Shown here piece by piece: positions 1-64,000 of a stretch of DNA of 64,000 bases. Made by a program: the position numbers and the translations under genes. How positions within the stretch are numbered: the first letter of the stretch is position 1; the number at the start of each line of letters is the position of its first letter. The notes beneath the pieces are model-generated. The model did not search any database, was not told the DNA's origin, and worked only from the letters and a program-made list of their open reading frames with translations. The stretch spans positions 768,001 to 832,000 of the forward strand of contig CP046106.1 in assembly GCA_013343275.1 (NCBI GenBank). The letters are read 5' to 3'. The stretch is from Candidatus Nanohaloarchaea archaeon. GTDB taxonomy: Archaea > Nanohalarchaeota > Nanosalinia > Nanosalinales > Nanosalinaceae.

Positions 1-1159
1 CCATGGAAAGCACCTCATATTCATCTTCCACAGCTTCTGAGGTCAGAACCATCTTCTCGTTCTTGTCCTCAACCTGAATGCTGTCGCGTCTAACATGGTA
101 TGTTGGAACTCTCTCCAGGCCTGAATCAATGTCTGATCCGGCCAGAATAAGGCCTGTCAGACTCCCGGAGTTGTACGGTACGAAGTCGAGGACAGAGTAG
201 TGGCCGTTCGGCTCTCCGGCCAGAGAAGCATCGACTTCAAGGGCCTCGTCCATTACGAAAGGATCTCCAACACGAGTATAGTAAATTTCGTGGCCGTTGC
301 TGCCTACAACATCTTCTACAGCCTGGGATGTATCTATAGAGGCTACTGTTGTTCCGGGAACTTTTTCCGCCATCAAGCAGAAGATTTCGCTCCCGGTGAT
401 AAACTCGCCGTTGTATAACGTTACCCTATCCGCATCCATGTCTGTGGCAATGCCTAGATCTGCGTTCTCCTGTTTCACTCGATCTTCAAGTTCTTCAAGG
501 TTCTCGGGCTTCGGATTTGGAGGATCCTGGTAGGGGTGTTTCTCTTTCTCCTCTGCAATATCTACTACTTCAGCTCCAAGCTCTTCCAGTGCCTCGGCCA
601 GGAAATCTGTGGCTGCACCACCAAGAGAGTCTACAACTATCTTTTTATCGAAGTCTCCGTCGCTGTACTTTTCAGCAGTCTCAATGAGTTCTGTCCGGTA
701 ATGATCTTTCATTGTTTCTGCTATGCTTTCTACAGTTCCTTCCCTGGCTGCAAAATCCTGGTTGCGGAATAAGTCTTTTACAGTATTCAAATCTTCATTT
801 ACAAATCCGTTACCTTCTGGGTAGATCAGCTTGAAACCGTTAAAGTTCAAAGGCATGTGTGAAGAAGTTACCTGGACTGCAACAGCATCTCTCTTCATAC
901 CTGAGAAAGCTGAGTAATCTGTAGGCCCGATGCCTGCGTCAAGAACTTTTACACCTGTAGATAGAAGGCCCTCGATCAATTTTTCCTTTAGAGGGCCTGA
1001 AGTTTCCTTGTTATCCCTGCAGACTACTACTTTGTCGCTAAAATTATTTTTTGCAAATGTTCCTATAGATTTTCCAAGTCTCTCCGCGAATTCTTCGTTC
1101 AGTTCTTCCGGGTATCGGCCGCGGATGTCGTATCTTTTGAAGACTTTCTCCGGCTTCAT
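1..1159 (-). CDS. Phosphomannomutase/phosphoglucomutase (phosphohexomutase family), runs off the window start
   Basis: Not in the ORF track. Manual translation from ATG at 1159 gives MKPEKVFKRYDIRGRYPEELNEEFAERLGKSIG, followed by VTSSHMPLNFNGFK (phosphoserine loop) and ATDMDADR (metal loop). Confidence 0.9.
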   Translation of the reverse strand, partial: MKPEKVFKRYDIRGRYPEELNEEFAERLGKSIGTFAKNNFSDKVVVCRDNKETSGPLKEKLIEGLLSTGVKVLDAGIGPTDYSAFSGMKRDAVAVQVTSSHMPLNFNGFKLIYPEGNGFVNEDLNTVKDLFRNQDFAAREGTVESIAETMKDHYRTELIETAEKYSDGDFDKKIVVDSLGGAATDFLAEALEELGAEVVDIAEEKEKHPYQDPPNPKPENLEELEDRVKQENADLGIATDMDADRVTLYNGEFITGSEIFCLMAEKVPGTTVASIDTSQAVEDVVGSNGHEIYYTRVGDPFVMDEALEVDASLAGEPNGHYSVLDFVPYNSGSLTGLILAGSDIDSGLERVPTYHVRRDSIQVEDKNEKMVLTSEAVEDEYEVLSM

Positions 1160-1161
1160 GT

Positions 1162-1641
1162 CTATCTATCCTCCAGAAATTCCAGTAAATCTTTTACTGA
1201 GTCGTCAGGCCTCTGAAAATGGAAACCTTCTACTCCTGCATCTTCAATTTCCTTTTCAAGGTCGTCTACAAGGAATTCAATGCCTTTCACGTCCTTGGAT
1301 TTTTCCTGCACAACTACGTGATCTTCAACAAATTTCAGCGCGCCTGAGCGCTCTACTTTCTCTTCCTGGAAGACCGGATCTCCTCTTGTAACTATGATAA
1401 ACTCGTGCTCAGACTCTTCCAGAAGTTTGATATCTTCGTATAGATACTCCGAGGCCTTGTCCAGGCTTTCCATTATTTTCTTCACAGAGATCCCGAGTTT
1501 CTCTGCGTGCTTCTCAGGGCTGTAAACTCCGTCAATCTTCGAGTATGTTTCCTGAAAGTTCTCTATCTCTGAGAAAAGCACTTCTTCCTTGAACTCGTCG
1601 GTTCTGAAAAGCACTCTGTCGAAATCAATACCTATTCTCAC
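1162..1641 (-). CDS. HAD-superfamily hydrolase-like protein
   Basis: IGIDFDRVL (motif I), IVTRG (motif II) and LVDD (motif IV); overlaps the upstream gene in an operon. Confidence 0.65.
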   Translation of the reverse strand: MRIGIDFDRVLFRTDEFKEEVLFSEIENFQETYSKIDGVYSPEKHAEKLGISVKKIMESLDKASEYLYEDIKLLEESEHEFIIVTRGDPVFQEEKVERSGALKFVEDHVVVQEKSKDVKGIEFLVDDLEKEIEDAGVEGFHFQRPDDSVKDLLEFLEDR

Positions 1642-2837
1642 ACTACACCGCCATCTTTCCAGGTTCTACCACTTGGAACATTTTTACCGACTTTCTCGCC
1701 GCTGTCAACAGACGCGTCAAAACCAATCTTTCGGCCTGGCTTGATAGAGGTGTTAACCCCAATCTTGGCCTCCGATCCAATAATCGCACCCATCTTTCTC
1801 ATGCCTGTATCCATAAGCTCCCCCTTAACTGCCATTCTGACTGTAGCATCGTCGTTTCTCAGGTTAGCTGTCTTTGCGCCAGCCCCGATATTCACGTTTT
1901 TACCTATGTAGGAATCTCCTACATAACTGAAGTGGGGAACTGCCGAGCCTTCTCTGATTACAGTATTCTTAACCTCGGATTTTCCAACTTCAACGTTTTC
2001 ATGCAGGACTGTGCCCTCTCGTATGTATGCGTCGGGCCCTACTTCTGCACCTGATCTGATTATCGCCGGACCTTCAATTACGGAATGCTCTTTTACCTCG
2101 GCGCCTTCTTCTACTATAACATCCTCTTTAACGACCGCAGTTTCGTGAACTTCGCCATCGATACTCTGCTTTATATTTTCCAGTAGAGAACTGTTGGCCT
2201 CTACCATCTGCCATGGATAGCTGCATGGAAGCCATTCATCTGTTTCAAGGATTTTGACTTCTTCCTCTGCGATATACATGCTCAATGCGTCCGTTATCTC
2301 GTATTCTCCTCTCTGCGAGATCTCTACGTCCTCCAGGAGTTCGAAGAATCTCGGCTTTACAAGGTAGCAACCAATGTTTACGAGGTCGGATGGAGGTTCA
2401 TCCGGTTTTTCTACTATTGATTTAACCTCTCCATCCATTGTGTCCAGCACTCCGAAGTTTTCTGGATTGTCCGCTCTTGCAGCTGCAAAGGCTGTTTCAT
2501 GCTCCTTGATCTGTTTAATTGAGCTACCGTAGATATCGTCGCCGTTCATGATCAATGTTCTTTCATCGATAAGATCACGGGCCTGGAGAGCAGCGTGCGC
2601 GGTGCCCTGAGTCTCTTCCTGCTCTACAATTTTCACAGAAGTGTTTGAGAAGTATTCTTCGAACTGTTCGATTTCGTATCCAGCGACGACTATAATCTCG
2701 TCGACAAAATCCTGGATCAAATCGATATTGTGCTGAATGATCGGTTTGCCAGCTACAGGTAGAAGAGGTTTTGGCGTGTCCTCGGTTAGAGGCCTCATTC
2801 GAGTTCCTTCGCCGGCTGCAAGTATTACTGCCTTCAC
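1638..2837 (-). CDS. glmU: Bifunctional sugar-1-phosphate nucleotidyltransferase/acetyltransferase (archaeal GlmU-like)
   Basis: KAVILAAGEGTRMRPLT-PKPLL motif, VEKP, SQRGEYEITDA and a C-terminal hexapeptide repeat with HFSYVGDS; start moved to GTG 2837. Confidence 0.85.
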   Translation of the reverse strand: MKAVILAAGEGTRMRPLTEDTPKPLLPVAGKPIIQHNIDLIQDFVDEIIVVAGYEIEQFEEYFSNTSVKIVEQEETQGTAHAALQARDLIDERTLIMNGDDIYGSSIKQIKEHETAFAAARADNPENFGVLDTMDGEVKSIVEKPDEPPSDLVNIGCYLVKPRFFELLEDVEISQRGEYEITDALSMYIAEEEVKILETDEWLPCSYPWQMVEANSSLLENIKQSIDGEVHETAVVKEDVIVEEGAEVKEHSVIEGPAIIRSGAEVGPDAYIREGTVLHENVEVGKSEVKNTVIREGSAVPHFSYVGDSYIGKNVNIGAGAKTANLRNDDATVRMAVKGELMDTGMRKMGAIIGSEAKIGVNTSIKPGRKIGFDASVDSGEKVGKNVPSGRTWKDGGVV

Positions 2838-2889
2838 GGTTGCACCTACCAATGTTAATGAGAGGAATGCTTAACTTTCTAATCAATCT

Positions 2890-3984
2890 TTACTTGCTGA
2901 TCTCGGATAGATCGGTCCTGGCATCAGGTACGAACTTCACGCCACGGATTGAGTTGTTCATGTCGACAAAGCTGCGTGCACCGATGAATGATTCTCTGAT
3001 GACTGAGCCTGACTTGAAGTCTCCTTCCTCGCCGATAATACAGCCTTCGATCATGACGAACGGGTCGACAATATTTTCCTCGAATAGTATGCTTCCGTCG
3101 ATCTCTGCGTTCCTGACCTGTGCGCTTTCTCCGACAGTGGAGTTCCTGATAACGGTGTTCGGGCCGACGACTGTGTTCTCTCCGATATAGCATTTTCCTT
3201 CGATAACTGTGCCTTCCTTCACTTCTGCCCCTGGCTCAACGACAGCATCACCTACTATTTCGGCTTCCTGGCTGACATCGGCATCCGGATTGATCTCTGT
3301 CTCACTGATCTCTTCTCGCTTAATTCTGTCGGCTTCCTGAAGCTTCCTAGGCCCGCCTATATCGAGCCAGTAGTTCTCGATCATCTCGAAATAGGCCTCA
3401 CCTTTTTCCGCGAACTCTGAGACTGCATCGGTCAGACTGCTGGATTCAAGGCCTTCAATAGTATCGAAGATCTCCGGATTCAGAATATAGATGCCTGAGT
3501 TCACGAGGCTGTTATCCGCCTCCTCCGGTTTCTCGGTGATGGAGTTCACCTGGTCGTGCCGGATGCTGAGCACTCCGAACTTCTCGGGCTTGTCCTCGTG
3601 AGCTGCCAGGATCGAGGCCTTGCCGCCGCTTTCGTCGTGTTTGTCTTTCAGGTTCTGTAGATCGGTCTCTGAGATCATTACGTCGCCGTTGACAACGAAG
3701 AAGTCTTCTTCAATAAAATTACAGGCCTTTACTGCGTCGGCTGTGCCTCCAAGTTCTTCCTGGTGTACAATATTGATGTTTGTGTATTCTTCGAATCTTT
3801 CCTCGAACTGTTCTTCGAGATGGTTGGTTACAAGGTAGATGTCGTCGACTCCGATCTCTTCCAGGCTTCTGATCAGGTGCTGGACAAGTGGCTTTCCTCT
3901 TACAGGCAGTAGAGCTGTTGGCTTGGTTTCGGAGAACGGGAACATTCCTTCCTTCTTTTTGGCGCAGGGTATTACAGCTTTCAT
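2890..3984 (-). CDS. Nucleotidyltransferase plus hexapeptide-repeat paralog with degenerate active-site loop
   Basis: Same architecture as its neighbour (GTADA, NGD, FGV, EKP, WLDIG), but the loop reads PCAKKKEG instead of AAGxGTR. Confidence 0.75.
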   Translation of the reverse strand: MKAVIPCAKKKEGMFPFSETKPTALLPVRGKPLVQHLIRSLEEIGVDDIYLVTNHLEEQFEERFEEYTNINIVHQEELGGTADAVKACNFIEEDFFVVNGDVMISETDLQNLKDKHDESGGKASILAAHEDKPEKFGVLSIRHDQVNSITEKPEEADNSLVNSGIYILNPEIFDTIEGLESSSLTDAVSEFAEKGEAYFEMIENYWLDIGGPRKLQEADRIKREEISETEINPDADVSQEAEIVGDAVVEPGAEVKEGTVIEGKCYIGENTVVGPNTVIRNSTVGESAQVRNAEIDGSILFEENIVDPFVMIEGCIIGEEGDFKSGSVIRESFIGARSFVDMNNSIRGVKFVPDARTDLSEISK

Positions 3985-3990
3985 AATTGA

Positions 3991-5244
3991 TCAACCGGCG
4001 ATAGTGCTACTTTTCTCTGCGTCAGGAATTTTTTTATCTTCAATTACTTTCTGCCGCATGATTTTCTGGGCCTTCTCCAGCTCGTCGAAGAACTTGCCCG
4101 AGTTATCTACGGTCTCCGTCCTTATGTCGAACAGGAGATCCATGAACTCCTCGGTCTCTCTTTCCGATACGCTGTCGTCTCGCTCTCCGGCCGCATTCAG
4201 CACACCTTTCTTCAGTACACGGTAGAGCTGGTCATGCATCAGATCGGGTACGTCAACTTTCTCACCGGAGTCGAGATTGTAAAGCTCGCCGTGAAGAAGG
4301 TCTCCAAGAAGATTAACCTCTCCCTCAACCACGAAGAAACGGCACTCCTCGTCGGAGAAGGCCTTTTCGCCTGCCTTGCTGTAGCTTTTATCAGATAGCT
4401 CCAGTCCGTGATCCTTCTCTATTTCCTTGCTGTCGGAGCTGAGGCCTATCCAGCTGGAATACATCTCTATATCAGTATCTCCTGCTGAAATGCTTGCTGA
4501 GGTCCTTGCAGTGGCAGCCTCCTCTATTTCCTGTGTCTTGCTACCTTTCAGGGTCATCATGCTGTCAGATCCTGCAGTTTTCGGCATGAAAAGTGATTCG
4601 GCATCTTCCAGCGATAGTTCTTCCTCGTTACCTGAGGCCTCGAGAAGATCCAGCAGGTATATCTCGTTGATCATCTTGTCAAGTATATCGCCGCCTTCCG
4701 TACCTGAGAACTTTGCAGGATCCAGAGATTTCTGAACTCCTGCCGTGCTCTCCCTGAAGGCCTTTAAATTATCTATTTTCTTTCCTTCTACCATTTCCAG
4801 TGCTTTCTGCACTACAGGGCTTTCTCTCTCGATGAAATCTACCTTCCACATCACGTCTTCCTGCTCGGCCAGTTTCTTCTCCTGCTTGTGCTGTTCCCGG
4901 GTCAGTGAAGGAGGTCTTTCAGCTATATGGAAGAAGTTCCTCCGCAGCGATTCATAGATATGTGTCGAGTGAGTGGCTGAGTTGCTGGCATCGTACACCA
5001 GAACCGGCGCATCATGTTTCTCCGCATGACTGTACATCTCGTCGGAGTCCTGGAATGTTTCAATATCTATATTGTTGGCCTCGGCAAACTTCTCCGCATC
5101 CTCCAGTCTCTCGAAATCTCTGTCGCATACGCCTGCAAGCTCCAGGTCGGCCTCCTGAAGATGGTTGTGCATATCTACAAACTTCTCGAAACCGTACCTT
5201 CCGAAGCTGCCGACACCTATCTGGTAAACTTTGACCTCTGTCAC
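3991..5244 (-). CDS. Gfo/Idh/MocA-like oxidoreductase (divergent)
   Basis: Rossmann IGVGSFG, ERPP at the EKP position, and GGDILDK. Confidence 0.6.
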   Translation of the reverse strand: MTEVKVYQIGVGSFGRYGFEKFVDMHNHLQEADLELAGVCDRDFERLEDAEKFAEANNIDIETFQDSDEMYSHAEKHDAPVLVYDASNSATHSTHIYESLRRNFFHIAERPPSLTREQHKQEKKLAEQEDVMWKVDFIERESPVVQKALEMVEGKKIDNLKAFRESTAGVQKSLDPAKFSGTEGGDILDKMINEIYLLDLLEASGNEEELSLEDAESLFMPKTAGSDSMMTLKGSKTQEIEEAATARTSASISAGDTDIEMYSSWIGLSSDSKEIEKDHGLELSDKSYSKAGEKAFSDEECRFFVVEGEVNLLGDLLHGELYNLDSGEKVDVPDLMHDQLYRVLKKGVLNAAGERDDSVSERETEEFMDLLFDIRTETVDNSGKFFDELEKAQKIMRQKVIEDKKIPDAEKSSTIAG

Positions 5245-5324
5245 ACGTAAGAATTTGGTTTCAAGGGATTAAAACTTCTGCCAACCGATAAAAAACTTTG
5301 CAGTTTTATTATCTGTGAGTAACA

Positions 5325-5783
5325 ATGAGCGATGGTTCTGAAGGTTCGAAGGAGAAAACAGTGTCTGTCAGAGACACTCCTGAGAATGTGGACATCACGT
5401 ATGAACTTCTGGAGGATTCAGATATGTCGATGAGCGACTTCATCAGAACCTCAATGGAGCTCTACCGTGAGGACGAAGACTTCCGGCAGGGCATCAACAG
5501 CTACTGGAACAATGAAGTGGACTCTCTGACAGATTTCTACGACTCAGAGGAAGAAGCACTGGAGGATCTGGCCGGAGCCGTCCAGGAAGAGGCCGAATAC
5601 CTGGATCCGGAACATGTCGACTCGGCGCTCACAGGACTGATGGAGGGCCTCTACAGCAGGGATAGGGAACAGGTATCGGAGGCCGCTAAATATTTCGGAG
5701 CCATGGATCCTGATCTAGGGGTTACTGTGGCCTGGGGTGCAGGAAAATTTGCCGAAGATTACTGGGAAGACTCCTCGAAGTAG
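5325..5783 (+). CDS. Acidic protein with N-terminal ribbon-helix-helix-like segment
   Basis: KTVSVR strand followed by a helix and SMSDFIRTSM resemble CopG/RHH regulators. Confidence 0.45.
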   Translation: MSDGSEGSKEKTVSVRDTPENVDITYELLEDSDMSMSDFIRTSMELYREDEDFRQGINSYWNNEVDSLTDFYDSEEEALEDLAGAVQEEAEYLDPEHVDSALTGLMEGLYSRDREQVSEAAKYFGAMDPDLGVTVAWGAGKFAEDYWEDSSK

Positions 5784-5834
5784 GATACCCTATATAAAAT
5801 TTAAGTTCACGATTTTGTTCACGAGGTATTAATA

Positions 5835-6356
5835 ATGGGAGATAGGCCTGCACGAATTTACAGAGAGCACCCGGGTCAGCCGTATACTCGGCAGAGCCAG
5901 AAAAAGAAAGATAATTACATCAAAGGAGCTCCAGCTCCAAGAATAACACAGTTCGAGCAGGGAGCAAAGAAGAAGGAGTTCCCGAAGTCTCTTGAACTCA
6001 GAATCGAGGAAGAATGTCAGGTAAGAAGCGAGGCTCTGGAGGCAGGCCGTGTAGCAGCAAACTCTCACCTCAGCAAGGTTCTCGACCCTGAGGAAGGATA
6101 CTTCCTGAAGATTATACCTTATCCTCACCACGTTCTACGATACCACCCTCTTGCAGGAGTAGCACAGGCGGACCGTTACTACGAAGGTATGCGTAAGCCT
6201 TTCGGACGACCGATCGGCCGCTCCGCACTTGTAAACGAGGATCAGGCTATTATCCGTGTAGAAGTCGGAGAAGAAGACGTCGATGAGGCACGGAAGGCTC
6301 TCGAGCGTGCAGGCGACAAGATGCCTGTAACATGTAGAGTCAGGGTCGTAGAGTAG
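5835..6356 (+). CDS. rpl10e: 50S ribosomal protein uL16 (L10e)
   Basis: RPARIYR, EALEAGRVAAN, YPHHVLR and ADRYYEGMRKPFGRP motifs. Confidence 0.97.
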   Translation: MGDRPARIYREHPGQPYTRQSQKKKDNYIKGAPAPRITQFEQGAKKKEFPKSLELRIEEECQVRSEALEAGRVAANSHLSKVLDPEEGYFLKIIPYPHHVLRYHPLAGVAQADRYYEGMRKPFGRPIGRSALVNEDQAIIRVEVGEEDVDEARKALERAGDKMPVTCRVRVVE

Positions 6357-6410
6357 AGAAACCCTCTTTTCCCCTTAACTATTAATCCGGCCTCTCCACA
6401 AATATTTTCT

Positions 6411-7991
6411 ATGGTTCAGTGGAAAGGCGAAATAAGTAAAGAGAAATCCGGCCGGAAAGCCGCACTTCTAGACCAGGTTTCCGGACTGAACGTACCTAAC
6501 TTCTTCACACTCACAAAGAAAGATGTAGAAACACTTGTAGGTGATGCACAGGATCCTGAACAGGTACTCAACACCAATCTATCCTCAGATATTATAGATG
6601 AGATAAGATCGGCGTACAAACAGATAGGGATGAGCTCAGAGGTCAGAGAGGCCTCTGGGAAGGCAAAAAGCCTGGTAGGAGGCCAGAGAGATACCGGTCG
6701 CGTTGCCATAAGAGTTTCAAACGATACACGCGGAATATACGACTACAAACTGAACGTAGGCCTTTCCAACATTGAGAACGCTTTGAAGAAAGTGATCTCA
6801 TCGTACTACAGGAAAAACGACAGTGGTTCTCCGGCTATAATAGTGCAGAAAATGGTGGAGCCAGGTCATACTGGCGCTGCAATAAATGGATATCTGGGCA
6901 ACTACACGCTGGTTGAATCAGTGGAAGGCCTGGGGATTTCTCTTGAAGAGGGTATTACGTCTCCAGAGACCTATCTTGTCGGCAACAATGAAGTGATCGA
7001 CGATAACGCGCCGGAATCGCAGATAAAAATTACCAGAAACCCGATGAACGGCCAGCACAGGAGGAAGAGGACGGGAGGTGACTCTACTTCCATACCGCAC
7101 TCCAAGATAACTGAGATGTGCGAGGAACTGGCTGACAACAACTACAGCATAAAGTTCGTGTACAAGAGAGGCACTTTCTACGTAGTGGATGTCTTCCAGA
7201 CGGAAAAGGACTACAACCCGTTCGAATCAAACAAGCCATCGCTCAACGCAGTCAGGGTCAGCCCTGGAAAGATAGAGGGCAGAGTAGGCAGAGATATCAG
7301 ATTCTCCGAGCAGACACATCCGCCCGAGTCCTACAGCAAGGCCCTTATCGCAAGGAAAGGAGGCTTTACCTCGACCGATGCACAGAAAGCGAGGAAGGAA
7401 GGAAAGCCGGCGATCTTCAACTACAGCGGCGAACTGGAAGAAGGCCAGAACCTGACAGTAGAGGAAGGTTCTGTAGAGATACAGCAGAGTAAGGGCCGCA
7501 GAAACAGTCGGGGCGGAAACCGCTCCCGCAGATCGACCTCGCGAGAAGAGAGGCCTAGAGAAGACAGTTCTTCACCTGCTTCACTGTCTGAAACAGTATC
7601 TGCTACAGAGGTCCTGCCGATCGATGGCAACGGCCGATCAGTCCATCTCTCACCTCCGTTCGGAGAAGGATACTCTGTAGGATACAGCGACAGGGAAGGT
7701 GCTGTCTCTTCCGAAGGATACCTCACAGAGTACTCCGAGGTGTTCGCATTCGATGGCAAAAAGGCAGTCCTCGATGCGCGGAAACTCTCTGACAGAGGCC
7801 TGGAAGAGGCTGTACGCTACCTGGACGCAGATCTGAAGATTCTTCTGGTCGAACAGCCAGATCAAGGCCTGGTAAGAGAAGCTGTACGGCAGAGATTTGA
7901 TGTAATTGCCTCGCAGATAGATCTGGATACGCTGGAGAAAGCAGTTCTGCGTGAGGAGAAGAAGTTCATCATGGATAATCTTGCTGATTAA
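6411..7991 (+). CDS. PEP synthase/pyruvate-water dikinase-like protein, degenerate and lacking the catalytic His
   Basis: GRKAALL, VPNFF, AIRVS, AIIVQKMV and EGLG match the PPDK_N domain; the swivel motif reads GGFTSTDAQKARKEGKPAI. Confidence 0.65.
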   Translation: MVQWKGEISKEKSGRKAALLDQVSGLNVPNFFTLTKKDVETLVGDAQDPEQVLNTNLSSDIIDEIRSAYKQIGMSSEVREASGKAKSLVGGQRDTGRVAIRVSNDTRGIYDYKLNVGLSNIENALKKVISSYYRKNDSGSPAIIVQKMVEPGHTGAAINGYLGNYTLVESVEGLGISLEEGITSPETYLVGNNEVIDDNAPESQIKITRNPMNGQHRRKRTGGDSTSIPHSKITEMCEELADNNYSIKFVYKRGTFYVVDVFQTEKDYNPFESNKPSLNAVRVSPGKIEGRVGRDIRFSEQTHPPESYSKALIARKGGFTSTDAQKARKEGKPAIFNYSGELEEGQNLTVEEGSVEIQQSKGRRNSRGGNRSRRSTSREERPREDSSSPASLSETVSATEVLPIDGNGRSVHLSPPFGEGYSVGYSDREGAVSSEGYLTEYSEVFAFDGKKAVLDARKLSDRGLEEAVRYLDADLKILLVEQPDQGLVREAVRQRFDVIASQIDLDTLEKAVLREEKKFIMDNLAD

Positions 7992-8017
7992 AAAGAATTC
8001 GCTCTCATTCAAACTAT

Positions 8018-9028
8018 ATGACAGAAGAAAAATCCGAGGCCGAACGCAACCAGTGGAACTACGAATCAATCGAAGAAATTCTCGAAGCAATTGAAGACAA
8101 GGATCACGAAAAGATTGGTCTACAGGGCCCTGACGGCATCAAGCCTCAGATAATTGAATACGCACAGAAGCTTGAGGAAAGAGGTTACGAAACAGTAATT
8201 ATCGGGGCCTCGACATTCGGAGCGTGCGGAATTGCCGATGAGAAAGCCGAGAGAATGGGTGCCGACGCACTGATCCACGTAGGCCACACACGTTTCCTGC
8301 ACCCTGAGAAGGCCGACATGGACGATATCAATGTTTACTACCTTCCTTACCGGGAGGATCGAGATCTCATGAGCGTTCTGAAGAACCACTACGACGAGAT
8401 AGATGAAGACGAAAAGATCGGTCTGGTAGGAGTCACACAGTACATGGACAGAGCGGAAGAAGCCCGAGAGTTCCTGGAAGAGAAGGGATATGAAGTTGTA
8501 GAAGGCAAGACAGGCCTGAGAACTACTGAGGTCGGCCAGGTGCTTGGATGCGATGCAGGAGCAGCCCACAATATTTCTCACAAGGTTGATGCGTTCGTAT
8601 TCTTGGGATCAGGCCATTTCCATCCTTCACAGGTTTCCGAGACGGGGAAGAAGGTCTATGTAGTCGATCCTTACGAAGAGCATATCTGGGTTGAACCAGC
8701 GAACTCTCTGGACGATGAGAAGAGGGCGGAGTACGCACGTGTAATGAAGCACAAGGACAAGAAGAAATGGGGTATCGTAACCTCCAGCAAGAAAGGCCAG
8801 AACTATCAGCAGGCAGTCCAGATCGCAAAAGAGAAGCTGGAGAAGCATGGAAAAGATGTCTACGTATTTGTAGAGGACAGGATCTTTGAATCCGACTACA
8901 AAGGCTTCGGAATCGACATCTACGTAAACTGTGCCTGTCCAAGAATGACAAAAGACTGGCAGGACCTCGCATTCGTATCAACACAGGCCCTCGATGTTCT
9001 TGACGAAGCGGAAATCAACCACGACTGA
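8018..9028 (+). CDS. dph2: Diphthamide biosynthesis radical-SAM enzyme Dph2
   Basis: LQGPDG, FGACG, HVGH, GQVLGCD, GSGHFH, KKGQ and ACPR; all three Fe-S cysteines present. Confidence 0.93.
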   Translation: MTEEKSEAERNQWNYESIEEILEAIEDKDHEKIGLQGPDGIKPQIIEYAQKLEERGYETVIIGASTFGACGIADEKAERMGADALIHVGHTRFLHPEKADMDDINVYYLPYREDRDLMSVLKNHYDEIDEDEKIGLVGVTQYMDRAEEAREFLEEKGYEVVEGKTGLRTTEVGQVLGCDAGAAHNISHKVDAFVFLGSGHFHPSQVSETGKKVYVVDPYEEHIWVEPANSLDDEKRAEYARVMKHKDKKKWGIVTSSKKGQNYQQAVQIAKEKLEKHGKDVYVFVEDRIFESDYKGFGIDIYVNCACPRMTKDWQDLAFVSTQALDVLDEAEINHD

Positions 9029-9076
9029 GCTCTCCCGACAGAGATAAAAAGCTTATTTGTTATCTTTTAGTCATAA

Positions 9077-9310
9077 ATGTCTTTTCTCGGGGTTGGTTAC
9101 GGCGACAGGTTTAACGGCCAGCACAAGACTGTGTTCAGGAACAGAGATGAGCTGATATACACTGCCAATCCGGACGATCCGATGTCTGTCATCGGCGATG
9201 AGGAATGGTATGATGAGGCCGCGCTTCAGGTAGAGGTCTGGGAGCACAATATAGACAGCCTTCAGGACGCAGGCCTCCCTCTCACCTTCCATGATATGAG
9301 CCTGATATGA
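9077..9310 (+). CDS. Hypothetical protein
   Basis: Acidic ORF with AT-rich upstream sequence and ATGA overlap with the next gene. Confidence 0.5.
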   Translation: MSFLGVGYGDRFNGQHKTVFRNRDELIYTANPDDPMSVIGDEEWYDEAALQVEVWEHNIDSLQDAGLPLTFHDMSLI

Positions 9311-9741
9311 TGTTCTACGAGGTAGATGACGACAGGATAGATGGCAAGCTCATGGCGCCCGCAGTAAGAGTGCAGGACTACCAGTGGGTTGAACCCTACG
9401 ACAAACAGACAAGTTTTGAGGAAATCAGCGACAGCGAGGAACAGCAGATCAGATGGATGCAGGAAACACTAGACGAACTGATAGAAGATGGAGAGATCGC
9501 AGTACAGGAAAGAGAACTGGCAGAAAACGACTACCGGGGCCCGGGCTGTCTGAGACAGTGGGGCAGAACCGAAGACAGAAAGGTGTATCTTCTGGAATTC
9601 GGAGAGTTCCACAACCAGCTAGAAGGCCCGTACACTGGAGAACAATTCCTCGAGGAACACGAGATAGAAAGAAAGAAGCACGGAGTCAGATCGCCAATAA
9701 TGCTGGGAGACATGCCCGGGTTCTCGTGGAAAAGAGACTAG
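9307..9741 (+). CDS. Hypothetical protein
   Basis: Acidic 144 aa ORF with host-like codon usage. Confidence 0.6.
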   Translation: MMFYEVDDDRIDGKLMAPAVRVQDYQWVEPYDKQTSFEEISDSEEQQIRWMQETLDELIEDGEIAVQERELAENDYRGPGCLRQWGRTEDRKVYLLEFGEFHNQLEGPYTGEQFLEEHEIERKKHGVRSPIMLGDMPGFSWKRD

Positions 9742-9790
9742 GTCTTTCTACACCACAACCTTTTTATGTTGTCATGAGTAAGTAACAACT

Positions 9791-10540
9791 ATGAGTTCTG
9801 ATGTTTTCAAACCTGTAAACGAGATGCTCTCGGGGGAGAGGGAACTACGTGAATGGGCCGATGAGAACGGCCAGAGAGTAGGAGCCAACGCTGACGAAAT
9901 GTCTGTCGGCGAGATCGATGGTGAGAGATACTTTGTCAAACAGGACCTGCCTGAGGCCGAGAAAGCGGCACACCTTGCTGCAGCGCCACTGATGGAGCAA
10001 CTGGATAGAGCACCGGAGATACTTTACGATACTGAAACAGAAGAGGTAGCAATATCTGAGCTCGGTGAGAATGCCAGGCCTCCTAACTCTGCACTTTTAT
10101 CGGATGAACTTTACAGTCCTGTAGCATCTGTAGATGAAGAATCCTTCTATGAAGTCGCGGCCCAGAGATGGATGCTCGGCGACTCAAACGTATACGACAA
10201 CATGCTGGTTGAATCAGTAAGTCCACGAAGCCTGATGCCTGGAGAAGAAAGAGAAGTATACCTACATGACTTCGACCACGCCGGTAAACACAGCAGTAGA
10301 GGCCGTATAAGAGGATTTAGAGAGGCCTTCGAATATGTGGCAGAAAAACTCGATATAGATTACAGCCACCGCAGACTCAAGAAAGAGATAGGAGAGCTAG
10401 GAGATCAGCTGAATGCTGAGGCCTACGAGCAGAGAGTAGATGAGATGGAGGAAGGCCTGAGAGATGATCTCTACGGTAGAGTCCAGGAGCACAGCCAGAA
10501 AATCGCTGATAATATTCGACGTGCCGAAGAGGTGTTCTAG
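9791..10540 (+). CDS. HipA/PI3-PI4-kinase-like fold protein
   Basis: YFVK (ATP lysine), WMLGDSNVYDNMLV (catalytic-loop-like) and YLHDFDHAG (DFG-like). Confidence 0.55.
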   Translation: MSSDVFKPVNEMLSGERELREWADENGQRVGANADEMSVGEIDGERYFVKQDLPEAEKAAHLAAAPLMEQLDRAPEILYDTETEEVAISELGENARPPNSALLSDELYSPVASVDEESFYEVAAQRWMLGDSNVYDNMLVESVSPRSLMPGEEREVYLHDFDHAGKHSSRGRIRGFREAFEYVAEKLDIDYSHRRLKKEIGELGDQLNAEAYEQRVDEMEEGLRDDLYGRVQEHSQKIADNIRRAEEVF

Positions 10541-11484
10541 ATGGTAGGAACGCCTCAAAGCAAGAAGACACGATTCGGAAAAGTACCGGATTTCTACAAG
10601 GCCAGCAATGAACTGGATGAAGAGGAGGTCGGAGAACTGGTCGAGGATATCGCTGACTATGAAAACGGTGTTTATAGTGGTGCACAGGAAGTAGCACGAG
10701 CGTTCCACGAAGACGATGCGGAGAGATACAACCGTAATCAGATGCTCGTACGTGAAACAGCTAAACAGCAAGTCGATAAACACAGCCAGCCTGACTGGGC
10801 CTGGAGCCTGCTCTCCGTTTACTCTGAGGACATGGGCACCAAACTACTTGACGTCCCGAGCGACGGCTCGAGCAAAGGCCTTCTGGTAGATGAAGAATTT
10901 GAAACAGCATTTCTGTACCCTAAAAAGGCAGACGGGATATCTGCGTAGATCATGTTCGCAGATGGTATGACAACGGTGTAAATGCACAGGATATAGGTTA
11001 TGAACTGCCTGCAGAGGACCTGGTGAGGACAGCACTCGATATAGGAGAAGAAACCGGAGTTCCTGTCCTGGCAATGGATTACAACGCGGATATGGTTATC
11101 GACTCCAAAATAAGCGATTTCATCGAGGAGAATACTGGCCTAGAGCTACAGGACAGGGACAACTGGGTTAAGGACCAGCAACCTTCTAGAAGAGAGTACC
11201 TTGAATCTAAAGAGGTTGAAAACGTAGATGACTGGGTTACAGGCCTCGAATTCCTGATAGACAACGATTACCTGGAGAACTGGGGTGCTGTCGAGTACAG
11301 GAAAGGCAGAGACAATACCGCTATAGATCCTGAAACCGGAGAACGTATAATAGTGGATCTCGGCGAGTACAGGGTTAAAGATGATGAAGACAGCGATGAT
11401 TTCGATCCGGATCCAAATATGTCTTCAAGCTCAATGTCACAGGAACTAACACCTTCAAGGAGCGATTCTCCAGAAGGCTACTAG
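10541..11484 (+). pseudogene. Kinase-like gene split by a -1 frameshift at 10921-10927 (ORFs 10541-10948 and 11023-11484)
   Basis: The second ORF's frame is open back to 10924, overlapping the first ORF at CCT AAA AAG. The joined product has VLAMDY and DNTAID...IIVDLGE kinase-like motifs. Confidence 0.5.
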
Positions 11485-11485
11485 C

Positions 11486-12679
11486 TTACTCCCAGAAACT
11501 TTTCTCCAGCAAGGCCGCTCTATCCTCAAACTCTTCCTTGTCGTGGATAAGTTCCTTGATCTTCTCCTGGCCTTTCGTATAGCCTATCATAACGGCGCCA
11601 ACCAGGCGATCGCCATCGAAGAACAGTCTGCGGTACTCGTCCTCAGAGTACTTCTTCGAAAGGCCTTCACCACTCCAGTCGCCGATCGCAAGGAACTGGA
11701 CATTGAAATGGCCTACACCATAAGTATTCACGTAATCAAACTCTTCATTCTGGCCGAGCATATTCTTCCCTGCTGTTTTTCCCATGGCCTCGCTGTGATC
11801 CCAGGAACCTTTCACAGTCCGCTCCTCGAAGATCGGAGAATAATACTCGACCATGTTTCCTGCCGCATAGATATCATCGTCCGAAGTCTGAAGGTATTCA
11901 TCTGCCTTGATAAGGCCTCTATCAGTCTTCTCCACGTCTACAAGATCAGAGTTAGGAGTCTGACCGATCGCAACTGCCACGTTATCGCAATTGAAGGATT
12001 CTCCTGATTTAGTGACTGCGGCAGTAATTCTGCCGTCTTCAGCCTCTAGATCAGCTACTTCTGTATCTGTAACAATATTAATTCCAAGATCTTCCAACTT
12101 CTCGTGGATAATCTCCGCACCTTCCTGATCGAGGCCTCTGTGCCACCAGCATTCGTCCTTAATCAGGTAATGAGTATCTGCACCGTTCTCGGCAAAAGCA
12201 ACGGCCAGATCAATACCAAGCAAACCGCCACCTATCACAACGGCCTCTTCAGAGCCCTCAGCAGCATTCTTGATGCTCTCAGCGTCATGCATAGTCCACA
12301 TGTAATGCACGTTATCGTAGCCTTCATCAGCAGGAAGTTTCCGCGGTGAACCCCCGGTAGCAACCAAAAGCTTCTCATATGAAAACTCTTCGCCACCTTC
12401 CACCTTCACAACTTTCTCATCCCTGTCAACAGAGGAGGCCCGAGTCTCCAGATGCAGCTCTATATCCCGATCCTCGTACCAGTCCTCGTCATGCACCTGG
12501 GTGTACTGCTTCGGCAAAGTACCTTTCATGAAGTTCTTCAACATAATCCTGTTATACAGGGCCTCATCCTCATCAGTCAGAACTGTAATAGAGGCCTCTT
12601 CGTCTTCGTTTCTAATTGTTTCAGCGGCTGTAGCACCTGCGTTACCGTCTCCGATTATCAGGAATTTCGACTGTTTCAT
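11486..12679 (-). CDS. NAD(P)/FAD-dependent pyridine nucleotide-disulfide oxidoreductase (NADH oxidase/rubredoxin or ferredoxin reductase-like)
   Basis: IIGDGNAG, LLVATGG, VIGGGLLG, AIGQTPN and TSDDDIYAAG; start placed at MKQSK. Confidence 0.88.
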   Translation of the reverse strand: MKQSKFLIIGDGNAGATAAETIRNEDEEASITVLTDEDEALYNRIMLKNFMKGTLPKQYTQVHDEDWYEDRDIELHLETRASSVDRDEKVVKVEGGEEFSYEKLLVATGGSPRKLPADEGYDNVHYMWTMHDAESIKNAAEGSEEAVVIGGGLLGIDLAVAFAENGADTHYLIKDECWWHRGLDQEGAEIIHEKLEDLGINIVTDTEVADLEAEDGRITAAVTKSGESFNCDNVAVAIGQTPNSDLVDVEKTDRGLIKADEYLQTSDDDIYAAGNMVEYYSPIFEERTVKGSWDHSEAMGKTAGKNMLGQNEEFDYVNTYGVGHFNVQFLAIGDWSGEGLSKKYSEDEYRRLFFDGDRLVGAVMIGYTKGQEKIKELIHDKEEFEDRAALLEKSFWE

Positions 12680-12731
12680 ACATGAAAAATCCTGCTTCAA
12701 ACTTTAAACCTGCTTCCAAAAATACTTCTCC

Positions 12732-13478
12732 ATGAACCTGCTGCTGCCGGCCACGATACTCCTTCTCGGAGGCCTGGTAAAAGGCCTCAACGGCTTCGGC
12801 TACGCAGTAGTATCCACAACACTCCTCACCACAGTAATGCCCGCACAGCAAGCCGTAGCAACTATGATAATACCATTGATACTGGCCAACATACAGCTGC
12901 TATCACAGGCAACAGTACAGGAGATAAAGGCCTGCATACAGAGATTCGCTCCCTACCTGATCACATCGATAGCAGGAGTACTGGCAGGAACACTGCTAAT
13001 AGACACGATACCGCAGAAACTGCTCGCAAAGACAATAGGCCTCCTGACACTCCTCTTCGTAGCCTCCAAGATAGATCCCATATCAGATCTTTTTCACACA
13101 GGCCTCGAATTCTGCGCGGAAAACCCCAAGATAGAGCCGCTGCTAGGCCTCTTATCTGGAACAGTATTTGGCACATCAAACATAGGCGTACCCTTCATCG
13201 CATACTTCCAGCAAATAGGCCTAGAAAAGAAAAAGTTCGCAACAATGATCGCACTCACAGTACTACTCACCTCAGCAATCAGAATACCTCTCTCCGCATA
13301 CCTAGGAATGTACTCAGGCCCACAGAACATAATAATCTCGGCCCTACTAGCAATACCAGGACTAGCAGGAGTATACACCGGAGAAAAACTCTCAGAGAAA
13401 CTACCGGACAGACACATCTACAGGGCCTCACTGCTGCTTATGACAGTCATAGGGTTCAAACTTCTCGGGACCTTTTAG
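12732..13478 (+). CDS. TauE/SafE family membrane transporter
   Basis: GGLVKGLNGFGYA, about 8 hydrophobic helices and GLLSGTVFG repeat. Confidence 0.85.
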   Translation: MNLLLPATILLLGGLVKGLNGFGYAVVSTTLLTTVMPAQQAVATMIIPLILANIQLLSQATVQEIKACIQRFAPYLITSIAGVLAGTLLIDTIPQKLLAKTIGLLTLLFVASKIDPISDLFHTGLEFCAENPKIEPLLGLLSGTVFGTSNIGVPFIAYFQQIGLEKKKFATMIALTVLLTSAIRIPLSAYLGMYSGPQNIIISALLAIPGLAGVYTGEKLSEKLPDRHIYRASLLLMTVIGFKLLGTF

Positions 13479-13625
13479 TGTGGACTGCATCCGGCTGAAA
13501 ATCTCGCTACATAAGGTGTTAAAAAATTCACTGTCTACTTAGTTTCTACGTTCCTACCAACACATGTTGGTAAATCAAGGGTACGAAGATCGGTTTGATC
13601 TTCTGACCTCGGCAAGTACATATTT

Positions 13626-13700
13626 GCGGAGCTGGTGTAGTCTGGCCCATCATTTCACCCTGTCACGGTGAAGACGCGGGTTCAAATCCCGCGCTCCGCG
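13626..13700 (+). tRNA. tRNA-Asp(GTC)
   Basis: Acceptor GCGGAGC/GCTCCGC, anticodon arm TCACC-CTGTCAC-GGTGA and T-loop TTCAAAT; CCA not encoded. Confidence 0.96.
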
Positions 13701-13721
13701 CTCTAACGTTTTCTAAAAGCT

Positions 13722-14006
13722 TTAAATATTATAAAATGCTTTTATACTCTTTTTTTTTGGCCTTGGTCTAATTTTGTTTGATGGATAGAAATTGCCATCG
13801 CCGGCGAATATTCTGCATAGCTCGCCTATTACTTCTTCATCTTTGGGGATCTGAAGGGAGTTTTCTTTCTGCTTCTGACCGGCCTCTTTCCTGAAGTGGT
13901 AGTAGACAGTCGACTTTGGAAGGTCTAGTCTTTCCTTTATAGAGTTGACAGAATCTCCTTGTACAGCAAGAGATTTTATCTCATTAATCTGGCTCTCTGA
14001 GGCCAT
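13722..14006 (-). pseudogene. Truncated HTH plus LAGLIDADG-like endonuclease remnant
   Basis: HTH-like SVNSIKERLDLPKSTVYYH, then GELCRIFAGDGNF (LAGLIDADG-like), then an abrupt low-complexity end. Confidence 0.5.
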
Positions 14007-14093
14007 TAAAACTGTTATTGTCTTCTACAGGTTTAATGTTGGCGACTGCACAGGACCACGCAAAGTAATTAAAACAAGCATGAATCAACCAAT

Positions 14094-16199
14094 ATGTATA
14101 TGATCGTAGGCGGTTACCAGATCAGCAATATTCTAATCGCGGCCCTTCTTGTATCTTCAGTAGCAGGACTAGGAGTATCGACAGATTCCTTCTCAGGTAT
14201 AACTGATTCAATGTCCAATATACTGCCCACAGGCTCTGTGGATTCTGGCAACCAGACAGATCAGAACAATACCAACAGCCAGGGAGATTCAGATCAAAAT
14301 ACGGGAGGCCAGGACTCTGATCAAAACAACCAAGGTTCGGGAGATGGTTCTTCTGGAGATAATACTGATACAGGCCAAAATACTGGATCAGATAATGATA
14401 CTGGAACCGGAACTCCTACTGACGGCAATAATACGCAGGATGTAGTTAACGAGACAGAACAAACTGTAAACGAGACAACAGGAAACCAGACAGATGGGAC
14501 TGTAACCAATGAGACAGAACAAACTACGGGGGATAATCAGACAACTACTGATGGAAACGAGACCAACACGGATACTTCTGATCATATTAGCTTCTTCGAG
14601 CCGTCAGAAGGCTACGAACTAAATACTTCATCTCTTCCTGCATCTTTCTCCTTGCTAGCTTCTATTAGCGCCTCCAATGCCAGTTACGAAGTTAGAATGG
14701 AGGGTTCCATCCGTTTATCAGGGCAATTAGATGGTGATAAAACGCTGGATAAAAGCTTGCAGGTAGACTCTGAAGGACAGCACACCTTAGATATAATTTT
14801 GTTCAAAGATGGAAGTCAGCTAGCGAAGGAATCTCGAACGTTTACCGTAAACCTTGATGGCAGCTCAACAACCACAACAGGGTTCTACATTCCTGGCAAT
14901 CTAACGGCTGAAGAATATTCTACTCTAACCTTATACGATGAAAACGGAAATACTGTAAGCGGCAAGACAATATATCTTGACGGCAGCAGCATAGGAGAAA
15001 CAGACCAATACGGCCAACTAGAGTTCCTAGTACCTAACAAGCAAGAAATAACACTATCTACAGATTCGAGACAGAAAACATATCAGGTACATAACTACAC
15101 TGATTCAAGTATTGATCTGTCTCTTAGTTTCGCTAAAAAAGTATATCAGGGCAGAACTAACACTCTTACAGTAACAAATAATGGAGCGGCTGTTGAGAGC
15201 GCAGAAGTATACGCTAATGGTGTTCCAAAAGGTTCTACGAACTCTAGTGGTCAAGTCAAGTTCACTATACCAGAAGAAAGCTCGATTACAATTAAAGTAA
15301 ATAAGAATGGATCTTCTGATGATGAGACATTTACAGCAGAAGTACCTCCTATAGATGTGACGTTCTTGAACCCTGATAAAGGAGAGAGTATAGAGGACTA
15401 CAAACTGGAGTTCGACTTCAATGTCGAGCTTACTGAGTCAGGAACTGTAACTTTATCTGTAGAAGGATCACAAGTTCTCCAAAAGAGCTTAGGCGCTGGT
15501 AAGACTAAAATAACAAAAAAGATGGAATTTGTAAATTCTGGGACAAGACAGTACACTGTAACAGTAGACACATCATCCGAAACAAGAACTCATTCGAGAG
15601 AATTCACTACAACGCAAGACATGCCGCCTATAGATATCAATATTACTTCTCCAAATTCAGGTGAATCTATCAGCAACTACAAAACGACTGTTGATTACAG
15701 TATAAGATCTCCAGAAAGCTTCGACTACAAAGTGACTGTAGATGGAAGAGAACTAGTTGATCTAGGTTATCCGGATGGCCAGCTTTCCAAGACAACGCAG
15801 GCTAACTGTCTAGATTCAGGATCACACACTTTGACTGTAGAGGCGACAGGAGATCAGAGAGGAACTACCTACTCCGAATCCGTACAGTTTGACACTACTG
15901 AATCACACCCAATAGCTGACATGGTTATAAGTGGTCCTTCAGAAGGAGAAACGGTCAGTTCGCCGTTCTCGGTTAACTACACTGTCTTCACTTGCACAAG
16001 CATGAGTTTCGAATCAAGAATAGAACAAAGCGGCAGCACAGTCAAGACAGTACAGGGAGGAGGACAAACCCTAGGCGCTTACTCCTACATCAGATCCCCG
16101 ACAACAGAGTACGACCTTAGCTCAGGAAGCTACAGTCTGGTGCTCGAAGCCAATGCTGGAAGCACACTGACAAAATCAAACTCATTCGAGGTGAATTAG
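14094..16199 (+). CDS. Surface protein A1: N-terminal hydrophobic anchor/signal, D/N/T/Q-rich stalk, Ig-like repeats
   Basis: Hydrophobic N-terminus, low-complexity linker, repeated GxT(D/N)xxG beta modules; paralog of 19587-22160. Confidence 0.8.
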   Translation: MYMIVGGYQISNILIAALLVSSVAGLGVSTDSFSGITDSMSNILPTGSVDSGNQTDQNNTNSQGDSDQNTGGQDSDQNNQGSGDGSSGDNTDTGQNTGSDNDTGTGTPTDGNNTQDVVNETEQTVNETTGNQTDGTVTNETEQTTGDNQTTTDGNETNTDTSDHISFFEPSEGYELNTSSLPASFSLLASISASNASYEVRMEGSIRLSGQLDGDKTLDKSLQVDSEGQHTLDIILFKDGSQLAKESRTFTVNLDGSSTTTTGFYIPGNLTAEEYSTLTLYDENGNTVSGKTIYLDGSSIGETDQYGQLEFLVPNKQEITLSTDSRQKTYQVHNYTDSSIDLSLSFAKKVYQGRTNTLTVTNNGAAVESAEVYANGVPKGSTNSSGQVKFTIPEESSITIKVNKNGSSDDETFTAEVPPIDVTFLNPDKGESIEDYKLEFDFNVELTESGTVTLSVEGSQVLQKSLGAGKTKITKKMEFVNSGTRQYTVTVDTSSETRTHSREFTTTQDMPPIDINITSPNSGESISNYKTTVDYSIRSPESFDYKVTVDGRELVDLGYPDGQLSKTTQANCLDSGSHTLTVEATGDQRGTTYSESVQFDTTESHPIADMVISGPSEGETVSSPFSVNYTVFTCTSMSFESRIEQSGSTVKTVQGGGQTLGAYSYIRSPTTEYDLSSGSYSLVLEANAGSTLTKSNSFEVN

Positions 16200-16205
16200 T
16201 TTCCG

Positions 16206-19200
16206 ATGAGCAGTATCAGAAAGTTAAGTATTTTTCTTATTCTTCTGCTTGTTTCTTCATCTCTTGCTTCATCGGCTTTAATTGATAGGGATTCTTGGGA
16301 GTGTACTAATGAGGGCTGGAGCTTCTCTGAGAACACTGGAGACTCTGGAGACTGGGGCTGGAACTCTTGTTCCACTAACTATGTGACCTACGGTAGCTAC
16401 TCTGCTAGAATGGGGTCGATGGTAGGAAGCGGTAGTACTTATGGAGATAGCGTGGCTTCGGGGACATGGGGCCAGATATACAAGACTTTCGACCTCACAA
16501 ATGTTAACCAGATTACTTTCGATATCAGGACTCGATGGAACAGCAGAGCGACTGTAGATGTTATAGTAGGAGGTAACACTCTTTGGAGTAAAGGCGGATG
16601 CGGATATACTTGTACCTATACAGACCAAACTATAGATGTTTCAGGATATTCTGGCAATACACAAATTAAGATAAGACAAACTTCTACTACGTCCAACTAT
16701 GATTACTGGTATGCTGTGGATAACTGGAGAGTACAAGGTAATACTAACTCAGCCCCTTATGCTCCTTCCAGCCCTAACCCAAATAATGGTGCCTCGGATG
16801 TCTCCACTTCTCCCTCCATCTCCGCTTACTATAATGACCCGGATGGAGACTCAGGTACTCTTTACTACTATACTGGGGGAGGCAGTTTTATTGATTCGTG
16901 CGGAGTTTCAGACGGATCTCGCTGTAGTGTAACATATAGTGGAGCAAGTAGTTCTGGTACTACTTATGACTGGTATGCTGTAGCTGATGATGGTTCAGCC
17001 AGTACATCATCTAGCACTTGGAGCTTCACGACCAACTATGCGCCTAGCGCGCCATCGAACCCTTCTCCTAACAACGGGCAGGATACGGTTTCTACTAGCC
17101 CTACTCTTAGTGTAGATGTTAGTGATCCAGATGGAGATAGTATGGATGTAAGGTTCTATGACGGTAATGGGGACTTGATTGGTACTGATACAAGCGTAGG
17201 TAGCGGGTATACTGCATCTGTTACTTGGAGCGGTCTTAGTACGGGTACTACTTATGACTGGTATGCTGTGGCTGATGATGGTCCAGAAACTACTTCATCT
17301 AGTACTTGGAGTTTTACTACAGTCCATAAGCCAAATCAACCGTTTAATCCAGCGCCGTTTGATGGGGAGAATGATGTTTCAACGTCTCATAATCTTTATG
17401 TTGATGTTAGTCATCCTGATGGCCTGAGTATGGATGTAGATTTCTATATAGATGATGGTGGTGGTTTCACATATGTTGGAACAGATACAGGTGTTTCTGA
17501 CGGTGGTAGGGCTTCGATTAACCCTTCGTTAAGTACGGGAGGTGGTTATAATTGGTATGCTGTTGCGAAAGCTCAGGGTCATTCGCGCCAAAGCCCTACA
17601 TGGGGTTTCTCCACAAATGATATTCCTTCAGTAGATAGTGTCTCAAAGACAGATTCATCAAATAACCATGCTTTTAGCAGTGTTACAGCTATGGTCAGAG
17701 ACTCTGATGGACAGGGGGATATCTCTTCTGCAACTTTAACTGTTGATGATGCTGATGGTAATACACAGAGCTATTCAGGAACTATTGATACTTCTGCAGG
17801 AGGATCTAATGAGGCGCGAGTGAGCTTCGGATCTGTTAGCTACTCTGATAATGCTGGGTGGGGAGGAAATGAACAGGTACAGCTAGATGTACAGGTAACA
17901 GATACTCATAGTAGAACGGCAACAGGTTCATCCTTAGCTCGATTCCCTAACCATGCACCTACTATTTCATCTGGCTACAGTTATAGTGATGATGCCCAGA
18001 ACCATGCTTTTACTTTGAGTATTGATGCGCAGGATGTGGATGCAGGAGGTAGCGAAATCACAAGTTGCACTGTATCTCATAATGATGGTGACGGTAATTC
18101 GTACACGAGTAGTGGAAGTCTTGTACAGGCCGAAACTGCCACATGCAGCTTCACCATTTCAGCCAGTTCCTTCACAGGCTATACCAAAGGAGAAGTCATT
18201 AATCATCAGGTAACTTTCACTGATAGGCACGGCGCAACAGTAATCTCGTCTTCAGGACAGCATAGAATCCCTAACAGCGCTCCTACAGCTACTAATCTCC
18301 AGCCTTCTGGTAGTGAAGTGCAGTATGGCCCTACTTTGAATGCTACCTATAATGATGCTGATGGAGATGTAGGTAATCTGACGTTCTACAATACTAGCAG
18401 TGGCAATGTTATTGGCAAGGTTACAGGTCTCTCTCCGGGACAGCAGGGTAGTATGCAGTGGAGTAGTGCAGATACTCCTGGTACAACTTACAACTTCACT
18501 GTAAAAGCGTTCGATGGGGTAAATGCCACGAATACTACTGAGAACTTCACAACTATCTATGAACCGAAGGAGCCTTATGATCCGTGGCCGACGAACCAGT
18601 CGACGGTAGATACTACGACTAGAACGGATGATGAGATAGCTGCAAGTGTTAAGGTTGTACATCCTGATGGACGTGATATGCATGTTCAGTTTGTGAATGC
18701 GTCTAATGATCAGATTATGGAAATTGATTATGGTGTTGCATCAGGTACTAGGGCCAAGATCACCAACATCGGTAACAAGCTACGTGACAAGACAAACACT
18801 ACCTACAACTGGTATGCTGTATCAAAAGATACGGGAACTGGTGAAAAGACTCGTAGCAGCCTCTTCACGTTTGATACTGTCGAAGTCGGTGATGTTATGT
18901 TTGATGTGATGCAGGGCCGTAATGAGAACATGGATATTACCGGTAACTCTGACAATGGTTACCGGAAGATCAAGTTCGAGATCACTTCAACACAGATGGA
19001 TCCTATTCCAAAAGTTACAGTCAATGAGACCTCTACAGGTGATCTGATTAAGTCGTGGACGGATGTTGCTAACAACTCTGTCTTGACTGTTGACCTGGTG
19101 CAGGATGGGGGCCAGGAATGGAACCTGAATACTGACAGTCAGTATCAGTGGTTTGTTGAGGCTAGTGAGGGGCCTAACATCCTTGGTCAGAGCTTGAATT

Positions 19201-19487
19201 ATACGATATACACCTATAACGTAACTCTTGACTGGGATCGTGCGGAGAAGTACTACAATGTCTACCAATACGATATTTACCGCGCTCAGGACACTGGTGG
19301 CAATCTGGTATTCAACTACGGCAGTGGAGATTATGATGTGGTTGGTTCTCTTCCGGAGACCAGCTTCAATGACTCGGGTCCTGGATTGAGTACTGGTACT
19401 TTCTGCTGGAAGGTAGCAGCCTCCAATCCGACAGGTAGTAGCCCGGCAATACCTTCAGGAGAAGGCAACTGTAAGACACTCAACTAA
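16206..19487 (+). CDS. Secreted adhesin-like protein B1: Cys/Trp-rich head, DxDGD Ig/FN3-like repeats, C-terminal FN3
   Basis: Signal peptide, repeated PxDGD...WYAVADDG...WSFTT modules and many N-x-S/T sites; paralog of 22160-26347. Confidence 0.8.
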   Translation: MSSIRKLSIFLILLLVSSSLASSALIDRDSWECTNEGWSFSENTGDSGDWGWNSCSTNYVTYGSYSARMGSMVGSGSTYGDSVASGTWGQIYKTFDLTNVNQITFDIRTRWNSRATVDVIVGGNTLWSKGGCGYTCTYTDQTIDVSGYSGNTQIKIRQTSTTSNYDYWYAVDNWRVQGNTNSAPYAPSSPNPNNGASDVSTSPSISAYYNDPDGDSGTLYYYTGGGSFIDSCGVSDGSRCSVTYSGASSSGTTYDWYAVADDGSASTSSSTWSFTTNYAPSAPSNPSPNNGQDTVSTSPTLSVDVSDPDGDSMDVRFYDGNGDLIGTDTSVGSGYTASVTWSGLSTGTTYDWYAVADDGPETTSSSTWSFTTVHKPNQPFNPAPFDGENDVSTSHNLYVDVSHPDGLSMDVDFYIDDGGGFTYVGTDTGVSDGGRASINPSLSTGGGYNWYAVAKAQGHSRQSPTWGFSTNDIPSVDSVSKTDSSNNHAFSSVTAMVRDSDGQGDISSATLTVDDADGNTQSYSGTIDTSAGGSNEARVSFGSVSYSDNAGWGGNEQVQLDVQVTDTHSRTATGSSLARFPNHAPTISSGYSYSDDAQNHAFTLSIDAQDVDAGGSEITSCTVSHNDGDGNSYTSSGSLVQAETATCSFTISASSFTGYTKGEVINHQVTFTDRHGATVISSSGQHRIPNSAPTATNLQPSGSEVQYGPTLNATYNDADGDVGNLTFYNTSSGNVIGKVTGLSPGQQGSMQWSSADTPGTTYNFTVKAFDGVNATNTTENFTTIYEPKEPYDPWPTNQSTVDTTTRTDDEIAASVKVVHPDGRDMHVQFVNASNDQIMEIDYGVASGTRAKITNIGNKLRDKTNTTYNWYAVSKDTGTGEKTRSSLFTFDTVEVGDVMFDVMQGRNENMDITGNSDNGYRKIKFEITSTQMDPIPKVTVNETSTGDLIKSWTDVANNSVLTVDLVQDGGQEWNLNTDSQYQWFVEASEGPNILGQSLNYTIYTYNVTLDWDRAEKYYNVYQYDIYRAQDTGGNLVFNYGSGDYDVVGSLPETSFNDSGPGLSTGTFCWKVAASNPTGSSPAIPSGEGNCKTLN
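16956..17318 (+). repeat. Near-identical intragenic direct repeat (about 16956-17029 and 17245-17318)
   Basis: GGTACTACTTATGACTGGTATGCTGT(A/G)GCTGATGATGGT...TCATCTAG(C/T)ACTTGGAG occurs twice and encodes GTTYDWYAVADDG...SSTWSFTT. Confidence 0.8.
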
Positions 19488-19586
19488 CTACGCAAACCTC
19501 TCTATTTCTTTGTCCTTATACATGCTGATACCTTGATATTTTGGCCCTAGAAGCCTTATAACTGGATAATTCTCATTCAAAGATAA

Positions 19587-22160
19587 ATGTCGAAAGGTTT
19601 AGTGCTCGGCGGATACCAGATCAGCAACGTACTGATAGCAATCCTTCTAGTGGCCTCAACAACAGGCGCAGGAGTAGCCACCGACTCCTTCTCAGGTATA
19701 ACTGATTCAATGTCCAACATTCTACCATCAAACTCTGTAAGCCCTGATAACAAGACAGATCGGAACAGTACTGGCAATCAAGGAGATACAGGAGGCCAGG
19801 ATTCTGATCAAAACGATCAAGGTTCGGAGGATGGTTCTGGTGATGGTTCCTCAGATAGCTCGGATTCTGATTCTGAAGGATTTCTGGACGATATACTAGG
19901 TGGCGATGAAAAGCAGAAAGATCAGAACTCTGACGGCCAAACTGACAATACAACTGAAAAAAATACAGATACTTCAGATAATGAAACTCAGACTCCTGAT
20001 ACAGGCAATACGACAAATACTACAACTGCGAGTATAGCTTCTATCTCGGACCCTCAACCTGCCCAGTACTTCCCTGCCTACGAGACATCCTCTGTACCTC
20101 TATACGTAGAGTTCTCCGGAGAAGACGCAAACTTTGAGATTTGGCTGGACGGCCAGTCCTATCTTACAGGACAGATCTCAGGTACTAAAACAGTAAATAG
20201 GACGCTAGACCTCTCTACAACAGGCAGTCATGAACTGAAGATAGAGGTCAGACAATCAGGAGAAGTAGTCGATTCTCTTACCAGAACATTCGAAATAGCA
20301 GACTCAGCAATACAGGAAACAGGCTTCGAGAAAACAACCACTGTAAGGACAGGAGCAGAAGCAACCTTCAGACTTCTCTACAATGGAGAACCGGTCTCTG
20401 GAGCAGCAGTATCGATGGGGGGAACACAGGTAGGCCAGACGAATCAGGACGGAGAGATAACAGTCCAGGTACCTTACCAGGACACAATTACATTATCGAC
20501 GGACTACCAGGAGATAGGATCTCAAACATTTAACGTAACGCAAGACATACCGGAACCGACAGTAACCCTTGTAAACCCGGTTGACTCGGAAACATTCGAT
20601 ACTCCAACCAGCCAGCAAAAAGACGTACAGTTCAACGCAACAGTCGATATAGCAGAAGACTCCGGTACAGCATCCCTGATGATCGATGGCTCCGAAGTCT
20701 ACTCGCAACAGCTTTCACAGGGAGAAAATACAATTACTACGACACAGAGCCTAGCAGGAGGAACTCACAACTGGAAGATAGAAGTCGACACGCCGGAATA
20801 CAATGTTTCATCCTCCAGTAGAAGCCTGACAGTCAACGAGGTACAGGTGCAGGACGGTATCTCCCTACAGAACACGCCGCCAACAGTTGGGAACGTCAAC
20901 TACGTAAGGCTCTACAACAACGGAGAACCGGTGACAAACCACGACATAACCATCAACGGCCAGACCTACACAACAAACTCTCAGGGAGAAGCACAGTTTA
21001 CAGTACCGAACGCACAGGAACTAACAATCTCTTCCAGTTCTCCCGATTACCAGAAAACATACACTATAGAAGGATACAACCCAGAGATCAGCATGAGCTT
21101 CTCCTTCTCCAAAACCCTGTACCAGGGCCGACAGAATACCTTGACAGTGACCAGCGACGGAAGCGCAGTTAGCGGTGCAACAATCTACGCCAACGGAAAG
21201 CAAAAAGGCCAGACGGACTCCTCTGGCCAGTTAACATTCACGATACCGGAAGAAGACTCTGTCACAATTAAAGCAGTGAAAGATAATTCCGAGAAAAACA
21301 AGACATACACCGCCCAGATTCCACCGATCGATATTACCTGGTTCGGCCCTGACGACGGTGCCAGTATCAATGATTACAAGACAACCTTCGACTTCTCACT
21401 CGGTCTTCAGAGTTCAGCTACCGCCACCCTGACAGTCGGAGGCCAGCAAAGGCTGCAGAAAAGCCTGAGCTCGGGGACTCACAGCATCACCAAAGAAATC
21501 AAGTTCGAAAACTCGGGAACAAGAGACTACACCCTAGAAGTACAGACAGACGGTAATAGAAGGACGAAGACCGGTAGCTTTACAACTGAGCAGGATATGC
21601 CGCCGATACAGATCAGCATCAGCAACCCATCCAGCGGAGAAACCATCAACGACTACAAAACTACGATTCAGTACGGATTTGACTCTCCAGAAGACTTTAA
21701 CTATACTCTTTCAGTAGATGGACGCCATTTAGATAGTTTAAGTCTTCTATCGGGACAGACCTCTAGGCAAGCGGTAGCTAACTGTTTAACTCAGGGGCAG
21801 CATACTTTAGAGATTGTAGCAAAGGGAGAAAAAACAGGGAAGACTACTAAGACCATACAGTTTACTTCGAGCGTAGCACAGCCTTTGGCTGATATACAAA
21901 TTGATTCGCCTAAGTCATCAGAAACCGTTCAGAATCCTGTCGGCTTTTATTATAAGATTACTGCGTGCCAGGATATAAGCTACGATGTCTCTACTGAAGG
22001 CCAAAATCTTGATTCCGGAAGTCTCAGCGCCTATTCTATAGCACTTTCTCCTCCAGGACTTGAAAAAGATTATTCCTCCTTAGGTAAGCATAATTGGACG
22101 ATTTCAGTAAGTAATGGTTCTCAAACTTTGAAGAAAGAAATAATGTTTAGTGTGGAATAA
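19587..22160 (+). CDS. Surface protein A2, paralog of A1
   Basis: Shares GGYQISN.LIA.LLV, TDSFSGITDSMSNILP, YQGR.NTLTVT and QDMPPI with A1. Confidence 0.8.
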   Translation: MSKGLVLGGYQISNVLIAILLVASTTGAGVATDSFSGITDSMSNILPSNSVSPDNKTDRNSTGNQGDTGGQDSDQNDQGSEDGSGDGSSDSSDSDSEGFLDDILGGDEKQKDQNSDGQTDNTTEKNTDTSDNETQTPDTGNTTNTTTASIASISDPQPAQYFPAYETSSVPLYVEFSGEDANFEIWLDGQSYLTGQISGTKTVNRTLDLSTTGSHELKIEVRQSGEVVDSLTRTFEIADSAIQETGFEKTTTVRTGAEATFRLLYNGEPVSGAAVSMGGTQVGQTNQDGEITVQVPYQDTITLSTDYQEIGSQTFNVTQDIPEPTVTLVNPVDSETFDTPTSQQKDVQFNATVDIAEDSGTASLMIDGSEVYSQQLSQGENTITTTQSLAGGTHNWKIEVDTPEYNVSSSSRSLTVNEVQVQDGISLQNTPPTVGNVNYVRLYNNGEPVTNHDITINGQTYTTNSQGEAQFTVPNAQELTISSSSPDYQKTYTIEGYNPEISMSFSFSKTLYQGRQNTLTVTSDGSAVSGATIYANGKQKGQTDSSGQLTFTIPEEDSVTIKAVKDNSEKNKTYTAQIPPIDITWFGPDDGASINDYKTTFDFSLGLQSSATATLTVGGQQRLQKSLSSGTHSITKEIKFENSGTRDYTLEVQTDGNRRTKTGSFTTEQDMPPIQISISNPSSGETINDYKTTIQYGFDSPEDFNYTLSVDGRHLDSLSLLSGQTSRQAVANCLTQGQHTLEIVAKGEKTGKTTKTIQFTSSVAQPLADIQIDSPKSSETVQNPVGFYYKITACQDISYDVSTEGQNLDSGSLSAYSIALSPPGLEKDYSSLGKHNWTISVSNGSQTLKKEIMFSVE

Positions 22161-25100
22161 TGAGAAAGTATCTTGCTTTGCTCGGTACTCTAGTATTTCT
22201 TCTGCTGAGTATTCCTGCCGCTACTGCTTCTACCGTCACCTGGTCTGATAGTAGCGACTGGAATAACGCTGTTTCAGATTTTGGTGTCGTTCATGAGTCT
22301 GTCACAAATACTGACCACAACGATGCAGGAAAGCTTCAGAAAGGGTATCCGATTCAGAATCCGGTCGTGAGTTATGGCCTCGTTGGATACTGGCCTCTAC
22401 AAGAGGATAGCGGCGATACGGCCTATGATTTTAGCGGATATAACGATGCATCGGCTAGTGCTCCGACTCAAGGCAGTAGCGGTATTTTAGGATCTTCAAG
22501 TTACTACTTTAATACTGAGAGTGCTGACGCATCTACGATAGACCTGGAGTACTATAGCTTTAACGCCTGGATTAATGATGAAGGAAGTACCTATTACGCA
22601 CGAGCGATGAGTAATGGGCGCGATGGTACTGATCCGAGCGCTACCTATGCAATGGGTTCAAGAAACGGATGGCCGACTGCTGTAATGAGGAAGAATGGTA
22701 ATACTTATACTATTGGCTCGGGTCTAAATCCATCAGATTGGACTATGGTGACTGTTACGTATGATGGCGACACGTTAAAAGTTTATACTGATGGTTCTTT
22801 AACCGGATCCAGTACAGCTCCCTCTGGCCCTATAGGCGATGTTACAGGCCCCTTCAACCTTGGATCGACTGAAAGGTATCCTGGAAATGAAGGTATAACA
22901 GGTTATTTACAAGAGGCAAGTTTGTACAACAGGGCACTTTCTGCCTCCGAGATCCAATCTCTATACGAAGTAGCGGCTACACCAGGAACACTCACCACAG
23001 GATGGAAAACATTCTCATCCAACAGAGACATGAACTCTTTACAATTAGAAAATGTGCAGGCCTCTTTGAATGGCGGTAGTATCACTGTTTATGTGGAGAC
23101 TCAGAATGGCGAGGTCAGCGATCCGATTAGTCTGGATGGTAGTGGTGGTCCTTATAGTGTGACGGGGTTGTCGACTGAGGAGGATCAGTTCCGTTTGGAT
23201 ATCAGGTTGGATAATAGTGATGTGACGAGTACGCCTACTTTGTCGGCGATTGATTTGACGGGTAATAAGGCTAATTCTCCTCCTGCTGCTCCTTCGAATG
23301 AGGATCCTGCTGACAATGCTGATCCTGTATCTTTGAGTCCTTCTTTGAGCGTATTTGTCGACGATCCGGATGGCGATAGTATGGATGTTACTTTCTATGT
23401 TGATACGAATAATGATGGGAGTTATGAGACTACGAAGACTAATACAGGTGTTGCGAGTGGCAGTACTACTTCTGTAAGTCTTTCTTCTCTGGCCACTAGC
23501 CAGACAGTTAACTGGTATGTGGTGGCTGATGACGGTAGAGCTACTACTCAGTCAAGTACTTGGAGTTTCACGACTGTAGGTGTTCCAAGTATTACTTCAG
23601 CGCCTTCTCCGAGTGATGGCGCGGTAGATGTTTCCACCTCTAAGAATCTGGCTATTGATGTTTCTCATCCTGATAATCTAGATATGACTGTTGAGTTCTC
23701 TATGGATGGTTCGTATGTAGGCAGTGATACTGTTGCAGGTAGCGGTACTGCTTCTTACAGTCCTTCCCTGGGTTACAGTGAGGATCATTCCTGGAGTGTC
23801 GATGTCTATACGCAGGGTTACTCCACTCAGACGAGCGGAGGCGCCTGGAACTTCCATACCGTGCATGATGTAAGCGCTTCTCTTTCCGGGCCTTCCAAAA
23901 GCCCTGCCAGTATTGATCCTACGTTGAGTGCGACAGTCAGCCACAGTGATTCTGCTGAGACTGTTACTGTGGATTTCGTTAACACAGATAATGGCAACAC
24001 TATTTGCAGTGTTTCCGGTATAGGGAATGCTGAGACTGCTACCTGTGATACTTCTGGAAGCAGTTTCGGTAGTAGCCCCGGTACGACTTATAACTGGGAG
24101 GTCCAGCTTTCGGGTGATGAGGGCTCTGAGTCGTGGACGAGCAGTCAGAGAAGCTTCACCACTATTTCAAATCCTAACGTGAACAGAGTTGAGCCTGGTT
24201 CGAACTCTGGTGTGTCTACAGACCAGAATCTGGTTGTTGATGTCAGTCATCCTGATGGGAAGAATATGAATGTCGAGTTCATGATCAGGAAAGCAGGGCA
24301 GACATCTTTCAGTACAGTAGATACCAAGACAGATGTTTCTGGCCAGGTTTCGGCCAATCCCTCTTTGAGTGACGGCACAAGTTACGAGTGGCGTGTTGAT
24401 GTAAGGACTGTGGGATACAGTACAGACACAATGAGTTCCATTTGGGGCTTTACCACTAACTATGTGCCTTCAGTCTCAGGCATTACCAAGTATGACGCGT
24501 CTGATGGCCACGCTTTCAGGAACGTTTCTGCTATAATCAGCGATCAGGACGGAGATGACACGATCGTTGATGCAAATCTTACAGTAGATAATGACGGTGG
24601 ACTGGAAACTTATGTTGAGTACGATGAAGTTAGTATTGACAGAAGTTATGGAGGAGACGATAATCAGGCCAACGTAACCTTTGGCAGAGTCAATGTTGGG
24701 GATAGTAACTGGGGCCTAACAGGTATAGATCTTCAGGTTGAAGGTATCGATCAGGAGGGTAACGTTGGGTCAAATACACTATCTAATGTCCAGTTCCCTA
24801 ACCATGCTCCGACAGTAGCCTCAGGTTACAGTTACAGCGATAGTCCGCAGGCCCACTCCTACACTTTGAGTATTGATGCCCAGGATGTGGATGATACTGA
24901 TGAAGAGATTGCTTCATGTACAGTCGACCATAACGACGGCGACGGAAACTCCTATACTGGCAAGGCCGGTAGCCTGGCTTCTGGTGAGACTGCTACCTGC
25001 AGCTTCACGATAGACAACAGTACCTCAGGTTACAGGTTCGGTGAGATGATCAACCACAGGGTAACTTTCAAGGATGCACACGGTAAGACTGTGACCTCAA

Positions 25101-26347
25101 CGTGGGCCTCGCACAGAATCCCTAACAGTCTGCCTTCAGCTACGAATTTGAGGCCTGCTAGTGATAATACTTCGTATGACGCGGATTTGAAGGCTACCTA
25201 CAATGATCCTGACGGAGATGTAGGGAACTTGACATTCTACAATACCACTAGCGGTGAAGAGTTGGGTGCTGTGGCTGACCTTGCGCCCGGAGAGCAGGGA
25301 ACTGTTGATTTGGTTGGAGAGTTAGCTCCTGGTACTACTTACAACTTCACTGTGGAGGCCTCGGATGGTGTTAATTCCACTAACAGTACTGAGAACTTCA
25401 CAACTATTTACAGGCCAGATGAGCCTTATGATCCGTTCCCTGAGAATGACACGGTTATAGATACTACTACCAGGAGCGGAGATGATATTGCAGCGAGTGT
25501 AAAGGTTGTACAGGATGATGGGCACACTATGAATGTACAGTTCATTAATGCAAGCGATGATAGCCCTCTAGGTACAGATTATGATGTGGAGTCGGGTACG
25601 CGTGCCAAGTTGACAAGTATTGGTAATACTTTGCGTGATGAGACGAATACTACGTATCGCTGGTATGCTGTAGCTACAGATCAGACGACTGGAGAATCAG
25701 TGAGAAGTGATACGTTCGTCTTCAGGACTCCCGAAGTAGGTGAGGTAAGGTTTGATGTGATGCAGGGGCGTAATGAGAACATGGATATTACTGGTAACTC
25801 TGATAATGGTTATCGGAAGATCAAGTTTGAGGTTACGTCCACGGAAATGGATCCAATCCCAACTGTGATCGTCAATGAGACCGGTACCGGGAATATGATC
25901 AAGTCGTGGAGCAATGTCGCCAACAACTCTGTCCTAACGATAGATTTAGTGCAGGATGGTTCTCAGGACTGGAATCTAGATACGGACGAAAAGTATGAAT
26001 GGACGGTGGAGGCTCGTGATGGCTCTAATATCTTAGGAAACCGTAGCTACGATATCTACACGTACAACGTGACTCTTGACTGGGACAGGGCTGAGAAATA
26101 CTACAATGTCTATCAGTATGATATTTACCGTGCTGAGCAGAGGTCTGGTGTGGATCTGACCTTTAACTATGGGAACGGAGATTACAATCTAGTCGGTTCT
26201 CTTCCAGAGACGAGTTTCAATGACTCGGGGCCGGGCATTGTTCCCGATCATACAGGTACTTTCTGTTGGAAGGTAGCTGCATCCAACCCTACGGGTAGCA
26301 GCCCGGCGATTCCTTCAGGAGAAGGCAACTGCAAAACACTGAACTAA
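22160..26347 (+). CDS. Secreted adhesin-like protein B2 with LamG/concanavalin-like head
   Basis: GLVGYWPL, WTMVTVTYDG.LKVYTDG and LYNRALSASEI (LamG-like); the C-terminal roughly 500 aa is clearly homologous to B1. Confidence 0.82.
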   Translation: MRKYLALLGTLVFLLLSIPAATASTVTWSDSSDWNNAVSDFGVVHESVTNTDHNDAGKLQKGYPIQNPVVSYGLVGYWPLQEDSGDTAYDFSGYNDASASAPTQGSSGILGSSSYYFNTESADASTIDLEYYSFNAWINDEGSTYYARAMSNGRDGTDPSATYAMGSRNGWPTAVMRKNGNTYTIGSGLNPSDWTMVTVTYDGDTLKVYTDGSLTGSSTAPSGPIGDVTGPFNLGSTERYPGNEGITGYLQEASLYNRALSASEIQSLYEVAATPGTLTTGWKTFSSNRDMNSLQLENVQASLNGGSITVYVETQNGEVSDPISLDGSGGPYSVTGLSTEEDQFRLDIRLDNSDVTSTPTLSAIDLTGNKANSPPAAPSNEDPADNADPVSLSPSLSVFVDDPDGDSMDVTFYVDTNNDGSYETTKTNTGVASGSTTSVSLSSLATSQTVNWYVVADDGRATTQSSTWSFTTVGVPSITSAPSPSDGAVDVSTSKNLAIDVSHPDNLDMTVEFSMDGSYVGSDTVAGSGTASYSPSLGYSEDHSWSVDVYTQGYSTQTSGGAWNFHTVHDVSASLSGPSKSPASIDPTLSATVSHSDSAETVTVDFVNTDNGNTICSVSGIGNAETATCDTSGSSFGSSPGTTYNWEVQLSGDEGSESWTSSQRSFTTISNPNVNRVEPGSNSGVSTDQNLVVDVSHPDGKNMNVEFMIRKAGQTSFSTVDTKTDVSGQVSANPSLSDGTSYEWRVDVRTVGYSTDTMSSIWGFTTNYVPSVSGITKYDASDGHAFRNVSAIISDQDGDDTIVDANLTVDNDGGLETYVEYDEVSIDRSYGGDDNQANVTFGRVNVGDSNWGLTGIDLQVEGIDQEGNVGSNTLSNVQFPNHAPTVASGYSYSDSPQAHSYTLSIDAQDVDDTDEEIASCTVDHNDGDGNSYTGKAGSLASGETATCSFTIDNSTSGYRFGEMINHRVTFKDAHGKTVTSTWASHRIPNSLPSATNLRPASDNTSYDADLKATYNDPDGDVGNLTFYNTTSGEELGAVADLAPGEQGTVDLVGELAPGTTYNFTVEASDGVNSTNSTENFTTIYRPDEPYDPFPENDTVIDTTTRSGDDIAASVKVVQDDGHTMNVQFINASDDSPLGTDYDVESGTRAKLTSIGNTLRDETNTTYRWYAVATDQTTGESVRSDTFVFRTPEVGEVRFDVMQGRNENMDITGNSDNGYRKIKFEVTSTEMDPIPTVIVNETGTGNMIKSWSNVANNSVLTIDLVQDGSQDWNLDTDEKYEWTVEARDGSNILGNRSYDIYTYNVTLDWDRAEKYYNVYQYDIYRAEQRSGVDLTFNYGNGDYNLVGSLPETSFNDSGPGIVPDHTGTFCWKVAASNPTGSSPAIPSGEGNCKTLN

Positions 26348-26388
26348 TGGAAACTGTAAAAAACTAGAGTGAGATAAGTGTTGTTATA

Positions 26389-26952
26389 ATGGATTTGAGC
26401 GATATTAATCCGAGTTTCAAGCAGATTGCTGCAGCGATGGCAGTAGTTTTCTTGCTGATTACAGGCCTTAATACTATGCTTGCGCCTGATGGAGGTTATG
26501 CCGGCGATTTAGCCGATACTATTTCCAACAACGATAATTCTAACAACGGGGATGCACAGAACCAGTCTCAGGATCAGACAGATCCTTACTATGAGAAGGC
26601 CACTGATGATTCTACCAGTTCCGACAGCGGCAACAGTGATGGTTCCGGGTCTCTGAATGAGACTGAGAAGACGAAGATCGAGAACAACTTTGAAGGTTAT
26701 GTAAATGCCAGCAACCGTGATAACGGCATCTATCTTGATAGGAAGGCTGTTGCCGGAGAATGGAACAATATTCAGGTGATGTACAATGGTAATCCTGTTG
26801 AAGGTGCCGAAGTGCTGGTGAACGGCCAGAGTATAGGTGCTACTGGAGAATATGGTGGCGTCTACTTCAAGGTTCCACAGGCCGATCGTATAACTGTGAG
26901 GACGACTACTGAAAACCTTGGAACTGTTGAGAATACTTACAAGGTGTACTGA
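26389..26952 (+). CDS. Membrane-anchored protein with a single A-type Ig-like module
   Basis: N-terminal TM segment and acidic linker; YNGNPVEGAEVLVNGQSIGATGEYGGVYFKVP matches modules in A1/A2. Confidence 0.75.
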   Translation: MDLSDINPSFKQIAAAMAVVFLLITGLNTMLAPDGGYAGDLADTISNNDNSNNGDAQNQSQDQTDPYYEKATDDSTSSDSGNSDGSGSLNETEKTKIENNFEGYVNASNRDNGIYLDRKAVAGEWNNIQVMYNGNPVEGAEVLVNGQSIGATGEYGGVYFKVPQADRITVRTTTENLGTVENTYKVY

Positions 26953-26953
26953 T

Positions 26954-27442
26954 TTGAGTAAGTCTCTGGGCCAGTCGGCTATCGAGTACGTGACGACGTA
27001 CGGGTGGATGCTTGTGGCGGTTTCGGTTGCTGCAGGCACTACGTACAGTTTCGTGGATTTCAGCTGTGCCCGGCAGAGTACAGGCTTCTACTCGGAATCC
27101 ATGGCGATAGAGAATTTTGGAGTGACATCTAATGGCACATTAGTTATCTCTGTCAAGAACGATGATTACAACCAGCTGGAGATTACAGGCCTGAATATGT
27201 CCGCTCCTGAGGAGAAAAGATTCAGAAACACGTCTACGGTTATTGAACCAGGTAGTTCCAAGGCTGTAGGGCTACCAGGGTATACTCTTTCTGAACGCTG
27301 CTATGAATACGATGTAACTATGATATACAGCAGAGGGCCTTTGGATGAGCAGAAGCTTAGAGGCACTATAACTGCTCCTATTGCGCCAGGACCTATTCCT
27401 GTTCCTGATGCTCCGGCGAACCTGACTGTAGAGGTAGCTTGA
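26954..27442 (+). CDS. Archaeal type IV pilin-like protein with class III signal peptide
   Basis: TTG start preceded by AAGGTG; MSKSLG/QSAIEYVTTYGWMLVAV matches the (K/R)xGQxxxEY...YGW class III pattern; two Cys. Confidence 0.78.
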   Translation: MSKSLGQSAIEYVTTYGWMLVAVSVAAGTTYSFVDFSCARQSTGFYSESMAIENFGVTSNGTLVISVKNDDYNQLEITGLNMSAPEEKRFRNTSTVIEPGSSKAVGLPGYTLSERCYEYDVTMIYSRGPLDEQKLRGTITAPIAPGPIPVPDAPANLTVEVA

Positions 27443-27478
27443 AAACCTGTTATATTCTTTTCTCTTGTAATTCCTGAT

Positions 27479-28054
27479 ATGGAGAGCTACATAGACGAGT
27501 TCAAAAAGGAACGGAACAAAAACTCTGATCTTGTAGTATGCATCAACGGGCCTTCTGGCGCTGGCAAAGGAACTCTTGCGGCCCAGGTGGCTGAGATGCT
27601 TGATGTAGATCATTTCTCTGCTGGCGATGTCTTCCGTGGTATAGCTGCTGACAGAGGTATGGATGTAGTGGAGCTCTCCGAGAAAGCAGATAAGGAAACA
27701 GATCTGGAGGTCGACAGGCGTACACTGGAAAGAGCGCTTGACAGCGACTGTGTAGTTGACTCACGACTTTCCTCCTGGGTGCTTGGCAGCTACGCTGATG
27801 TAAAAATATATATTACAGCAGATATAGAGGAAAGAGCTGCCAGAGTAGCTGAAAGGGAGGAAATAACCCGGGAAGAGGCCCTTGAAAGAATTGAGAAAAG
27901 GGATTCCGACAACAGGGAGCGTTACCAGGATTACTACGGTATCGACGTCGAGAACAGAGAAATATACGACCTAGTTCTGGACAACACTGATTTAGGTATC
28001 GAGGAACAAAGAAAGGTTATAGAATGCTACCTCGAGCAGAGGCTTGAACTCTGA
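27479..28054 (+). CDS. cmk: Cytidylate kinase (archaeal type)
   Basis: GPSGAGKGT P-loop, SAGDVFR, DSRLS, RERYQDYYGID and YDLVLD. Confidence 0.9.
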   Translation: MESYIDEFKKERNKNSDLVVCINGPSGAGKGTLAAQVAEMLDVDHFSAGDVFRGIAADRGMDVVELSEKADKETDLEVDRRTLERALDSDCVVDSRLSSWVLGSYADVKIYITADIEERAARVAEREEITREEALERIEKRDSDNRERYQDYYGIDVENREIYDLVLDNTDLGIEEQRKVIECYLEQRLEL

Positions 28055-28066
28055 GGAGGGAAACAA

Positions 28067-28477
28067 ATGGGATACGAAATACTTGAACACACTGCCGACG
28101 AAAAATTCCAGGCCTCCGGAGACAGCCTGGAAGAAGCATTCTCCGAAGCAGTAAAGGCCTTCTCGGAGATAGTCGGCGGCATGAACGGTCAGACGACTTA
28201 CAGTATAGAAATAGAATCAGAAAGCCATGAGGCCCTGCTCTTCGACTTCATGGATAAACTAATCTTCTTGCAGGATGTCAACGATGTAGTCGTCTCTCAC
28301 GCCGAAGACCTTGAAATAGAGGAACTTGAAGAAGGTTACTGGTTGACAGCAGATATCTGGGCCGACAATATCGAAGGCTCAATGAGCGTTATGGATGTCA
28401 AGGCACCAACATACAGCGAGATGTACGTCAGGTTCGAAGACGGCAAGTGGAGACTGCAGGTAGTGCTCGATATATAA
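28067..28477 (+). CDS. Archease
   Basis: YEILEHTAD, VKAPTY and C-terminal VLDI; adjacent to rtcB. Confidence 0.93.
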   Translation: MGYEILEHTADEKFQASGDSLEEAFSEAVKAFSEIVGGMNGQTTYSIEIESESHEALLFDFMDKLIFLQDVNDVVVSHAEDLEIEELEEGYWLTADIWADNIEGSMSVMDVKAPTYSEMYVRFEDGKWRLQVVLDI

Positions 28478-28509
28478 CTGTAAAAAGAGTTCACGGATAA
28501 TTCTCGAAT

Positions 28510-29931
28510 ATGGAACTCAACAAAATATCCGAAAATATCTACGAAATACCGCAGGAAGGCCAGATGAACAAACCGGCCAGAGTCTACGCCAACGAAGAAC
28601 TTCTCAACGAAATCAGACAGGACGACACACTGGAACAGATAAAGAACGTAGCAACCCTACCAGGCCTTGAAAAGTACTCAATCGTCATGCCTGACGGCCA
28701 CCAGGGCTACGGCTTCCCAATCGGCGGAGTCGCAGCAGTAAACAAAGAAAACGGCGTTATCAGCCCTGGAGGTATCGGCTACGATATAAATTGTGGCATC
28801 AGAGTGCTTAAAACAGACCTCAGCTATGAAGATATCAAGGGCCGGGAGCAACAGCTTGCAAATATACTTTACAGTAAGATTCCATGCGGCCTTGGAAGAG
28901 GAGGTTATATCGATACTGATAGAGAGGATCTTGAAGAAATACTTGAGAAAGGAGCTGAGTGGATGCTTGAAAACGGACACGCAAAGGAGTCCGATATCAG
29001 GAGATGTGAGGAGGAAGGAAGGCTTCCTGGTAATCCTGATAAGGTTCCGGAGGACGCAAAGAAGCGAGGCCTTAATCAGGTGGGGAGCCTCGGTAGCGGA
29101 AACCACTTCCTGGAGATACAGCGCGTCGGAGAGATCTACAACGAGCAGAAGGCGGAGGCCTATGGTCTGGAAGAGGATCAAGTGGTTATCATGATCCACT
29201 CAGGTTCTCGAGGCCTAGGCCATCAGACCTGCACCAATTATCTCAGGAAGTTTGAGAAAGAGTATCCGGAGATTGTAGAGGAAATACCGGATAAGGAGCT
29301 GATCTATGCGCCGATGCAGGATGAGCTGGCTCAGGACTACAAGGAGGCGATGTATGCTGCGGCAAACTATGCGTGGGCTAACCGCCAGGCCATAACTCAG
29401 GGAGTACGTGAATGCCTGGATACTATCTACGATGACGGTGTTGAGACGGAGCTTCTGTACGATGTCTGTCATAACATTGCTAAGGAGGAGACTCACGAGG
29501 TCGATGGCGAGGAAAAGGAGCTTCTGGTCCACAGAAAAGGAGCGACACGTGCTATGCCGGCTGGAAGGCCTGAAGTGCCGGAGGTCTACCGTGATGTAGG
29601 TCAGCCAGTACTTATTCCGGGCAGCATGGGTACTGCGAGCTACGTTCTTTCAGGCGGAGAAAAATCTCTGGAAATCAGCTTTGGATCAACAGCTCACGGT
29701 GCCGGAAGGCTTATGTCCCGGACCCAGGCCAAGCAGGATTACTGGGGAGAAGACGTTCAGGCCGAACTGAAGAGAGACCAAATATTCGTGAAAGCGGCCT
29801 CAGGATCAACCATCGCAGAAGAGGCTCCTGGAGTCTACAAGGATATCGATGAAGTAATCAAGGTCAGCGACGAGCTTGGAATCGGCAATAAGGTTGCGAA
29901 GATGAGGCCTGTTGTAAACATCAAAGGATAA
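28510..29931 (+). CDS. rtcB: RNA-splicing ligase RtcB
   Basis: MPDGHQGYGFPIGG, GYDINCG, GSGNHF, HSGSRG, HRKGAT and HGAGR; no intein. Confidence 0.97.
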   Translation: MELNKISENIYEIPQEGQMNKPARVYANEELLNEIRQDDTLEQIKNVATLPGLEKYSIVMPDGHQGYGFPIGGVAAVNKENGVISPGGIGYDINCGIRVLKTDLSYEDIKGREQQLANILYSKIPCGLGRGGYIDTDREDLEEILEKGAEWMLENGHAKESDIRRCEEEGRLPGNPDKVPEDAKKRGLNQVGSLGSGNHFLEIQRVGEIYNEQKAEAYGLEEDQVVIMIHSGSRGLGHQTCTNYLRKFEKEYPEIVEEIPDKELIYAPMQDELAQDYKEAMYAAANYAWANRQAITQGVRECLDTIYDDGVETELLYDVCHNIAKEETHEVDGEEKELLVHRKGATRAMPAGRPEVPEVYRDVGQPVLIPGSMGTASYVLSGGEKSLEISFGSTAHGAGRLMSRTQAKQDYWGEDVQAELKRDQIFVKAASGSTIAEEAPGVYKDIDEVIKVSDELGIGNKVAKMRPVVNIKG

Positions 29932-29955
29932 AAATTTCGGGGTGTTAACAGAGTT

Positions 29956-30309
29956 ATGGCCTTTGAAGACCTGGAGAGGAAGTTTGAGGAAACGGACAAG
30001 GATGTTGCCGAGATCGAGGAAGAGATAGAGGAGGAAATCGACGATCTATTTGAGGACTACTCTCGGGATGAAATACTGGAAATGGCGGAGCATCTGGACG
30101 ACGAGTTCCAGGAACATGTGAAGACTGTACTTGACATGTATATTATCAGGTACTACTCCGATCTTCTGCGTGAAGGAGAGAATCTGAACGCAGAGCTTGA
30201 AGAGGCTCTGGATGATCTTAAGAGCAAGTATGGCCGTAACGAGATACTTCTTCAGATTGAGGATATGAGTGAAGAGTTCCGGGAACGGGTTAGAGACTAC
30301 TTCGAATAG
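29956..30309 (+). CDS. Hypothetical acidic helical protein
   Basis: 117 aa E/D-rich ORF with an internal two-fold repeat (DDL...YSRDEIL / DDL...YGRNEIL). Confidence 0.6.
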   Translation: MAFEDLERKFEETDKDVAEIEEEIEEEIDDLFEDYSRDEILEMAEHLDDEFQEHVKTVLDMYIIRYYSDLLREGENLNAELEEALDDLKSKYGRNEILLQIEDMSEEFRERVRDYFE

Positions 30310-30330
30310 GCCTACCTTTCTCTTCAACCT

Positions 30331-30512
30331 TATTTATAAAGTTTGTCTTCTGTTTCAGTTATACCTTCCGGAGATTTTCTTTGGAAGGACAAGCCTTCAC
30401 TTGTAGGGGAGGCCTCTGGTGCTGAAATATTTGCCATCTAGCTGTTGCTAGGTGCAACAATTAACCAATGCCTCTAGTAATATGAGAGGCCTATTGGAGT
30501 TGAAACCAAACA
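30331..30512 (+). promoter_or_regulatory. TATA promoter and structured 5' leader of the rpl3 operon
   Basis: TTTATAAA at 30333-30340; hairpins at 30364-30388, 30435-30454 and 30465-30497. Confidence 0.6.
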
Positions 30513-31484
30513 ATGTCACAGAAGAATCGATCAAGAAGCGGATCTCTAGGATTCAAGCCTAAGGTCCGAGCAGAAAGAATCTACCCAGACATCGATAACT
30601 GGGAGGAAACAGACGAACTAAAACCGCTAGGCTTCGCAGGCTACAAAGTAGGAATGTCCAGAGTAATGATGATAGATGATACAGAAGGAGCAACACAGGG
30701 ACAGGAAGTAGCAGAAGCAGTAACAATACTAGAAGCACCGCCGCTCAGAGTATACGGAGCACGCTTCTACACACACGACGTTAACTCAGGTAAAGAAGTA
30801 TTTACAGAGGCCTGGACAGAATCTCCAGCACCAGAACTGCAGAGAGCAGTCGATGTACCGAAGGAAGGGAATATGGAGAACCTAGAGAAGGCCAAAGAGA
30901 ACGCAGATAAGATTACAGACATCCGACTGCTGGTCCACACACAGCCAAATCAGGCAGGACTCAGCAAGAAGACGGCAGAGAACTTCGAACTAGGAATCGG
31001 AGGCGACGTAGAAGATCAGCTCGAATACGCAGAAGAGATGATCGGAAAACAGATCGAATTCGATCAGGTATTCGAAGAAGGAGAATACTCAGATGTAGTA
31101 GCAGTAACCAAAGGAAAAGGAATGGAAGGCCCGGTCCAGAGATACGGAATCAAGAAACTCGGCCACAAGACTCAGAAGAAACGAAGAAAGGCCGGAAACG
31201 TAGGCCCATGGCACCCTGATACACTTTCATGGAAGGTACCACTGCCAGGCCAGCAAGGATACAACAACAGGACAGAACTCAACAAGAGAATCCTCGCACA
31301 GGGAGAAGATCCGGAAGACGTACAGAGAGACGGAGGATTCAAGAATTACGGAGAAGTTCAGTCCAACTACATTATAATCAAAGGCTCAGTACCAGGCCCA
31401 TCAGAGAGACTGATCAGGCTTCGAACAGCTATCAGAGAAGAAGGAAAACCAGGAACACCAGAAATTACTTACGTTGACCAATAG
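30513..31484 (+). CDS. rpl3: 50S ribosomal protein uL3
   Basis: RSGSLGFKP, FAGYKVGM, VTKGKGMEGPVQRYG and KGSVPGP. Confidence 0.97.
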   Translation: MSQKNRSRSGSLGFKPKVRAERIYPDIDNWEETDELKPLGFAGYKVGMSRVMMIDDTEGATQGQEVAEAVTILEAPPLRVYGARFYTHDVNSGKEVFTEAWTESPAPELQRAVDVPKEGNMENLEKAKENADKITDIRLLVHTQPNQAGLSKKTAENFELGIGGDVEDQLEYAEEMIGKQIEFDQVFEEGEYSDVVAVTKGKGMEGPVQRYGIKKLGHKTQKKRRKAGNVGPWHPDTLSWKVPLPGQQGYNNRTELNKRILAQGEDPEDVQRDGGFKNYGEVQSNYIIIKGSVPGPSERLIRLRTAIREEGKPGTPEITYVDQ

Positions 31485-31497
31485 AGGGTGAAGAAGA

Positions 31498-32256
31498 ATG
31501 ACAGATCTACCAATTCAGTTTACGGAAAGAGTGAGAGATGACCTCGTCAAGAGAGCAAATCTCTCAATCAAATCCAAGAAACGCCAGAGCTACGGAGCAG
31601 ATCCGGAAGCAGGTAACAAGCACGTTACCTACTGGAAGAAGAAGCAGAACGCTTACAGAGGCCAGAAAGGAAAAGGCATGTCCCGAGTACCACGTAAAAT
31701 TACAGTAAGAAGAGGCATGCAGATCTACGGAGAAGGAGCAGAAGCACCGAACACACGTGGCGGACGTAGAGCACACCCTCCAAAAGCAGAGAAAGACTTC
31801 GAAGAAGAAATCAACGACAAGGAAAGAAGAAAAGCAATCAGATCAGCAATCGCAGCAACAGCAGATCAAGACCTTGTCACAGAGAAACACGCATACGAAG
31901 GAGAAGTCCCTCTAGTAGAAACAGGTCTTGAAGACATAGAAAAAACACAGGACCTCAAAGAAAGACTAGAAGAACTAGGTCTTGAAGAAGAACTTTCCCG
32001 AGCCAAGCAGAAGAAGGTAAGAGCTGGCAAAGGAAAGAACAGAGGCCGTAAATACGTTACACGAGCAGGCCCTCTAGTAGTGGTTGCAGAAGATGAAGGA
32101 ATCAAGGACGCAGGAAGCAATCTTGCAGGAGTAGAGGTCTCACTGGTCGATCAGCTTAACGCTGAGAAACTTGCTCCAGGAGCAGAGCCAGGAAGACTTA
32201 CAGTCTGGAGCGAAAAAGCACTGGAAAAACTTGACGAAGAGGAACTTTTCCAATAA
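31498..32256 (+). CDS. rpl4: 50S ribosomal protein uL4
   Basis: GGRRAHPPK, INDKERRKAIRSAIAAT and LAPGAEPGRLTVW. Confidence 0.97.
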   Translation: MTDLPIQFTERVRDDLVKRANLSIKSKKRQSYGADPEAGNKHVTYWKKKQNAYRGQKGKGMSRVPRKITVRRGMQIYGEGAEAPNTRGGRRAHPPKAEKDFEEEINDKERRKAIRSAIAATADQDLVTEKHAYEGEVPLVETGLEDIEKTQDLKERLEELGLEEELSRAKQKKVRAGKGKNRGRKYVTRAGPLVVVAEDEGIKDAGSNLAGVEVSLVDQLNAEKLAPGAEPGRLTVWSEKALEKLDEEELFQ

Positions 32257-32272
32257 AAGGTGACAAAGAAAA

Positions 32273-32542
32273 ATGGAAGATGACAAAGCTTGGGAAATAA
32301 TCGAGAACCCTCACATGACAGAACAGGCAATGGACATGATTGACGAAGAGAACAAGCTTGTTCTCATGGTAGATCTCGACGCAAACAAGAACCAGGTAGA
32401 AGACGCAGTACAGACACTATTTGATGTTGAAGTAACCAAAGTAAATACCAACATCACACCGCAGGCCCAGAAAAAGGCCTACGTAAAACTCTCACAGAGC
32501 GACTCCGCGATGGATGTCGCAACCGAACTAGGTATGATGTAA
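32273..32542 (+). CDS. rpl23: 50S ribosomal protein uL23
   Basis: TEQAM...ENKL, VNT and KKAYVKL. Confidence 0.96.
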   Translation: MEDDKAWEIIENPHMTEQAMDMIDEENKLVLMVDLDANKNQVEDAVQTLFDVEVTKVNTNITPQAQKKAYVKLSQSDSAMDVATELGMM

Positions 32543-32544
32543 GA

Positions 32545-32601
32545 ATGAAGAAAATCGCAGATTTTCAGAGTAGCAGAAAACACAGAGGTGTTTTCAACTA
32601 A
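32545..32601 (+). repeat. Dual-hairpin micro-ORF cassette copy 1 (rpl23 to rpl2); peptide MKKIADFQSSRKHRGVFN
   Basis: GAAAATC-GCA-GATTTTC and GAAAACAC-AGAG-GTGTTTTC; the TAA overlaps the rpl2 ATG (TAATG). Confidence 0.8.
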
Positions 32602-33302
32602 TGGGAAGTCCACTAAGACAACAACGAAGAGGAAAAGGATCTCCGAACTACCAGTCTAACTCTCATAAATCCAAGGGAGATGTAGAGACAAAAAGAGCAG
32701 AAACTCAGGGAACAGTAGTAGATCTAGTACACGACCCAGGAAGAACATCCCCTGTAGCAGTAGTAGAGTTCGAGGACGGAGAAGAAAGAAACATCCTAGC
32801 GCCAGAAGGCCTAGCAGTAGGCGACACAATCGAGCTAGGAGTATCCGCAGAAGTCAAACCAGGAAACACACTTCCTGTAGGAGAGATCCCAGAAGGAGTA
32901 CCAATCCACAATCTAGAACTCCAGCCGAACGACGGCGGCCAGATCGCCAGAAGCAGCGGAACATACGCATTCGTCGTAACACACGAAAAAGATGGGGTAA
33001 GAGTAAAGCTTCCAAGCGGAGACTTCAAAAAGTTGAATACTAGCTGCCGTGCAACAATTGGAAAAGTAGCAGGCGGCGGAAGAAAGGAGAAACCGTTCGT
33101 AAAGGCCGGAAACAAGTCCAAGGCTATGAAGGCCAGAGGCAAGGCCTATCCGAAGGTCTCCGGCGTAGCAATGAACGCAGTAGACCACCCATTCGGTGGA
33201 TCCGCAAAACCAGGAAAAGCAAAGACAGTTTCCAAGCACGCCTCACCAGGGCGTAAAGTCGGAAACATCGGCGCAAGCCGCAGCGGAAAGAAGAAAGAGT
33301 AA
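32601..33302 (+). CDS. rpl2: 50S ribosomal protein uL2
   Basis: HDPGRT, RSSGT and GVAMNAVDHPFGG. Confidence 0.98.
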   Translation: MGSPLRQQRRGKGSPNYQSNSHKSKGDVETKRAETQGTVVDLVHDPGRTSPVAVVEFEDGEERNILAPEGLAVGDTIELGVSAEVKPGNTLPVGEIPEGVPIHNLELQPNDGGQIARSSGTYAFVVTHEKDGVRVKLPSGDFKKLNTSCRATIGKVAGGGRKEKPFVKAGNKSKAMKARGKAYPKVSGVAMNAVDHPFGGSAKPGKAKTVSKHASPGRKVGNIGASRSGKKKE

Positions 33303-33313
33303 GGTGATCAATT

Positions 33314-33694
33314 ATGGCAGACGAAGACTTTACATTCAGAGGAAAAACAATGGACGAACTCCGAGACATGGATCTCGAAGAGTTCGCCGACCTCCTCGAT
33401 GCAAGAGGCCGAAGAAAGATTCAGAGAGGCCTCAGAGAGGACGAGGAGAAGATCCTCGAAGATCTCGAGGAAAAAGACACAGTCAAAACCCACAGAAGAG
33501 GGATGATAGTAGTACCGAAGATGGTAGGAAACACCCTTCAGGTCTACAACGGACAGAGGTTCATCGAAGTAGAAGTCGAGGCACAGATGCTCGGCCACTA
33601 CCTCGGAGAATTCGCAAGAACCCGAAAAGAAGTCGAACACAGCGCACCAGGACTTGGTGCAACACGTTCGTCCAAACACATCCCGCTCAAGTGA
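33314..33694 (+). CDS. rps19: 30S ribosomal protein uS19
   Basis: FTFRG, KTHRR, MLGHYLGEF and GATRSSKHIPLK. Confidence 0.97.
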   Translation: MADEDFTFRGKTMDELRDMDLEEFADLLDARGRRKIQRGLREDEEKILEDLEEKDTVKTHRRGMIVVPKMVGNTLQVYNGQRFIEVEVEAQMLGHYLGEFARTRKEVEHSAPGLGATRSSKHIPLK

Positions 33695-33702
33695 TTTAAC
33701 CT

Positions 33703-34113
33703 ATGGAACTTGACGCACACCAAGCATTTGCACAGGGCCGAAACATGCCTGTATCATGGAAGGACTGCACAGAAGTCGGACGCTTCATCAAAGGCGACTC
33801 TGTAGAGAAAGCAGAGAGAAAGCTCGAGAAAGTAATCGAGAAAGAACTCGCAGTACCCTACACAAAGTTCGACAGCGATGTCGGCCACAGAAGCGGACAT
33901 GGAGACTCCGGAAGATACCCGGAGAAAGCATCCAAGGAAATCCTGGAAGTTCTCAGATCTGCAGCATCAAATGCAGAGCACGAAGGCCTCAACCCTGGTG
34001 CACTTGAAGTACAGAACGTCATCACCAACAAAGGCCAAGAAATGAGAACTCCCGGAAGACATCCTGGAGAGACAAAAGCAGCACACGTAAAAATAATTGT
34101 AGGAGAGCGATAA
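33703..34113 (+). CDS. rpl22: 50S ribosomal protein uL22
   Basis: VSWK, VGHR, GRYPEKA and NAE; canonical position. Confidence 0.95.
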   Translation: MELDAHQAFAQGRNMPVSWKDCTEVGRFIKGDSVEKAERKLEKVIEKELAVPYTKFDSDVGHRSGHGDSGRYPEKASKEILEVLRSAASNAEHEGLNPGALEVQNVITNKGQEMRTPGRHPGETKAAHVKIIVGER

Positions 34114-34114
34114 T

Positions 34115-34168
34115 ATGACCGAAAATCAGAGATTTTCTGGGCATGCAAAAGACCGAGGTGGTCTTTGA
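34115..34168 (+). repeat. Dual-hairpin micro-ORF cassette copy 2 (rpl22 to rps3); peptide MTENQRFSGHAKDRGGL
   Basis: GAAAATC-AGA-GATTTTC and AAAGACC-GAGGT-GGTCTTT; the TGA abuts the rps3 ATG. Confidence 0.75.
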
Positions 34169-35233
34169 ATGCAAGAGAAAAAATTCATTCAGAAAGGAGC
34201 ACGTAAGGTAAGACTTCACGAGTTCCTTGAAGAAGAACTTGAAGGCGCAGGATACAGTCACGCAGACCTGGTAAGAACACCTACATCAGCAAAAATCGTG
34301 ATCTACGCACAGAGACCGGGCCTCGTCATCGGAAGAGGGGGTTCCAGGATCAAGGAACTCACAGCAGATCTCGAAGAAGAATTCGACTTCGATAACCCAC
34401 AGATCGAGGTTAACGAGATCGAAGAACCTGATGCAGATGCAGAAGTAGTAGCAAAGAGCATCGCAAACTGGCTTGAGAAAGGAGGCCACGCCAAACGTGT
34501 AGGATACACCTACATCAGAAGAATGAAGGAAGCAGGAGTAACAGGAGCAGAAGTAGAGATCACAGGAAAGCTCTCCGGAAACAGAGGCCGTACAGAGAAG
34601 TTCTCATTCGGATACGTAAAGAGATGCGGAAACACCTCTAAGGAAAACGTGGATAAAGGATACGAACTGGCCCGTACAAAGCCAGGAGCAATCGGAGTCA
34701 AAGTACGCATGATGAAGGAAATGCCGGACTTCATGCACAGAGACGTCGATGTCAGCGAGGAAATCCTCCACGAATCAGAAGTCTCAGAAGAATCACAGAT
34801 CAAGTCCGACAGAATCCAGCAGGTACTGGAAGAAGCAGAAAGCATGACTTCCTCCGAACTTGAGAGAGCAATCGAAGAGAAGGCAGAGACAATAGAGACA
34901 GGAGACATCTCCAAAGAAGAAGTCAGAGAGGCCTTCGAAGCAAGAGAGGAATCAGAGCCAGAAGAAGTCGAAGCCGAAGAACCAGAAGAGTCTGAATCTG
35001 AAGAAGCATCTTCTGAGGAGCAATCTTCCGAAGAGGAAGAGGACACAGAAGACTCATCTGAACAGGAAGAGACTGAAGAGACGGATGTAGAGGAAATTGT
35101 CTCAGGAACCATCAGCGACGCAAAGGACGCAATCTCAGAAATGGAGGATCCTGACTACGGCGCAATTCTACAGGCCGAGAAAGCCAACAAAAACCGAACA
35201 ACCTTTATTGACTGGCTTGAATCCCAGCAATAA
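34169..35233 (+). CDS. rps3: 30S ribosomal protein uS3 with long acidic C-terminal extension
   Basis: RPGLVIGRGG KH motif, GKLSG and KPGAIGVKV. Confidence 0.97.
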   Translation: MQEKKFIQKGARKVRLHEFLEEELEGAGYSHADLVRTPTSAKIVIYAQRPGLVIGRGGSRIKELTADLEEEFDFDNPQIEVNEIEEPDADAEVVAKSIANWLEKGGHAKRVGYTYIRRMKEAGVTGAEVEITGKLSGNRGRTEKFSFGYVKRCGNTSKENVDKGYELARTKPGAIGVKVRMMKEMPDFMHRDVDVSEEILHESEVSEESQIKSDRIQQVLEEAESMTSSELERAIEEKAETIETGDISKEEVREAFEAREESEPEEVEAEEPEESESEEASSEEQSSEEEEDTEDSSEQEETEETDVEEIVSGTISDAKDAISEMEDPDYGAILQAEKANKNRTTFIDWLESQQ

Positions 35234-35262
35234 ATAAAAGGAACTAACAGAAGTGATTAACC

Positions 35263-35460
35263 GTGTCAGAACTTTCAATCTCTGAACTCAGAGAAAAAGA
35301 CGCCTCCGAACTCAAACAGGACCTTACAGATCTACAGAAGGAACTTGTACAGGAAAGAGGCCAGATAGAAGTCGGAGGATTTGCCGACAACCCTGGCCGA
35401 CTCGGAGAAATGAAGAAAACCATCGCACGTATCAAAACAGTTCTCAACGAACGCCAATAA
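35263..35460 (+). CDS. rpl29: 50S ribosomal protein uL29
   Basis: NPGRLGEMKKTIARIKT. Confidence 0.95.
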   Translation: MSELSISELREKDASELKQDLTDLQKELVQERGQIEVGGFADNPGRLGEMKKTIARIKTVLNERQ

Positions 35461-35469
35461 AGAATTATA

Positions 35470-35778
35470 ATGTCAGATCTCAATCCCAACAGCGGACTAC
35501 CCGACGAACTCGACGTCACCGACCAACTAGCAAGATCAGAACAGAAAATCACTGTAAAGATCGACACAAGAAGCTTCGGCAAAGAAGTCACAGTAGTCGA
35601 AGGCCTTGGAGAAGAAATCAACCTCGATGACCTATCCTCCAAACTCAAGTCCAAACTTGCATGCGGAGGAACAGTCAAAGACGGCCACATCGAACTCCAG
35701 GGCGACCACACACGTCGAATCGAAGACGTCCTCGCAGACCAGGGATTCGACAAAGAAAACATCGAAATCCAGAGATAA
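35470..35778 (+). CDS. Translation initiation factor SUI1/aIF1
   Basis: GKEVTVVEG and LKSKLACGGTVKDGHIELQGDH. Confidence 0.95.
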   Translation: MSDLNPNSGLPDELDVTDQLARSEQKITVKIDTRSFGKEVTVVEGLGEEINLDDLSSKLKSKLACGGTVKDGHIELQGDHTRRIEDVLADQGFDKENIEIQR

Positions 35779-35872
35779 AATCATCCTCTGGGCCTGTTCA
35801 CATCTCCCTTTTTTACTTTCTACCTAGAAACCAACAGTTTCAAGTTGATACCTGCATAAAATCTAACTGGCT

Positions 35873-36616
35873 ATGAAGGCAACAATTCTGGGTTCAGGAG
35901 ACCCTCTAGGAATGCCGGTACCTATGTGTAAATGCAAGTACTGTAGAAAAGGCCCTGAAAGATTGAGAGCAGGCCTTAAGGTGGAGACAGAGGATTCAAC
36001 AGTTGTTTTCGATATAGGCCCTGATCTCCGTCAACAGCTTATCTCAACTGATACTTCGGATGTAGATGCCTTTTTCGCAACTCACGCTCATTTCGATCAC
36101 TTTGGAGGCCTTCCTGAATTAAGTAATCTTGACGTATTTGCTGATGCCGAAATCTCTATCTATGGTAGTGAAGAGGTTCAGAACTACATTGAAGATGTTT
36201 ACAGCTGGATAGATATCGATTACACAGTCTTCGAAGGCAGTACAGAGATCGGAGATCTAACTGTAGAGGCCTTCCCGGTAGAGCACTCGGAGTTCCTTCC
36301 AATGCAGGGTTACGCCGTTGAAAGCTGGGGCAAGAAGGTTGTGTACATACCTGATCTCAAATCCCTTCCGGAAACAGATGTCTACAGGGATGCAGACGTT
36401 CTATTTATTGATGGAATGTACCTGTTCGAGAAACACATGGAAGATGACGAGGATCACGCAGCGAAGGAGGAATTAAAGGCCGAGATAGAGAAATGCAACG
36501 CAGAAAAAGTAGTGCTCTTAGGGATGTCGGAACACTTCAACGAAATGACTGTGGAAGAAGAGAAAGAAAAAACCAGGTACGAGATAGGGAAAGACTTCAA
36601 AGAATACTCTCTCTAG
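35873..36616 (+). CDS. Metallo-beta-lactamase fold hydrolase (PhnP-like)
   Basis: ILGSG...VPMCKCKYC, DIGPDLRQQ, THAHFDHFGG and VEH. Confidence 0.88.
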   Translation: MKATILGSGDPLGMPVPMCKCKYCRKGPERLRAGLKVETEDSTVVFDIGPDLRQQLISTDTSDVDAFFATHAHFDHFGGLPELSNLDVFADAEISIYGSEEVQNYIEDVYSWIDIDYTVFEGSTEIGDLTVEAFPVEHSEFLPMQGYAVESWGKKVVYIPDLKSLPETDVYRDADVLFIDGMYLFEKHMEDDEDHAAKEELKAEIEKCNAEKVVLLGMSEHFNEMTVEEEKEKTRYEIGKDFKEYSL

Positions 36617-36625
36617 TTAACTAAT

Positions 36626-36901
36626 ATGCCAATAACACCAGAAAACCTCCCGAAACACGAACTCATAGGCCTCCATGTAGAGGTAGTTGAGTCAACAGAT
36701 GAGACTCTCGAAGGCCTTGAGGGAGAGGTTATGGATGAAACCAAGTCCATGCTGAGAATCGACGGGAAACAGATGCAGAAAAAGAACTGCACGTTTCTCT
36801 TCGAGATACCTTCAGGAGAGGAGGTAGAGGTAGATGGGGAGCTTATTGCGAAAAGGCCTGAAGAGCGTACAGGCATGAAACTGCCGGAAAAATACCGGTA
36901 A
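36626..36901 (+). CDS. rnp1: RNase P protein component 1 (Rpp29/POP4)
   Basis: HELIGL, GEVMDETK and RPEER. Confidence 0.93.
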   Translation: MPITPENLPKHELIGLHVEVVESTDETLEGLEGEVMDETKSMLRIDGKQMQKKNCTFLFEIPSGEEVEVDGELIAKRPEERTGMKLPEKYR

Positions 36902-36940
36902 AGGCCTTTCTTTGAGTTCCACTTACTACTTCAAAGTACC

Positions 36941-37170
36941 CTTTTAAAGTTTGTCTTTGAATGTGTTCTTACGAACCTCAAAACTTGATTGAGGTCTTGA
37001 TAACCGCTGGAAGTCGAGTCTTTGGCTCGATACTTTCGGTGGTCTGCTTGGAAAACCCACGTTTGTGAGTGTTTTTGCTGCAGACTCTCCGATTTGCTAT
37101 TTCTGGCGGTTGTAGAACCTCCAATCAGATCAATAAACAAACAATTAGACAATCGAAAGGTGAACAAGGC
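36941..37170 (+). ncRNA. Promoter plus about 200 nt structured leader RNA upstream of rps17 (candidate r-protein leader)
   Basis: TTTTAAA at 36942; hairpin 36975-36995; 14 bp helix 37000-37013/37100-37113 enclosing two stems. Confidence 0.55.
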
Positions 37171-37461
37171 TTGACTGAAACAAATGAATCCAGCGAATAC
37201 CCAATCAGGGGCGGAGTATTTACAGGAACAGTAGAATCCACGAAAATGCAGAAATCCGCAACTGTACGATGGGAACACACACAGGAAATTCCGAAATACG
37301 AGAGAAAAGAGAGAAGAAACACAAAGATCACAGTCCACGTCCCTGAAGACATGGAGATCGAGGAAGGCGACACAGTAAAGGTCGGAGAGACCAAGCCAAT
37401 CTCAAAAACCAAGAGCCATGTAGTAATGGAAAAAATAACCGACGAAGAAAACGAGGAGTAG
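37171..37461 (+). CDS. rps17: 30S ribosomal protein uS17
   Basis: TTG start after SD AAGGTGA; KMQKSATV, PKYERKE and GETKPISKTK. Confidence 0.95.
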   Translation: MTETNESSEYPIRGGVFTGTVESTKMQKSATVRWEHTQEIPKYERKERRNTKITVHVPEDMEIEEGDTVKVGETKPISKTKSHVVMEKITDEENEE

Positions 37462-37468
37462 ATTCTAA

Positions 37469-37867
37469 ATGAAGCCACTAGGAGCAAGCATTACAAGAGG
37501 CCTGGACCAGGGCGCAGAACTAACATGCGCAGACAACTCCGGAGCTAAAAAACTGAAGATCATCGGAGTTAAAAGCCAGAAAGGCCGAAGGTCAAGAAGA
37601 AACTCCGCAGGAATCGCAGACAAAGTAGTAGTAAGAGTCCTCAAAGGAGACGAGGAAACAAAACACGAAATATTCGAAGCAGTAGTTGTCAGACAGAGAC
37701 AGGAATTCGAAAGACCAGAAGGAACACGAGTAAAATTCGAAGACAACGCAGCAGTACTAGTAGAAGAAAACGGGCTTCCAAAAGGTTCAGTAACCCGAGG
37801 CCCAATTGCAAAAGAAGTAGTACAGCGATACTCCCCGATCGGGAAGATCGCATCAAAGGTGGTGTAA
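37469..37867 (+). CDS. rpl14: 50S ribosomal protein uL14
   Basis: CADNSGAK, FEDNAAV and GPIAKE. Confidence 0.98.
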   Translation: MKPLGASITRGLDQGAELTCADNSGAKKLKIIGVKSQKGRRSRRNSAGIADKVVVRVLKGDEETKHEIFEAVVVRQRQEFERPEGTRVKFEDNAAVLVEENGLPKGSVTRGPIAKEVVQRYSPIGKIASKVV

Positions 37868-37869
37868 CG

Positions 37870-37920
37870 ATGAAAATCGCAGATTTTCGGAGTAGCAGAA
37901 AACAAGGTGTTTTCAACTAA
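37870..37920 (+). repeat. Dual-hairpin micro-ORF cassette copy 3 (rpl14 to rpl24); peptide MKIADFRSSRKQGVFN
   Basis: GAAAATC-GCA-GATTTTC and GAAAACA-AGG-TGTTTTC; TAATG overlap with rpl24. Confidence 0.8.
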
Positions 37921-38558
37921 TGAGCAACAACGAATGGAGCAGAAGCTGGAACTCAAGTAAGAACCCGACGAAGCAGAGAAAATACCGTAGAAACGCACCA
38001 CAGCATGTAAAAGATAAACTAGTGTCAGCAAATCTGGCCTCAGAACTTAGAGAAGAGCTAGGAACCAGAAACCTCAATCTCAAAGTAGGAGACAGAGTAG
38101 AGATCATGAGAGGCGACGACAAAGGAACTTCCGGAGTAATCAGCAGCATCGACAGAGAGAACGGAACAGTAACAGTAAACGGCGTAGAGAACGAACGTAC
38201 AGATGGCACATCCAGAGAAAAAACACTACAGCCATCCAACCTCCAGATCCAGGCACTCAACCTCGAAAACGTCTCAAGAATCGAAGCCTACGATGTAGAA
38301 GATACAGAAGCAATCGAAGTAGATGAAGAAGAACTAGAGGAACTTGAGGAAGAAGAGGAAGAAAATGCAATGATGCAGCAAATGCAGGGCGGAGGAGAAG
38401 CCGCAGACATCAGTGAAGAAGAACTCGAAGAGATTGAAGAAGAAATAGAAGAAGAGGAAACTGAAGCTGAAGAAGAGAAAGACACCGAATCCGAAGAGGA
38501 TTCAGACGAAACCACAGAAGAATCCGATGAAGAATCGGAAGAGAAAGGTGAGCAATAA
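37920..38558 (+). CDS. rpl24: 50S ribosomal protein uL24 with acidic C-terminal tail
   Basis: SKNPTKQRK, GDRVEIMRG and QPSNL. Confidence 0.96.
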   Translation: MSNNEWSRSWNSSKNPTKQRKYRRNAPQHVKDKLVSANLASELREELGTRNLNLKVGDRVEIMRGDDKGTSGVISSIDRENGTVTVNGVENERTDGTSREKTLQPSNLQIQALNLENVSRIEAYDVEDTEAIEVDEEELEELEEEEEENAMMQQMQGGGEAADISEEELEEIEEEIEEEETEAEEEKDTESEEDSDETTEESDEESEEKGEQ

Positions 38559-39215
38559 ATGGGATTCCAAAAACGACTATCAGCACCAAAACACTATCCT
38601 ATCGACAGGAAAAACAACTCTTACGTAGTAGAACTCAAAGGTTCAAGAAGCAAAGACCAGGCTATTCCAACAGCACTATTCCTTAGAGATGTGCTTGGAT
38701 ACGCAGACACAGTAAGCGAAGCCAAGAAAATAGTAAACGATGGCAAAGTCCAGAGAAACGGCGACACAGTAAGAGATATCAAAGAAGGCCTAGGAGTACT
38801 CGACGTAGTCGAAGTAGACGGCCTCGAAGAGACATACAGAATAGTAAAAGACAGCAAAGGCCTCAAATTCATCGCAGTAGAAGATGACAAGGTCCTTGCC
38901 AAGGTAACAGGAAAGAGAGCAGAAGGAGATGAATACGTTTACAGCCTCCACAACGGCGAGAACTACAGAACCAAAGATGAGTTCGAAGTTCAGAGCTCAC
39001 TGATCTTCAACGGAGGAGTCAAGGAAGTACCTCTTGAAGAAGGCGCAGAGGTTCTAATTACAGGAGGCCAGCACGCAGGAGAAACTGCAGAGCTAGTAGA
39101 AGTTAACAGAAGTGGCCTCAAAACCTCAACAGCAACAGTTGAAGAAGCCGACAGACAGTTCGATACACGGCTTGAAAACATTGTAGCAGTTGAAGACGTC
39201 AAGGTGACAGAATAA
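38559..39215 (+). CDS. rps4e: 30S ribosomal protein eS4
   Basis: KRLSAP, LRDVLGYA, LHNGEN and ITGGQHAG. Confidence 0.95.
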   Translation: MGFQKRLSAPKHYPIDRKNNSYVVELKGSRSKDQAIPTALFLRDVLGYADTVSEAKKIVNDGKVQRNGDTVRDIKEGLGVLDVVEVDGLEETYRIVKDSKGLKFIAVEDDKVLAKVTGKRAEGDEYVYSLHNGENYRTKDEFEVQSSLIFNGGVKEVPLEEGAEVLITGGQHAGETAELVEVNRSGLKTSTATVEEADRQFDTRLENIVAVEDVKVTE

Positions 39216-39727
39216 TGACTAACGAGATGAAGCAGATAGAGATTGCAAAAATAACAGTAAATACCTCGGCTGGAGAGGTAGGAGACGAAGTAGAGAAAGG
39301 ATTTACACTTCTCGAAAAGCTTACCGGGAAGCAGCCGGTCAGAACATCCTCGAAAGACGCATCCAAAACGTTCGGACTGAGAGAAGGCCTGAACATTGGA
39401 GCAAAAGTAACACTTCGAGGAGAAGAAGCAAGAGAGTTCCTGGAAAAAGTACTACCTGCGGCAGACAACCAGATCTCTGCAGAATCATTCGACGGAAACG
39501 GAAACTTCGCATTCGGAATTGGAGAATACATCGATGTACCAGGAATGGACTATGATGCCGATATCGGCATGAAAGGATTCGAGGTAGTGGTCAACCTGGA
39601 GAGACCAGGATACAGAGTAAAGCGGAGAGATCACAAACCGGATGAAATCGGCAAAGACCACAAAGTCGATGACGAAGAAGCCAAGGACTTCGTCGAAGAA
39701 GAACTTGGAGCAGAGGTGGTAGAATAA
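39215..39727 (+). CDS. rpl5: 50S ribosomal protein uL5
   Basis: IGAKVTLRG, FDGNGNFAFGI and RPGYRV. Confidence 0.97.
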   Translation: MTNEMKQIEIAKITVNTSAGEVGDEVEKGFTLLEKLTGKQPVRTSSKDASKTFGLREGLNIGAKVTLRGEEAREFLEKVLPAADNQISAESFDGNGNFAFGIGEYIDVPGMDYDADIGMKGFEVVVNLERPGYRVKRRDHKPDEIGKDHKVDDEEAKDFVEEELGAEVVE

Positions 39728-39786
39728 TGATTAGAAATTCGGAGAATTTCATGATCACGCAGAAAACACGAGGTGTTTTCGAGTGA
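39727..39786 (+). repeat. Dual-hairpin micro-ORF cassette copy 4 (rpl5 to rps14); peptide [19 protein letters not shown]
   Basis: GAAATTC-GGA-GAATTTC and GAAAACAC-GAG-GTGTTTTC; the ATG overlaps the rpl5 TAA and the TGA overlaps the rps14 GTG (GTGA). Confidence 0.8.
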
Positions 39787-40007
39787 GCTACGAAGCAGTA
39801 CTGGAACAGATCAAACACAAGAAAGGAAAAAGACAGAAATTCGAGAAACACAACGCTCCAAAGGAAAGAGACTACGGAAAATCCAAGAAAGAATGCAGAA
39901 GATGCGGAAGAACAGGTAGAGGAGTCATCAGCAAATACGATCTCAACTACTGCAGACAGTGCTTCCGTGAAATCGCAGAAGAACTCGGATTCGAACAGCT
40001 CAACTAG
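39783..40007 (+). CDS. rps14: 30S ribosomal protein uS14 (zinc-binding)
   Basis: CRRCG...YCRQCFRE. Confidence 0.96.
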
Positions 40008-40019
40008 GTGACAAAGAAA

Positions 40020-40409
40020 ATGCAGCAAGATACATTCAGCGACGCAATGTCCTCCATCAACAACGCAGTAGATGCAGGCAACGAATACGCAACAATCAGT
40101 CCAACAAGCAGCCTGGTCAAGAACCTACTGCTTAAGCTACAGGAACTGGAATACATCGGCGTTTTCGAATATGTAGAAGACGGCCAGGGAGGCAAATTCC
40201 GAGTAGAAGTCAAAAACCAGGTAAACGAATGCCAGTCCGTAAAACCACGGTTCTCCGTACAGAACGAAGAATACGAGAAATGGGCCAAGAGATACCTACC
40301 GGCTCAAGGATTCGGAGAGCTACTGGTAACCACAAGCCACGGCCTCATGACACACTACGAGGCCCGTGAAGAAGGAATCGGCGGAAAACTACTAGGTTAC
40401 GTCTACTGA
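40020..40409 (+). CDS. rps8: 30S ribosomal protein uS8
   Basis: YIGVFE, KPRF, YLPA, TTSHG and GGKLLGYVY; ATG 40020 follows SD GGTGA. Confidence 0.96.
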   Translation: MQQDTFSDAMSSINNAVDAGNEYATISPTSSLVKNLLLKLQELEYIGVFEYVEDGQGGKFRVEVKNQVNECQSVKPRFSVQNEEYEKWAKRYLPAQGFGELLVTTSHGLMTHYEAREEGIGGKLLGYVY

Positions 40410-40424
40410 AGGTGAACAAGAAAA

Positions 40425-40958
40425 ATGACAGAACTAACATACGAGCTACCAGAAGGATTCGACGTAGAATACACAGATGACGGAGTCCTAAAGGTAGAAG
40501 GAAACGGAGAAGAAACAGAGAAGCAAATCCAGCACTCGCTGGTAGAAGTAGAAGTAGACGGAGATACAGTAAAGTTCACGCCACTAAGAGAGAAGAAAGA
40601 TATAGTCAGCGTGGCAAAGACATTTAGATCCCACCTAGAAAACATGGTAGAAGGCCTGCAGAACTCGCATGTCTACCATCTAAAAGGAGTATACGCACAC
40701 TTCCCGATGACAATCAAGAAGGAAGGCGATGAAGTAGTAGTCGAGAACTTCATGGGAGAAAGACACCCAAGAAGAGCAGACATCATGGAAGGCGTAGACG
40801 TAAACGTAGACGGCGACGAAATCACAGTAAAAGGCCCTAACAAGGATAAGGTAAGTCAGACAGCAGCACGGATCGAACAGCTTTCCCGCAAAGGAAACCG
40901 CGATCCACGTACTTTCCAGGACGGAATCTACATAACAGAGGTGACTCGAAGTGAGTAA
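40425..40958 (+). CDS. rpl6: 50S ribosomal protein uL6
   Basis: YAHFPM, NFMGE and DPRTFQDGIY. Confidence 0.97.
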   Translation: MTELTYELPEGFDVEYTDDGVLKVEGNGEETEKQIQHSLVEVEVDGDTVKFTPLREKKDIVSVAKTFRSHLENMVEGLQNSHVYHLKGVYAHFPMTIKKEGDEVVVENFMGERHPRRADIMEGVDVNVDGDEITVKGPNKDKVSQTAARIEQLSRKGNRDPRTFQDGIYITEVTRSE

Positions 40959-41286
40959 AGACTTCAAAAGACAGGAAACACACAAGAGAAACAGAGTAAA
41001 GAGCTCATGGAGAAAGCCTATCGGCCACCACTCCAATGCACGGCTCAAGAAGAAAAGCGCCCAGAAAATGCCAAAGGCAGGATTCAGAACGCCTAAGGAA
41101 GATAGAGGCAAACACCCTTCAGGATACGAAGAAGTACTTGTACACAATACTGACGATCTTGAGGAAGTAGATTCAGAGACCGAAGCTGCACGGATCGGCT
41201 CCACAGTAGGAGGCCGCAAAAGAGAACAGATAATCGAGAAAGCAGACGATCTTGAAATCAAAGTACTGAACAGAGGTGAAGAATAA
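40951..41286 (+). CDS. rpl32e: 50S ribosomal protein eL32
   Basis: FKRQ, WRKP, HPSGYEEVLV and VGGRKR. Confidence 0.96.
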   Translation: MSKDFKRQETHKRNRVKSSWRKPIGHHSNARLKKKSAQKMPKAGFRTPKEDRGKHPSGYEEVLVHNTDDLEEVDSETEAARIGSTVGGRKREQIIEKADDLEIKVLNRGEE

Positions 41287-41726
41287 TGGATCTAAAAAAC
41301 CAGAGAAGAATGGCAGCAGACATCATGGATGTCGGAGAAGACCGCGTATGGATCGATCCTGACAACCAGGAGAAAGTAGATGAAGCAATTACACGTCAGG
41401 ATATCAGAAACCTGATCGAAGGAGACACCATTCAGAAGAAAGAAAAGAAAGGAACAAGCAAAGGCCGAGCACGAGAGAAAAAGAAGCAGAAGAAGAAAGG
41501 ACGCAGGAAAGGCCAGGGCAGCAGACAGGGAAAGAAAGGAGCCCGTAAATCCGACAAGAAGAAATGGATGGAAAATATTCGAGCAATCCGATCAGAGCTC
41601 AAAGAAATGAGAGATAACGAAGAAATTACACAGGAACAGTACAGAGACCTGTACGACAGAGCAAAGGGAGGATTCTTTAGAGACACAAAACACCTCAAAA
41701 ACTACGTAGAGAACAAAATGGAGTGA
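41286..41726 (+). CDS. rpl19e: 50S ribosomal protein eL19
   Basis: QRRMAA, RVWIDP, GSRQGKKGAR and AKGGFF. Confidence 0.97.
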   Translation: MDLKNQRRMAADIMDVGEDRVWIDPDNQEKVDEAITRQDIRNLIEGDTIQKKEKKGTSKGRAREKKKQKKKGRRKGQGSRQGKKGARKSDKKKWMENIRAIRSELKEMRDNEEITQEQYRDLYDRAKGGFFRDTKHLKNYVENKME

Positions 41727-41731
41727 GTACA

Positions 41732-42241
41732 ATGGCAGAGACATCAAATTACAAAGTACCTTTCAGAAGGAGAAGAGAACAGAAAACAGACTATGAACAA
41801 CGGCTGAAGCTGGTTAAATCTGGAAAACCACGAGCAGTAGTAAGAACAAGCAACCAGCACACAAGATCACACCTTGCACACTACAAGCGAGAAGGTGACG
41901 TAAACGAGGCCCAGACACTCAGCAAAGAACTAGAAGAATACGGCTGGGAACATAACACAGGCAACCTGCCAGCAGCATACCTGACAGGATACCTGACAGC
42001 CAAAAAAGCAGACTCAGAAGAAGCAATCCTCGACATAGGTCTCAGGGAACAGAAAACAGGAGGCCGAATCTTCGCAGCAGTAAAAGGAATGAGAGACGCA
42101 GGCCTTGAAGTACCTGCAGGAGAAGAAGTATTCCCTGCTGAAGGAAGAATTAGAGGAGAACACATCGAAGAAATGAAAGAAGACTCAAACATTACAGAAA
42201 ACTTTGAAGAAGTCAAAGAAAACATCGAAGGTGAATTTTAA
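41732..42241 (+). CDS. rpl18: 50S ribosomal protein uL18
   Basis: FRRRREQKTDY and GNLPAAYLTG. Confidence 0.96.
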   Translation: MAETSNYKVPFRRRREQKTDYEQRLKLVKSGKPRAVVRTSNQHTRSHLAHYKREGDVNEAQTLSKELEEYGWEHNTGNLPAAYLTGYLTAKKADSEEAILDIGLREQKTGGRIFAAVKGMRDAGLEVPAGEEVFPAEGRIRGEHIEEMKEDSNITENFEEVKENIEGEF

Positions 42242-42912
42242 TGGCAGAACAGGAAATAGAAGAAGAAATCTGGACTCCAAAGACAAAACTCGGTAGAGCA
42301 GTGGCCAACGGCCAGATCACAACTATTGAACAGGCTCTAGACCATGAAAGACCGATCATGGAGCCAGAGATCGTCGACCAGCTGACAGATCTGGATGAAG
42401 AAGTAATGCTTATCGGAGGAACTCCGGGAAAGGGAGGCGGAAAAAGAAGAACAGTCTCCAAGAGAACAGCAAGAATGCACAAGTCAGGCGCAAGGTACAG
42501 TTCCAACGCAATGACAGTACTAGGAAACCGTAACGGAGTAATAGGACTAGGCGTAGGAGAATCAGACGATACACGAGCGGCAATCGACGACGCAAATAGA
42601 AACGCCAAGCTTAACCTGATCAAAGTACCTAGAGGAAACGGATCATGGGAGGACAAAGGAGATCACAAGGCCTCCATCCCATTCCAGGTAGAAGGAAAGT
42701 CAGGATCTGTAACAGTAGAGCTTAAACCTGCTCCAAGAGGAACAGGCCTAGTCGCATCCGACGACGTCAAGAAAGTAATGGAGCTCGCAGGAATCGACAA
42801 CATCTGGGTCAAATCCAGAGGAACAACAAGAACACGAGAGAACCTGATCAGAGCAACATTCAACGCTCTGGAGAAACTCTCCGAATATCAGCATGATGGT
42901 GACAACCAATGA
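42241..42912 (+). CDS. rps5: 30S ribosomal protein uS5
   Basis: WTPKTKLG, RGNGSWE and PAPRGTGL. Confidence 0.97.
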   Translation: MAEQEIEEEIWTPKTKLGRAVANGQITTIEQALDHERPIMEPEIVDQLTDLDEEVMLIGGTPGKGGGKRRTVSKRTARMHKSGARYSSNAMTVLGNRNGVIGLGVGESDDTRAAIDDANRNAKLNLIKVPRGNGSWEDKGDHKASIPFQVEGKSGSVTVELKPAPRGTGLVASDDVKKVMELAGIDNIWVKSRGTTRTRENLIRATFNALEKLSEYQHDGDNQ

Positions 42913-42962
42913 TGAAAATCGCAGATTTTCGTGATGCAGAAAACACAGGTGTTTTCGAATGA
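42909..42962 (+). repeat. Dual-hairpin micro-ORF cassette copy 5 (rps5 to rpl30); peptide MMKIADFRDAENTGVFE
   Basis: GAAAATC-GCA-GATTTTC and GAAAACA-CAGG-TGTTTTC; ATGA overlaps at both ends. Confidence 0.8.
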
Positions 42963-43306
42963 TTGCAGCAATCAGAGTAAGAGGAGACGTCGACGCAAGC
43001 GACAAAGCAAGTGCAACACTTCAGAACATGAACCTTGAAAGGAGAAATCAGTGCGTAGTATACGAGGACACTGATTCGATTCGAGGAATGCTGAACAAGG
43101 CCAAAGACTACATCACATATGGCCAGGTATCTGATGAAGCGCTTGAACTGCTTGAAGAAAGGAAAGGATCAGAAATTGAATCTGGCGATGTAATTAATCT
43201 AACACCTCCAAGCAGAGGTTATAAGGATACGAAGAGAAATGTAAATCAGGGCGGAAGCCTTGGTGAAAGAGAAAACCTAGATAACCTGATCGAGAAAATG
43301 GTGTAA
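42959..43306 (+). CDS. rpl30: 50S ribosomal protein uL30
   Basis: IRVRG, GMLNKAKDYITYG and LTPPSRG. Confidence 0.95.
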   Translation: MIAAIRVRGDVDASDKASATLQNMNLERRNQCVVYEDTDSIRGMLNKAKDYITYGQVSDEALELLEERKGSEIESGDVINLTPPSRGYKDTKRNVNQGGSLGERENLDNLIEKMV

Positions 43307-43339
43307 AGGCCTTTTCTCAAATTTTAAGGTGAACTATCA

Positions 43340-43765
43340 ATGACAAAGAGAAGATCCAAGAAGAATAAGTCCGGAAGCAACGGTTACGGAAGCTCCAAGA
43401 AGAACCGTGGAGCAGGAAGCCGTGGTGGAAGAGGTAAAGCAGGAACAGGAAAGAAAGCAAATCACGAAAAAATGACTGAAGATGGAGTCCATGAGCTAGG
43501 AGAAGAAGGATTTACTCCACACGGCTCCACAGAACAGAACGGAATCAACCTCAAGGACATCGATCAGCGGATCGAAGAGTTCGTCGAACAGGGAGTAGCA
43601 GAAGAAACCGATGATGGCTACATCTTCCACGCCGACGAAGCAGGATACGACAAAGTCCTTGGAAGCGGAAAGCTCTTCAAGGACATCGAAGTCCACGCGG
43701 AAGATTTCTCAGACTCCGCCAAAAGAAAGATTGAAGAATCAGGACAGGAAGCCGTAGAGGAATAA
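43340..43765 (+). CDS. rpl15: 50S ribosomal protein uL15
   Basis: RGAGSRGGRGKAG and GYDKVLGSG. Confidence 0.96.
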   Translation: MTKRRSKKNKSGSNGYGSSKKNRGAGSRGGRGKAGTGKKANHEKMTEDGVHELGEEGFTPHGSTEQNGINLKDIDQRIEEFVEQGVAEETDDGYIFHADEAGYDKVLGSGKLFKDIEVHAEDFSDSAKRKIEESGQEAVEE

Positions 43766-43769
43766 CAAA

Positions 43770-45164
43770 ATGTCTTGGATTGTCCAGGCCGCAGGCTATC
43801 TGCCAAGCGTTAAAGAACCCGAAAAAGAACAGTCGCTGAAGCAGATGCTGACCTGGACAGGTATAGTCCTCGTCCTGTACTTCATCCTAGGCTCCATCAA
43901 CCTGTACGGAGCAAACGCAGGCGCAGTAGAACAGGCCCTGCAGACACTACAGACATACCAGACCATTCTAGGAGCACAGATCGGCTCCATAATTACACTC
44001 GGAATCGGCCCAATCGTAACATCCTCCATCATACTGCAGATGCTGGTAGGATCAGAACTACTACCATGGAACACCAATAATGAAGAAGGAAAACAGAAAT
44101 TCCAGGCAGCACAGAAACTAATGGCCTACGCACTGACAATAGTACAGGCCTTCGGATACGTACTTAGCGGAACATTCGGAAACGTAGCAGGAGACCCACA
44201 GCTCATACTACTCCTCGCAGGCCAGATCACGCTCGGAGGATGGCTGATCATCATGATGGACGACCTCGTCCAGAAATGGGGATTCGGATCAGGAACAGGC
44301 CTATTCATCGCAGCAGGAGTATCCAGACAGGTATACATCACAATACTCTCCCCACTGGTAACACCTGAAAACCAGCTATTCTGGACAACAGGAGGAAACC
44401 CGGTCGGAAAACTATTCGTATTCGCACAGACACAGGACTTCACAGCACTAATCCCAATACTCTCAACAATCCTCGTATTCTCCGCAGTAGTATACATGCA
44501 GTCAATGCGTGTAGAAATACCGCTGACATTCGGAAACGTAAGAGGATTTGGACAGAAATGGCCTCTCAAATTCCTATACACATCCAACATGCCGGTAATC
44601 CTGATCGCAGCACTAGTATCAAACATACAGATCGTAGGAACAACACTGGCAGGTCCAGACGGCCAGAGCATCCTCGGAAGCTTCAGCGCACAGGGACAGG
44701 CCCAAGCAGGCCTCGTATACTGGCTTCAAGCACCTGTACAGGTATTCCAGAGCCTGATCACGTCAGGCCTACAGGGAGTAACACCGATGGATATATTCCA
44801 TATATTCTTCTACATCTCAGTGTACGCCTTCGGATCAGTACTGTTCAGCATCTTCTGGATGAAGACCAGCGGACAGGACGCCGATTCAGTTGCGGAACAG
44901 ATACAGGACACAGGTATGAAAGTACCAGGATTCCGAAAAGACAAACGAGTGATCAAGAAAGTACTCAACCGTTACATCCCAGGCCTCACAGTCCTTTCAG
45001 GATTCTCGGTAGGCCTGCTCGCAGCACTCGCAAACATGACACAGGCTGCAGGAGGAGGAACAGGAATCCTCTTGACAGTCATGATCCTCTACCAGCTATA
45101 CGAACAACTGGCACAGAAACACATGGAAGAACTTCACCCGGCAATGAAGGACTTCATCTCCTGA
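43770..45164 (+). CDS. secY: Preprotein translocase subunit SecY
   Basis: LGIGPIVT, KWGFGSG, YTSNMPVIL, PGFR and GTGILL. Confidence 0.98.
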   Translation: MSWIVQAAGYLPSVKEPEKEQSLKQMLTWTGIVLVLYFILGSINLYGANAGAVEQALQTLQTYQTILGAQIGSIITLGIGPIVTSSIILQMLVGSELLPWNTNNEEGKQKFQAAQKLMAYALTIVQAFGYVLSGTFGNVAGDPQLILLLAGQITLGGWLIIMMDDLVQKWGFGSGTGLFIAAGVSRQVYITILSPLVTPENQLFWTTGGNPVGKLFVFAQTQDFTALIPILSTILVFSAVVYMQSMRVEIPLTFGNVRGFGQKWPLKFLYTSNMPVILIAALVSNIQIVGTTLAGPDGQSILGSFSAQGQAQAGLVYWLQAPVQVFQSLITSGLQGVTPMDIFHIFFYISVYAFGSVLFSIFWMKTSGQDADSVAEQIQDTGMKVPGFRKDKRVIKKVLNRYIPGLTVLSGFSVGLLAALANMTQAAGGGTGILLTVMILYQLYEQLAQKHMEELHPAMKDFIS

Positions 45165-45226
45165 AAAACCCTCTTTTCCTTTACCCTTTAATCCCTCCGA
45201 ACCAAAAACAAAAGTGATAACAGAAA

Positions 45227-45940
45227 ATGGTACTAGCACAACTCAAAGCAACACTATTCCCATTCCTTACCCAGCTATTCCAGCCGGTACTGGCACAAGG
45301 CCCATACGTATCGCTGTTTTTCTTTTCGGCATGCCTGGCAGGCCTGTTCTCGATAATCTACTGGATACTGCTCGATATAGAGAAAGCAGATGAGATCAAG
45401 GACAAGATGAGCACACATCAGGAGAAAATGAAAGAGGCCCAGAAAGAAGACGACACAGAGAAGGCGCGGAAACACATGTCGAAGTCGATGAAGCTCAACC
45501 AGAAGTTCATGATGCTCAACTTCAAACCGATGATCGGCACCATGATCTTCGTGGCCTTCATGTTCCCATGGCTAGGCCACACCTATACACCTAGCGTTGC
45601 ACTGGATCCAGCGAACAACGATACAAACACCTCTCTGTACACAGGAACACTTGACTACGCTAACAGAGAGGCCGAAGTATTCTACTACAACAATACTGTA
45701 GAGATAGACAACAGAACTGCAGAGATCGGCCAGACAATCCATGCACTCGGAGTCAGATGGGATGTCAGAGGAGTGGACATGGCCAACAGCAGGCCCACCG
45801 CTCTACATTTGGATGCCAACTTTGCCAACATGCCTTTCGGCATACCGTTCGCAGGCAACACGATGAACTGGCTGCTGTTTTACATAATCATCACGATGCC
45901 TCTGACCTATATCTTCAGATCGGCATTAGGCATCCAGTAA
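45227..45940 (+). CDS. DUF106 / EMC3-TMCO1 (Oxa1 superfamily) membrane protein
   Basis: TM, coiled coil, FKPM and C-terminal WLLFYI; canonical position after secY. Confidence 0.82.
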   Translation: MVLAQLKATLFPFLTQLFQPVLAQGPYVSLFFFSACLAGLFSIIYWILLDIEKADEIKDKMSTHQEKMKEAQKEDDTEKARKHMSKSMKLNQKFMMLNFKPMIGTMIFVAFMFPWLGHTYTPSVALDPANNDTNTSLYTGTLDYANREAEVFYYNNTVEIDNRTAEIGQTIHALGVRWDVRGVDMANSRPTALHLDANFANMPFGIPFAGNTMNWLLFYIIITMPLTYIFRSALGIQ

Positions 45941-46036
45941 AATCTGCCTCTCTATATCTTCTTATTTCTACTCTAACTTTCTTTCCGCAGAAATCACTCA
46001 ATTCCCGATAAAAAACTAACCACACAACAACTAATT

Positions 46037-47005
46037 ATGGAGAACGCCTCGTGGTACACCCGGGAAAAGGCAGAGCCGTCTGAAGATTTCGGTACGCTGC
46101 CAGAGAAAAGAGATGTAGAGGAACTACTCCAGAAAGGCTTCTTCATAATCGATAAGCCGTTCGGACCGACAAGCAACCAGGTAAGCCACTGGGTAAAAGA
46201 AGAGCTCGACCTCAAAAAAACAGGGCACTTCGGCACACTGGATCCAAACGCTACAGGAATACTTCCAGTAGGCCTCAATCAGGGAACACGAGTAAACAAC
46301 GCCCTTGCACAGGCCCGTAAAGAATACATATTTCTGGCAGAGCTCGACGAAGAGAAAACAGAGGAAGAAATCAGGGAGAAACTCCACGAGTTTAAAGGAG
46401 TGAACAAACAGGTGCCTCCGGAAAAATCTGCTGTCAAAAAAGAGGAGCGCGAAAGAGAAGTATACGAAATAGAACTACTTGAAGCCTCCGATAAAGAAGT
46501 TCTCGGAAGAGTAAAATGCGAGTCAGGATTCTACGTAAGAGTGCTAATCAGAGAGCTCGGAGAAGAACTCGATACAGAAGCAGAAATGACAGAACTCCGG
46601 AGAACACAGCAAGGCCAGCTCACAGAAACAGAAGCAAATACTTTACAGGACATAGTCGATGCATACCACTTCTACCAGGAAGAAGACGACGAAGAAGCCT
46701 TCCGAGAAGTAATCTATCCTATCGAAAAAGCAGTCAACCATCTCAGAAAAGTAGTGATCAAAGACTCAGCAGTAAACGCCGTAGCCAACGGAGCAGACCT
46801 CGGTGCTCAAGGAATTAGTCAGCTACAGGACGATATCAGCGAAGGAGAACAGATCGCGGTAATGACTTTGAAAGGAGAGCTAGTCGCACTTGCAGAGGCC
46901 CAGATGACCTCAGAAGAAATGTACGACAGTGAAGACACAGCAGCAACCCTGAACTCAGTACACATGGATCCAGAAACCTACCCGAAAAGATGGAAACAGA
47001 GCTAA
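46037..47005 (+). CDS. cbf5: H/ACA and tRNA pseudouridine synthase Cbf5
   Basis: DKPFGPTS, GHFGTLDP, QVPPEKSAVK, ELRRT and a C-terminal PUA domain. Confidence 0.95.
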   Translation: MENASWYTREKAEPSEDFGTLPEKRDVEELLQKGFFIIDKPFGPTSNQVSHWVKEELDLKKTGHFGTLDPNATGILPVGLNQGTRVNNALAQARKEYIFLAELDEEKTEEEIREKLHEFKGVNKQVPPEKSAVKKEEREREVYEIELLEASDKEVLGRVKCESGFYVRVLIRELGEELDTEAEMTELRRTQQGQLTETEANTLQDIVDAYHFYQEEDDEEAFREVIYPIEKAVNHLRKVVIKDSAVNAVANGADLGAQGISQLQDDISEGEQIAVMTLKGELVALAEAQMTSEEMYDSEDTAATLNSVHMDPETYPKRWKQS

Positions 47006-47062
47006 AAAAGGCCTTCTTAATTTAAAACTTCTATCTCAAAATCAACTATACAGACATCTAAA

Positions 47063-47148
47063 GCCGGAGTGACTGAGTGGCTAAAGGTGCCACCCTGGAA
47101 AGGTGGTGAGGCACACGCCTCTCCTGGGTTCAAATCCCAGCTCCGGCG
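47063..47148 (+). tRNA. tRNA-Ser(GGA)
   Basis: Acceptor GCCGGAG/CTCCGGC, anticodon arm CCACC-CTGGAAA-GGTGG, long variable arm and TTCAAAT. Confidence 0.96.
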
Positions 47149-47160
47149 ACTTAATCTCTT

Positions 47161-47544
47161 CTAGTTTCCGCCGTTCCTTTCTGCAGCCTTTGAAATTACT
47201 ATTTCTCTCTGTACGTGATAGTGCTCTCGGTAGAACTCCATGAAGTACTTTGAAAACCCGTATATCACGAAGAGCAGAGTTACTCCTATATATGAGGCTA
47301 TCTTCTGAAGGATGTAGGCCTGAGGTAGGCCGAAGGTCGCTGCTACCGAAGCTATCAATCCTGCGTAAAGCAGGGATTTTACAATTAGATGGATGGTCTT
47401 AGCTGACCGAAACTTGTCAAGACCGCTCTCATATGATTTAAGCTCTTCCTCATTCAATTCATCTCTAAGGAAGTCTCTTACCTCTTTATCGGCCCTGCCT
47501 AACGGCGTCAACTGGAAAACTTTTTTCTTCAAGGAGTACATCAC
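47161..47544 (-). CDS. Hypothetical two-TM membrane protein
   Basis: Two hydrophobic segments; overlaps the NUDIX gene stop. Confidence 0.65.
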   Translation of the reverse strand: MMYSLKKKVFQLTPLGRADKEVRDFLRDELNEEELKSYESGLDKFRSAKTIHLIVKSLLYAGLIASVAATFGLPQAYILQKIASYIGVTLLFVIYGFSKYFMEFYREHYHVQREIVISKAAERNGGN

Positions 47545-47975
47545 CTGAACTTCTCCAAGGCCTCTAAACTATGCTTTTTGATCTCGTTACTCGCATCCAA
47601 CTGCTTTACCTCTTTTTCGCTTAACCAGGCCATCTCCTCGATTCCTTCCTCGGTCTCGAAATCATCCTCGTCTGTCTCGACATAGAAAACTGAATCAATA
47701 TGCTGGTGATGGTCATTGATGTCCTGGAGCAAGACTTTGTCTGGCTTCGGAAGCTTTTCGACTCCATCTGATAACTTCTCCCGGCCTTCAATACTTATGT
47801 TCAGGTCTGATTCTTCTTTCACTTCTCTTTCAGCTGCTTTATGCGGTAGTTCGTCCCTGTCGATATGTCCGCCTACCGGCAGCCATTTATCCAGTTTCTT
47901 GTGGAAGTGCAGAAGCACTCTGTCGCTGTTTACCACGAAACAGGTTGCGGTAAAGTGGCGGGTTGTCTCGACCAT
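47541..47975 (-). CDS. NUDIX hydrolase
   Basis: GGHIDRDELPHKAAEREVKEESDL Nudix box. Confidence 0.92.
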   Translation of the reverse strand: MVETTRHFTATCFVVNSDRVLLHFHKKLDKWLPVGGHIDRDELPHKAAEREVKEESDLNISIEGREKLSDGVEKLPKPDKVLLQDINDHHQHIDSVFYVETDEDDFETEEGIEEMAWLSEKEVKQLDASNEIKKHSLEALEKFR

Positions 47976-48030
47976 GAACAAGTTTTGGCCTCGGGAGCTA
48001 TAAAACTCTCAAGATTGAAACAATCAAGTA

Positions 48031-49158
48031 ATGAAACTGGAGAGAAAGATCGATGTCTTCGGTGCTCTCGCAATACTGCTTTTTGGATCAGTTCTCGGAG
48101 GGTTCGTTACTTACAACCAGATGAACGACAGATTCTCTGCTCTGGAACACAAAGTATCAAATCTCCAGGAACAACAACAGGTAGTCTACATAAACGGCTC
48201 TAACGACGAACAGGCGCTTGTAAGCCTTTATCAGCAGGTAGAGGGCTCAACAGTCTCCATCAACACAATAGGAGGAAATAGATCACAGGGCTCTGGCTTC
48301 GTATACAGCAAGAACGGCTACATAGTTACAAACTATCACGTAATAAAGGGAGCAAAAAGAATAGAAGTAATATTCGATGACGGAACTAAAAGAAAGGCTA
48401 AAGTAGTAGGAAAAGATGTATACAATGATCTAGCGGTACTTAAAGTAGATAAAAAAGGCCTCAACCCGCTTCCACTGGCAAACTCCTCTAAAGTTATGAG
48501 AGGGCAGACAGCAGTTGCAATAGGAAATCCTTTCGGCCTCAGCGGGACCATGACTGCAGGAATAGTATCTGCCAAAAACAGAAATATCAGAACAGAAGGA
48601 GGGTTCTCAATACCAAACGTGATACAGACAGATGCAGCTATCAACCCAGGTAACAGCGGAGGCCCGCTGATCAACATCCACGGAGAGGTAATAGGGGTAA
48701 ACACTGCAATACAGTCCTCTACAGGGACCTTTAACGGTGTTGGATTCGCCATACCATCTAATACTGTTAGAAGAGTTGTCGATAACCTGATAGAGAAAGG
48801 AGAATATGACCACTCGTGGATCGGAGTGTCAGGGCTCACCGTCAACTCTGATATAGTCAAAGGAATGAATCTGAGCACGAACGACGGTTTCCTGGTGATG
48901 ACGGTCGTCAACGGGAGCCCAGCGGACGAAGCAAATCTTCAGGGCGCAACCAGGAACGAAACAATCAATGGGCTAAAATACGCGCTAGGTGGCGATGTAA
49001 TAACAGCCATAAACGGTACAGAGATGAAGGGGATAGGAGATATACTTAGCTACCTCTCTAAAGAGACAAGGCCTGGAGATAAGGTGGTTTTGACGGTTAT
49101 AAGAGATGGAGAGAAAAAAGAGATTCCGCTTGTGCTGGCGCCACGGCCTAAGGATTAA
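48031..49158 (+). CDS. htrA: HtrA/DegP-like serine protease with PDZ domain
   Basis: N-terminal TM, GSGF, TNYHV, DLAVL, DAAINPGNSGGPL and a PDZ domain. Confidence 0.95.
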   Translation: MKLERKIDVFGALAILLFGSVLGGFVTYNQMNDRFSALEHKVSNLQEQQQVVYINGSNDEQALVSLYQQVEGSTVSINTIGGNRSQGSGFVYSKNGYIVTNYHVIKGAKRIEVIFDDGTKRKAKVVGKDVYNDLAVLKVDKKGLNPLPLANSSKVMRGQTAVAIGNPFGLSGTMTAGIVSAKNRNIRTEGGFSIPNVIQTDAAINPGNSGGPLINIHGEVIGVNTAIQSSTGTFNGVGFAIPSNTVRRVVDNLIEKGEYDHSWIGVSGLTVNSDIVKGMNLSTNDGFLVMTVVNGSPADEANLQGATRNETINGLKYALGGDVITAINGTEMKGIGDILSYLSKETRPGDKVVLTVIRDGEKKEIPLVLAPRPKD

Positions 49159-50144
49159 TCAACTTCGTATCGGAGGAGCGCGCCGATTCCTCCGAAGTTA
49201 TCCAGTCTTTCTCCGGCTTCGTGGTCGGTGTGCACAATATTTACTTCTCCTCCCATCTGCTCCACCTTCTTCGCCAGTTCGGGATTCCTTCGGTGATTTT
49301 CTGCGGTAATTATCAGCTCTTTGACAGCGCCCTGATCTATTAGATCTTTGACTGGATCGCCGTAACTTACCTTTTCATCGCTGTTAAGGCGGTCGAGAAA
49401 CTCCTCAATGATCTCTGACTCCTCTGAAATACGGGAGGTCTCAACCACTTTTTTCAGGGCCCCGCGCTTGATCGCCTCGTGAAGACCGGTCTTCCCTGTG
49501 ACGGAGGTATCCTGCAGCATCGTCTTCTCCAGAGTCTCGTCCGAAAGCTGGTTCTTGATCTTGTTCTTCTCATTGCCGGGCCCGCAGAGAATAATATAAT
49601 CCATGTCATCTGCGGAACGCTCGATAACCTCCTTCACCTGGTTATGGAAATCACTGGAGTCCTTGTCCGAAGAGTACATCTTGCCAGGAATATTCTCCTC
49701 CACGTTCGACAGGTCCTTGATACCGGACTCCTCAACAATATAGAAATCGGCGCTTCCCTTCTCGATGAGACAGAAGAACACTTTGTAACTTCGTTTCTCC
49801 TCGGCCTCCTCCAGTCGGGCCCACTCTTCCTGGGTGAAATCCTTCCAGATCTCGAACTCCTGCTCAGGCTCCAGGTTAAAGGTGTGAAATCCAAGTTCAA
49901 TGTCCTCGGCGCCCTCTAAGATCTCTCCGGTAACGCGCAGACGGCTCTCCTGATACTCTGTCTTTTCCACCTCCAGAGTCAAAGTACAGGTTTTCTTTTC
50001 ACGTCCATCCAGCTTCGTACGCTGAGTAGTGGCCCTGACTTCGTCACCTTTCGCAATAATATCCTTCAGGTACCAGAGATCGTCCTGGTTCTCAATCCTG
50101 ATCTTGGCGTAACCCTCTCCGCGATCGGTTTTTAACAGCTTCAT
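49155..50144 (-). CDS. pelA: mRNA surveillance protein Pelota/Dom34
   Basis: DDLWYL, LRVTG, GFHT, GPG and FGGIGALLRY; start placed at MKLLK. Confidence 0.92.
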   Translation of the reverse strand: MKLLKTDRGEGYAKIRIENQDDLWYLKDIIAKGDEVRATTQRTKLDGREKKTCTLTLEVEKTEYQESRLRVTGEILEGAEDIELGFHTFNLEPEQEFEIWKDFTQEEWARLEEAEEKRSYKVFFCLIEKGSADFYIVEESGIKDLSNVEENIPGKMYSSDKDSSDFHNQVKEVIERSADDMDYIILCGPGNEKNKIKNQLSDETLEKTMLQDTSVTGKTGLHEAIKRGALKKVVETSRISEESEIIEEFLDRLNSDEKVSYGDPVKDLIDQGAVKELIITAENHRRNPELAKKVEQMGGEVNIVHTDHEAGERLDNFGGIGALLRYEVD

Positions 50145-50196
50145 ACAGTTCAAAGGACAACCTACAAATAAAAACATGCAAAAACCACTCATAAGC

Positions 50197-51324
50197 ATGG
50201 AGAACGAGTTCGCCGTCATACTTGTCGCAGGCCTCGCAGTCTTCGGACTATTCTGGGTAGCATCGCAGAGCTACAATTTCAACAACCAGGCTACCTCGCA
50301 ACTTACACTTTACGAAAAAGACTTCGGACAGATCGGACAGGCCAGTCAGGACATAAGAACTGTGAACTTCGGCAGCTTCTCGGTAGGCGAAGGACGAGGC
50401 GACGTACAGGCCTACAGGGAGGAAAAAGCAACCTTGCGAAACAAGCTTCTAGGAGGCCAGAAAATCACGATAAAATACGATGCTACTGCTCCCAAAACAG
50501 GCCATATAGAGTTTGAAGTTCTAGGAAAAGACGGTAACGGTGCAGTATACGTTAAAGTTAACGGGAAAACAATATTCAATGAGAAACTTGTTACAACAGG
50601 CACTCCATCAATTAACATCTCTGCGGACGTCCTCAAACCAGGAATGAACAAGATTGTTATCGGAACAAGACAGGGAGGCCTCTTCTCATCTACAGAGTAC
50701 GTTATAGAGGATATAGAGGTTACTGTTAATGACAGAAAGTTCAATGACTACCAGAAATCTTTCCGTGTCTACCAGTACGAGATAGAGGAGTTCGCAGCAG
50801 CCAACCTCACGTTCACTCTGCCTGTCGACTCATCAACACGAACAGCACCGCTCAAAGTATTTGTAAATAATGAAAAAGTCTTCTCACAGAAGATATCACG
50901 TTCAACGCAATCAATCTCACTGGACAGAAATCAGATCAATGTAGGGTACAACACTGTAAGATTCGAGACTGAAGGCAACGCCCGTTACGCACTGGAGAAC
51001 ACCGATCTCACTCTCCGTTACTTTGGAACAATTAAACCCGGGACAGCAACAGCAAGCTTCAACCTAAATAAAACATCTCTGTCCTTCGCGCAGAGGGAGA
51101 AAACCAATGAATACATCAATTTCAACTACGTAAACCTGATGCCGTCCACAAATCCGGTACAGATCACATTAAATCAGTACTCGAAGACAATAACACCTGA
51201 CAGCTTCTCGGTAATCAGGATACCGGAAGAAACACTGGAAGAGCAGAACGAAATCACAGTCTCCAGCAACGGCTCCTACATAATCAGAAACCTGAACGTC
51301 CTCTCACAGAGGCCTGAAAAATGA
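50197..51324 (+). CDS. Membrane-anchored beta-rich extracellular protein
   Basis: N-terminal TM; two similar jelly-roll-like repeats (VxVNxxxxF...GxNxI). Confidence 0.7.
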   Translation: MENEFAVILVAGLAVFGLFWVASQSYNFNNQATSQLTLYEKDFGQIGQASQDIRTVNFGSFSVGEGRGDVQAYREEKATLRNKLLGGQKITIKYDATAPKTGHIEFEVLGKDGNGAVYVKVNGKTIFNEKLVTTGTPSINISADVLKPGMNKIVIGTRQGGLFSSTEYVIEDIEVTVNDRKFNDYQKSFRVYQYEIEEFAAANLTFTLPVDSSTRTAPLKVFVNNEKVFSQKISRSTQSISLDRNQINVGYNTVRFETEGNARYALENTDLTLRYFGTIKPGTATASFNLNKTSLSFAQREKTNEYINFNYVNLMPSTNPVQITLNQYSKTITPDSFSVIRIPEETLEEQNEITVSSNGSYIIRNLNVLSQRPEK

Positions 51325-53645
51325 GCTGGATAAAAAATAAGATACTCTGCCTCATAGCATATGCACTACCTACCCCGGTTGATTTCGACTGGTTCGGCGT
51401 TCTAGGGATAAATAGGCTGCCTGTTATAGGAAAACTTCCTGTCAGAAAGATAGATTTTGGAGCTCTTTCCTGGCCTAAAAGAATCTTTGCAGGCATTCTT
51501 CTTTTAGTGCCATATATTGACCTAGAGCTGTTCACTCTTCTGGGACTTGACCACAAACTAGGTCTTTACTCCCAAGGTACTTCAACCAGCGCTTCCAATA
51601 CTAACTCAATGAATAGAACGCCGCGTGGAGGGCAGCAGCCAAGTCAGGGGGGCCACAGTCTCAAAGGTATCTTCATAGTGCTGATGTTTGTACTCCTCAT
51701 AGGAGGAGTATTCACCACAGGATACGGTTCTCTGGCAAGTAATACTATAGGTAATCAGGTAATAGGCCTTGATTTGCAAGATGAGTTCCTGGCTGTTGAG
51801 CAGGCTGTGCAGCAGGCGCAGTGCTTTGGAAATGCGGCGTGTATGAGGAAATGGCGTTTCAATAATACTAGAAGGCCGGAATCTAATACGGTAGGTCAGG
51901 AGTACAAGCTTGATATAGAAGGTTTCTCAGTTAACGGCGGCAATCCTGTGGATGTAGGTGGTAGAGCTCCGGGCTATATCTTCCCTGTCACTTTCTCCGT
52001 TACTAACCCGAGATACGGGCTGAAAGGGATTACTGCCAGGGATGCGCAGTACAGAGTCGTTGTTCAGAAAGCCTCAGGCTTTGCAGGCCTGGAAGGAGCT
52101 AAAAATCTCTGCTCTACAGGATGGAAACCTCTAAATGGCCAGTACGCTTCTTCCTATGGGGGCAAGACAGGAACTATTTACCCTGGCGGGTTTGCCACTC
52201 CTCTGGGAACTCTTGGGGATTTGAATTTAAGCGCCTGTGGCTTGATGCAGCCCGCACTGGGTATGAACAGGCATGTTGAACTTCAGGTAAGATACAACTA
52301 CTCCTCAAAGGCCCAGGTCTCTGTTGAGGCCATGGCATTGAACAACATGGATGGAGGCTTCGAGTACAAACCTTCTAGAACAGCAGATACTCCTGTAAAA
52401 ACCAGAATAAATGTTCAGAGCCCTATAACTTATGCAACCCAAGGTCCTACTCCAAGACCAAATGTATTTTTGGTTAAAGTAGGTTTCCAGACTGCTCAGA
52501 ATAATATAAGATACAAGGTGCATCCTGATGAACTGGTGATTCATGATTCATCAGCTACTGTCGATGTAAACAATGCTCCTCAGAGGTTTCAGGACATGCT
52601 TGGAACTGCTAACTGTAGAGGCCTTACTAAGGTAGGTACAGATACTTACAAACTGTCTGAGCAGCAGAGAGATTTCATCAGAGGCAAATGGTACAAATCA
52701 AGCGGCACTCCGCCAACAATGGCTATCTGCGCCATGATTCTCGAAGAGCCTTCCTCCATAAGTCCTTCGGGAGAGACTCTCAGAATGAGTATAGACGCTA
52801 ATTACACGGTACAGCTACATGAATCAGTAACCAACTTTAGAGCACTGAATGGTCGATGTGGAGCGAATGAACAGAAAAACTGTCCATTCCTTGTGCCTGA
52901 GAATAAGATTGGAGAGTATCAGGGCGTTGAACAGGAGCATCTGATTAGTAAATGTGACAGCGATCTACGAGTTGATGCCTCTGATGGCTGCGATGTCAGA
53001 AAGGGGGGAGAGCCAGTAGGAGAATCATGGAGAACAGTGAATATATGGAACAATGGATCTGTTGATGCGGAGATCGAGGAAGGTGAAACAGCGTATACTT
53101 GGAATTATATTAAAGATAAATTCCGAAGTTCATTTATTGATTTATCTGATTTCCAGGGTGACAAGGCCTTATTACCTGAGGTTCCCGGAGTAAGAATAGG
53201 TTTAGAAAGCGAATATAGGGATACAGCTATTGGCTTGTCGGGTTCCGAGCTGAGAAGCCTTCAGGAGGTCAAAGAGGAGGACTTCCAGAGTGCTGTGTTA
53301 GTGAAGGTTGATAACTTTGGAAAGGATATTGAGGTCAGATCAGTTAGCCCTATCCTATGTAAGCAGGGCTTTGGTCTAGACTATTCGGCAAATATGAAGG
53401 ATTTTACCAAATACTGGGTACAGGATAATAGTGATGTAGAAAACTTGCTTCTGTTCAAAGGTAAAGCATATGATGACTGTTCTCGGGGCCAGGGATGGGT
53501 ACAGGATGCTCTGGATTATGTTACTGGCGGCCAAAGTCCTAAAGAGGCATTTAAAGAAGCTCTCAATAACTGTAGAAATAGAAATGGGAGGCTTATTGGG
53601 GTTATTGTAGTTGATCAAGGCAGGTTTGAATGCTACGATGGCTAG
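51321..53645 (+). CDS. Large membrane-anchored Cys-rich extracellular protein
   Basis: TM segments, many paired Cys, and a YNYSS...PV module similar to the downstream lipoproteins. Confidence 0.7.
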   Translation: MSWIKNKILCLIAYALPTPVDFDWFGVLGINRLPVIGKLPVRKIDFGALSWPKRIFAGILLLVPYIDLELFTLLGLDHKLGLYSQGTSTSASNTNSMNRTPRGGQQPSQGGHSLKGIFIVLMFVLLIGGVFTTGYGSLASNTIGNQVIGLDLQDEFLAVEQAVQQAQCFGNAACMRKWRFNNTRRPESNTVGQEYKLDIEGFSVNGGNPVDVGGRAPGYIFPVTFSVTNPRYGLKGITARDAQYRVVVQKASGFAGLEGAKNLCSTGWKPLNGQYASSYGGKTGTIYPGGFATPLGTLGDLNLSACGLMQPALGMNRHVELQVRYNYSSKAQVSVEAMALNNMDGGFEYKPSRTADTPVKTRINVQSPITYATQGPTPRPNVFLVKVGFQTAQNNIRYKVHPDELVIHDSSATVDVNNAPQRFQDMLGTANCRGLTKVGTDTYKLSEQQRDFIRGKWYKSSGTPPTMAICAMILEEPSSISPSGETLRMSIDANYTVQLHESVTNFRALNGRCGANEQKNCPFLVPENKIGEYQGVEQEHLISKCDSDLRVDASDGCDVRKGGEPVGESWRTVNIWNNGSVDAEIEEGETAYTWNYIKDKFRSSFIDLSDFQGDKALLPEVPGVRIGLESEYRDTAIGLSGSELRSLQEVKEEDFQSAVLVKVDNFGKDIEVRSVSPILCKQGFGLDYSANMKDFTKYWVQDNSDVENLLLFKGKAYDDCSRGQGWVQDALDYVTGGQSPKEAFKEALNNCRNRNGRLIGVIVVDQGRFECYDG

Positions 53646-54442
53646 GTCAGTGTAAGTGTTGATAGAATGTTTCTTGTACCTATTGCGAGGCCGAGTAGAG
53701 CGATCAGGAACAGGTAGTAGTTTTTCTCCTCCCCCTCCATATTCTCTGTTATGTAGTATACTGCTGGTATTATGACGAGTCCTTTCATCAGGAACATACT
53801 GTAAGGGCCGAAGTTGTTGATGAAGAACTGGCCTAGCACGTGTTTCTCCTGACCTCCGAAGGTTACTGCGGTGACTGTTGTGGAGGCATCGAAGAAATGT
53901 GCGGCGACAGGTATGGTGAAGGAAGGTTTCCAGAGTTCAGGTTTCAGCAGGTTTATAGTTGCGTATCCTGCGATACTCCAGGTTAGTACTATAGCTGTGA
54001 AAAGTTTCAGAGCGGCCCAGTTGTTTATGCTGTAGAATGATAGAGCTGCTGCAAGAGGTATAATACCTGTTACGGCGAGTATCTTGTATGGTTTGAACTC
54101 TATACGTTCTGAGGCCTTCTGTGAGAACTTTATTGCTGCGACGGTGAAAGTGAAAAGCACTATGTATATGAAAGGCGTTTCAAGCAGCACAGTGTTTACC
54201 GCATTGATGTCCTTCAGCGATCTTGCTGCACCGCCGAGGAAGACAAAAGGCGCTATACCCTTGAAGAACTCCTTGTTGAAGTCGATACCCATCTTCTTGG
54301 AGAAAGGATAGACCAGATAGAGGGCCGCGATACCGAAAAGCAGTGCGTAAACTGTGGTGTTGTAAGGGTTGTAGTAGACCGATTCGTTGGCAACCGGCAC
54401 CCAGAACTTCTCAACTAAAAACCTTTTAATCTGGCCTAACAT
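53642..54442 (-). CDS. DUF63-family polytopic membrane protein
   Basis: YNPYNT..Y, HFFDASTT, EKHVL and LGLAIGTR; start placed at MLGQ. Confidence 0.75.
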   Translation of the reverse strand: MLGQIKRFLVEKFWVPVANESVYYNPYNTTVYALLFGIAALYLVYPFSKKMGIDFNKEFFKGIAPFVFLGGAARSLKDINAVNTVLLETPFIYIVLFTFTVAAIKFSQKASERIEFKPYKILAVTGIIPLAAALSFYSINNWAALKLFTAIVLTWSIAGYATINLLKPELWKPSFTIPVAAHFFDASTTVTAVTFGGQEKHVLGQFFINNFGPYSMFLMKGLVIIPAVYYITENMEGEEKNYYLFLIALLGLAIGTRNILSTLTLT

Positions 54443-54452
54443 AGTATGTTGT

Positions 54453-55352
54453 ATGGACACACGGGAGCTAGGTATAAGTATCTTATTTCTAGTCGTTCTT
54501 ACCTCAGGCTGCATAGGCCCAAGCGGCCAGACCACGCAGAAGTCCTCAGGAAAGGCAATCACTATAGAAGGCCCAACGGTAAGGCCGAGCTCCCACGAGA
54601 TATACCCTGACTCAACGATAAGAGTCTCAATGGGGGTCAAAAATACAGGAGAAATGAATGGTACACTGATGGTCGGCGACCAGGGAAAGCAAATACTAAC
54701 CAATTACTGTCCTGATATATTCAGGATCCAGAGCTACAATGCTGAAAGCTCAAAAACAACGGATAATAAAAACTCTTACTTCCTGAAGCCGGGCTGGGAG
54801 GCCTCATTCAGCTGGGAGCTTAAACAGTACAGCGATGTATCTATAATGGGACAGGAATGCGGACTGGAGTTCCAGGCGCCTTTCAACTACAGTGTATCAG
54901 CTTACCGGCAGCTGCAGATAAAGAAAAGCCCTCAGGCGGGAGGAGATCCTTACCTCTCATCTAAAACATCTTCGGGCCCATTATCCATACAGTTAGAGAC
55001 CTTCGGCAGCAGCGCAGATGCCGGCGCGCCTGTATTCCTTGAAGGCGATGATATAGAGATGCTAGCTCGCTTCAGCAAGAGAAGCAGCAAGGAATCTCCA
55101 TACAGAGGCCTCATCGATATTTACGATCCACAGTTCAGCTCCGAGAATATCGATATTGTTAGAGATAGCTGCGAGATTCCTGACAGGATTATAATGTATC
55201 AGGGGGATTCACAGATCATAAGGTGTGAGCTGGATTATGGCGGATCTATAAGCTCTCCAAGTATAAGAGCACAGATATCGGCTCAGGCAGATTACCAGTA
55301 CACGAAAGATGCTGGAACAAGAACTGTAGAGGTGAAGTACAGTGGAAACTAA
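54453..55352 (+). CDS. Putative lipoprotein
   Basis: Hydrophobic signal ending in lipobox LTSGC. Confidence 0.75.
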   Translation: MDTRELGISILFLVVLTSGCIGPSGQTTQKSSGKAITIEGPTVRPSSHEIYPDSTIRVSMGVKNTGEMNGTLMVGDQGKQILTNYCPDIFRIQSYNAESSKTTDNKNSYFLKPGWEASFSWELKQYSDVSIMGQECGLEFQAPFNYSVSAYRQLQIKKSPQAGGDPYLSSKTSSGPLSIQLETFGSSADAGAPVFLEGDDIEMLARFSKRSSKESPYRGLIDIYDPQFSSENIDIVRDSCEIPDRIIMYQGDSQIIRCELDYGGSISSPSIRAQISAQADYQYTKDAGTRTVEVKYSGN

Positions 55353-56160
55353 GCTTGTGGCATTAATAATGATCGTAGTAGCTGTATCAGGTTGCTCACA
55401 GCTACCTACAAACGGCAACAAAGATCCTTCGGTAGAGAACAAGCAGGTAGCAGGGAAAGGCCTGGAGGTAACTAGCTTCAGGGCTGTGGATAATACTTTG
55501 AGGCCTGGCCAGAGAACTAAAGTGGTGCTTAACCTCAGAAACTACCATACCTCAGATATATCTATTATCAATAAGACTCTGATTAATACAGGCCTTCTGA
55601 GAGCAAGTAATAGGGACTGCAGTCCGAACAATATCCGGAGAGCTCAGAAAGATCTTCAGCCTGAGATGAGGTGTGAGTGGGACGTTAGCGTCCCAAGCAG
55701 TGTAGAGCTGAGTACGGAGAAGAAACCTCAGTCGATGACGCTTTTCCTGAAGTACAGCTCCAGCCTTACCTTGGTTAACCCGCTTAAGCTAGATTTCAAG
55801 CAGTACTCTAATGTTAACAGCACATCAACAGTTACCAGAAGTTTCTCAAACGGCGAGGTTCGAGGTCAAATGACTGTGGAAACTCCTGCAACTCTTCAGG
55901 GCCGGAAGGTAGACTTCACTGTTAGGGAGGTAGGCAGTGGTAGAGTAACTTCGAAGTATACCTTTGATTTCTTCCCCCAGACACCTCAGGTATTCTATGG
56001 ATGCCCTGAAGATGAAGCCAAAGAACCGATCGTTGGAAAGAAGCTGGAGTTCTCCTGCACGGTCAGAACAGACTCTCCTACCACGAAAAGCCTGTATTTC
56101 TCCACATATTATAAATACGCGAAAGAACCAACACTCAACATAAACATCGTGAATAACTAA
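55342..56160 (+). CDS. Putative lipoprotein, paralog of neighbours
   Basis: Lipobox AVSGC; GTG start after SD GAGGTGA. Confidence 0.75.
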   Translation: METKLVALIMIVVAVSGCSQLPTNGNKDPSVENKQVAGKGLEVTSFRAVDNTLRPGQRTKVVLNLRNYHTSDISIINKTLINTGLLRASNRDCSPNNIRRAQKDLQPEMRCEWDVSVPSSVELSTEKKPQSMTLFLKYSSSLTLVNPLKLDFKQYSNVNSTSTVTRSFSNGEVRGQMTVETPATLQGRKVDFTVREVGSGRVTSKYTFDFFPQTPQVFYGCPEDEAKEPIVGKKLEFSCTVRTDSPTTKSLYFSTYYKYAKEPTLNINIVNN

Positions 56161-57101
56161 TGAATACTCCAGACCGTAAACTCGGCCTAGTACTCCTGTC
56201 TCTGATCGTCGTTGTGTCAGGATGTACCGATAGTTCTCAAAATGGTTCAGTAACAGTAAGCCAGACCTCGGGAATCGAGATAATGAGTTACCAGGCTACC
56301 CCGGATACGCTGTCAGGAGGTCAGACAGCAACACTACAGATGAATATCAAGAACAGGGGAGGAGTAGATGCGCAGAATGTACAGGCTCATCTGACCAATC
56401 CTGAGTTCGGTAGCGATAGCGGCCTCTGGTCAGTATCGAACGGCGCCTGGAAAGATGGTTTCGATACTTTGAGAGGTCCTAATCCTGAGTCAGGGCAGAG
56501 TGCTTTGACTAGGACTATTCAGTGGAGTGTGACAGCACCGAACAAGAACAACCAGATTCCTATAGATTACAGTTTCGATACCGATCTATTCTACAAGTAC
56601 CAGACGCAGGCAGTTACACAGATGAGGCTGGTCAACACTAACTCTGTTGAAGGACAGCCTACACGGACAACTCCTCAGATCGAGAACACAGGAGGACCAA
56701 TCCAGCTAGGCCTACAGGCCACTTCTCCTGTAATATTCACTGAAAGCGGTGGAGGCTCCACAAAGAGTATGCCGTTCTGTATAACAATGCAGAACGTAGG
56801 TGCGGGAACCCCATTCCTGTACAACCAGTCAAAAGTAGATGGCACAGCTTACAGAGGAGTTAACGACGATATAACCAATAAGATTAAACTTCATATCGAG
56901 ACTTCCAGCAGCTTCATCGATTTCAGCAAGAACACTGTTACAAAGGAGCTGATTGGTAGCCCGCCTTCCACCTGTGTAAACATGAACGCCAGCTACGTTT
57001 CCACCAGTGAAGGCAGCACCACCTCACCAATTACAATCACTGCTGAGTACGGATACAGGCTTCAGGACAGTACCTCGATAACTCTCAAAACAGGGCCTTA
57101 A
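56160..57101 (+). CDS. Putative lipoprotein, paralog of neighbours
   Basis: Lipobox VVSGC; YKY...GGPI motif. Confidence 0.75.
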   Translation: MNTPDRKLGLVLLSLIVVVSGCTDSSQNGSVTVSQTSGIEIMSYQATPDTLSGGQTATLQMNIKNRGGVDAQNVQAHLTNPEFGSDSGLWSVSNGAWKDGFDTLRGPNPESGQSALTRTIQWSVTAPNKNNQIPIDYSFDTDLFYKYQTQAVTQMRLVNTNSVEGQPTRTTPQIENTGGPIQLGLQATSPVIFTESGGGSTKSMPFCITMQNVGAGTPFLYNQSKVDGTAYRGVNDDITNKIKLHIETSSSFIDFSKNTVTKELIGSPPSTCVNMNASYVSTSEGSTTSPITITAEYGYRLQDSTSITLKTGP

Positions 57102-57371
57102 ACACGGGCCTTGAATTCCATATTTCTTCATCTATTTTCATCTTCTATCTTCCTTACTGTTGATCTTTCTCCTTTTCTGGGGTGAAGACCTATCTTCTGG
57201 CTCTTCTGTGTTCTACTTAGATTGCTGATATCTGCCGGCCTTTCTCAGTATTCTGTCATGGCTCTCATCAGCTTAGTTTTCTGCAGAGATTAAGAGTTAG
57301 AGATTTATCTGCTGTATTTCCTATTTGGGTGGGAGAAAAGGAGGAGAAAAATGGATAGGGGATGTGAGGTG

Positions 57372-59102
57372 TTATCCTCGGTAGAGGATGAATCCTACGA
57401 TTCCTGCTGAGATTACTATGGAGACTAGCAGTTTGACGAGTGAGTTGGAGTTCTGGATGGAGTTGGCCAGGTTGGATGCGCTCTTCTGGAATGCTCCTGT
57501 CAGACTGTCTCCTCCTTTGTCGCTCTTGATTGCTTCCTTGATCTCCTGTCCGATAACAAGCTTGACTGTCTCGGACTTCTTGACCTGTTCGCCTACTGCT
57601 GTTGCTGTGATCTCTACCTGTCCCTTCTTCTGGAATGGGATGCTGGCATAGATGTAGGCTGTTTCTGACTGGCCTGCTGGTACTGTTACTGATTCTGGTT
57701 TGATGTCTATCCAGGCTGGCCCTTCGTAGGTAAGTCTGTAGGTGTTCTGCTGTGTGCCTGTGTTGTTGAGTTTGATCTCGTAGACTGTGCTTGTGTTCTC
57801 TCCTGCGCTCTTGACTTCAGGTACCACGTTCATGCTGAGATCCCAGCAGTTGAATACCTGGAAGCTTCCTGTAACTGACTTGGTTGGCTGGTCAAATGTT
57901 GTTGATTCCGCTGTCAGTGTGAAGGAGTGCTGTCCCAGTTCGTAATCAGAGGTATTGAATACGACCTCTACAATCTCTGACTCTCCTGGTGAAAGCTCTA
58001 CTGAATCTGTCTTCAGATCTCCTCTGTTTGTAGAGAGATCGAAGGTGTCTTTCGCTGCGCCTGTGTTAGTTACCTTGCTTTCGTAAGTTACTTTCTCGTT
58101 TTCACATACGTTCCTGCTTGCGTCGTCAAACGTGACCTTGACATCGTTGCCGTTGAAGACGTTCAGAGTTGCTGTCGTCTGCGCGGTTGATCTTCCGTTA
58201 GATGAAACAGTGATGGTCTTCTCTCCCAGTTCTTCAGGAGTTACGGACAGTGTAACTGTCTTGCTCTTCATCCCATCAACTTCAACAGTAGTCTTGGATA
58301 GAGTTCCCTGGCTGGCCTGAAGTGTAAATGTATCGGCCTTTGTTCCCTGGTTAAGCACGGTGACATCGTACTTTGCTGTATTGAATGCTGCTACTTCCTG
58401 ACTCTCAGGAGTGATCGATAGAGCGGAACTGTAGCAGGTAACCGAGTTGAATGTTAATCTTTCAATGTCCTGTGCGTAGCTAGTAGTTGAGGCAGCTACC
58501 ACGTTGAAAGACTGTGTTACTGCCTGCTTAGAAGAGGCAGTTAGTGTAACGTACTTTGTTTCTCCATCTTCAAGAGTTACCTTGTTCTGTGAGAGATCTC
58601 CGTAATCTGTAGTTATCTTAAATGTCTCAGGCTGAATACCCTGGTTCGTAACTTCTACTCTGTAGTTTGCGTTCTCTCCTCTACAGACGGACTTTGAATC
58701 ATCAACAGTCATCGCGACCTCGTGCTCTTTAACTACATTAACAATCCCTGTAATGGAGTACTTCTTGTTGGTGGCACGGGACTGAGCAGTTACCTCGAAA
58801 GAATAACGGCCTGCATCCTTGGTGACCTTAGGATCATACCAGACATAGATAGTCTTCTTCTCTCCGGCATCAAGATAGAAACTGGAAGGCTGAGCAGTAA
58901 CTTCAGAAGTCTCAGTAAGTATACTGTAGTGATCCTTCACAGGACCGGTGTTCTCGATCTCTACCTGGTAAGAGGCGTAACTATCTATCGGAGTGGTGGC
59001 CTCCTTCGGGAAAATAGTCATGTCAGCAGTGCTCGCAGCTGCTGTTGTAAGTGAGGTTAGAATTAGTAAGGTTACAAATAGAGTTTTTCCAAGACTTCGC
59101 AT
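57372..59102 (-). CDS. Surface protein with five tandem Ig-like (NEW3/CARDB-like) repeats and C-terminal TM anchor
   Basis: Signal peptide, five Y.V.V.N.G...D.F.L...V.L..GE repeats and a C-terminal hydrophobic helix. Confidence 0.8.
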   Translation of the reverse strand: MRSLGKTLFVTLLILTSLTTAAASTADMTIFPKEATTPIDSYASYQVEIENTGPVKDHYSILTETSEVTAQPSSFYLDAGEKKTIYVWYDPKVTKDAGRYSFEVTAQSRATNKKYSITGIVNVVKEHEVAMTVDDSKSVCRGENANYRVEVTNQGIQPETFKITTDYGDLSQNKVTLEDGETKYVTLTASSKQAVTQSFNVVAASTTSYAQDIERLTFNSVTCYSSALSITPESQEVAAFNTAKYDVTVLNQGTKADTFTLQASQGTLSKTTVEVDGMKSKTVTLSVTPEELGEKTITVSSNGRSTAQTTATLNVFNGNDVKVTFDDASRNVCENEKVTYESKVTNTGAAKDTFDLSTNRGDLKTDSVELSPGESEIVEVVFNTSDYELGQHSFTLTAESTTFDQPTKSVTGSFQVFNCWDLSMNVVPEVKSAGENTSTVYEIKLNNTGTQQNTYRLTYEGPAWIDIKPESVTVPAGQSETAYIYASIPFQKKGQVEITATAVGEQVKKSETVKLVIGQEIKEAIKSDKGGDSLTGAFQKSASNLANSIQNSNSLVKLLVSIVISAGIVGFILYRG

Positions 59103-59196
59103 TGAAATTGTCACCTGTTAATAACACCTCGGTTTAAATTTTATATATTAGTCGGTAGTAACAGAATCAAGGAACGACTTCGGGATAATAAAAAAT

Positions 59197-62100
59197 CTAG
59201 AAGGAAAGGAAGGCCCGAATTTTGCTAATCAGGCCTTTATTGGCTTCCTGGGTCGTGCCTCCGGACCAGACAGTTATATTTTCTCTGTAGATCTCAGATC
59301 CATCTGATTCGATCACTATATCTCCACTGTAACTACCTTCTTCCTTCGGCATGATGTAGAAGTAGACTGTATCTCTTTCTCCCTTGCTCAGCACTACTTC
59401 CTTCTCAGAGGTCGAAACCCAGCCATCCGGAAGGCCTTCCAGCCTGATATGATATCTCCGGAGTTCATCGTGAGTGTTGTATATTTCTGCTTTCACAAGT
59501 CCGGACTCCGATTCAACTGCTGCAATGCTCTCTGGGAAGCTGGTGGTCTCGGGGCCTGTCTCCAAGACCTTGATTCTGGCGGTGGCTGCAGTTCCCTCTC
59601 CATAGGTCACTGCCCTGATCATGTACTCATGCTCTCCTGGATTGGAAGCTGTAGGAGTGAAGCATACTTTTCCGCCGGCCTGACGGGTCTGCATAACTAC
59701 GCCGTCTCTCAGCAGTACTACTTTCGGATTGATCTGGGAGTTTATCTGTGCGCAGAGTTCGAACTCCTCGCCCTCAAACACCTCTCTCGGAGGATCAATC
59801 ATGGTTGCTGAAACAGTCGGAAGCGCCTCAAGATCTCTGTTTGCACTGATAGAATCCGTCTCCACAGCTACAGAGTGCATCCCAACCTGACTTACCCTGA
59901 TATATGTCTGGAAGTATCCATCAGGCTGGGTGCTTACCTCTCCAACCTTCTCACCGTCAACCTTGACTGTAACCTCTGAACGGCCCTGCGCTCCATCAAC
60001 ATAACCTTTAACCTGTACAGGCCTTCCTGAGAGAACTCTGTCAGGATTGATGCTTAGAGAGATATCGCTGGCCTGACCGTAGTTAATGATGCCACAGCTC
60101 TTAACGTAGACAGTTCCTGTAGCAGATCCTACATCTGAATTAGAGGCCTCTACAGTGAAGCTCTCTGAACCACTGCCCTGTACAGATGTAAACATCAGGG
60201 AAACTCTCCTAGACTCTCCGGTATTCAGTATAATGGATCTTCCTGAAAAGTCTGATCCCAGGCCTTCGCCTCTGAGGTCCACTACCTGTCTTGAACTGCC
60301 GGTATTTTCTACTCTGAATGATACAGACATTGTTGCGCCGCTGCAGACTGTGTCGGGGTAGTTAAGGCCACTGACTTCTATATCGTGCTGTCTGTAGAGT
60401 TTGAAGCCTTTTGTGATTTCCTCGCCTTTATCTACCTCGATATGCCTGACTTTTGTACTGTAATCCGGCTTCCAGGCCGTAACCTTGTAGTCTCCGGGCT
60501 CCAGATCGAAACTGGCTTCACCATCCTCATCAGTCCATTTAGTTGTGCTGTCGCCGTTCTCTACCTTTACTCTGGCATCTTCAAGTCTGTCGCCATCTCC
60601 ATCAACTACACGGGCTGTAAACTCTCCCTCGCCTTCGATATCGTCTTCAGTCTCTGAGAGAGTTATATCTATCGTTCTGTCTTCTCCGCTGACGCTGAAG
60701 CTTCGCTCCACGGTCTCGTAACCGCTCTTCGAAACTTCAAGTTCGTAATCTCCATTTTCGAGGCTGAAGTAGGACCTGCCGTTGCTGTTGGTCTCGTCTT
60801 CCAGATCAACGCCATTACTGACGGTTACTTCTGCGTTCTCTATACTGTCGCCGTCTTCGTCCTCAACATCTACAGCCAGTTCGTATTCATCCTGATCGCT
60901 GTAGGTGTCGCCGACAATAATCTCGTTACTGCTCTCCCACTTCTCATAGCCACAAGGCCTGCCTACGGCCTCTGTAACTGCATGTATCTTGACATCGTTG
61001 TCAGGATTCACTGACTTGGTAATAGTCCTCTGTCCATCAACAGTAATCCTTTTGTCGTAGTATGTGCCTTCCTCACTGTTGATCTTCACACGGAAATCCT
61101 GCTCAACACCGTTAGAGTCTATAGTAAGGTGGACCTGTGTGCTGGCCTCCTCTGAAAGAGTGTGATCGTCTATCTGTATGCTGTCTACTCTCAGGTTGCA
61201 TGAAGGCCCTGGCTCAGGCTCTTCGCTATCGCCGCTTCTTACAGTGAACTCTCCGTAGTCAAGAGCACGTAGCTCTCCATCCGATGCTTCAACTCCCCAG
61301 ACGTAGGTCTGACCTCTGTCCAGAGCACTGTCGACGTTGAAGTGTGTGGAGCTTCCTACTGTTTCCTCCAGTGTGTCTCCGCCCCAGGGTTTGTCGCCGC
61401 TGTAATCTTTCTCCTCTATGAATACTGTGTGATCGAGAGAGTCTCCATCTGGATCGCTGGAACTCCAGTCAATGTAAGGGTATCTTCCAACTCTCTCATT
61501 CAGAGGGCTCTGAAGGCTGACAGAAGGCCTCTCGTTCTCTGTCTCTGAACGCGTTTTAAAGTATCTGTATGCTCTGTCGCTGCCGCCTTCTTCATCAGTA
61601 ACTTCCACGCCCCATACATACCATGTGGAAGTATCAAGACTTTCAGACGGCCTGTAATCTGTGTTGTCATTCCGATCTACGCTGTCGGCACTCCAGGGCC
61701 TGTCTCCATCGTAGCTTTTCTTCTCAAGGAAGAATCTGTACTGCAAATTGCTGCTGTCGCTATCCGTCGCACTCCATTCAAATCTAGGCCGTAGCTGGGT
61801 ATTTCTTTCGTTGCTGTCAGGTTCTTCCAGTGAGATGCTTGGATCGTCGTTGGTTTCTTCAGGCTGGCTTTCTGTAGTAAATGATCTATAGGCCATGTCT
61901 CTGAAGTTGTCTCCGCTGATATCGATACCCCAGACGTACTCTGTATTATAATTCAATCTATTTGATGAGCTAAGCTGGAATTCTCTATCGTCATCGTTAA
62001 GTATGCTGTAGCTATTGCCACCCCATGGCTTGTCGCTACTGCTGTCCTTCTCTTCAACGAAAAGTTTAGCTGAGTCAATGAGGTCGGTATCGCCGCTGTA

Positions 62101-62523
62101 ACTCCATTCAAAAACAGATCTTCTCGAGATTCCGGTAGCTCCGCTGTCAGGCCTCTCAAGACTTACCTGAGGTTCTTCGCCGTTGTTATCTCCATCATCT
62201 GCTCCGCCTTCTGTAAGCGTCACCCAGATATTGTCGGAAGAGCTGAGTGTAACTGTCTTGCTGCCTGAAAGCTGGCTGTCTCTATCATATACTGTTATCC
62301 TGTAGCTCTGGCCGGATTCGTAGTTGAAGAAATGTGCGTAGTTGGAGTTAGTTCCGGAGTTCTTGGTCTCCTGGTAGTCGTTATTGACGCCTTCAACTGT
62401 GATTCTGACGTCGTAGACAGGCCATCCATTCGAGTTTTCTGCATAGATAGCTGCCTGATTTGCTGCCGAAACTGCCGGCATTAGTGCTATTATCAGTACC
62501 AGGATTGAGACAAACTTCTTCAT
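59197..62523 (-). CDS. Large secreted multi-domain surface protein (FN3-like, carboxypeptidase-regulatory/PEGA-like and Ig repeats)
   Basis: MKKFVSILVLIIAL signal; three D(K/R)PW...YVWG modules; two V.D.DG...A.V...T..NG...G.Y modules. Confidence 0.8.
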   Translation of the reverse strand: MKKFVSILVLIIALMPAVSAANQAAIYAENSNGWPVYDVRITVEGVNNDYQETKNSGTNSNYAHFFNYESGQSYRITVYDRDSQLSGSKTVTLSSSDNIWVTLTEGGADDGDNNGEEPQVSLERPDSGATGISRRSVFEWSYSGDTDLIDSAKLFVEEKDSSSDKPWGGNSYSILNDDDREFQLSSSNRLNYNTEYVWGIDISGDNFRDMAYRSFTTESQPEETNDDPSISLEEPDSNERNTQLRPRFEWSATDSDSSNLQYRFFLEKKSYDGDRPWSADSVDRNDNTDYRPSESLDTSTWYVWGVEVTDEEGGSDRAYRYFKTRSETENERPSVSLQSPLNERVGRYPYIDWSSSDPDGDSLDHTVFIEEKDYSGDKPWGGDTLEETVGSSTHFNVDSALDRGQTYVWGVEASDGELRALDYGEFTVRSGDSEEPEPGPSCNLRVDSIQIDDHTLSEEASTQVHLTIDSNGVEQDFRVKINSEEGTYYDKRITVDGQRTITKSVNPDNDVKIHAVTEAVGRPCGYEKWESSNEIIVGDTYSDQDEYELAVDVEDEDGDSIENAEVTVSNGVDLEDETNSNGRSYFSLENGDYELEVSKSGYETVERSFSVSGEDRTIDITLSETEDDIEGEGEFTARVVDGDGDRLEDARVKVENGDSTTKWTDEDGEASFDLEPGDYKVTAWKPDYSTKVRHIEVDKGEEITKGFKLYRQHDIEVSGLNYPDTVCSGATMSVSFRVENTGSSRQVVDLRGEGLGSDFSGRSIILNTGESRRVSLMFTSVQGSGSESFTVEASNSDVGSATGTVYVKSCGIINYGQASDISLSINPDRVLSGRPVQVKGYVDGAQGRSEVTVKVDGEKVGEVSTQPDGYFQTYIRVSQVGMHSVAVETDSISANRDLEALPTVSATMIDPPREVFEGEEFELCAQINSQINPKVVLLRDGVVMQTRQAGGKVCFTPTASNPGEHEYMIRAVTYGEGTAATARIKVLETGPETTSFPESIAAVESESGLVKAEIYNTHDELRRYHIRLEGLPDGWVSTSEKEVVLSKGERDTVYFYIMPKEEGSYSGDIVIESDGSEIYRENITVWSGGTTQEANKGLISKIRAFLSF

Positions 62524-62614
62524 GTTATCATCTTGAAGTAACAACTTTATATTTGTTTTGGGTTGGTGTATTTTGTCTAGTTTTTGAGGATAAATGAGAA
62601 GGAAAAAGAGGGTG

Positions 62615-63967
62615 TTATACGGAAGCTTCTCCGCCGTCCCAGCTACCGTCTCTGATATCGTCGTAGACAAGCTGGTCATTGCTTATGTCTGAAACCTTGT
62701 AGTCACTGTGATCGTCAGGGTTGACGAACAGGCCTTCTGTGCGGCCATCGTGCTGGACTACTGTGTAGACCATCTCTCCTGCTTCGTCTGCGCTCATGCC
62801 GTCGAGATCGTTGGCGACGCTCTGCAGGTAGTTGCCGCTTCCGATAGTTTCATCGTCGATATCAGACCAGTTATCTACCTGGCCTAGTTTGATTCCTTCA
62901 GCAACCTGGTTGCCCTGGACTGTCATATCCAGGTCTACAAACATCTCGTCGTATCCACTGGACTCCCAGATAGCCTCGGCCCTGTCATGTGCCTGATTGA
63001 CCATGCTGTCTATGACTCTATATCTTGCTATGTCTTCGGCCATGCTCTCCGAAAGATCGGAATAACCATGTATGTCTTCTGATTTGCCAAGAACTTCTCT
63101 GGTGTCTGCAAGCAGATCTTCTGCTCTACCTTTGCTCTCAATACTGTCGAACAATCCTTTTTCTTCCTTGGCTTCTCCTAATGCTGTGGCAAGCTCGTTC
63201 TCGTAGTTATCAACAGAGGTTGTGCCTTTAACAACTTGATCGTAAGTGTCTTCAAGTCTATCAAGTACTCCTGTGCCATTTTCATTTGATATTCTCTTCT
63301 TTAAGTCTTCTAGTGCCGAAGGCCTTGCAATAGGTTGCTCATCATCGAGACCTGTTGCGGCAAAAACAGAGTACTCACTTGCGCTCCTTGCTGCATTCTT
63401 AGCTGCTTTCTTTTGAGAATCTGTTGCAAACTCCATTCCTTCAAGGACATTATCGACATTAATCTCCCAGGAATTGAATTCTGTGAACATCTGTTCTGAG
63501 AGATCGTCACTCGATTCTGTGCTTACTAGCGCTGGAATCTTCGCATCATCTGATTGAGAAAGAATGTATTCGGGGTTCTCAAGAACATCTTCGCCAAGGC
63601 CTACGCCTTGGTTCTGGCCTATGGAAGTTTCTCCATCTATTCCTACTCTGATGTCTTCTCCATCTTCAAGAAGGTTGTCTAGTTCTGAATCGTTAATTGT
63701 TTCTTTATAGTCTTTTTCCAGGCTGCTGAATTCTTGATTCCAGTGGTTTATAACCTCTCTATGTGTTTCAAAATCCTGGTTTGTTTCATAACCATCGATC
63801 TCAATTTCTCTAGGCCACAGTAGTGCGCCCAGGCCTCCGGCTGCAGCTGCTCCTCCTACCGCAGCTCCACCTCCTAGCATTTGTCTCCTAGTAAGATTTA
63901 GGCCACTGTTATTGTTGTTTCCGCTGTTGTTGTTACCTGTGTTATTTCCGGCTCCCCCTGATGACAT
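62615..63967 (-). CDS. Acidic protein with twin-arginine-like signal/anchor
   Basis: LTRRQML followed by a Gly/Ala hydrophobic stretch, then an acidic helical body. Confidence 0.65.
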   Translation of the reverse strand: MSSGGAGNNTGNNNSGNNNNSGLNLTRRQMLGGGAAVGGAAAAGGLGALLWPREIEIDGYETNQDFETHREVINHWNQEFSSLEKDYKETINDSELDNLLEDGEDIRVGIDGETSIGQNQGVGLGEDVLENPEYILSQSDDAKIPALVSTESSDDLSEQMFTEFNSWEINVDNVLEGMEFATDSQKKAAKNAARSASEYSVFAATGLDDEQPIARPSALEDLKKRISNENGTGVLDRLEDTYDQVVKGTTSVDNYENELATALGEAKEEKGLFDSIESKGRAEDLLADTREVLGKSEDIHGYSDLSESMAEDIARYRVIDSMVNQAHDRAEAIWESSGYDEMFVDLDMTVQGNQVAEGIKLGQVDNWSDIDDETIGSGNYLQSVANDLDGMSADEAGEMVYTVVQHDGRTEGLFVNPDDHSDYKVSDISNDQLVYDDIRDGSWDGGEASV

Positions 63968-64000
63968 TGTATTATTACCTCGCAATAGTAAAATTAGAGA

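What the first reader, a model, noticed from the sequence alone, without database searches (positions are those of the whole stretch)
19215..27442. Apparent split FN3 domain: pilin tail may donate the strand missing from both adhesins
B1 (19215-19487) and B2 (26063-26347) end in an FN3-like domain (VTLDW...YDIYR...VG...TSFND.G...G..CWKVAASN..GSS). It begins directly at strand B, immediately after the previous module, and lacks the usual PxAPxNLx first strand. The class III pilin gene closing the locus ends in exactly such a free strand, PVPDAPANLTVEVA* (about 27398-27442), with no domain after it. B1 and B2 have no visible membrane anchor. Inference: donor-strand complementation docks either adhesin onto an archaeal type IV pilus, giving interchangeable tips. 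The mechanism is established for chaperone-usher pili; I do not know it from archaeal type IV pili.
Basis: partly seen in the sequence, partly recalled or inferred. Interest (0 to 1): 0.8.

Follow-up and report, generated by a model that had tools for sequence, protein, structure and literature searches.

The report
Split FN3 domain: pilin plugs adhesin
In this tiny salt-loving archaeon, two giant secreted surface proteins end in a fibronectin-type domain that lacks its first strand, and a neighbouring pilin ends in a short tail that looks like that strand, so the pilin probably holds the adhesins by completing their fold.

Summary
B1 (19215-19487) and B2 (26063-26347) end in a domain that AlphaFold2 folds confidently (pLDDT 90) as a six-stranded FN3 with strands B to G. 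Solved FN3 domains align to it only from about residue 20, so their strand A has no counterpart. The pilin (true start TTG 26954) ends in PVPDAPANLTVEVA*. This is the only frame of 5563 in the genome that ends this way.

The tail is kept in 16 of 20 database homologues. Every tailed pilin I inspected lies next to a large secreted protein ending in the same strandless FN3, in 7 genomes of 6 genera plus 2 metagenome contigs. None of 20 tail-less pilin loci does.

A complex prediction scored ipSAE 0.75 against 0.00 for the best control. It lays the tail antiparallel to strand B, where strand A sits in FN3.

Against the reading: five strandless-FN3 proteins in three incomplete genomes have no tailed pilin nearby. 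The fold is famous, so the prediction may rest on memory. Nothing shows a pilus tip.

Verdict: a probable split-FN3 plug and socket. It is a new variant of beta-strand complementation, with polarity reversed relative to bacterial PilY1-PilK. Confidence about 0.65.

The parts
14094..16199 (+). A1: 701-aa protein with an N-terminal hydrophobic segment (MYMIVGGYQISNILIAALLVSS), an acidic low-complexity linker and beta-sandwich domains. Paralogue of A2. Its role in the system is unknown.
   Evidence: Translation; hydrophobic segment at the N-terminus only; about 40% identical to A2; only sub-threshold Pfam hits.
16206..19487 (+). B1: 1093-aa Sec-type secreted multidomain protein (putative adhesin) with no other hydrophobic segment.
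   Evidence: No Pfam family. The C-terminal 200 aa is conserved at 49-80% identity in 8 other proteins with different N-terminal parts.
19215..19487 (+). B1 socket: FN3-like domain lacking strand A (strands B, C, C', E, F, G, with a Cys pair in F and G). It starts directly after the G strand (LNYTIYT) of the preceding domain.
   Evidence: AF2 pLDDT 90 with six strands. Top VIA rows (FN3 domains or modules) reach Z 9.3-10.1 and align from target residue about 20. Register. Interface residues 1-16, 65-80 and 84-89.
19587..22160 (+). A2: 857-aa paralogue of A1 with the same N-terminus (GGYQISNVLIAILLVAS).
   Evidence: Pfam DUF4198, BiPBP_C and other beta-sandwich families, partly over cut-off.
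22160..26347 (+). B2: 1395-aa Sec-type secreted multidomain protein with an N-terminal Laminin_G_3 (ConA-like lectin) domain. It is 55% identical to B1 over 935 aa, and the last 32 residues are identical.
   Evidence: (PF13385, E 8e-18).
26063..26347 (+). B2 socket: the same strandless FN3-like domain (88% identical to B1's).
26389..26952 (+). Small N-terminally anchored protein (187 aa) with an acidic linker and one beta-sandwich domain. It lies between B and the pilin in this clade only. Role unknown.
   Evidence: Homologues sit in the same position in L007, L009, L010 and L011. It is absent between B and the pilin in G006, G018, G021 and G022.
26954..27442 (+). Type IV pilin-like protein (162 aa). 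It has a class III-type signal (MSKSLG|QSAIEY), a hydrophobic helix, a small beta domain with a conserved Cys pair (C38, C116), and then a tail.
   Evidence: Two tail-less or fused paralogues lie elsewhere in the genome.
27377..27442 (+). Plug: a Pro-rich linker plus an FN3 strand-A-like tail (PIAPGPIPVPDAPANLTVEVA*). P151 is invariant and P154 nearly invariant.
   Evidence: Conservation. Unique in the genome. Modelled antiparallel to strand B (residues 155-160 against domain residues 8-3), with L157 touching W7.

Best explanation
The locus encodes a two-part FN3 domain that acts as a plug and socket.

B1 and B2 are exported by the Sec pathway and have no anchor of their own. Each ends in an FN3 domain made only of strands B to G (the socket).

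The last gene of the locus encodes a type IV pilin-like protein. Its globular domain is followed by a Pro-rich linker and the peptide PDAPANLTVEVA (the plug). The plug lies antiparallel to strand B, puts Leu157 into the core against the strand-B tryptophan, and so supplies strand A in trans. Either adhesin is thereby tied non-covalently to the pilin.

Through the pilin's N-terminal helix, the adhesin is then tied either to a type IV pilus-like filament or to the membrane.

Shown here, by sequence and prediction: the domain lacks strand A in cis. The tail is conserved and confined to pilins that neighbour such domains. A structure predictor joins the two in the FN3 register.

Inferred: real binding and its stability, processing of the pilin and its incorporation into a filament, a tip location, and use of the same pilin by both B1 and B2.
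For: 1. Missing strand. AF2 of the 90-aa domain gives pLDDT 90, pTM 0.81 and six strands. Foldseek's top hits are FN3 (prob 1.00, TM 0.6-0.7, E 5e-3 to 0.1). The 50 VIA rows shown (997 chains aligned) are FN3 domains or FN3 modules of larger proteins, with Z 9.3-10.1 and rmsd about 1.9 A over 72-80 residues. Eight single-domain entries align only from residue 19-24. No P-x-x-P A-strand motif lies upstream in 0 of 10 family members, against 21 of 27 canonical relatives.

2. No spare segment in cis. The domain follows the previous G strand with no linker, and only 4 residues follow the last Cys.

3. Tail. 16 of 20 homologues found (24-77% identity range in the alignments) end in P-x-[AP]-P-x-N/S-L/I/F-x-x, followed by 1-5 residues and a stop. 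It is the only such C-terminus among 5563 frames in the genome. It adds 6.6 bits to a canonical FN3 profile and ranks 14th of 5563.

4. Linkage. B-type gene, then tailed pilin, is seen in G035 (L007), L009 and L011. It is also seen in G006 (two pairs), G018, G021 (two pairs) and G022, mostly with overlapping stop and start, and in G029 as divergent neighbours. Among the 30 pilin loci, 7 are tailed. Six of these have a strandless-FN3 hit within 1.5 kb and the seventh has such a gene next door. None of 20 tail-less pilins has one.

5. Complex. ipSAE was 0.75 (runs 0.75, 0.73, 0.77) against 0.00 for the best of 3 controls. That mark was reached by 116 of 157 solved complexes and 2 of 215 mismatched pairs. 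The runs share at least 88% of contacts and the partner's pLDDT is at least 78. My own alignments were used, so these counts hold only roughly. The interface is pilin 147-162 with domain residues 1-16, 65-80 and 84-89, in antiparallel register i+j=163. The domain's pLDDT is 85-86 with the pilin and 67-69 with unrelated partners.

6. The variable N-terminal parts on a conserved C-terminal module fit a docking module.

7. Assembly genes exist: a T2SSE ATPase, two T2SSF genes and a tail-less pilin at 617-621 kb.
Against: - AF2 folds the domain alone with high confidence, so it may be stable without a seventh strand.
- Five strandless-FN3 proteins have no pilin or tail-like C-terminus in the fetched stretches (at least 5 kb on the sides not cut by a contig end). 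These are G055 (three), G019 and G042. The only pilin homologues found in G055 and G019 are tail-less, and none was found in G042. These genomes are 88, 82 and 77% complete.
- FN3 is among the best-known folds, so the predictor may simply rebuild it from memory. The tool itself warns of this.
- Thirteen control C-termini complete the FN3 profile as well as the tail does.
- Pfam recognises neither the domain nor the pilin.
- The prepilin peptidase is only a weak candidate (14.5 bits, E 0.023).
- The two-domain module could not be modelled (pLDDT 37.6), so a cis contribution of the preceding domain is excluded by sequence logic only.
- The correlation of pilin and domain distances (Mantel r 0.61; 7 of 5000 permutations reach it) is expected for linked genes and does not show contact.
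Confidence: 0.65

Rival explanations
1. The six-stranded FN3 variant is complete and stable by itself. The pilin and the B proteins work together, hence the linkage. The pilin tail has another role, for example contacts between pilin subunits in the filament, or a flexible spacer.
For: AF2 folds the domain alone at pLDDT 90. Five strandless-FN3 proteins in G055, G019 and G042 lack any tailed pilin nearby, and the pilins found in G055 and G019 are tail-less. Thirteen unrelated C-termini fit the FN3 profile as well as the tail does.
Against: The tail occurs only in pilins beside such domains: 7 of 7 tailed against 0 of 20 tail-less. It carries the FN3 strand-A motif and ends within a few residues of it in 16 homologues. 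The complex model places it in the strand-A register at 0.75 against 0.00. The domain's pLDDT falls from 85-86 to 67-69 with unrelated partners.
Confidence: 0.17
2. B1 and B2 are held on the cell by the membrane-anchored neighbours (A1, A2 or the small 187-aa protein), and the pilin tail is unrelated to their attachment.
For: Each B gene directly follows an A gene. A-like genes precede B-type genes in G035, in G006 (both pairs) and perhaps in G021:C5. The small protein is conserved between B and the pilin in L007, L009, L010 and L011. All three proteins have an N-terminal hydrophobic segment.
Against: In G018, G022 and G021:C68 the B-type gene follows a translation elongation factor gene and is directly followed by the tailed pilin, with no A-like or small protein between. 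None of these proteins ends in a strand-A-like motif.
Confidence: 0.1
3. The tail is a relic: the start of an FN3 domain that was lost from a once modular pilin. It has no present function.
For: The same archaeal family has many pilins fused to C-terminal domains, in open frames of 360-695 aa. This genome has one, a pilin fused to an FGE-sulfatase-like domain.
Against: The tail's motif, length and stop position are kept in homologues down to 24-37% identity, with P151 invariant and P154 nearly so. None of the 9 modular pilins I read continues from the pilin domain into an FN3 A strand. The next gene starts 36 bases after the stop, so nothing is hidden downstream.
Confidence: 0.03

Closest known systems
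PilC/PilY1 adhesin with PilK/PilX minor pilin: beta-strand complementation at bacterial type IV pilus tips (PMC12918778, abstract and passages read; PMC13711793, abstract read)
   Same: A large adhesin with no anchor of its own is tied to a type IV pilin by a short terminal peptide that adds a strand to the partner's beta-sheet. Two alternative adhesins (PilC1 and PilC2) can use the same pilin complex.
   Different: The polarity is reversed. Here the pilin gives the strand and the adhesin receives it. The receiving fold is an FN3 domain lacking strand A, not a pilin sheet. No PilY1-type domain is found in B1 or B2. The organism is an archaeon. The paper's only mentions of archaea are general, in its introduction.
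Chaperone-usher pili: donor-strand complementation and exchange, e.g. FimH held by FimG (established knowledge; PMC6615685 and PMC1868955 seen as search listings with abstract starts only)
   Same: An incomplete immunoglobulin-like sandwich is completed in trans by a strand from the next subunit. This attaches a tip adhesin without a covalent bond.
   Different: In those pili the missing strand is the C-terminal G strand and the donor is an N-terminal extension. Here the missing strand is the N-terminal A and the donor is a C-terminal tail. No PapD-like chaperone or usher is found in the genome. Export is by Sec plus a type IV pilin pathway.
Archaeal threads, bundling pili, cannulae and Tat-dependent bundling pili, which polymerise by donor-strand complementation (PMC9715654, PMC9245690, PMC12518558, PMC12337348; search listings and abstract starts only)
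   Same: Strand donation between extracellular archaeal proteins without a dedicated chaperone.
   Different: Those are homopolymers of one subunit and, by their titles and abstract starts, are not type IV pilins. Here a single heterotypic joint links a pilin to a giant adhesin.
Modular type IV pilins, e.g. Streptococcus sanguinis PilB with a vWA module (10.1101/2021.01.27.428410, listing and abstract start only), and this family's own fused pilins
   Same: A pilin is used to display an adhesive module.
   Different: There the module is fused in the same chain. Here a module of 1000-2600 aa is a separate Sec-exported protein joined through a split domain.
N-terminal strand swapping in the FN3 consensus scaffold Tencon (PDB 4m6a; title seen)
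   Same: It shows that the FN3 strand A can be supplied by another chain.
   Different: That is an engineered homodimer swap, not a natural two-gene arrangement.

Membership tests
Fibronectin type III fold (the B1/B2 C-terminal domain) | Beta-sandwich with FN3 topology and close structural similarity to solved FN3 domains | tested here: met
   AF2 model at pLDDT 90. The 50 VIA rows shown are FN3 domains or modules, Z 9.3-10.1, rmsd about 1.9 A over 72-80 residues. Foldseek top hits are FN3, prob 1.00.
Fibronectin type III fold (the B1/B2 C-terminal domain) | Seven strands, including an N-terminal strand A in the same chain | tested here: not met
   Six strands in the model. Targets align from residue 19-24. 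No A-strand motif upstream in 0 of 10 family members.
Fibronectin type III fold (the B1/B2 C-terminal domain) | Match to the Pfam fn3 profile (PF00041) or a related family above cut-off | tested here: not met
   No family at E up to 10 for the 101-aa pieces of B1 and B2. No PF00041 match in the genome at E <= 0.001. A family profile does reach canonical FN3 repeats in the large library: 144 hits at E <= 0.001.
Archaeal type IV pilin (the 162-aa protein) | Class III signal peptide: short charged N-terminus, Gly at -1, Gln at +1, then a hydrophobic helix | tested here: met
   MSKSLG|QSAIEYVTTYGWMLVAVSVAAG. G6, Q7, S8, E11 and Y12 are invariant in 23 sequences. The motif definition is recalled.
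Archaeal type IV pilin (the 162-aa protein) | Prepilin peptidase (A24 family) in the genome | tested here: inconclusive
   No match at E <= 0.001. One weak full-length match at 14.5 bits, E 0.023, lies in a 298-aa polytopic protein beside the fused pilin gene. Pfam hmmscan of that protein did not list the family.
Archaeal type IV pilin (the 162-aa protein) | Assembly ATPase and platform protein in the genome | tested here: met
   T2SSE at 617520-618092, with three further matches. Two T2SSF genes lie directly upstream of the tail-less pilin.
Archaeal type IV pilin (the 162-aa protein) | Incorporation into a filament | not testable with these tools
   Needs microscopy or proteomics of sheared filaments.
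Chaperone-usher donor-strand system | Periplasmic PapD-like chaperone and outer-membrane usher | tested here: not met
   PF00345 and PF00577 give no match in the genome, which is 96.5% complete.
Chaperone-usher donor-strand system | Acceptor lacks the C-terminal G strand and the donor is an N-terminal extension | tested here: not met
   Here strand A is missing and the donor is a C-terminal tail.
PilC/PilY1-PilK tip complex | PilY1/PilC-type adhesin whose C-terminal peptide enters a PilK/GspK-family minor pilin | tested here: not met
   No PilC/PilY family appears among the Pfam hits of B1 and B2. In the model the strand comes from the pilin. PilK-family pilins were not searched for.

The most novel reading that the evidence does not exclude
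Nanohaloarchaea carry a general plug-and-socket display system built from a split FN3 domain. A dedicated minor pilin bears strand A as a C-terminal plug. Any Sec-secreted giant adhesin ending in the six-stranded socket can be loaded onto it. This would let one pilus present interchangeable, fast-evolving host-recognition heads: B1 or B2 here, two separate pairs in G006 and G021, and a pilin with what look like tandem plugs in G021. It would be the archaeal counterpart of the bacterial PilY1-PilK joint with polarity reversed, a natural non-covalent tag-and-catcher pair that works in saturated brine.
Probability: 0.4. Interest if true: 0.85.

Novelty: new variant of a known kind. Interest (0 to 1): 0.72.

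Why it matters
All cultivated DPANN archaea live attached to a host cell, and how they hold on is largely unknown. One paper on a cultivated nanohaloarchaeon only suggests that type IV pili may take part (PMC11291902, passages read).

A pilin that captures secreted giant adhesins through a split domain would give a concrete and testable attachment mechanism. It would explain how proteins of 1000-2600 aa with no anchor stay on the cell. It would also point to the variable N-terminal heads, such as the lectin-like domain of B2, as candidates for host recognition.

The finding would extend beta-strand complementation between adhesins and type IV pilins, described for bacteria only in 2026, to archaea and to the opposite polarity. 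A short peptide that completes a small stable domain in high salt could also serve as a protein-tagging tool.

My searches found no paper describing a pilin-borne FN3 strand or a split FN3 in archaeal pili. Subscription journals are not covered by these searches.

Tried and rejected
- **Two-domain model.** AF2 of the C-terminal two-domain module (9 rows) gave pLDDT 37.6 and was unusable.
- **Pfam** gave nothing for the last domain, the preceding domain or the pilin.
- **The search for related loci in genome contigs:** 77 pattern matches, none confirmed.
- **Earlier findings of this scan:** nothing to show.
- **Sequencing runs:** no RNA holder listed.
- **Glycosylation-site reading of the tail** (N-L-T is a sequon): rejected, because homologues have NLNV, NLFV, NLEV, NFNI and SLDA at that place.
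- **C-terminal sorting signal** (PGF-CTERM-like, recalled): rejected, because there is no hydrophobic stretch in the tail.
- **Hidden continuation of the pilin gene:** rejected, because only 36 bases separate it from the next gene, a cytidylate-kinase-like gene.
- **Modular pilins as unsplit ancestors:** none of the 9 that I read runs from the pilin domain into an FN3 A strand.
- **Mantel test** of pilin against domain distances (r 0.61; 7 of 5000 permutations reach it). I keep it as a description of long linkage only, not as evidence of contact.
- **Search for a donor in G055, G019 and G042:** none found in the fetched stretches around the genes, nor with the pilin profile.
- **** failed on a frame slip and was corrected.

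Full report
**The locus**

The window lies in a single-contig genome of 915,886 bases, rated 96.5% complete. One close pilin relative in the databases is labelled Candidatus Nanohaloarchaea.

Between 14094 and 27442, on the + strand, lie six genes:
- A1 (701 aa).
- B1 (1093 aa).
- A2 (857 aa).
- B2 (1395 aa).
- A small protein of 187 aa.
- A pilin-like gene.

Features of these proteins:
- A1, A2 and the small protein each have one hydrophobic segment, at the N-terminus. B1 and B2 have only a Sec-type signal peptide and no other hydrophobic stretch.
- B2 starts with a ConA-like lectin domain (PF13385, E 8e-18).
- B1 and B2 are 55% identical over 935 aa, and their last 32 residues are identical.
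- The pilin's true start is TTG at 26954, giving MSKSLG|QSAIEY followed by a hydrophobic helix.
- The next gene, a cytidylate-kinase-like gene, starts 36 bases after the pilin's stop.

Pfam names no family for the domain. Four lines of evidence show it is FN3 without strand A:

1. A profile of four family members found only three weak PDB sequence matches (E 0.15-1.1). All three are FN3 domains, and the family's VSLDW lies on the strand-B LRLSW at residue 18.
2. The same profile, run over 1.84 billion representatives, found 144 proteins at E <= 0.001. Beyond the close family, those I read are multi-repeat proteins with FN3-type repeats.
   - I read the 27 whose best stretch was long and began at profile position 18 or earlier.
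   - 21 of 27 have P-x(1,2)-P within 26 residues upstream of strand B.
   - Two more (P0156, P0107) have an AP-type A strand by eye.
   - Three (P0092, P0097, P0135) lack it and look like the same strandless C-terminal kind.
   - One (P0173) looks unrelated.
   - In 0 of 10 family members is there such a motif. The upstream stretch is the F-G hairpin of the preceding domain, ending ..F/Y-x-T, and strand B follows with no linker.
3. AlphaFold2 with a 28-row alignment folds the 90 residues at pLDDT 90 and pTM 0.81. The strands are at 3-6, 18-26, 41-46, 50-53, 61-71 and 85-89, that is B, C, C', E, F and G.
4. Foldseek's top hits are FN3 domains (prob 1.00, TM 0.6-0.7, E 5e-3 to 0.1).
   - The 50 VIA rows shown are FN3 domains or FN3 modules, with Z 9.3-10.1 and rmsd about 1.9 A over 72-80 residues.
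   - Eight single-domain entries numbered from 1 align only from residue 19-24. Their strand A therefore has no counterpart.

Only four residues follow the last Cys, so no spare segment exists in cis to fill the gap.

**The tail is a conserved feature, not a remnant**

- Of 20 homologues of the pilin (E <= 0.001 among 110 candidates), 16 end in P-x-[AP]-P-x-N/S-L/I/F-x-x, followed by 1-5 residues and a stop.
- The other four comprise one tail-less protein, one short protein, one that ends at AP on a 997-base contig, and one with a 100-aa extension.
- In the 23-row alignment of tailed pilins, which goes down to 24% identity, P151 is invariant and P154 nearly so.
- In this genome the motif ends 1 of 5563 frames of 60 aa or more. 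There are three pilin-like genes, and only this one has the tail.
- The other two pilin-like genes are a 156-aa pilin beside the T2SSF genes and a 423-aa pilin fused to an FGE-sulfatase-like domain.
- Placed before the domain inside a script, the tail raises the score against a profile of 21 canonical FN3 domains from 55.2 to 61.8 bits. Control C-termini give a mean of 56.5 with sd 1.1, and 13 of 5562 reach 61.8.

**Linkage of tail and socket**

The C-terminal 200 residues of B1 recur at 49-80% identity in 8 other proteins with different N-terminal parts (9 hits including B1 itself, among 617 candidates).

- **Close relatives.**
  - Two of three metagenome contigs carrying the module (L009, L011) show the order: B end, small protein, tailed pilin. 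On the third (L010) the contig ends after the small protein, where the pilin gene would begin.
  - G035 (L007) has the same order.
- **The family (50 genomes).** The pilin profile hit 33 genomes.
  - I followed the matches that reached the tail end of the model.
  - Tailed pilins lie directly after a Sec-signal protein of 473-1571 aa in G006 (two loci), G018, G021 (two loci) and G022.
  - In G029 a tailed pilin lies beside a divergently transcribed 2583-aa protein.
  - Every one of these proteins ends in a domain of the same kind. It starts at strand B straight after ..F-S/T-T or similar, and has a Cys in strand F and another after strand G.
- **The 30 pilin loci given.** A script found a pilin N-terminus in 27.
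  - 7 were tailed. Six had a strandless-FN3 profile hit within 1.5 kb. The seventh, G029, has the gene next door with its 3' end 8 kb away.
  - 20 were tail-less, and none had such a hit.
  - The profile included the positives, so only the negatives are independent.
- **A same-genus genome that lacks both.** G033, a complete genome of the same genus, has neither part.

**Results against a strict pairing**

A profile of ten strandless domains was searched in the 70 genomes of the phylum. It hit 14 genomes at E <= 1e-5.

- Besides the genomes above, it found C-terminal strandless domains in G019 (992 aa), G042 (263 aa) and G055 (three proteins, in another family).
- None has a pilin or a tail-like C-terminus in the fetched stretches, which reach at least 5 kb on the sides not cut by a contig end.
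- The pilin profile found only tail-less pilins in G019 and G055 and nothing in G042.
- These genomes are 82, 77 and 88% complete.
- The hits in G043, G044, G059 and G060 are internal, fragmentary or, in G059, preceded by what looks like an A strand, so I did not count them.
- G034, of the same genus as the window, has tail-bearing pilin fragments with in-frame stops at the very start of a contig, so its neighbour cannot be seen.

**The complex**

ESMFold2 folded the 90-aa domain (28 rows) with pilin residues 30-162 (23 rows).

- ipSAE was 0.75, 0.73 and 0.77 in three runs. The best of 3 controls scored 0.00.
- That mark was reached by 116 of 157 solved complexes and 2 of 215 mismatched pairs. 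These counts hold only roughly because my own alignments were used.
- The runs share at least 88% of contacts, and the partner's pLDDT is at least 78.
- The interface is pilin 147-162 (plus 89-91 and 107-109) with domain residues 1-16, 19, 49, 65-80, 84-87 and 89.
- The best-defined pairs follow i+j=163: domain V3..D8 pairs with pilin E160..A155. This is an antiparallel strand beside strand B.
- L157 touches W7 and residues 65-67 of strand F. P151-P154 lie near residues 69 and 76.
- This is where strand A lies in FN3.
- The domain's own pLDDT was 85-86 with the pilin and 67-69 with unrelated partners.
- The tool warns that pairs resembling solved structures can pass from memory. That applies here, because the two chains together make a textbook fold.

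**How it most likely works**

B1 and B2 cross the membrane by Sec and lose their signal peptide (inferred from the sequence). The pilin is inserted by its N-terminal helix and is probably cut after Gly6. The peptidase is so far only a weak candidate, a 298-aa polytopic protein scoring 14.5 bits.

The tail then completes the socket of either adhesin. An ATPase, two platform genes and a tail-less pilin at 617-621 kb could build a filament.

Whether the loaded pilin enters that filament, caps it, or stays as a membrane stub is open. The roles of A1, A2 and the small protein are also open. The small protein is confined to the close clade. In G018, G022 and G021:C68 there is no A-like gene before B.

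**Comparison with what is known**

- **Bacterial PilC/PilY1-PilK/PilX joint.** This is the nearest system. There the adhesin's C-terminal peptide complements the sheet of a PilK/PilX minor pilin (PMC12918778, abstract and passages; PMC13711793, abstract). Here the polarity is the reverse and the receiving fold is an FN3 lacking strand A.
- **Chaperone-usher pili.** They share the principle, but the missing strand, the donor end and the machinery all differ.
- **Archaeal donor-strand filaments.** Threads, bundling pili and cannulae use strand donation between archaeal surface proteins, but as homopolymers of other families (search listings).

I therefore rate this a new variant of a known kind. 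My five literature searches found no description of it.

**Verdict**

- The strand-donation reading is supported by conservation, linkage and a controlled prediction, but not by experiment.
- The pilus-tip and interchangeable-tip parts remain inference.
- Three genomes show the socket without a visible plug.
- Confidence in tail-to-socket binding is 0.65, and interest is 0.72.

Noticed in passing
L071 1692-2381 (= L081 7809-8444; G021:C5): This tailed pilin has a longer C-terminus holding two near-repeats (..PPNGSFLTTSQIQVDYSQ / ..QPNGSFLTTKPLSVDYSQ) before a final IPSSPSGANIAS*. They may be tandem strand-A-like plugs. Its neighbour is a 473-aa protein ending in a strandless FN3.
   Followed up: partly
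Family-wide; e.g. L083, L084, L085, L086, L019, L026; own genome G000:C1:207259-208542 (L003): The family is rich in pilins fused to large C-terminal modules, in open frames of 360-695 aa. Examples are FGE-sulfatase-like, beta-propeller-like repeat and Ig-like arrays. G003 and G006 have 14-15 pilin matches each.
   Followed up: partly
window 14094-14170 and 19587-19670; L049 7224-7922; L042 15147-16802; L048 973-2598: A-type proteins that precede B genes share an odd N-terminus (GGYQISN, GDYQISN, GQYEID) followed by a hydrophobic helix. It resembles a class III (pilin-type) signal, so the A proteins might themselves be pilin-like.
   Followed up: no
G000:C1:206239-206655 (-), L054 1048-1944: A 298-aa polytopic membrane protein beside the fused pilin gene is the only, weak, Peptidase_A24 match in the genome (14.5 bits, E 0.023). 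It contains FDLDTTDVPD and WGGADAF, which recall the two Asp motifs of prepilin peptidases (the motifs are recalled).
   Followed up: partly
G034:C76:67-458 (L047): A same-genus genome has tail-bearing pilin pieces with in-frame stops (1 TAG, 1 TAA) at the first bases of a contig. This is either a broken copy or an assembly problem.
   Followed up: no
P0097 (658 aa), P0135 (1058 aa), P0092 (229 aa): Three proteins from the representative library end in a domain of the same strandless kind. Two of them have the Cys pair in F and G, so the socket is wider spread than the loci I could inspect. No genomic context was available for them.
   Followed up: no
window 16750-18900 (B1) and 23270-25700 (B2): B1 and B2 contain runs of about 95-aa repeats of the form P-x-P-x-N-G...V-S-T-S-P-x-L-S-V-x-V-x-D-P-D-G-D...Y-x-W-Y-A. 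Pfam names no family for them.
   Followed up: no
L007 and L049 (G035:C3): Several stretches of this relative read N (withheld), including most of its B-type gene. Only the last 47 residues of its socket could be compared.
   Followed up: no

Follow-up and report, generated by a model that had tools for sequence, protein, structure and literature searches.

The mycobacterial MIRU (Supply et al. 1997, as related by Delihas 2011, PMC3184786) are intergenic repeats of 40-100 bp that occur in tens of copies within polycistronic operons. In the account given there, they contain internal inverted repeats and small ORFs that overlap, at their ends, the genes on either side, and related species present both empty and filled sites, the latter with tetranucleotide direct repeats at their flanks. 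They have been proposed to stabilise mRNA and to control translation downstream, as outlined in PMC7884335. The repeat analysed here, for which the name relay cassette is proposed, has the same architectural features, with short repeats at its flanks, and MIRU appear to be its closest precedent. An earlier sequence-only reading of this DNA knew of no description of such an element; the concept does have a precedent in MIRU, with their ORFs overlapping both neighbours, and the novelty lies in an archaeal version. The likeness is one of architecture, with no sequence relation expected: MIRU belong to bacterial hosts (Actinomycetota), are G+C rich and often form tandem VNTR arrays, whereas the cassette is archaeal and A-U rich, consists of two defined GAAA...UUUC hairpins, builds an SD into hairpin 2 and provides the downstream gene with a start codon of its own.

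The putative relay resembles the synthetic bicistronic design (BCD), in which, as presented in PMC5995908 and 10.1101/2023.02.09.527918, a short leader cistron with an SD of its own contains, within its 3' end, the SD of the gene of interest, and leader translation opens structure at the second start through the helicase activity of the ribosome. BCD is engineered, bacterial, located at the transcript 5' end and devoid of defined hairpins, whereas the cassette is a natural repeat that has a structure of its own and lies mostly between cistrons. In the original 2013 design the leader, of about 16 codons, reportedly has a stop codon that overlaps the gene start.

Overlapping gene pairs of archaea exhibit the same -4 and -1 nt overlaps (ATGA, TAATG) with an SD in the upstream ORF, and according to these accounts they are enriched among subunits of heteromeric complexes and lose coupling at stop-start distances of ~20 nt or more (Huber et al. 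2019, PMC6728339; PMC10666635). An untranslated gap of 22-23 nt is reported to abolish termination-reinitiation in Haloferax volcanii (PMC10666635), so a 50-nt spacer would need a relay for coupling to survive. Those pairs comprise two real genes, whereas here an ORF of 16-22 codons without a conserved peptide is interposed, and two successive reinitiation events are thus needed. REP/REPIN (RAYT) and MITEs, as described in PMC3116915 and PMC3184786, are likewise short hairpin-forming repeats without transposase coding capacity, lie within operons and vary in copy number between close relatives. REPs, however, lie outside genes and have no ORF running through them, while cassette copies number tens rather than hundreds, the host genome yielded no RAYT/Y1 transposase, and neither terminal inverted repeats nor a clear target-site duplication was seen. 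Neisseria REP2 repeats contain a promoter as well and work at 5' ends, and the PMC3184786 account describes no relay ORF bridging two genes.

In the window (the whole 64,000-nucleotide stretch analysed), five spacers of the ribosomal operon, assigned by Pfam to the pairs L23/L2, L22/S3, L14/L24, L5/S14 and S5/L30, each hold an ATG micro-ORF of 16-19 aa that touches both flanking genes. The sequence-only reading had claimed this stop-to-start arrangement, and reading and recomputing the sequence recovered it in 5/5. The features are as follows.

32545..32601, + strand: cassette 1 micro-ORF between L23 and L2, 18 aa, peptide MKKIADFQSSRKHRGVFN then stop; ATG 2 nt 3' of the L23 TAA, own TAA overlapping the L2 ATG (TAATG)
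32550..32566, + strand: cassette 1 hairpin 1, GAAAATC-GCA-GATTTTC
32576..32595, + strand: cassette 1 hairpin 2, GAAAACAC-AGAG-GTGTTTTC, loop and 3' arm spanned by SD-like GAGGTG
34115..34168, + strand: cassette 2 micro-ORF between L22 and S3, 17 aa, peptide MTENQRFSGHAKDRGGL then stop; start at +1, TGA abutting the S3 ATG
34121..34137, + strand: cassette 2 hairpin 1, GAAAATC-AGA-GATTTTC, in a reading frame different from that of cassette 1
34148..34166, + strand: cassette 2 hairpin 2, AAAGACC-GAGGT-GGTCTTT, compensatory relative to other copies
37870..37920, + strand: cassette 3 micro-ORF between L14 and L24, 16 aa, peptide MKIADFRSSRKQGVFN then stop; start at +2, TAATG at the L24 start
37872..37888, + strand: cassette 3 hairpin 1
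37898..37914, + strand: cassette 3 hairpin 2, GAAAACA-AGG-TGTTTTC, with SD-like AGGTG
39727..39786, + strand: cassette 4 micro-ORF between L5 and S14, 19 aa; start overlapping the upstream stop as TAATG, stop overlapping the S14 GTG as GTGA
39734..39750, + strand: cassette 4 hairpin 1, GAAATTC-GGA-GAATTTC, an A-U to U-A compensatory change, in the third reading frame
39762..39780, + strand: cassette 4 hairpin 2, GAAAACAC-GAG-GTGTTTTC
42909..42962, + strand: cassette 5 micro-ORF between S5 and L30, 17 aa, peptide MMKIADFRDAENTGVFE then stop; ATGA overlap at each end
42914..42930, + strand: cassette 5 hairpin 1
42939..42956, + strand: cassette 5 hairpin 2, GAAAACA-CAGG-TGTTTTC

Hairpin 1 begins 0-5 nt after the micro-ORF start codon (consensus GAAAATC-N3-GATTTTC) and is followed by a short linker. 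Hairpin 2 is variable in sequence, always of the GAAA...UUUC form, and brings a new SD (GAGGTG or GGTG) where its loop meets the 3' arm; 2-5 nt further lies a stop codon that overlaps or abuts the element-supplied start of the downstream gene. Cassettes 1 and 3 differ by two of the frame-preserving 3-nt steps noted earlier, and the remark that SD-like motifs lie in at least four upstream tails holds, with GGTG, GGAG or GAGG upstream of the micro-ORF start in at least 4 of the 5 copies. The 16S 3' end of the host genome is ...GGATCACCTCC.

We lean towards reading the five spacers as copies of a lineage-specific insertional repeat of ~45-70 nt, gained and lost, that a termination-reinitiation relay would keep transparent to translation. 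A ribosome finishing the upstream gene would reinitiate on the micro-ORF, melt both hairpins while translating its 16-22 codons, stop at the downstream start and reinitiate there, aided by the SD of the element. Coupled, stoichiometric translation would thus survive an insertion that parts stop and start by ~50 nt. Spread or loss of the element would be a DNA-level process, and at junctions of essential co-translated genes copies would last only if the relay were kept; copies that have no upstream gene (7/40 sampled) may function as leader cistrons that have an SD of their own. As far as sequence comparison reaches, it documents the anatomy, hairpin covariation, distribution, empty and filled sites and ORF continuity, and we infer that the micro-ORFs are translated. 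The element looks able to come and go without breaking the coupled translation of its neighbours.

A model of the element, R1, matched 13 strong copies (E<=1e-6) in the 915,886-bp genome of the host (G000), a tiny halophilic nanohaloarchaeon, cassette 1 scoring 68.9 bits, and 35/49 other genomes of the family contained copies at the same threshold, with 0-17 per genome over the 49. The idea of a reusable cassette is therefore supported, and the five cassettes of the ribosomal operon are real, but the element is not confined to that operon as had been supposed: 8 of the 13 copies lie outside the window, among them copies between exosome, topoisomerase VI, RNA polymerase/Spt4, L44e/S27e, S12/S7 and pyruvate dehydrogenase genes. 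Flanking genes encode subunits of complexes (r-proteins, Rrp4/Rrp41, topo VI B/A, RpoE'/Spt4, E1 alpha/beta), a gene class that relies on tight overlaps. The element is rare in sister families, and the exact two-hairpin pattern, searched in 185,579 species genomes, matched only Nanohaloarchaea-labelled or unnamed archaeal records. A near-identical copy without a downstream partner was observed at the 3' end of a gene (genome positions 26722-26779), and GAAA...UUUC hairpins occur directly after stop codons, at convergent intergenic regions and beside a tRNA gene (120888, 434625-434720, 508087, 542386).

Gain and loss are seen in a congener (G001) whose L14 is 99% identical. Of the 5 window copies it has only cassette 2 (L22/S3), the sites of the other 4 being cleanly empty. 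In such filled and empty pairs the native SD and ATG are kept as the micro-ORF start and the new start codon comes from the element; the S14 start is GTG with cassette 4 and ATG in the congener, and the L30 start is ATG with cassette 5 and GTG in the congener. The insert is flanked by short direct repeats (ATG, ATGA or ATGAC), although ATG and ATGA are also what function demands, and no clean target-site duplication can be defined at filled sites. Depending on the genome, spacers of ~50 nt or 100-160 nt turn up at any of 19 operon junctions. On a 21-genome tree, 45 filled junctions require at least 38 gains or losses, about as many as for shuffled labels, and junction occupancy has almost no phylogenetic signal. 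Near-identical subfamilies occupy different junctions in different genera, one peptide type being found between three gene pairs. Two copies contain 15-17 nt direct repeats of the tail of the upstream gene, suggestive of local duplication and not of transposition. Pfam models Y1_Tnp, DDE_Tnp_1 and rve had no match in the host genome, and the TnpB zinc-ribbon model gave only sub-threshold matches there. A reverse transcriptase was rejected as mobiliser, since the sole one belongs to a diversity-generating retroelement and is missing from element-rich genomes.

The earlier proposal, a host-selected cis-regulatory relay, is possible but rather unlikely. In the form considered here, downstream translation depends strictly on ribosomes passing through the micro-ORF, the hairpins mask both start sites, and a putative regulator may bind hairpin 1, so that genes for translation, transcription and energy would share one control or initiate at equalised rates. 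The relay architecture is indeed conserved (68/76 junctions, detailed below), as is hairpin 1 across the family in sequence as well as structure. Predicted structure is much stronger in cassettes than at ordinary junctions (mean MFE -17.2 vs -9.8 kcal/mol, 64-nt windows), with start codons somewhat more often paired (0.45 vs 0.32). Extended helices take in the micro-ORF AUG (cassettes 4 and 5) or the downstream start codon (cassettes 2 and 4); in the predicted fold of cassette 2, an outer GCAU/AUGC helix around hairpin 2 pairs the S3 start codon. Predicted SD pairing, however, is no higher than at ordinary tight junctions of the same loci (0.48 vs 0.51), which leaves a lock on the downstream RBS without specific support.

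Flanks are biased to r-protein, RNA polymerase/Spt4, exosome, V-ATPase, aIF2-gamma-like and EF-1alpha-like genes, as named from Pfam and from our recognition of N-terminal sequences. So strong a bias to highly expressed housekeeping operons is unexpected for a purely selfish insert unless its target is the SD-ATG junction. Some junction-specific types are common to several genera, with 85-87% identity between same-junction copies (L5/S14 in G000 vs G008; L14/L24 in G000 vs G010), and long retention under constraint, as for a host function, fits this likeness as well as repeated insertion. Against the regulatory model, the element is dispensable: 14/49 family genomes, some of them 96-99% complete, have no copy at E<=1e-6, besides the congener without 4 of the 5. 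Copy number within one genus ranges over 13, 1 and 6, which speaks against a checkpoint every few genes. The near absence of phylogenetic signal and the copies in 3' regions without a downstream partner also argue against it, and plain overlapping junctions already couple, so the gain is unclear.

Alternatively, the hairpins could be the functional part, as mRNA stabilisers, processing sites or terminators like bacterial REP hairpins within operons, and the micro-ORF the mere price of placing them between coupled genes. The hairpins are conserved as such. The window contains 5 exact matches to GAAAATC-N3-GATTTTC and 7 with at most 2 mismatches, against a shuffle mean of 1.09 (7 reached in 0/100 shuffles). 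Folding against dinucleotide shuffles gave z of -3.2, -4.1, -2.3 and -3.6 for four cassettes and -1.5 for the fifth. In the hairpin 1 alignment 98.6% of cells are paired and 5/7 pairs have double-sided changes, a covariation reached by 0/500 shuffles; the arms of hairpin 2 vary between copies with complementarity kept. The alignments identify the element as a two-hairpin family with compensatory changes. This covariation, the hairpins at gene 3' ends, in convergent regions and beside a tRNA gene, and the proposal of MIRU as upstream-mRNA stabilisers in the PMC7884335 outline are consistent with such a function. Nevertheless it is doubtful: the stems are weak and A-U rich, and 40/40 sampled R1 matches have the start of a same-strand ORF of 55 or more codons no further than a few nt from the element 3' end, which ties the full two-hairpin unit to start codons and not to 3' ends.

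The insertional repeat with its relay predicts ORF continuity in homologous copies. The junctions compared were 43 operon spacers with a perfect hairpin and 33 R1 matches with both flanking ORFs, drawn from 40 matches sampled outside the operon. A single ORF ran from upstream stop to downstream start in 68/76 (37/43 and 31/33) from some 30 genomes; the copies are kin by descent, so these counts are not independent trials. Hairpins that persist while ATG or frame is often lost, the outcome named earlier as contrary to the relay, are thus not what is found. The 68 stops all fall between -4 and +1 relative to the downstream start (-4 in 33, -1 in 20, 0 in 13, +1 in 2), and each of the nine possible pairings of hairpin frame with end offset is represented. 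An SD 4-mer is present ahead of the downstream start in 67/68 and ahead of the micro-ORF start in 58/68.

Peptides of independent function are very improbable: the ORFs do possess an SD, start and stop, and peptide types recur (MKIADFR..., M.ENQRFSG...), but these merely track nucleotide subfamilies, lengths run from 16 to 35 aa, compensatory changes act at the RNA level, and one hairpin is read in all three frames, as first noted, into unrelated peptides (KIADF / ENQRFS / RNSENF). Chance ORFs in stop-poor, purine-rich spacers at start- and stop-rich junctions are just as hard to credit, being already disfavoured by the controls: 89% of junctions pass, against 20.7% and 16.9% after insertion of 1 or 2 nt, 25.6% after whole-spacer shuffling and 9% (17/192) for hairpin-free spacers of the same genome. 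Composition does contribute, as 28/76 spacers have two or three stop-free frames and 61% still pass when the interior is shuffled with ends and length kept, so the lack of internal stops owes much to it; what carries the signal is the compatible frame together with the terminal codons. Peptides are 16-22 aa long, or 32-35 aa in multi-hairpin versions, and four of the latter (100-113 nt) retain one ORF of 32-34 aa.

Five spacers of the ribosomal protein operon in the window each contain an ATG micro-ORF of 16-19 amino acids, as established by inspecting the spacers and recomputing the ORFs. The flanking genes, assigned by Pfam, and the stop/start boundary with the downstream gene are as follows.

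Micro-ORFs of the five window cassettes
32545-32601 (+), cassette 1, between L23 and L2, boundary TAATG
34115-34168 (+), cassette 2, between L22 and S3, boundary TGA abutting ATG
37870-37920 (+), cassette 3, between L14 and L24, boundary TAATG
39727-39786 (+), cassette 4, between L5 and S14, boundary GTGA
42909-42962 (+), cassette 5, between S5 and L30, boundary ATGA

Each micro-ORF begins -4 to +2 nt relative to the end of the upstream stop codon, and its own stop overlaps or abuts the downstream start. The descriptive statements of the sequence-only reading on these spacers (five ATG micro-ORFs, their lengths, the stop/start overlaps and the flanking genes) are all borne out. The spacers are homologous (alignment A1) and have two hairpins in common, so that the cassette contains a hairpin-forming palindromic unit. 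Hairpin 1, GAAAATC-N3-GATTTTC, has five exact matches in the window; with up to two mismatches there are 7 matches versus a shuffle mean of 1.09, and none of 100 shuffles reaches 7. An A-U to U-A change in hairpin 1 of copy 4 is compensated, and hairpin 2 of copy 2 differs in sequence with its complementarity kept. Folding is clearly better than that of shuffled sequences for four of the five cassettes (z from -2.3 to -4.1), the fifth having a z of -1.5. Because the 16S 3' end of this genome reads ...GGATCACCTCC, the GAGGTG/GGTG motifs of the cassettes are true Shine-Dalgarno (SD) matches. Hairpin 2 was misaligned by MAFFT, with helix 2 only 73.7% paired in alignment A4; it is therefore poorly modelled by the covariance model of the cassette, R1, and was assessed sequence by sequence. 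At the gathering threshold, Rfam returned 2 tRNAs only for the window and no curated family matching the cassette, and at E<=1 over 32400-43100 it returned a single chance-level lncRNA match that lies at none of the spacers. Two other identities were dropped by inspection: a C/D-box sRNA, for which the box spacing is unsuitable, and an archaeal promoter (BRE/TATA), since the CGAAA-like motif is missing from half of the copies.

The element is genome-wide. Searches with a regular expression, an nhmmer profile and R1, which was built from 12 copies, were applied to the genome of the window (915,886 bp, G000), where R1 has 13 matches at E<=1e-6. Flanking genes outside the window were named by Pfam for most pairs, and by reading the termini for S12/S7 and the V-ATPase subunits.

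Cassettes of G000 outside the window
between Rrp4 and Rrp41
between L44e and S27e
between topoisomerase VI B and A
between RpoE' and Spt4
between Spt4 and S24e
between pyruvate dehydrogenase E1 alpha and beta
between an aminotransferase and a dehydrogenase
between S12 and S7
between V-ATPase subunits

Every intergenic copy beyond the window has a micro-ORF of the same stop/start geometry. Thus, the earlier description of a reusable cassette holds, but its confinement to the ribosomal operon does not, as R1 copies also lie between exosome, topoisomerase VI, polymerase and dehydrogenase genes. One nearly identical copy lies 3' of a gene stop with no downstream partner, and its ORF continues for 26 codons. 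Single or arrayed GAAA...UUUC hairpins with no bridging ORF occur directly 3' of stop codons, between convergent genes and next to a tRNA gene (genome coordinates 434625-434720, locus L009; 120888-120934; 508087-508129; 542386-542458, locus L011). A "tail-only" copy outside the window (genome 214064-214106 (-)) lacks hairpin 1 and encodes a 9-residue ORF, MTETRGVFE*, that has an ATGA overlap; around its junction, a stretch of about 21 nt that takes in the first bases of the downstream gene matches the right end of cassette 5 exactly.

R1 matches at E<=1e-6 were found in 39 of 70 genomes of the order, comprising 35/49 in the family of the window (G000 not counted) and 1/10, 2/8, 0/1 and 0/1 in the other families. 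The number of copies per genome ranges from 0 to 17, with 13, 1 and 6 within the window's genus; some of the genomes with 0 copies are 96-99% complete. The exact two-hairpin pattern matched 17 stretches among 185,579 species represented by one genome each, all of them in Nanohaloarchaea-labelled records (including Nanosalina, Nanohalobium and 'Asbonarchaeaceae') or in archaeal MAGs with no finer label. The same pattern had 0 matches in the viral contigs searched, and virus-borne spread was set aside on that ground. Literature searches returned no account of an element of this kind in nanohaloarchaea.

The S10-spc operon was taken from 36 relatives and every junction was measured. Most junctions are tight (-8 to +20 nt). 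Longer spacers, of about 46-77 nt or, where three or four hairpins are present, 100-160 nt, are scattered over 19 junctions, and the junctions concerned vary from genome to genome. In the congener G001, whose L14 is 99% identical, only the L22/S3 copy is present, and the other four window junctions are clean empty sites. Together with the genome-wide copies and the 13, 1 and 6 per genome in the genus, these empty sites do not fit the proposal of a fixed, operon-specific checkpoint. A tree of concatenated r-proteins from 21 family genomes (three were left out for low coverage) requires no fewer than 38 changes to account for 45 filled sites, about as many as shuffled labels do, where "filled" denotes any spacer of at least 38 nt and so includes a few non-cassettes and one masked spacer. 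Subfamilies that are nearly identical are found between different gene pairs from one genus to another, and some same-junction copies are 85-87% identical across genera; therefore, both spread and retention occur.

Comparison of filled with empty sites shows that the native SD and start codon remain at the left, where they now begin the micro-ORF, and that a new start codon is supplied by the right end of the element. Because the element supplies them, downstream start codons can differ: the start codon of S14 is GTG in the window and ATG in G001, and that of L30 is ATG in the window and GTG in G001. The inserts are flanked by short repeats (ATG, ATGA or ATGAC), but the same codons are required by function anyway, which makes target-site duplication ambiguous. 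In two copies the flanking repeat is instead 15-17 nt of the tail of the upstream gene: at L007 2973-3045 (-), near genome position 676.6 kb, the last 17 nt are repeated as the micro-ORF tail, as are the last 15 nt at the L18/S5 junction of a relative (L052). The repeated tail comprises the SD, the spacer and the stop/start, a native sequence to which hairpin 2 is complementary in its 5' arm. These repeats suggest that some cassettes may arise, or be repaired, via local duplication. At the empty L6/L32e site of another relative (L053), a tandem ATGAATAA ATGAATAA(G) spans the L6 stop and the L32e start, and in its congener (L051) a cassette is present whose micro-ORF starts at the first tandem ATG, at -8 nt relative to the end of the stop. 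The tandem may be a footprint, or chance.

Continuity of the ORF from stop to start in homologous copies, a check set beforehand, was examined in two sets of element-bearing junctions, both chosen blind to ORFs. The first consisted of 43 operon spacers that measure 38-135 nt and contain one or more perfect hairpins; a masked (N) spacer of 106 nt, at the L23/L2 junction of L051, was omitted from the ORF counts. The second comprised the first 40 listed R1 matches outside G000 and the operon loci, from 182 non-G000 matches among 195 in total. An initial test that allowed chains of ORFs was too permissive, some spacers passing in up to 180 of 200 shuffles, and it was therefore replaced by a single-ORF test, in which one ORF had to start -12 to +20 nt from the upstream stop and its stop had to end -3 to +4 nt from the downstream start. 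Of the operon spacers 37/43 passed (34/36 within the family), as did 31/33 sampled matches with both flanking ORFs, giving 68/76 junctions and upholding the predicted continuity. The stop-to-start offsets of the 68 are -4 (33), -1 (20), 0 (13) and +1 (2). The micro-ORF starts at -11 to +10 nt from the upstream stop in 59 and at +11 to +16 in the other 9, mostly at -4 to +12. An SD precedes the micro-ORF start in 58/68 and lies 5-12 nt ahead of the downstream start in 67/68. Hairpin reading frame and end offset combine in all nine ways, and multi-hairpin spacers retain one ORF of 32-34 residues. The eight failures include a frameshifted copy with its stop a few nt within the next gene, copies with the stop 7-10 nt ahead of the start, and four order-level spacers that are possibly not true cassettes. 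Among the sampled matches, 33/40 lie between two co-oriented ORFs and 40/40 precede an ORF of 55 codons or more in the same orientation; in the 7/40 with no upstream gene, the cassette forms a leader cistron that has an SD of its own.

Among controls, hairpin-free same-strand spacers of G000 passed in 17/192 cases (with crude gene calls), insertion of 1 or 2 nt at mid-spacer left 20.7% and 16.9% passing, and shuffling the whole spacer or its interior only left 25.6% and 61%. The cassette spacers are stop-poor by composition. It is the frame and the terminal start/stop geometry that are visibly kept by selection. Because copies share ancestry, the counts are not independent trials, and more weight falls on the range of frames, lengths and subfamilies over which the relay is seen.

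A study on Haloferax volcanii (PMC10666635) reports that about half of reinitiation is retained at a stop-start distance of 13-14 nt, that it is abolished at 22-23 nt, and that gene pairs for subunits of complexes are enriched in tight overlaps. Given this limit, a 50-nt insert would uncouple the genes unless translated. The cassette restores stop/start spacing to -4 to +1 nt downstream and mostly -4 to +12 nt upstream. From these spacings and the SD ahead of the downstream start, we infer that the ribosome would undergo two successive termination-reinitiation events, melting both hairpins en route. The reading favored here, by a modest degree of belief, is that the cassette is an insertional hairpin repeat kept translationally transparent through its relay micro-ORF.

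The main rival, a regulatory cassette selected by the host, is considered unlikely though not negligible. Predicted structure is much stronger in cassettes than at ordinary junctions (mean -17.2 vs -9.8 kcal/mol), and predicted pairing of the start codon is moderately raised (0.45 vs 0.32). Predicted pairing of the SD is 0.48 in cassettes versus 0.51 at ordinary tight junctions, and the cassette SD lies half within the hairpin 2 loop. Thus, of the earlier interpretation, the relay stands (68/76 junctions) and the lock on the ribosome binding site is not supported, as predicted sequestration of the SD is no higher than at ordinary junctions. Somewhat less probable still is a portable initiation module, targeting start codons and bringing its own SD and start codon, that was co-opted as a shared cis-regulatory unit for translation, transcription and energy operons, with hairpin 1 as the putative site of a dedicated regulator; if true, such a module would be the prokaryotic equivalent of an mRNA motif for growth control, spreading by insertion. 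A role for the peptide itself is improbable, since one and the same hairpin is read in three frames.

Returning to the insertional repeat, a mobilizing enzyme was sought in G000, which is 96.5% complete in one contig. Y1_Tnp (PF01797) had 0 matches there, with control genomes matched; DDE_Tnp_1 and rve also had 0 matches, and the TnpB zinc-ribbon model had two sub-threshold matches only. No terminal inverted repeats were seen on the cassette. The single reverse transcriptase (RT) gene of G000 lies next to an Avd gene and two 116-nt repeats of 84% identity, and is thus assigned to a diversity-generating retroelement.

Diversity-generating retroelement (locus L135, genome 208397-211987, outside the window; Avd, RT and repeat pair)
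L135 608-949, Avd gene
L135 1288-2283, reverse transcriptase, best NCBIfam match a group II-type RT, below its cut-off
L135 23-138 and 977-1092, 116-nt repeat pair, 84% identity, resembling a variable and a template repeat

RVT_1 is found in 7/70 genomes of the order, with a mean of 7.9 copies of the element in RT-positive genomes versus 3.2 in the others, a difference confounded by relatedness. The RT was rejected as the mobilizer since element-rich genomes such as G024 (17 copies) and G008 (10) have no RT.

In the original bicistronic design, the stop of the leader reportedly overlaps the start of the gene. The cassette has a similar layout, namely a leader ORF with its own SD (58/68), a second SD in its 3' end (67/68) and a stop overlapping the start; nature has thus reached the same arrangement as the synthetic bicistronic RBS, described in PMC5995908 and 10.1101/2023.02.09.527918 as a leader cistron with a second SD inside it. 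Relative to termination-reinitiation pairs (-8 to about +10 nt with an SD), the boundary of cassette and downstream gene fits in 68/68, with an SD in 67/68, and the boundary of upstream gene and micro-ORF lies at -11 to +10 nt in 59/68 and at +11 to +16 in 9. The closest described system is the mycobacterial MIRU, presented in Delihas 2011 (PMC3184786) as 40-100 bp repeats, intergenic in polycistronic operons, with ORF ends overlapping the neighbors, empty and filled sites, and tetranucleotide flanking repeats. The cassette is likewise a short intercistronic repeat in the orientation of the genes, a likeness of functional class by description and not of sequence family. Its ORF ends overlap the adjacent stop and start (68/76 junctions) and its empty/filled pairs are clear, although the flanking ATG, ATGA and ATGAC are also demanded by function. 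The hairpin-forming palindromic unit is shared with REP/REPIN sequences, but the cassette is not a REP/RAYT element because the Y1 (RAYT) transposase was not found in G000; nor is it a classical MITE, as it lacks inverted termini and a partner IS. The cassette is an archaeal, lineage-specific and structurally distinct version of a known kind, not categorically new, and extends to archaea the little-noticed class of intercistronic repeats that have bridging ORFs.

These junctions form a natural experiment series on archaeal translational coupling, in which the same gene pairs have a direct overlap or, in a close relative, a 50-nt (or 100-nt) cassette. ORF continuity is the feature kept across the series (68/76). 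The finding speaks for strong selection on termination-reinitiation in these reduced genomes, and for tolerance of two reinitiation events in succession even in the main ribosomal protein operon. For annotation, cassette spacers should not be called small protein genes.

The C-termini of S3 (window 35084-35233) and S24e (locus L002 2477-2626 (-)) have in common a 49-residue module (65% identity, E 2e-19) that ends in ...KNRTT(F/L)IDWLESQ and is placed after long acidic linkers; the same tail occurs on an S3-like protein of another genome (L098). L24 (window 37920-38558) is 212 residues long, of which about 90 form an extremely acidic, E/D-rich C-terminal extension, and S3 (354 residues) has a similar acidic insert. 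Such acidic stretches are typical of a salt-in proteome, yet unusually long for these proteins.

Follow-up and report, generated by a model that had tools for sequence, protein, structure and literature searches.

Twin-hairpin cassettes in a nanohaloarchaeal ribosomal-protein operon are probably copies of a small insertion element resembling mycobacterial interspersed repetitive units

Why should one ribosomal-protein operon carry, at five of its gene junctions, the same pair of hairpins laid over a Shine-Dalgarno (SD) sequence? The window, that is, the whole stretch of 64,000 nucleotides that was analysed, contains the S10-spc operon of a nanohaloarchaeon, in which a preliminary description had noted five such cassettes and suggested that they might act as a switch. 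The five cassettes are real, with hairpin 1 beginning at 32550, 34121, 37872, 39734 and 42914; the hairpin-1 pattern has 5 matches in the window against 0.37 expected, and none of 100 shuffles reached 5. Each cassette is spanned (5/5) by an ORF of 16–19 codons ending on the next start codon, here termed the relay mini-ORF.

30513..45164, + strand: archaeal S10-spc ribosomal-protein operon, rpl3 to secY (secY and some other genes are presumed from the known operon order)
32545..32601, + strand: copy 1, rpl23/rpl2 junction; relay mini-ORF of 18 aa, its stop overlapping the L2 start by 1 nt
Parts of copy 1, + strand: hairpin 1, 32550-32566; hairpin 2, 32576-32595; SD, 32585-32590
34115..34168, + strand: copy 2, rpl22/rps3 junction; relay mini-ORF of 17 aa, its stop abutting the S3 start
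Parts of copy 2, + strand: hairpin 1, 34121-34137; hairpin 2, 34148-34166
37870..37920, + strand: copy 3, rpl14/rpl24 junction; relay mini-ORF of 16 aa
Parts of copy 3, + strand: hairpin 1, 37872-37888; hairpin 2, 37898-37914
39727..39786, + strand: copy 4, rpl5/rps14 junction; relay mini-ORF of 19 aa, its start overlapping the L5 stop and its stop overlapping the S14 GTG by 4 nt
Parts of copy 4, + strand: hairpin 1, 39734-39750; hairpin 2, 39762-39780
42909..42962, + strand: copy 5, rps5/rpl30 junction; relay mini-ORF of 17 aa with a 4-nt overlap at each end
Parts of copy 5, + strand: hairpin 1, 42914-42930; hairpin 2, 42939-42956

As claimed, all five window copies fold into two hairpins (z = -2.5 to -3.9), and the compensatory double changes are present in hairpin 1 of copy 4 and hairpin 2 of copy 2. 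Covariation holds in a larger alignment of 33 copies (19 rows chosen by a hairpin filter, with statistics that ignore kinship), where both sides change at 10 of 14 pairs, a level which none of 500 shuffles reached and of which slid registers fell far short. The SD, AGGTG, is complementary to the 16S 3' end (GATCACCTCC). It does lie within the loop and 3' arm of hairpin 2, but it is hidden just partially, since its first 2–3 bases are unpaired and its last 1–3 paired. The "invariant" GCA before hairpin 2 is found in 5/5 window copies but does not hold as an invariant outside the window: a rough regex count over 125 model matches gave GCA in 37 and another NCA in 47 more. The generic element comprises two similar hairpins and a linker of 8–11 nt, mostly with TG at its start and CA at its end, and it is this symmetric build (a-a'-linker-a-a') which accounts for the GAAAA/TTTTC arms common to both stems. 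Hairpin 1 has few G-U pairs (13, versus 43 mismatches, in 861 cells; tRNA stems have 43 in 711) and so gives no indication of tolerating wobble as an RNA would. A DNA mini-hairpin explains loop 1 only partially: A occupies position 3 in 98 of 108 cases but G occupies position 1 in just 35, and the portion of the source available to us ascribes extra stability in such loops to GNA loops only (PMC13037366).

Model searches place the cassettes in a family of 45–60 nt repeats, with about 23 copies in the source genome versus 6 in a genome of the same genus (G001). The model matches 39 of the 61 genomes searched, at 0–33 copies per genome; 8 of 36 other genomes of the family, several of them >90% complete, have no match. 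Copies occur outside translation operons, before genes for ATPase A/B, an RNase PH subunit (exosome), Topo VI A, prephenate dehydrogenase and a transketolase-fold E1 beta subunit. Most of the targets encode subunits of the ribosome, RNA polymerase, ATPase or exosome. They are also found at tRNA and rRNA ends, where ORF-less symmetric copies occur; tRNA genes are flanked by 12 of the 37 non-junction copies. Some copies lie in a long non-coding stretch resembling an rRNA leader. Many copies in random orientation and context had been named as the mark of a selfish repeat: other contexts are indeed common, but the orientation is not random, because SD-bearing copies face a start codon. Perfect hairpins of this type number 0 in the 727 kb coding core versus 27 in the 189 kb outside it, and none of the 4 in-frame insertions among 630 orthologues is a cassette. 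A strict-pattern scan of species genomes matched one record, labelled as a nanohaloarchaeon. Another archaeal class gave 0 of 38 genomes in a scan run without a positive control, phage records held no copies, and two viral scans returned 0 and 1 matches, the latter unrelated. Literature searches, with most subscription papers beyond their reach, found no description of this element.

The same operon in G001 carries one of the five cassettes and has clean empty sites at four of the five window junctions, those of copies 1, 3, 4 and 5. The site of copy 2 is empty in locus L274, where the start codon is present just once; that of copy 3 is also empty in contigs of runs X1, X2 and X5, that of copy 4 in L273, L274 and X5, and that of copy 5 in G002 and X5. 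Fourteen further junction sites of the source genome are, in G001, empty (11), shortened (2) or filled by a longer variant (1). Sixteen operon junctions, scored by eye for presence or absence, are filled, each in 1–15 of 22–41 genomes, and on a tree this occupancy takes a minimum of 43 changes versus 103 if each arose once. Loci L273 and L274 are nearly identical but disagree at rpl6/rpl32e, and the rpl18/rps5 junction is occupied by two different cassettes. Turnover is rapid, by gain as well as by loss. The copy most closely related to a given one usually lies at a different gene of a different genome (54/85), and there are no genome-specific bursts, since similarity among copies of one genome does not exceed that among others (p = 0.38). 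Targeting by flank homology was unsupported (Mantel 130/500 and 191/500).

At genes the element sits on the start codon or a few bases behind it, with a direct repeat of 3–8 bp that includes the start codon; in copy 5 a 6-bp repeat surrounds it. Duplications at tRNA, rRNA and gene 3' ends are 11–35 bp; the target-site duplication has no fixed length. The ends of the element show an inverted match of only 4–5 bp, coinciding with the stem of each hairpin.

Junction copies have the SD in hairpin 2, a start codon at the end, and one frame open to the downstream start. Among 85 SD-bearing copies, 76 have an upstream start codon that opens a mini-ORF ending at the start of the next gene, compared with 7 of 170 other frames, a count whose significance is overstated because the ATG flanks form part of the model and the copies are related. 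All three frames are used (42/29/14), and the stops lie between -5 and +1, chiefly at +1 (28), -2 (27) and -3 (16). The relay ORF is retained in 8 of 9 expanded copies of 81–159 nt. In 44 of the 76 copies having an upstream gene the mini-ORF starts no more than 3 nt beyond the upstream stop, and in 30 of the other 32 this start has an SD-like motif of its own.

The best explanation is, in our view, that the cassette is a non-autonomous nanohaloarchaeal insertion element working like the mycobacterial repeats and tolerated because ribosomes are relayed across it; we regard this as likely. In Haloferax a spacing of about 20 nt abolishes coupling, according to the part of the report accessible to us (PMC10666635). 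A 50-nt hairpin insert at a junction would be expected to break termination-reinitiation coupling, so that only inserts of the relay type would persist at core genes. On finishing the upstream gene, or on entering at the old SD, a ribosome would reinitiate on the mini-ORF, melt both hairpins, and terminate at the new start, where the SD of the element, now exposed, would let it reinitiate once more. The gene behind the insert thus probably keeps being translated, and the peptide of the mini-ORF would be incidental. For spreading, what probably counts is the structure that the hairpins form as DNA. Among the options raised in the preliminary description, a REP/MITE-like repeat fits best.

That description had proposed that the hairpin-1 3' arm could pair with the hairpin-2 5' arm and free the SD, or else that a ribosomal-protein repressor binds the cassette. 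Either a conformational switch or recognition by L7Ae or an operon-encoded ribosomal-protein repressor would agree with the covariation, the partly paired SD, the presence of five copies inside one ribosomal operon and the central isomer, which is populated in 5 of the 69 junction copies (6 of 24 non-junction copies). Yet the alternative pairing stays below 0.001 in all five window copies (probability ≤0.0006, or ≤0.0009 with the hairpin-1 5' arm blocked), opening the SD arm costs 5–12 kcal/mol, and we found no two exclusive folds of similar energy of which one frees the SD. A covarying central palindrome was rejected, the linker ends being fixed and without covariation at positions 2–4. A ribosomal-protein repressor is unlikely because copies precede unrelated, non-ribosomal genes and because the junctions of 41 operons are filled only patchily; nor do relatives share a conserved location before a single operon or gene, as in an autoregulatory leader. 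No relevant Rfam family was found (only tRNAs reached gathering score in the window, and six loci gave nothing relevant at E ≤ 1). The K-turn hallmark of tandem sheared G-A pairs and a 3-nt bulge, read by eye, is not in register in all five copies. The published nanohaloarchaeal ncRNAs nc0001–nc0005 (115–322 nt), compared by eye, lack the hairpin-1 motif. We consider such a regulatory RNA very improbable.

Conservation raises a different possibility. In 16 hand-picked pairs of same-site copies the stems differ at 4% of positions (22/496) versus 16% (40/253) for loops and linkers. Of 105 inter-genus same-gene pairs, 8 differ by ≤12%, whereas 4-fold sites differ by 37–71%; among other pairs, 9 of 4440 are near-identical. 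Conservation of same-site copies thus exceeds what a neutral insert should show, and domestication or horizontal spread is possible. Hairpin 2 may have been domesticated to block independent initiation, so that the downstream subunit is made only when the upstream gene is translated, or to tune its level; the predominance of subunits of complexes such as the ribosome and ATPase among the targets would suit this, and hairpins that mask an SD until coupling opens them are reported as an established mechanism (PMC12548453). Most inter-genus same-gene pairs, however, are as divergent as unrelated copies (median 0.38 versus 0.35), the matchless family genomes and the G001 operon manage with few cassettes or none, and recent horizontal transfer of filled alleles or self-correction of palindromes would give equal conservation. 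Although compatible with insertion, domestication of this kind strikes us as unlikely. A signal for RNA processing or stability, where a nuclease cuts or is blocked, splitting long transcripts and trimming tRNA and rRNA precursors, would suit copies at operon junctions, tRNA ends and the apparent rRNA leader; it explains neither the relay ORF nor the direct repeats, sits poorly with the scarcity of G-U pairs in hairpin 1, and seems decidedly improbable.

If the cassette is an insertion element, what moves it? The Y1 transposase (PF01797) is present in 0 of 37 family genomes, no RAYT (Y1 HUH) flanked by repeats was seen, and in other families no model match lies near PF01797 genes. Reverse transcriptase (RT) occurs in 5 of 61 genomes without tracking copy number. 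The RT of the source genome belongs to a DGR, from whose surroundings the hairpin is missing. TnpB and tyrosine integrase were rejected as mobilisers, neither tracking copy number (the integrase had one weak 22-bit model match in 30 loci), as was PolX, which is in the source genome and not G001, yet missing from most copy-rich genomes. There were no model matches at TnpA, TnpB or RT loci and no IS-like repeats on self-comparison of the source genome; these enzyme searches covered Y1 transposase, RT, TnpB, tyrosine integrase and PolX. A gene-content filter (absent from G001, present in G016), covering only 400 of the 948 kb of G016, returned 14 proteins, none nuclease-like by eye. A more speculative proposal, to which we lend little credence, is a transposase-free mobile "translational spacer" copied by host or viral repair into the gene ends of abundant RNAs (start codons, tRNA ends, gene 3' ends) and into its own hairpins, with site-tied variants crossing genera and decaying copies leaving their right end as a gene's new SD, a source of SDs in the lineage.

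Mycobacterial interspersed repetitive units (MIRUs) were reportedly described by Supply et al. 1997. In the accessible portions of two sources they are dispersed repeats of 40–100 bp, tens per genome, at operon start codons, with a small ORF overlapping its neighbours that is thought to preserve coupling, and their mobility is inferred (PMC12548453, PMC3184786). Our element shares the size, the intergenic dispersal in tens of copies (23 in the source genome, up to 33), the co-oriented small ORF overlapping adjacent start and stop codons, the filled and empty orthologous sites, the short direct repeats and the start-codon insertion in operons. So far as those portions go, it differs in being archaeal, with A+T-rich twin hairpins rather than G+C-rich repeats, in departing from the tetranucleotide direct repeat and exclusive 4-nt overlap (its stops range from -5 to +1), and in its SD within hairpin 2, 11–35 bp repeats at tRNA and gene ends, nested expansions and ORF-less symmetric copies at tRNA and rRNA ends. 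Prokaryotic MITEs (Correia, ERIC, RUP, RPE), as partially seen in PMC2229807, are likewise small, non-autonomous and structured, with target duplication and, in some, open frames, and their short inverted ends may have a counterpart in the 4–5 bp match noted above; the cassette is smaller, lacks TA ends and a constant duplication length, yielded no cognate transposase in the searches described, and is not fused in frame into proteins. REP/BIME-RAYT and IS200/IS605 derivatives, in the part of PMC3184786 available, resemble it in short palindromes alternating with linkers, arrays of 3–5 hairpins and restriction to lineages, but the 37 family genomes lack Y1 transposase, no GTAG-like tag was seen, target duplications occur, and junction copies are polar and open in frame. 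Termination-reinitiation in Haloferax and E. coli, from the accessible sections of PMC10666635 and PMC6728339, shares the 1- and 4-nt overlaps and an SD near the upstream stop; here coupling would pass through an inserted mini-cistron in two hand-overs.

As a caution, covariation in hairpins that overlie an SD does not by itself mark a regulatory RNA. Tens of unannotated ORFs of 14–48 codons per genome are implied, their peptides probably irrelevant. The dozens of natural filled/empty allele pairs are material for testing termination-reinitiation and could separate RNA-unfolding from ribosome-scanning models of coupling, a Haloferax reporter system being in existence. If the preferred explanation is true, nanohaloarchaea would possess a counterpart of MIRUs, probably of independent origin, living in the most indispensable operons of a symbiont whose genome is reduced and shows no transposase.

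The archaeal S10-spc ribosomal-protein operon hosts the five cassettes of the window:

Copy 1, between rpl23 and rpl2
Copy 2, between rpl22 and rps3
Copy 3, between rpl14 and rpl24
Copy 4, between rpl5 and rps14
Copy 5, between rps5 and rpl30

The hairpin-1 pattern has 5 matches in the window against 0.37 expected, and each copy is predicted to fold as two hairpins, as the preliminary description had proposed. Its covarying stems are borne out by a set of 33 copies drawn from several genomes: 91.6% of cells pair, and 10 of 14 pairs show double changes, more than in any of the 500 shuffles or any slid register. Because 19 of these rows were selected with a hairpin filter and relatedness was not controlled, the test is below R-scape grade. 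The Shine-Dalgarno sequence (SD) said to be hidden in hairpin 2 is present and complementary to the 16S 3' end, and is only partly paired in the fold. The supposedly invariant GCA does not hold beyond the window; by a rough count it is found in only 37 of 125 model hits. An attenuator-like switch, in which pairing between the two hairpins would free the SD, is not supported by the folding models: the alternative pairing has a probability of at most 0.001 in every one of the five copies, blocking the first arm does not raise it above that, and it lies 5–12 kcal/mol uphill. The initial observation is partly confirmed.

Several neighbouring features of the window may be mentioned. A spacer of about 270 nt before rps17 (36902–37170) contains a TATA-like box; its leader folds strongly (-85.8 kcal/mol), there is no Rfam match, and the corresponding spacer is 150–300 nt in several family relatives. 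A metallo-beta-lactamase-fold gene (35873–36616) between SUI1 and RNase P p29 is absent from G001, a genome of the same genus, and from locus L274 of the compared set. The C-termini of S3 and L24 have long acidic extensions (34740–35233 and 38300–38558), adjoining archease and RtcB genes (28067–29931) lie directly upstream of the ribosomal operon, and two long paralogues, secreted or surface proteins that contain repeated domains, are situated about 6.85 kb apart (14100–26350).

The genome carrying the window (G000), a single contig of 916 kb, yields 23 model hits. Copies do occur outside translation operons, for example before ATPase A and B, Topo VI A and prephenate dehydrogenase; further targets include S27e, S7, S24e, Spt4/RpoE2, an RNase PH subunit, a transketolase-fold E1 beta subunit, an FAD oxidoreductase and OapC. 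The model matches 39 of 61 genomes, which, excluding G000, are distributed as 28/36 in the same family, 10/20 in the rest of the order and 0/4 outside it. Once records near G000 are left out, the strict cassette pattern matches one record in the species-genome collection, a Candidatus Nanohaloarchaea archaeon; this and the acidic proteins suggest that the window belongs to the nanohaloarchaea.

Among 41 operons, with presence judged by eye, 16 junctions hold a cassette in at least one genome (1–15 genomes per junction), and the ribosomal-protein tree requires 43 changes versus 103 under a single gain per junction. G001 has no cassette at four of the five window junctions, and of 14 further G000 sites it has 11 empty, two shortened and one longer. 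Contigs from runs X1, X2 and X5, which belong to relatives and not to this strain, also bridge window junctions without a cassette. In clean filled/empty pairs the insertion lies at the start codon or immediately behind it, with a direct repeat of 3–8 bp:

rps3, direct repeat of 3 bp
RNase PH gene, direct repeat of 7 bp
rpl32e, direct repeat of 8 bp; the near-identical loci L273 and L274 differ there

Twice, the element brought with it an altered start or N-terminus. Cassettes at rps19/rpl22 (genomes G036 and G008) and rpl3/rpl4 (G002) contain a further hairpin pair within the hairpin-1 3' arm, at one and the same position:

L050, 3873–4000, nested hairpin pair, relay frame kept
L056, 11789–11919, minus strand, nested hairpin pair, relay frame kept
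L169, nested hairpin pair, relay frame kept

Nesting at an identical position in two different genes suggests that the element targets its own hairpin. The right end of the element (SD plus tail) is matched by cassette-free rpl23/rpl2 spacers in G036, G011, G020, G032 and G015 and at 214061–214082 of the G000 genome; such matches suggest that a new SD remains where a copy has decayed.

Other inserts were also seen. Long multi-hairpin inserts of higher G+C in L051 (G028; 11450–11600 and 9842–9952) and L052 (G009; 9151–9312) are missed or weakly scored by the model, yet retain an ORF of 28–47 codons whose end lies at or close to the following start. L066 (G051; 2459–2635, 4151–4318 and 12005–12111) and L069 (G047; 12550–12662), from another family of the order, have a different structured-insert family at the same junctions, with direct repeats of 24 and 34 bp and partly with a relay ORF; two IS200/IS605 transposases are also encoded by G051. 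Between rpl32e and rpl19e, eight genomes of other families have a small ORF of about 50 codons that resembles a zinc finger.

Copies away from gene junctions are symmetric, have neither SD nor ORF and are frequently arranged as arrays of 3–5 hairpins; the generic element is therefore two like hairpins joined by a TG...CA linker, whose right end is the "GCA." Twelve of these 37 copies flank tRNA genes, several duplicating 11–28 bp of the tRNA end, with some duplications starting at the T-loop, and at one copy the final 21 bp of a protein gene are duplicated. Perfect hairpins of the cassette type number 0 in the 727 kb coding core versus 27 in the 189 kb outside it.

A 16–19 codon ORF spans each window cassette, beginning at or adjoining the upstream stop and ending on the downstream start. 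From the 125 model hits of at least 30 bits (10 genomes, opposite-strand duplicates removed), 85 SD-bearing copies with a downstream gene remain after exclusion of five that are parts of longer arrays or lack a real start and one without a start. In 76 of these 85 the frame of the nearest start codon runs to a stop located between -5 and +1 relative to the downstream start, as against 7/170 for the remaining frames, a large contrast for which a p-value is not meaningful because the model includes the ATG flanks and the copies are related. Since the copies use all three frames relative to hairpin 1 (42, 29 and 14), the peptide is not conserved. The relay is retained in 8/9 expanded copies (81–159 nt).

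The main rival, which we regard as unlikely, is that the host has domesticated the cassette. Stems differ by 4% and loops and linkers by 16% in 16 hand-picked orthologous pairs, and same-gene inter-genus pairs differing by no more than 12% (8/105, against 9/4440 for different genes) occur beside genes whose 4-fold sites differ by 37–71%. These near-identical pairs and the conserved stems are evidence against a purely neutral passenger; they could each result from purifying selection acting at some of the sites, from a recent transfer of alleles already filled or from self-correction of the palindrome. The median same-gene inter-genus pair diverges to the same extent as unrelated copies.

Turnover, landing position, direct repeats, SD and relay frame are established, and the best reading is that of a MIRU-like mobile relay element, which we consider probable. 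The element functions much as reviews describe for MIRUs (PMC12548453, PMC3184786); because repeat length and overlap vary and no RAYT was found, the element is not classed as MIRU, MITE or REP. It bears no resemblance to the five published nanohaloarchaeal ncRNAs (PMC10266531), and no description of it was found in the literature searched. Copy number is not tracked by Y1 transposase, RT, TnpB, tyrosine integrase or PolX. Scans of viral and phage records gave no copies, no genome-specific bursts were detected, and flank homology did not predict which variant lands where. The diversity-generating retroelement of G000 (L096, 207271–210680; RT, template and variable repeats, pilin-like target) is unrelated to the cassette. 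PolX in G000 adjoins, by eye, an NAD-dependent DNA ligase-like gene (626714–630445), and G001 has neither.

The hairpins may be important at the DNA level: G-U pairing is scarce (13 versus 43 mismatches), although loop 1 fits the stable GNA DNA loop in part only. A spacing of about 20 nt abolishes reinitiation in Haloferax (PMC10666635) and an upstream ribosome can open SD-masking hairpins (PMC12548453). A ribosome on the mini-ORF would melt the hairpins, be carried across the insert and hand over at the new start, and the host would tolerate the element because of this relay.
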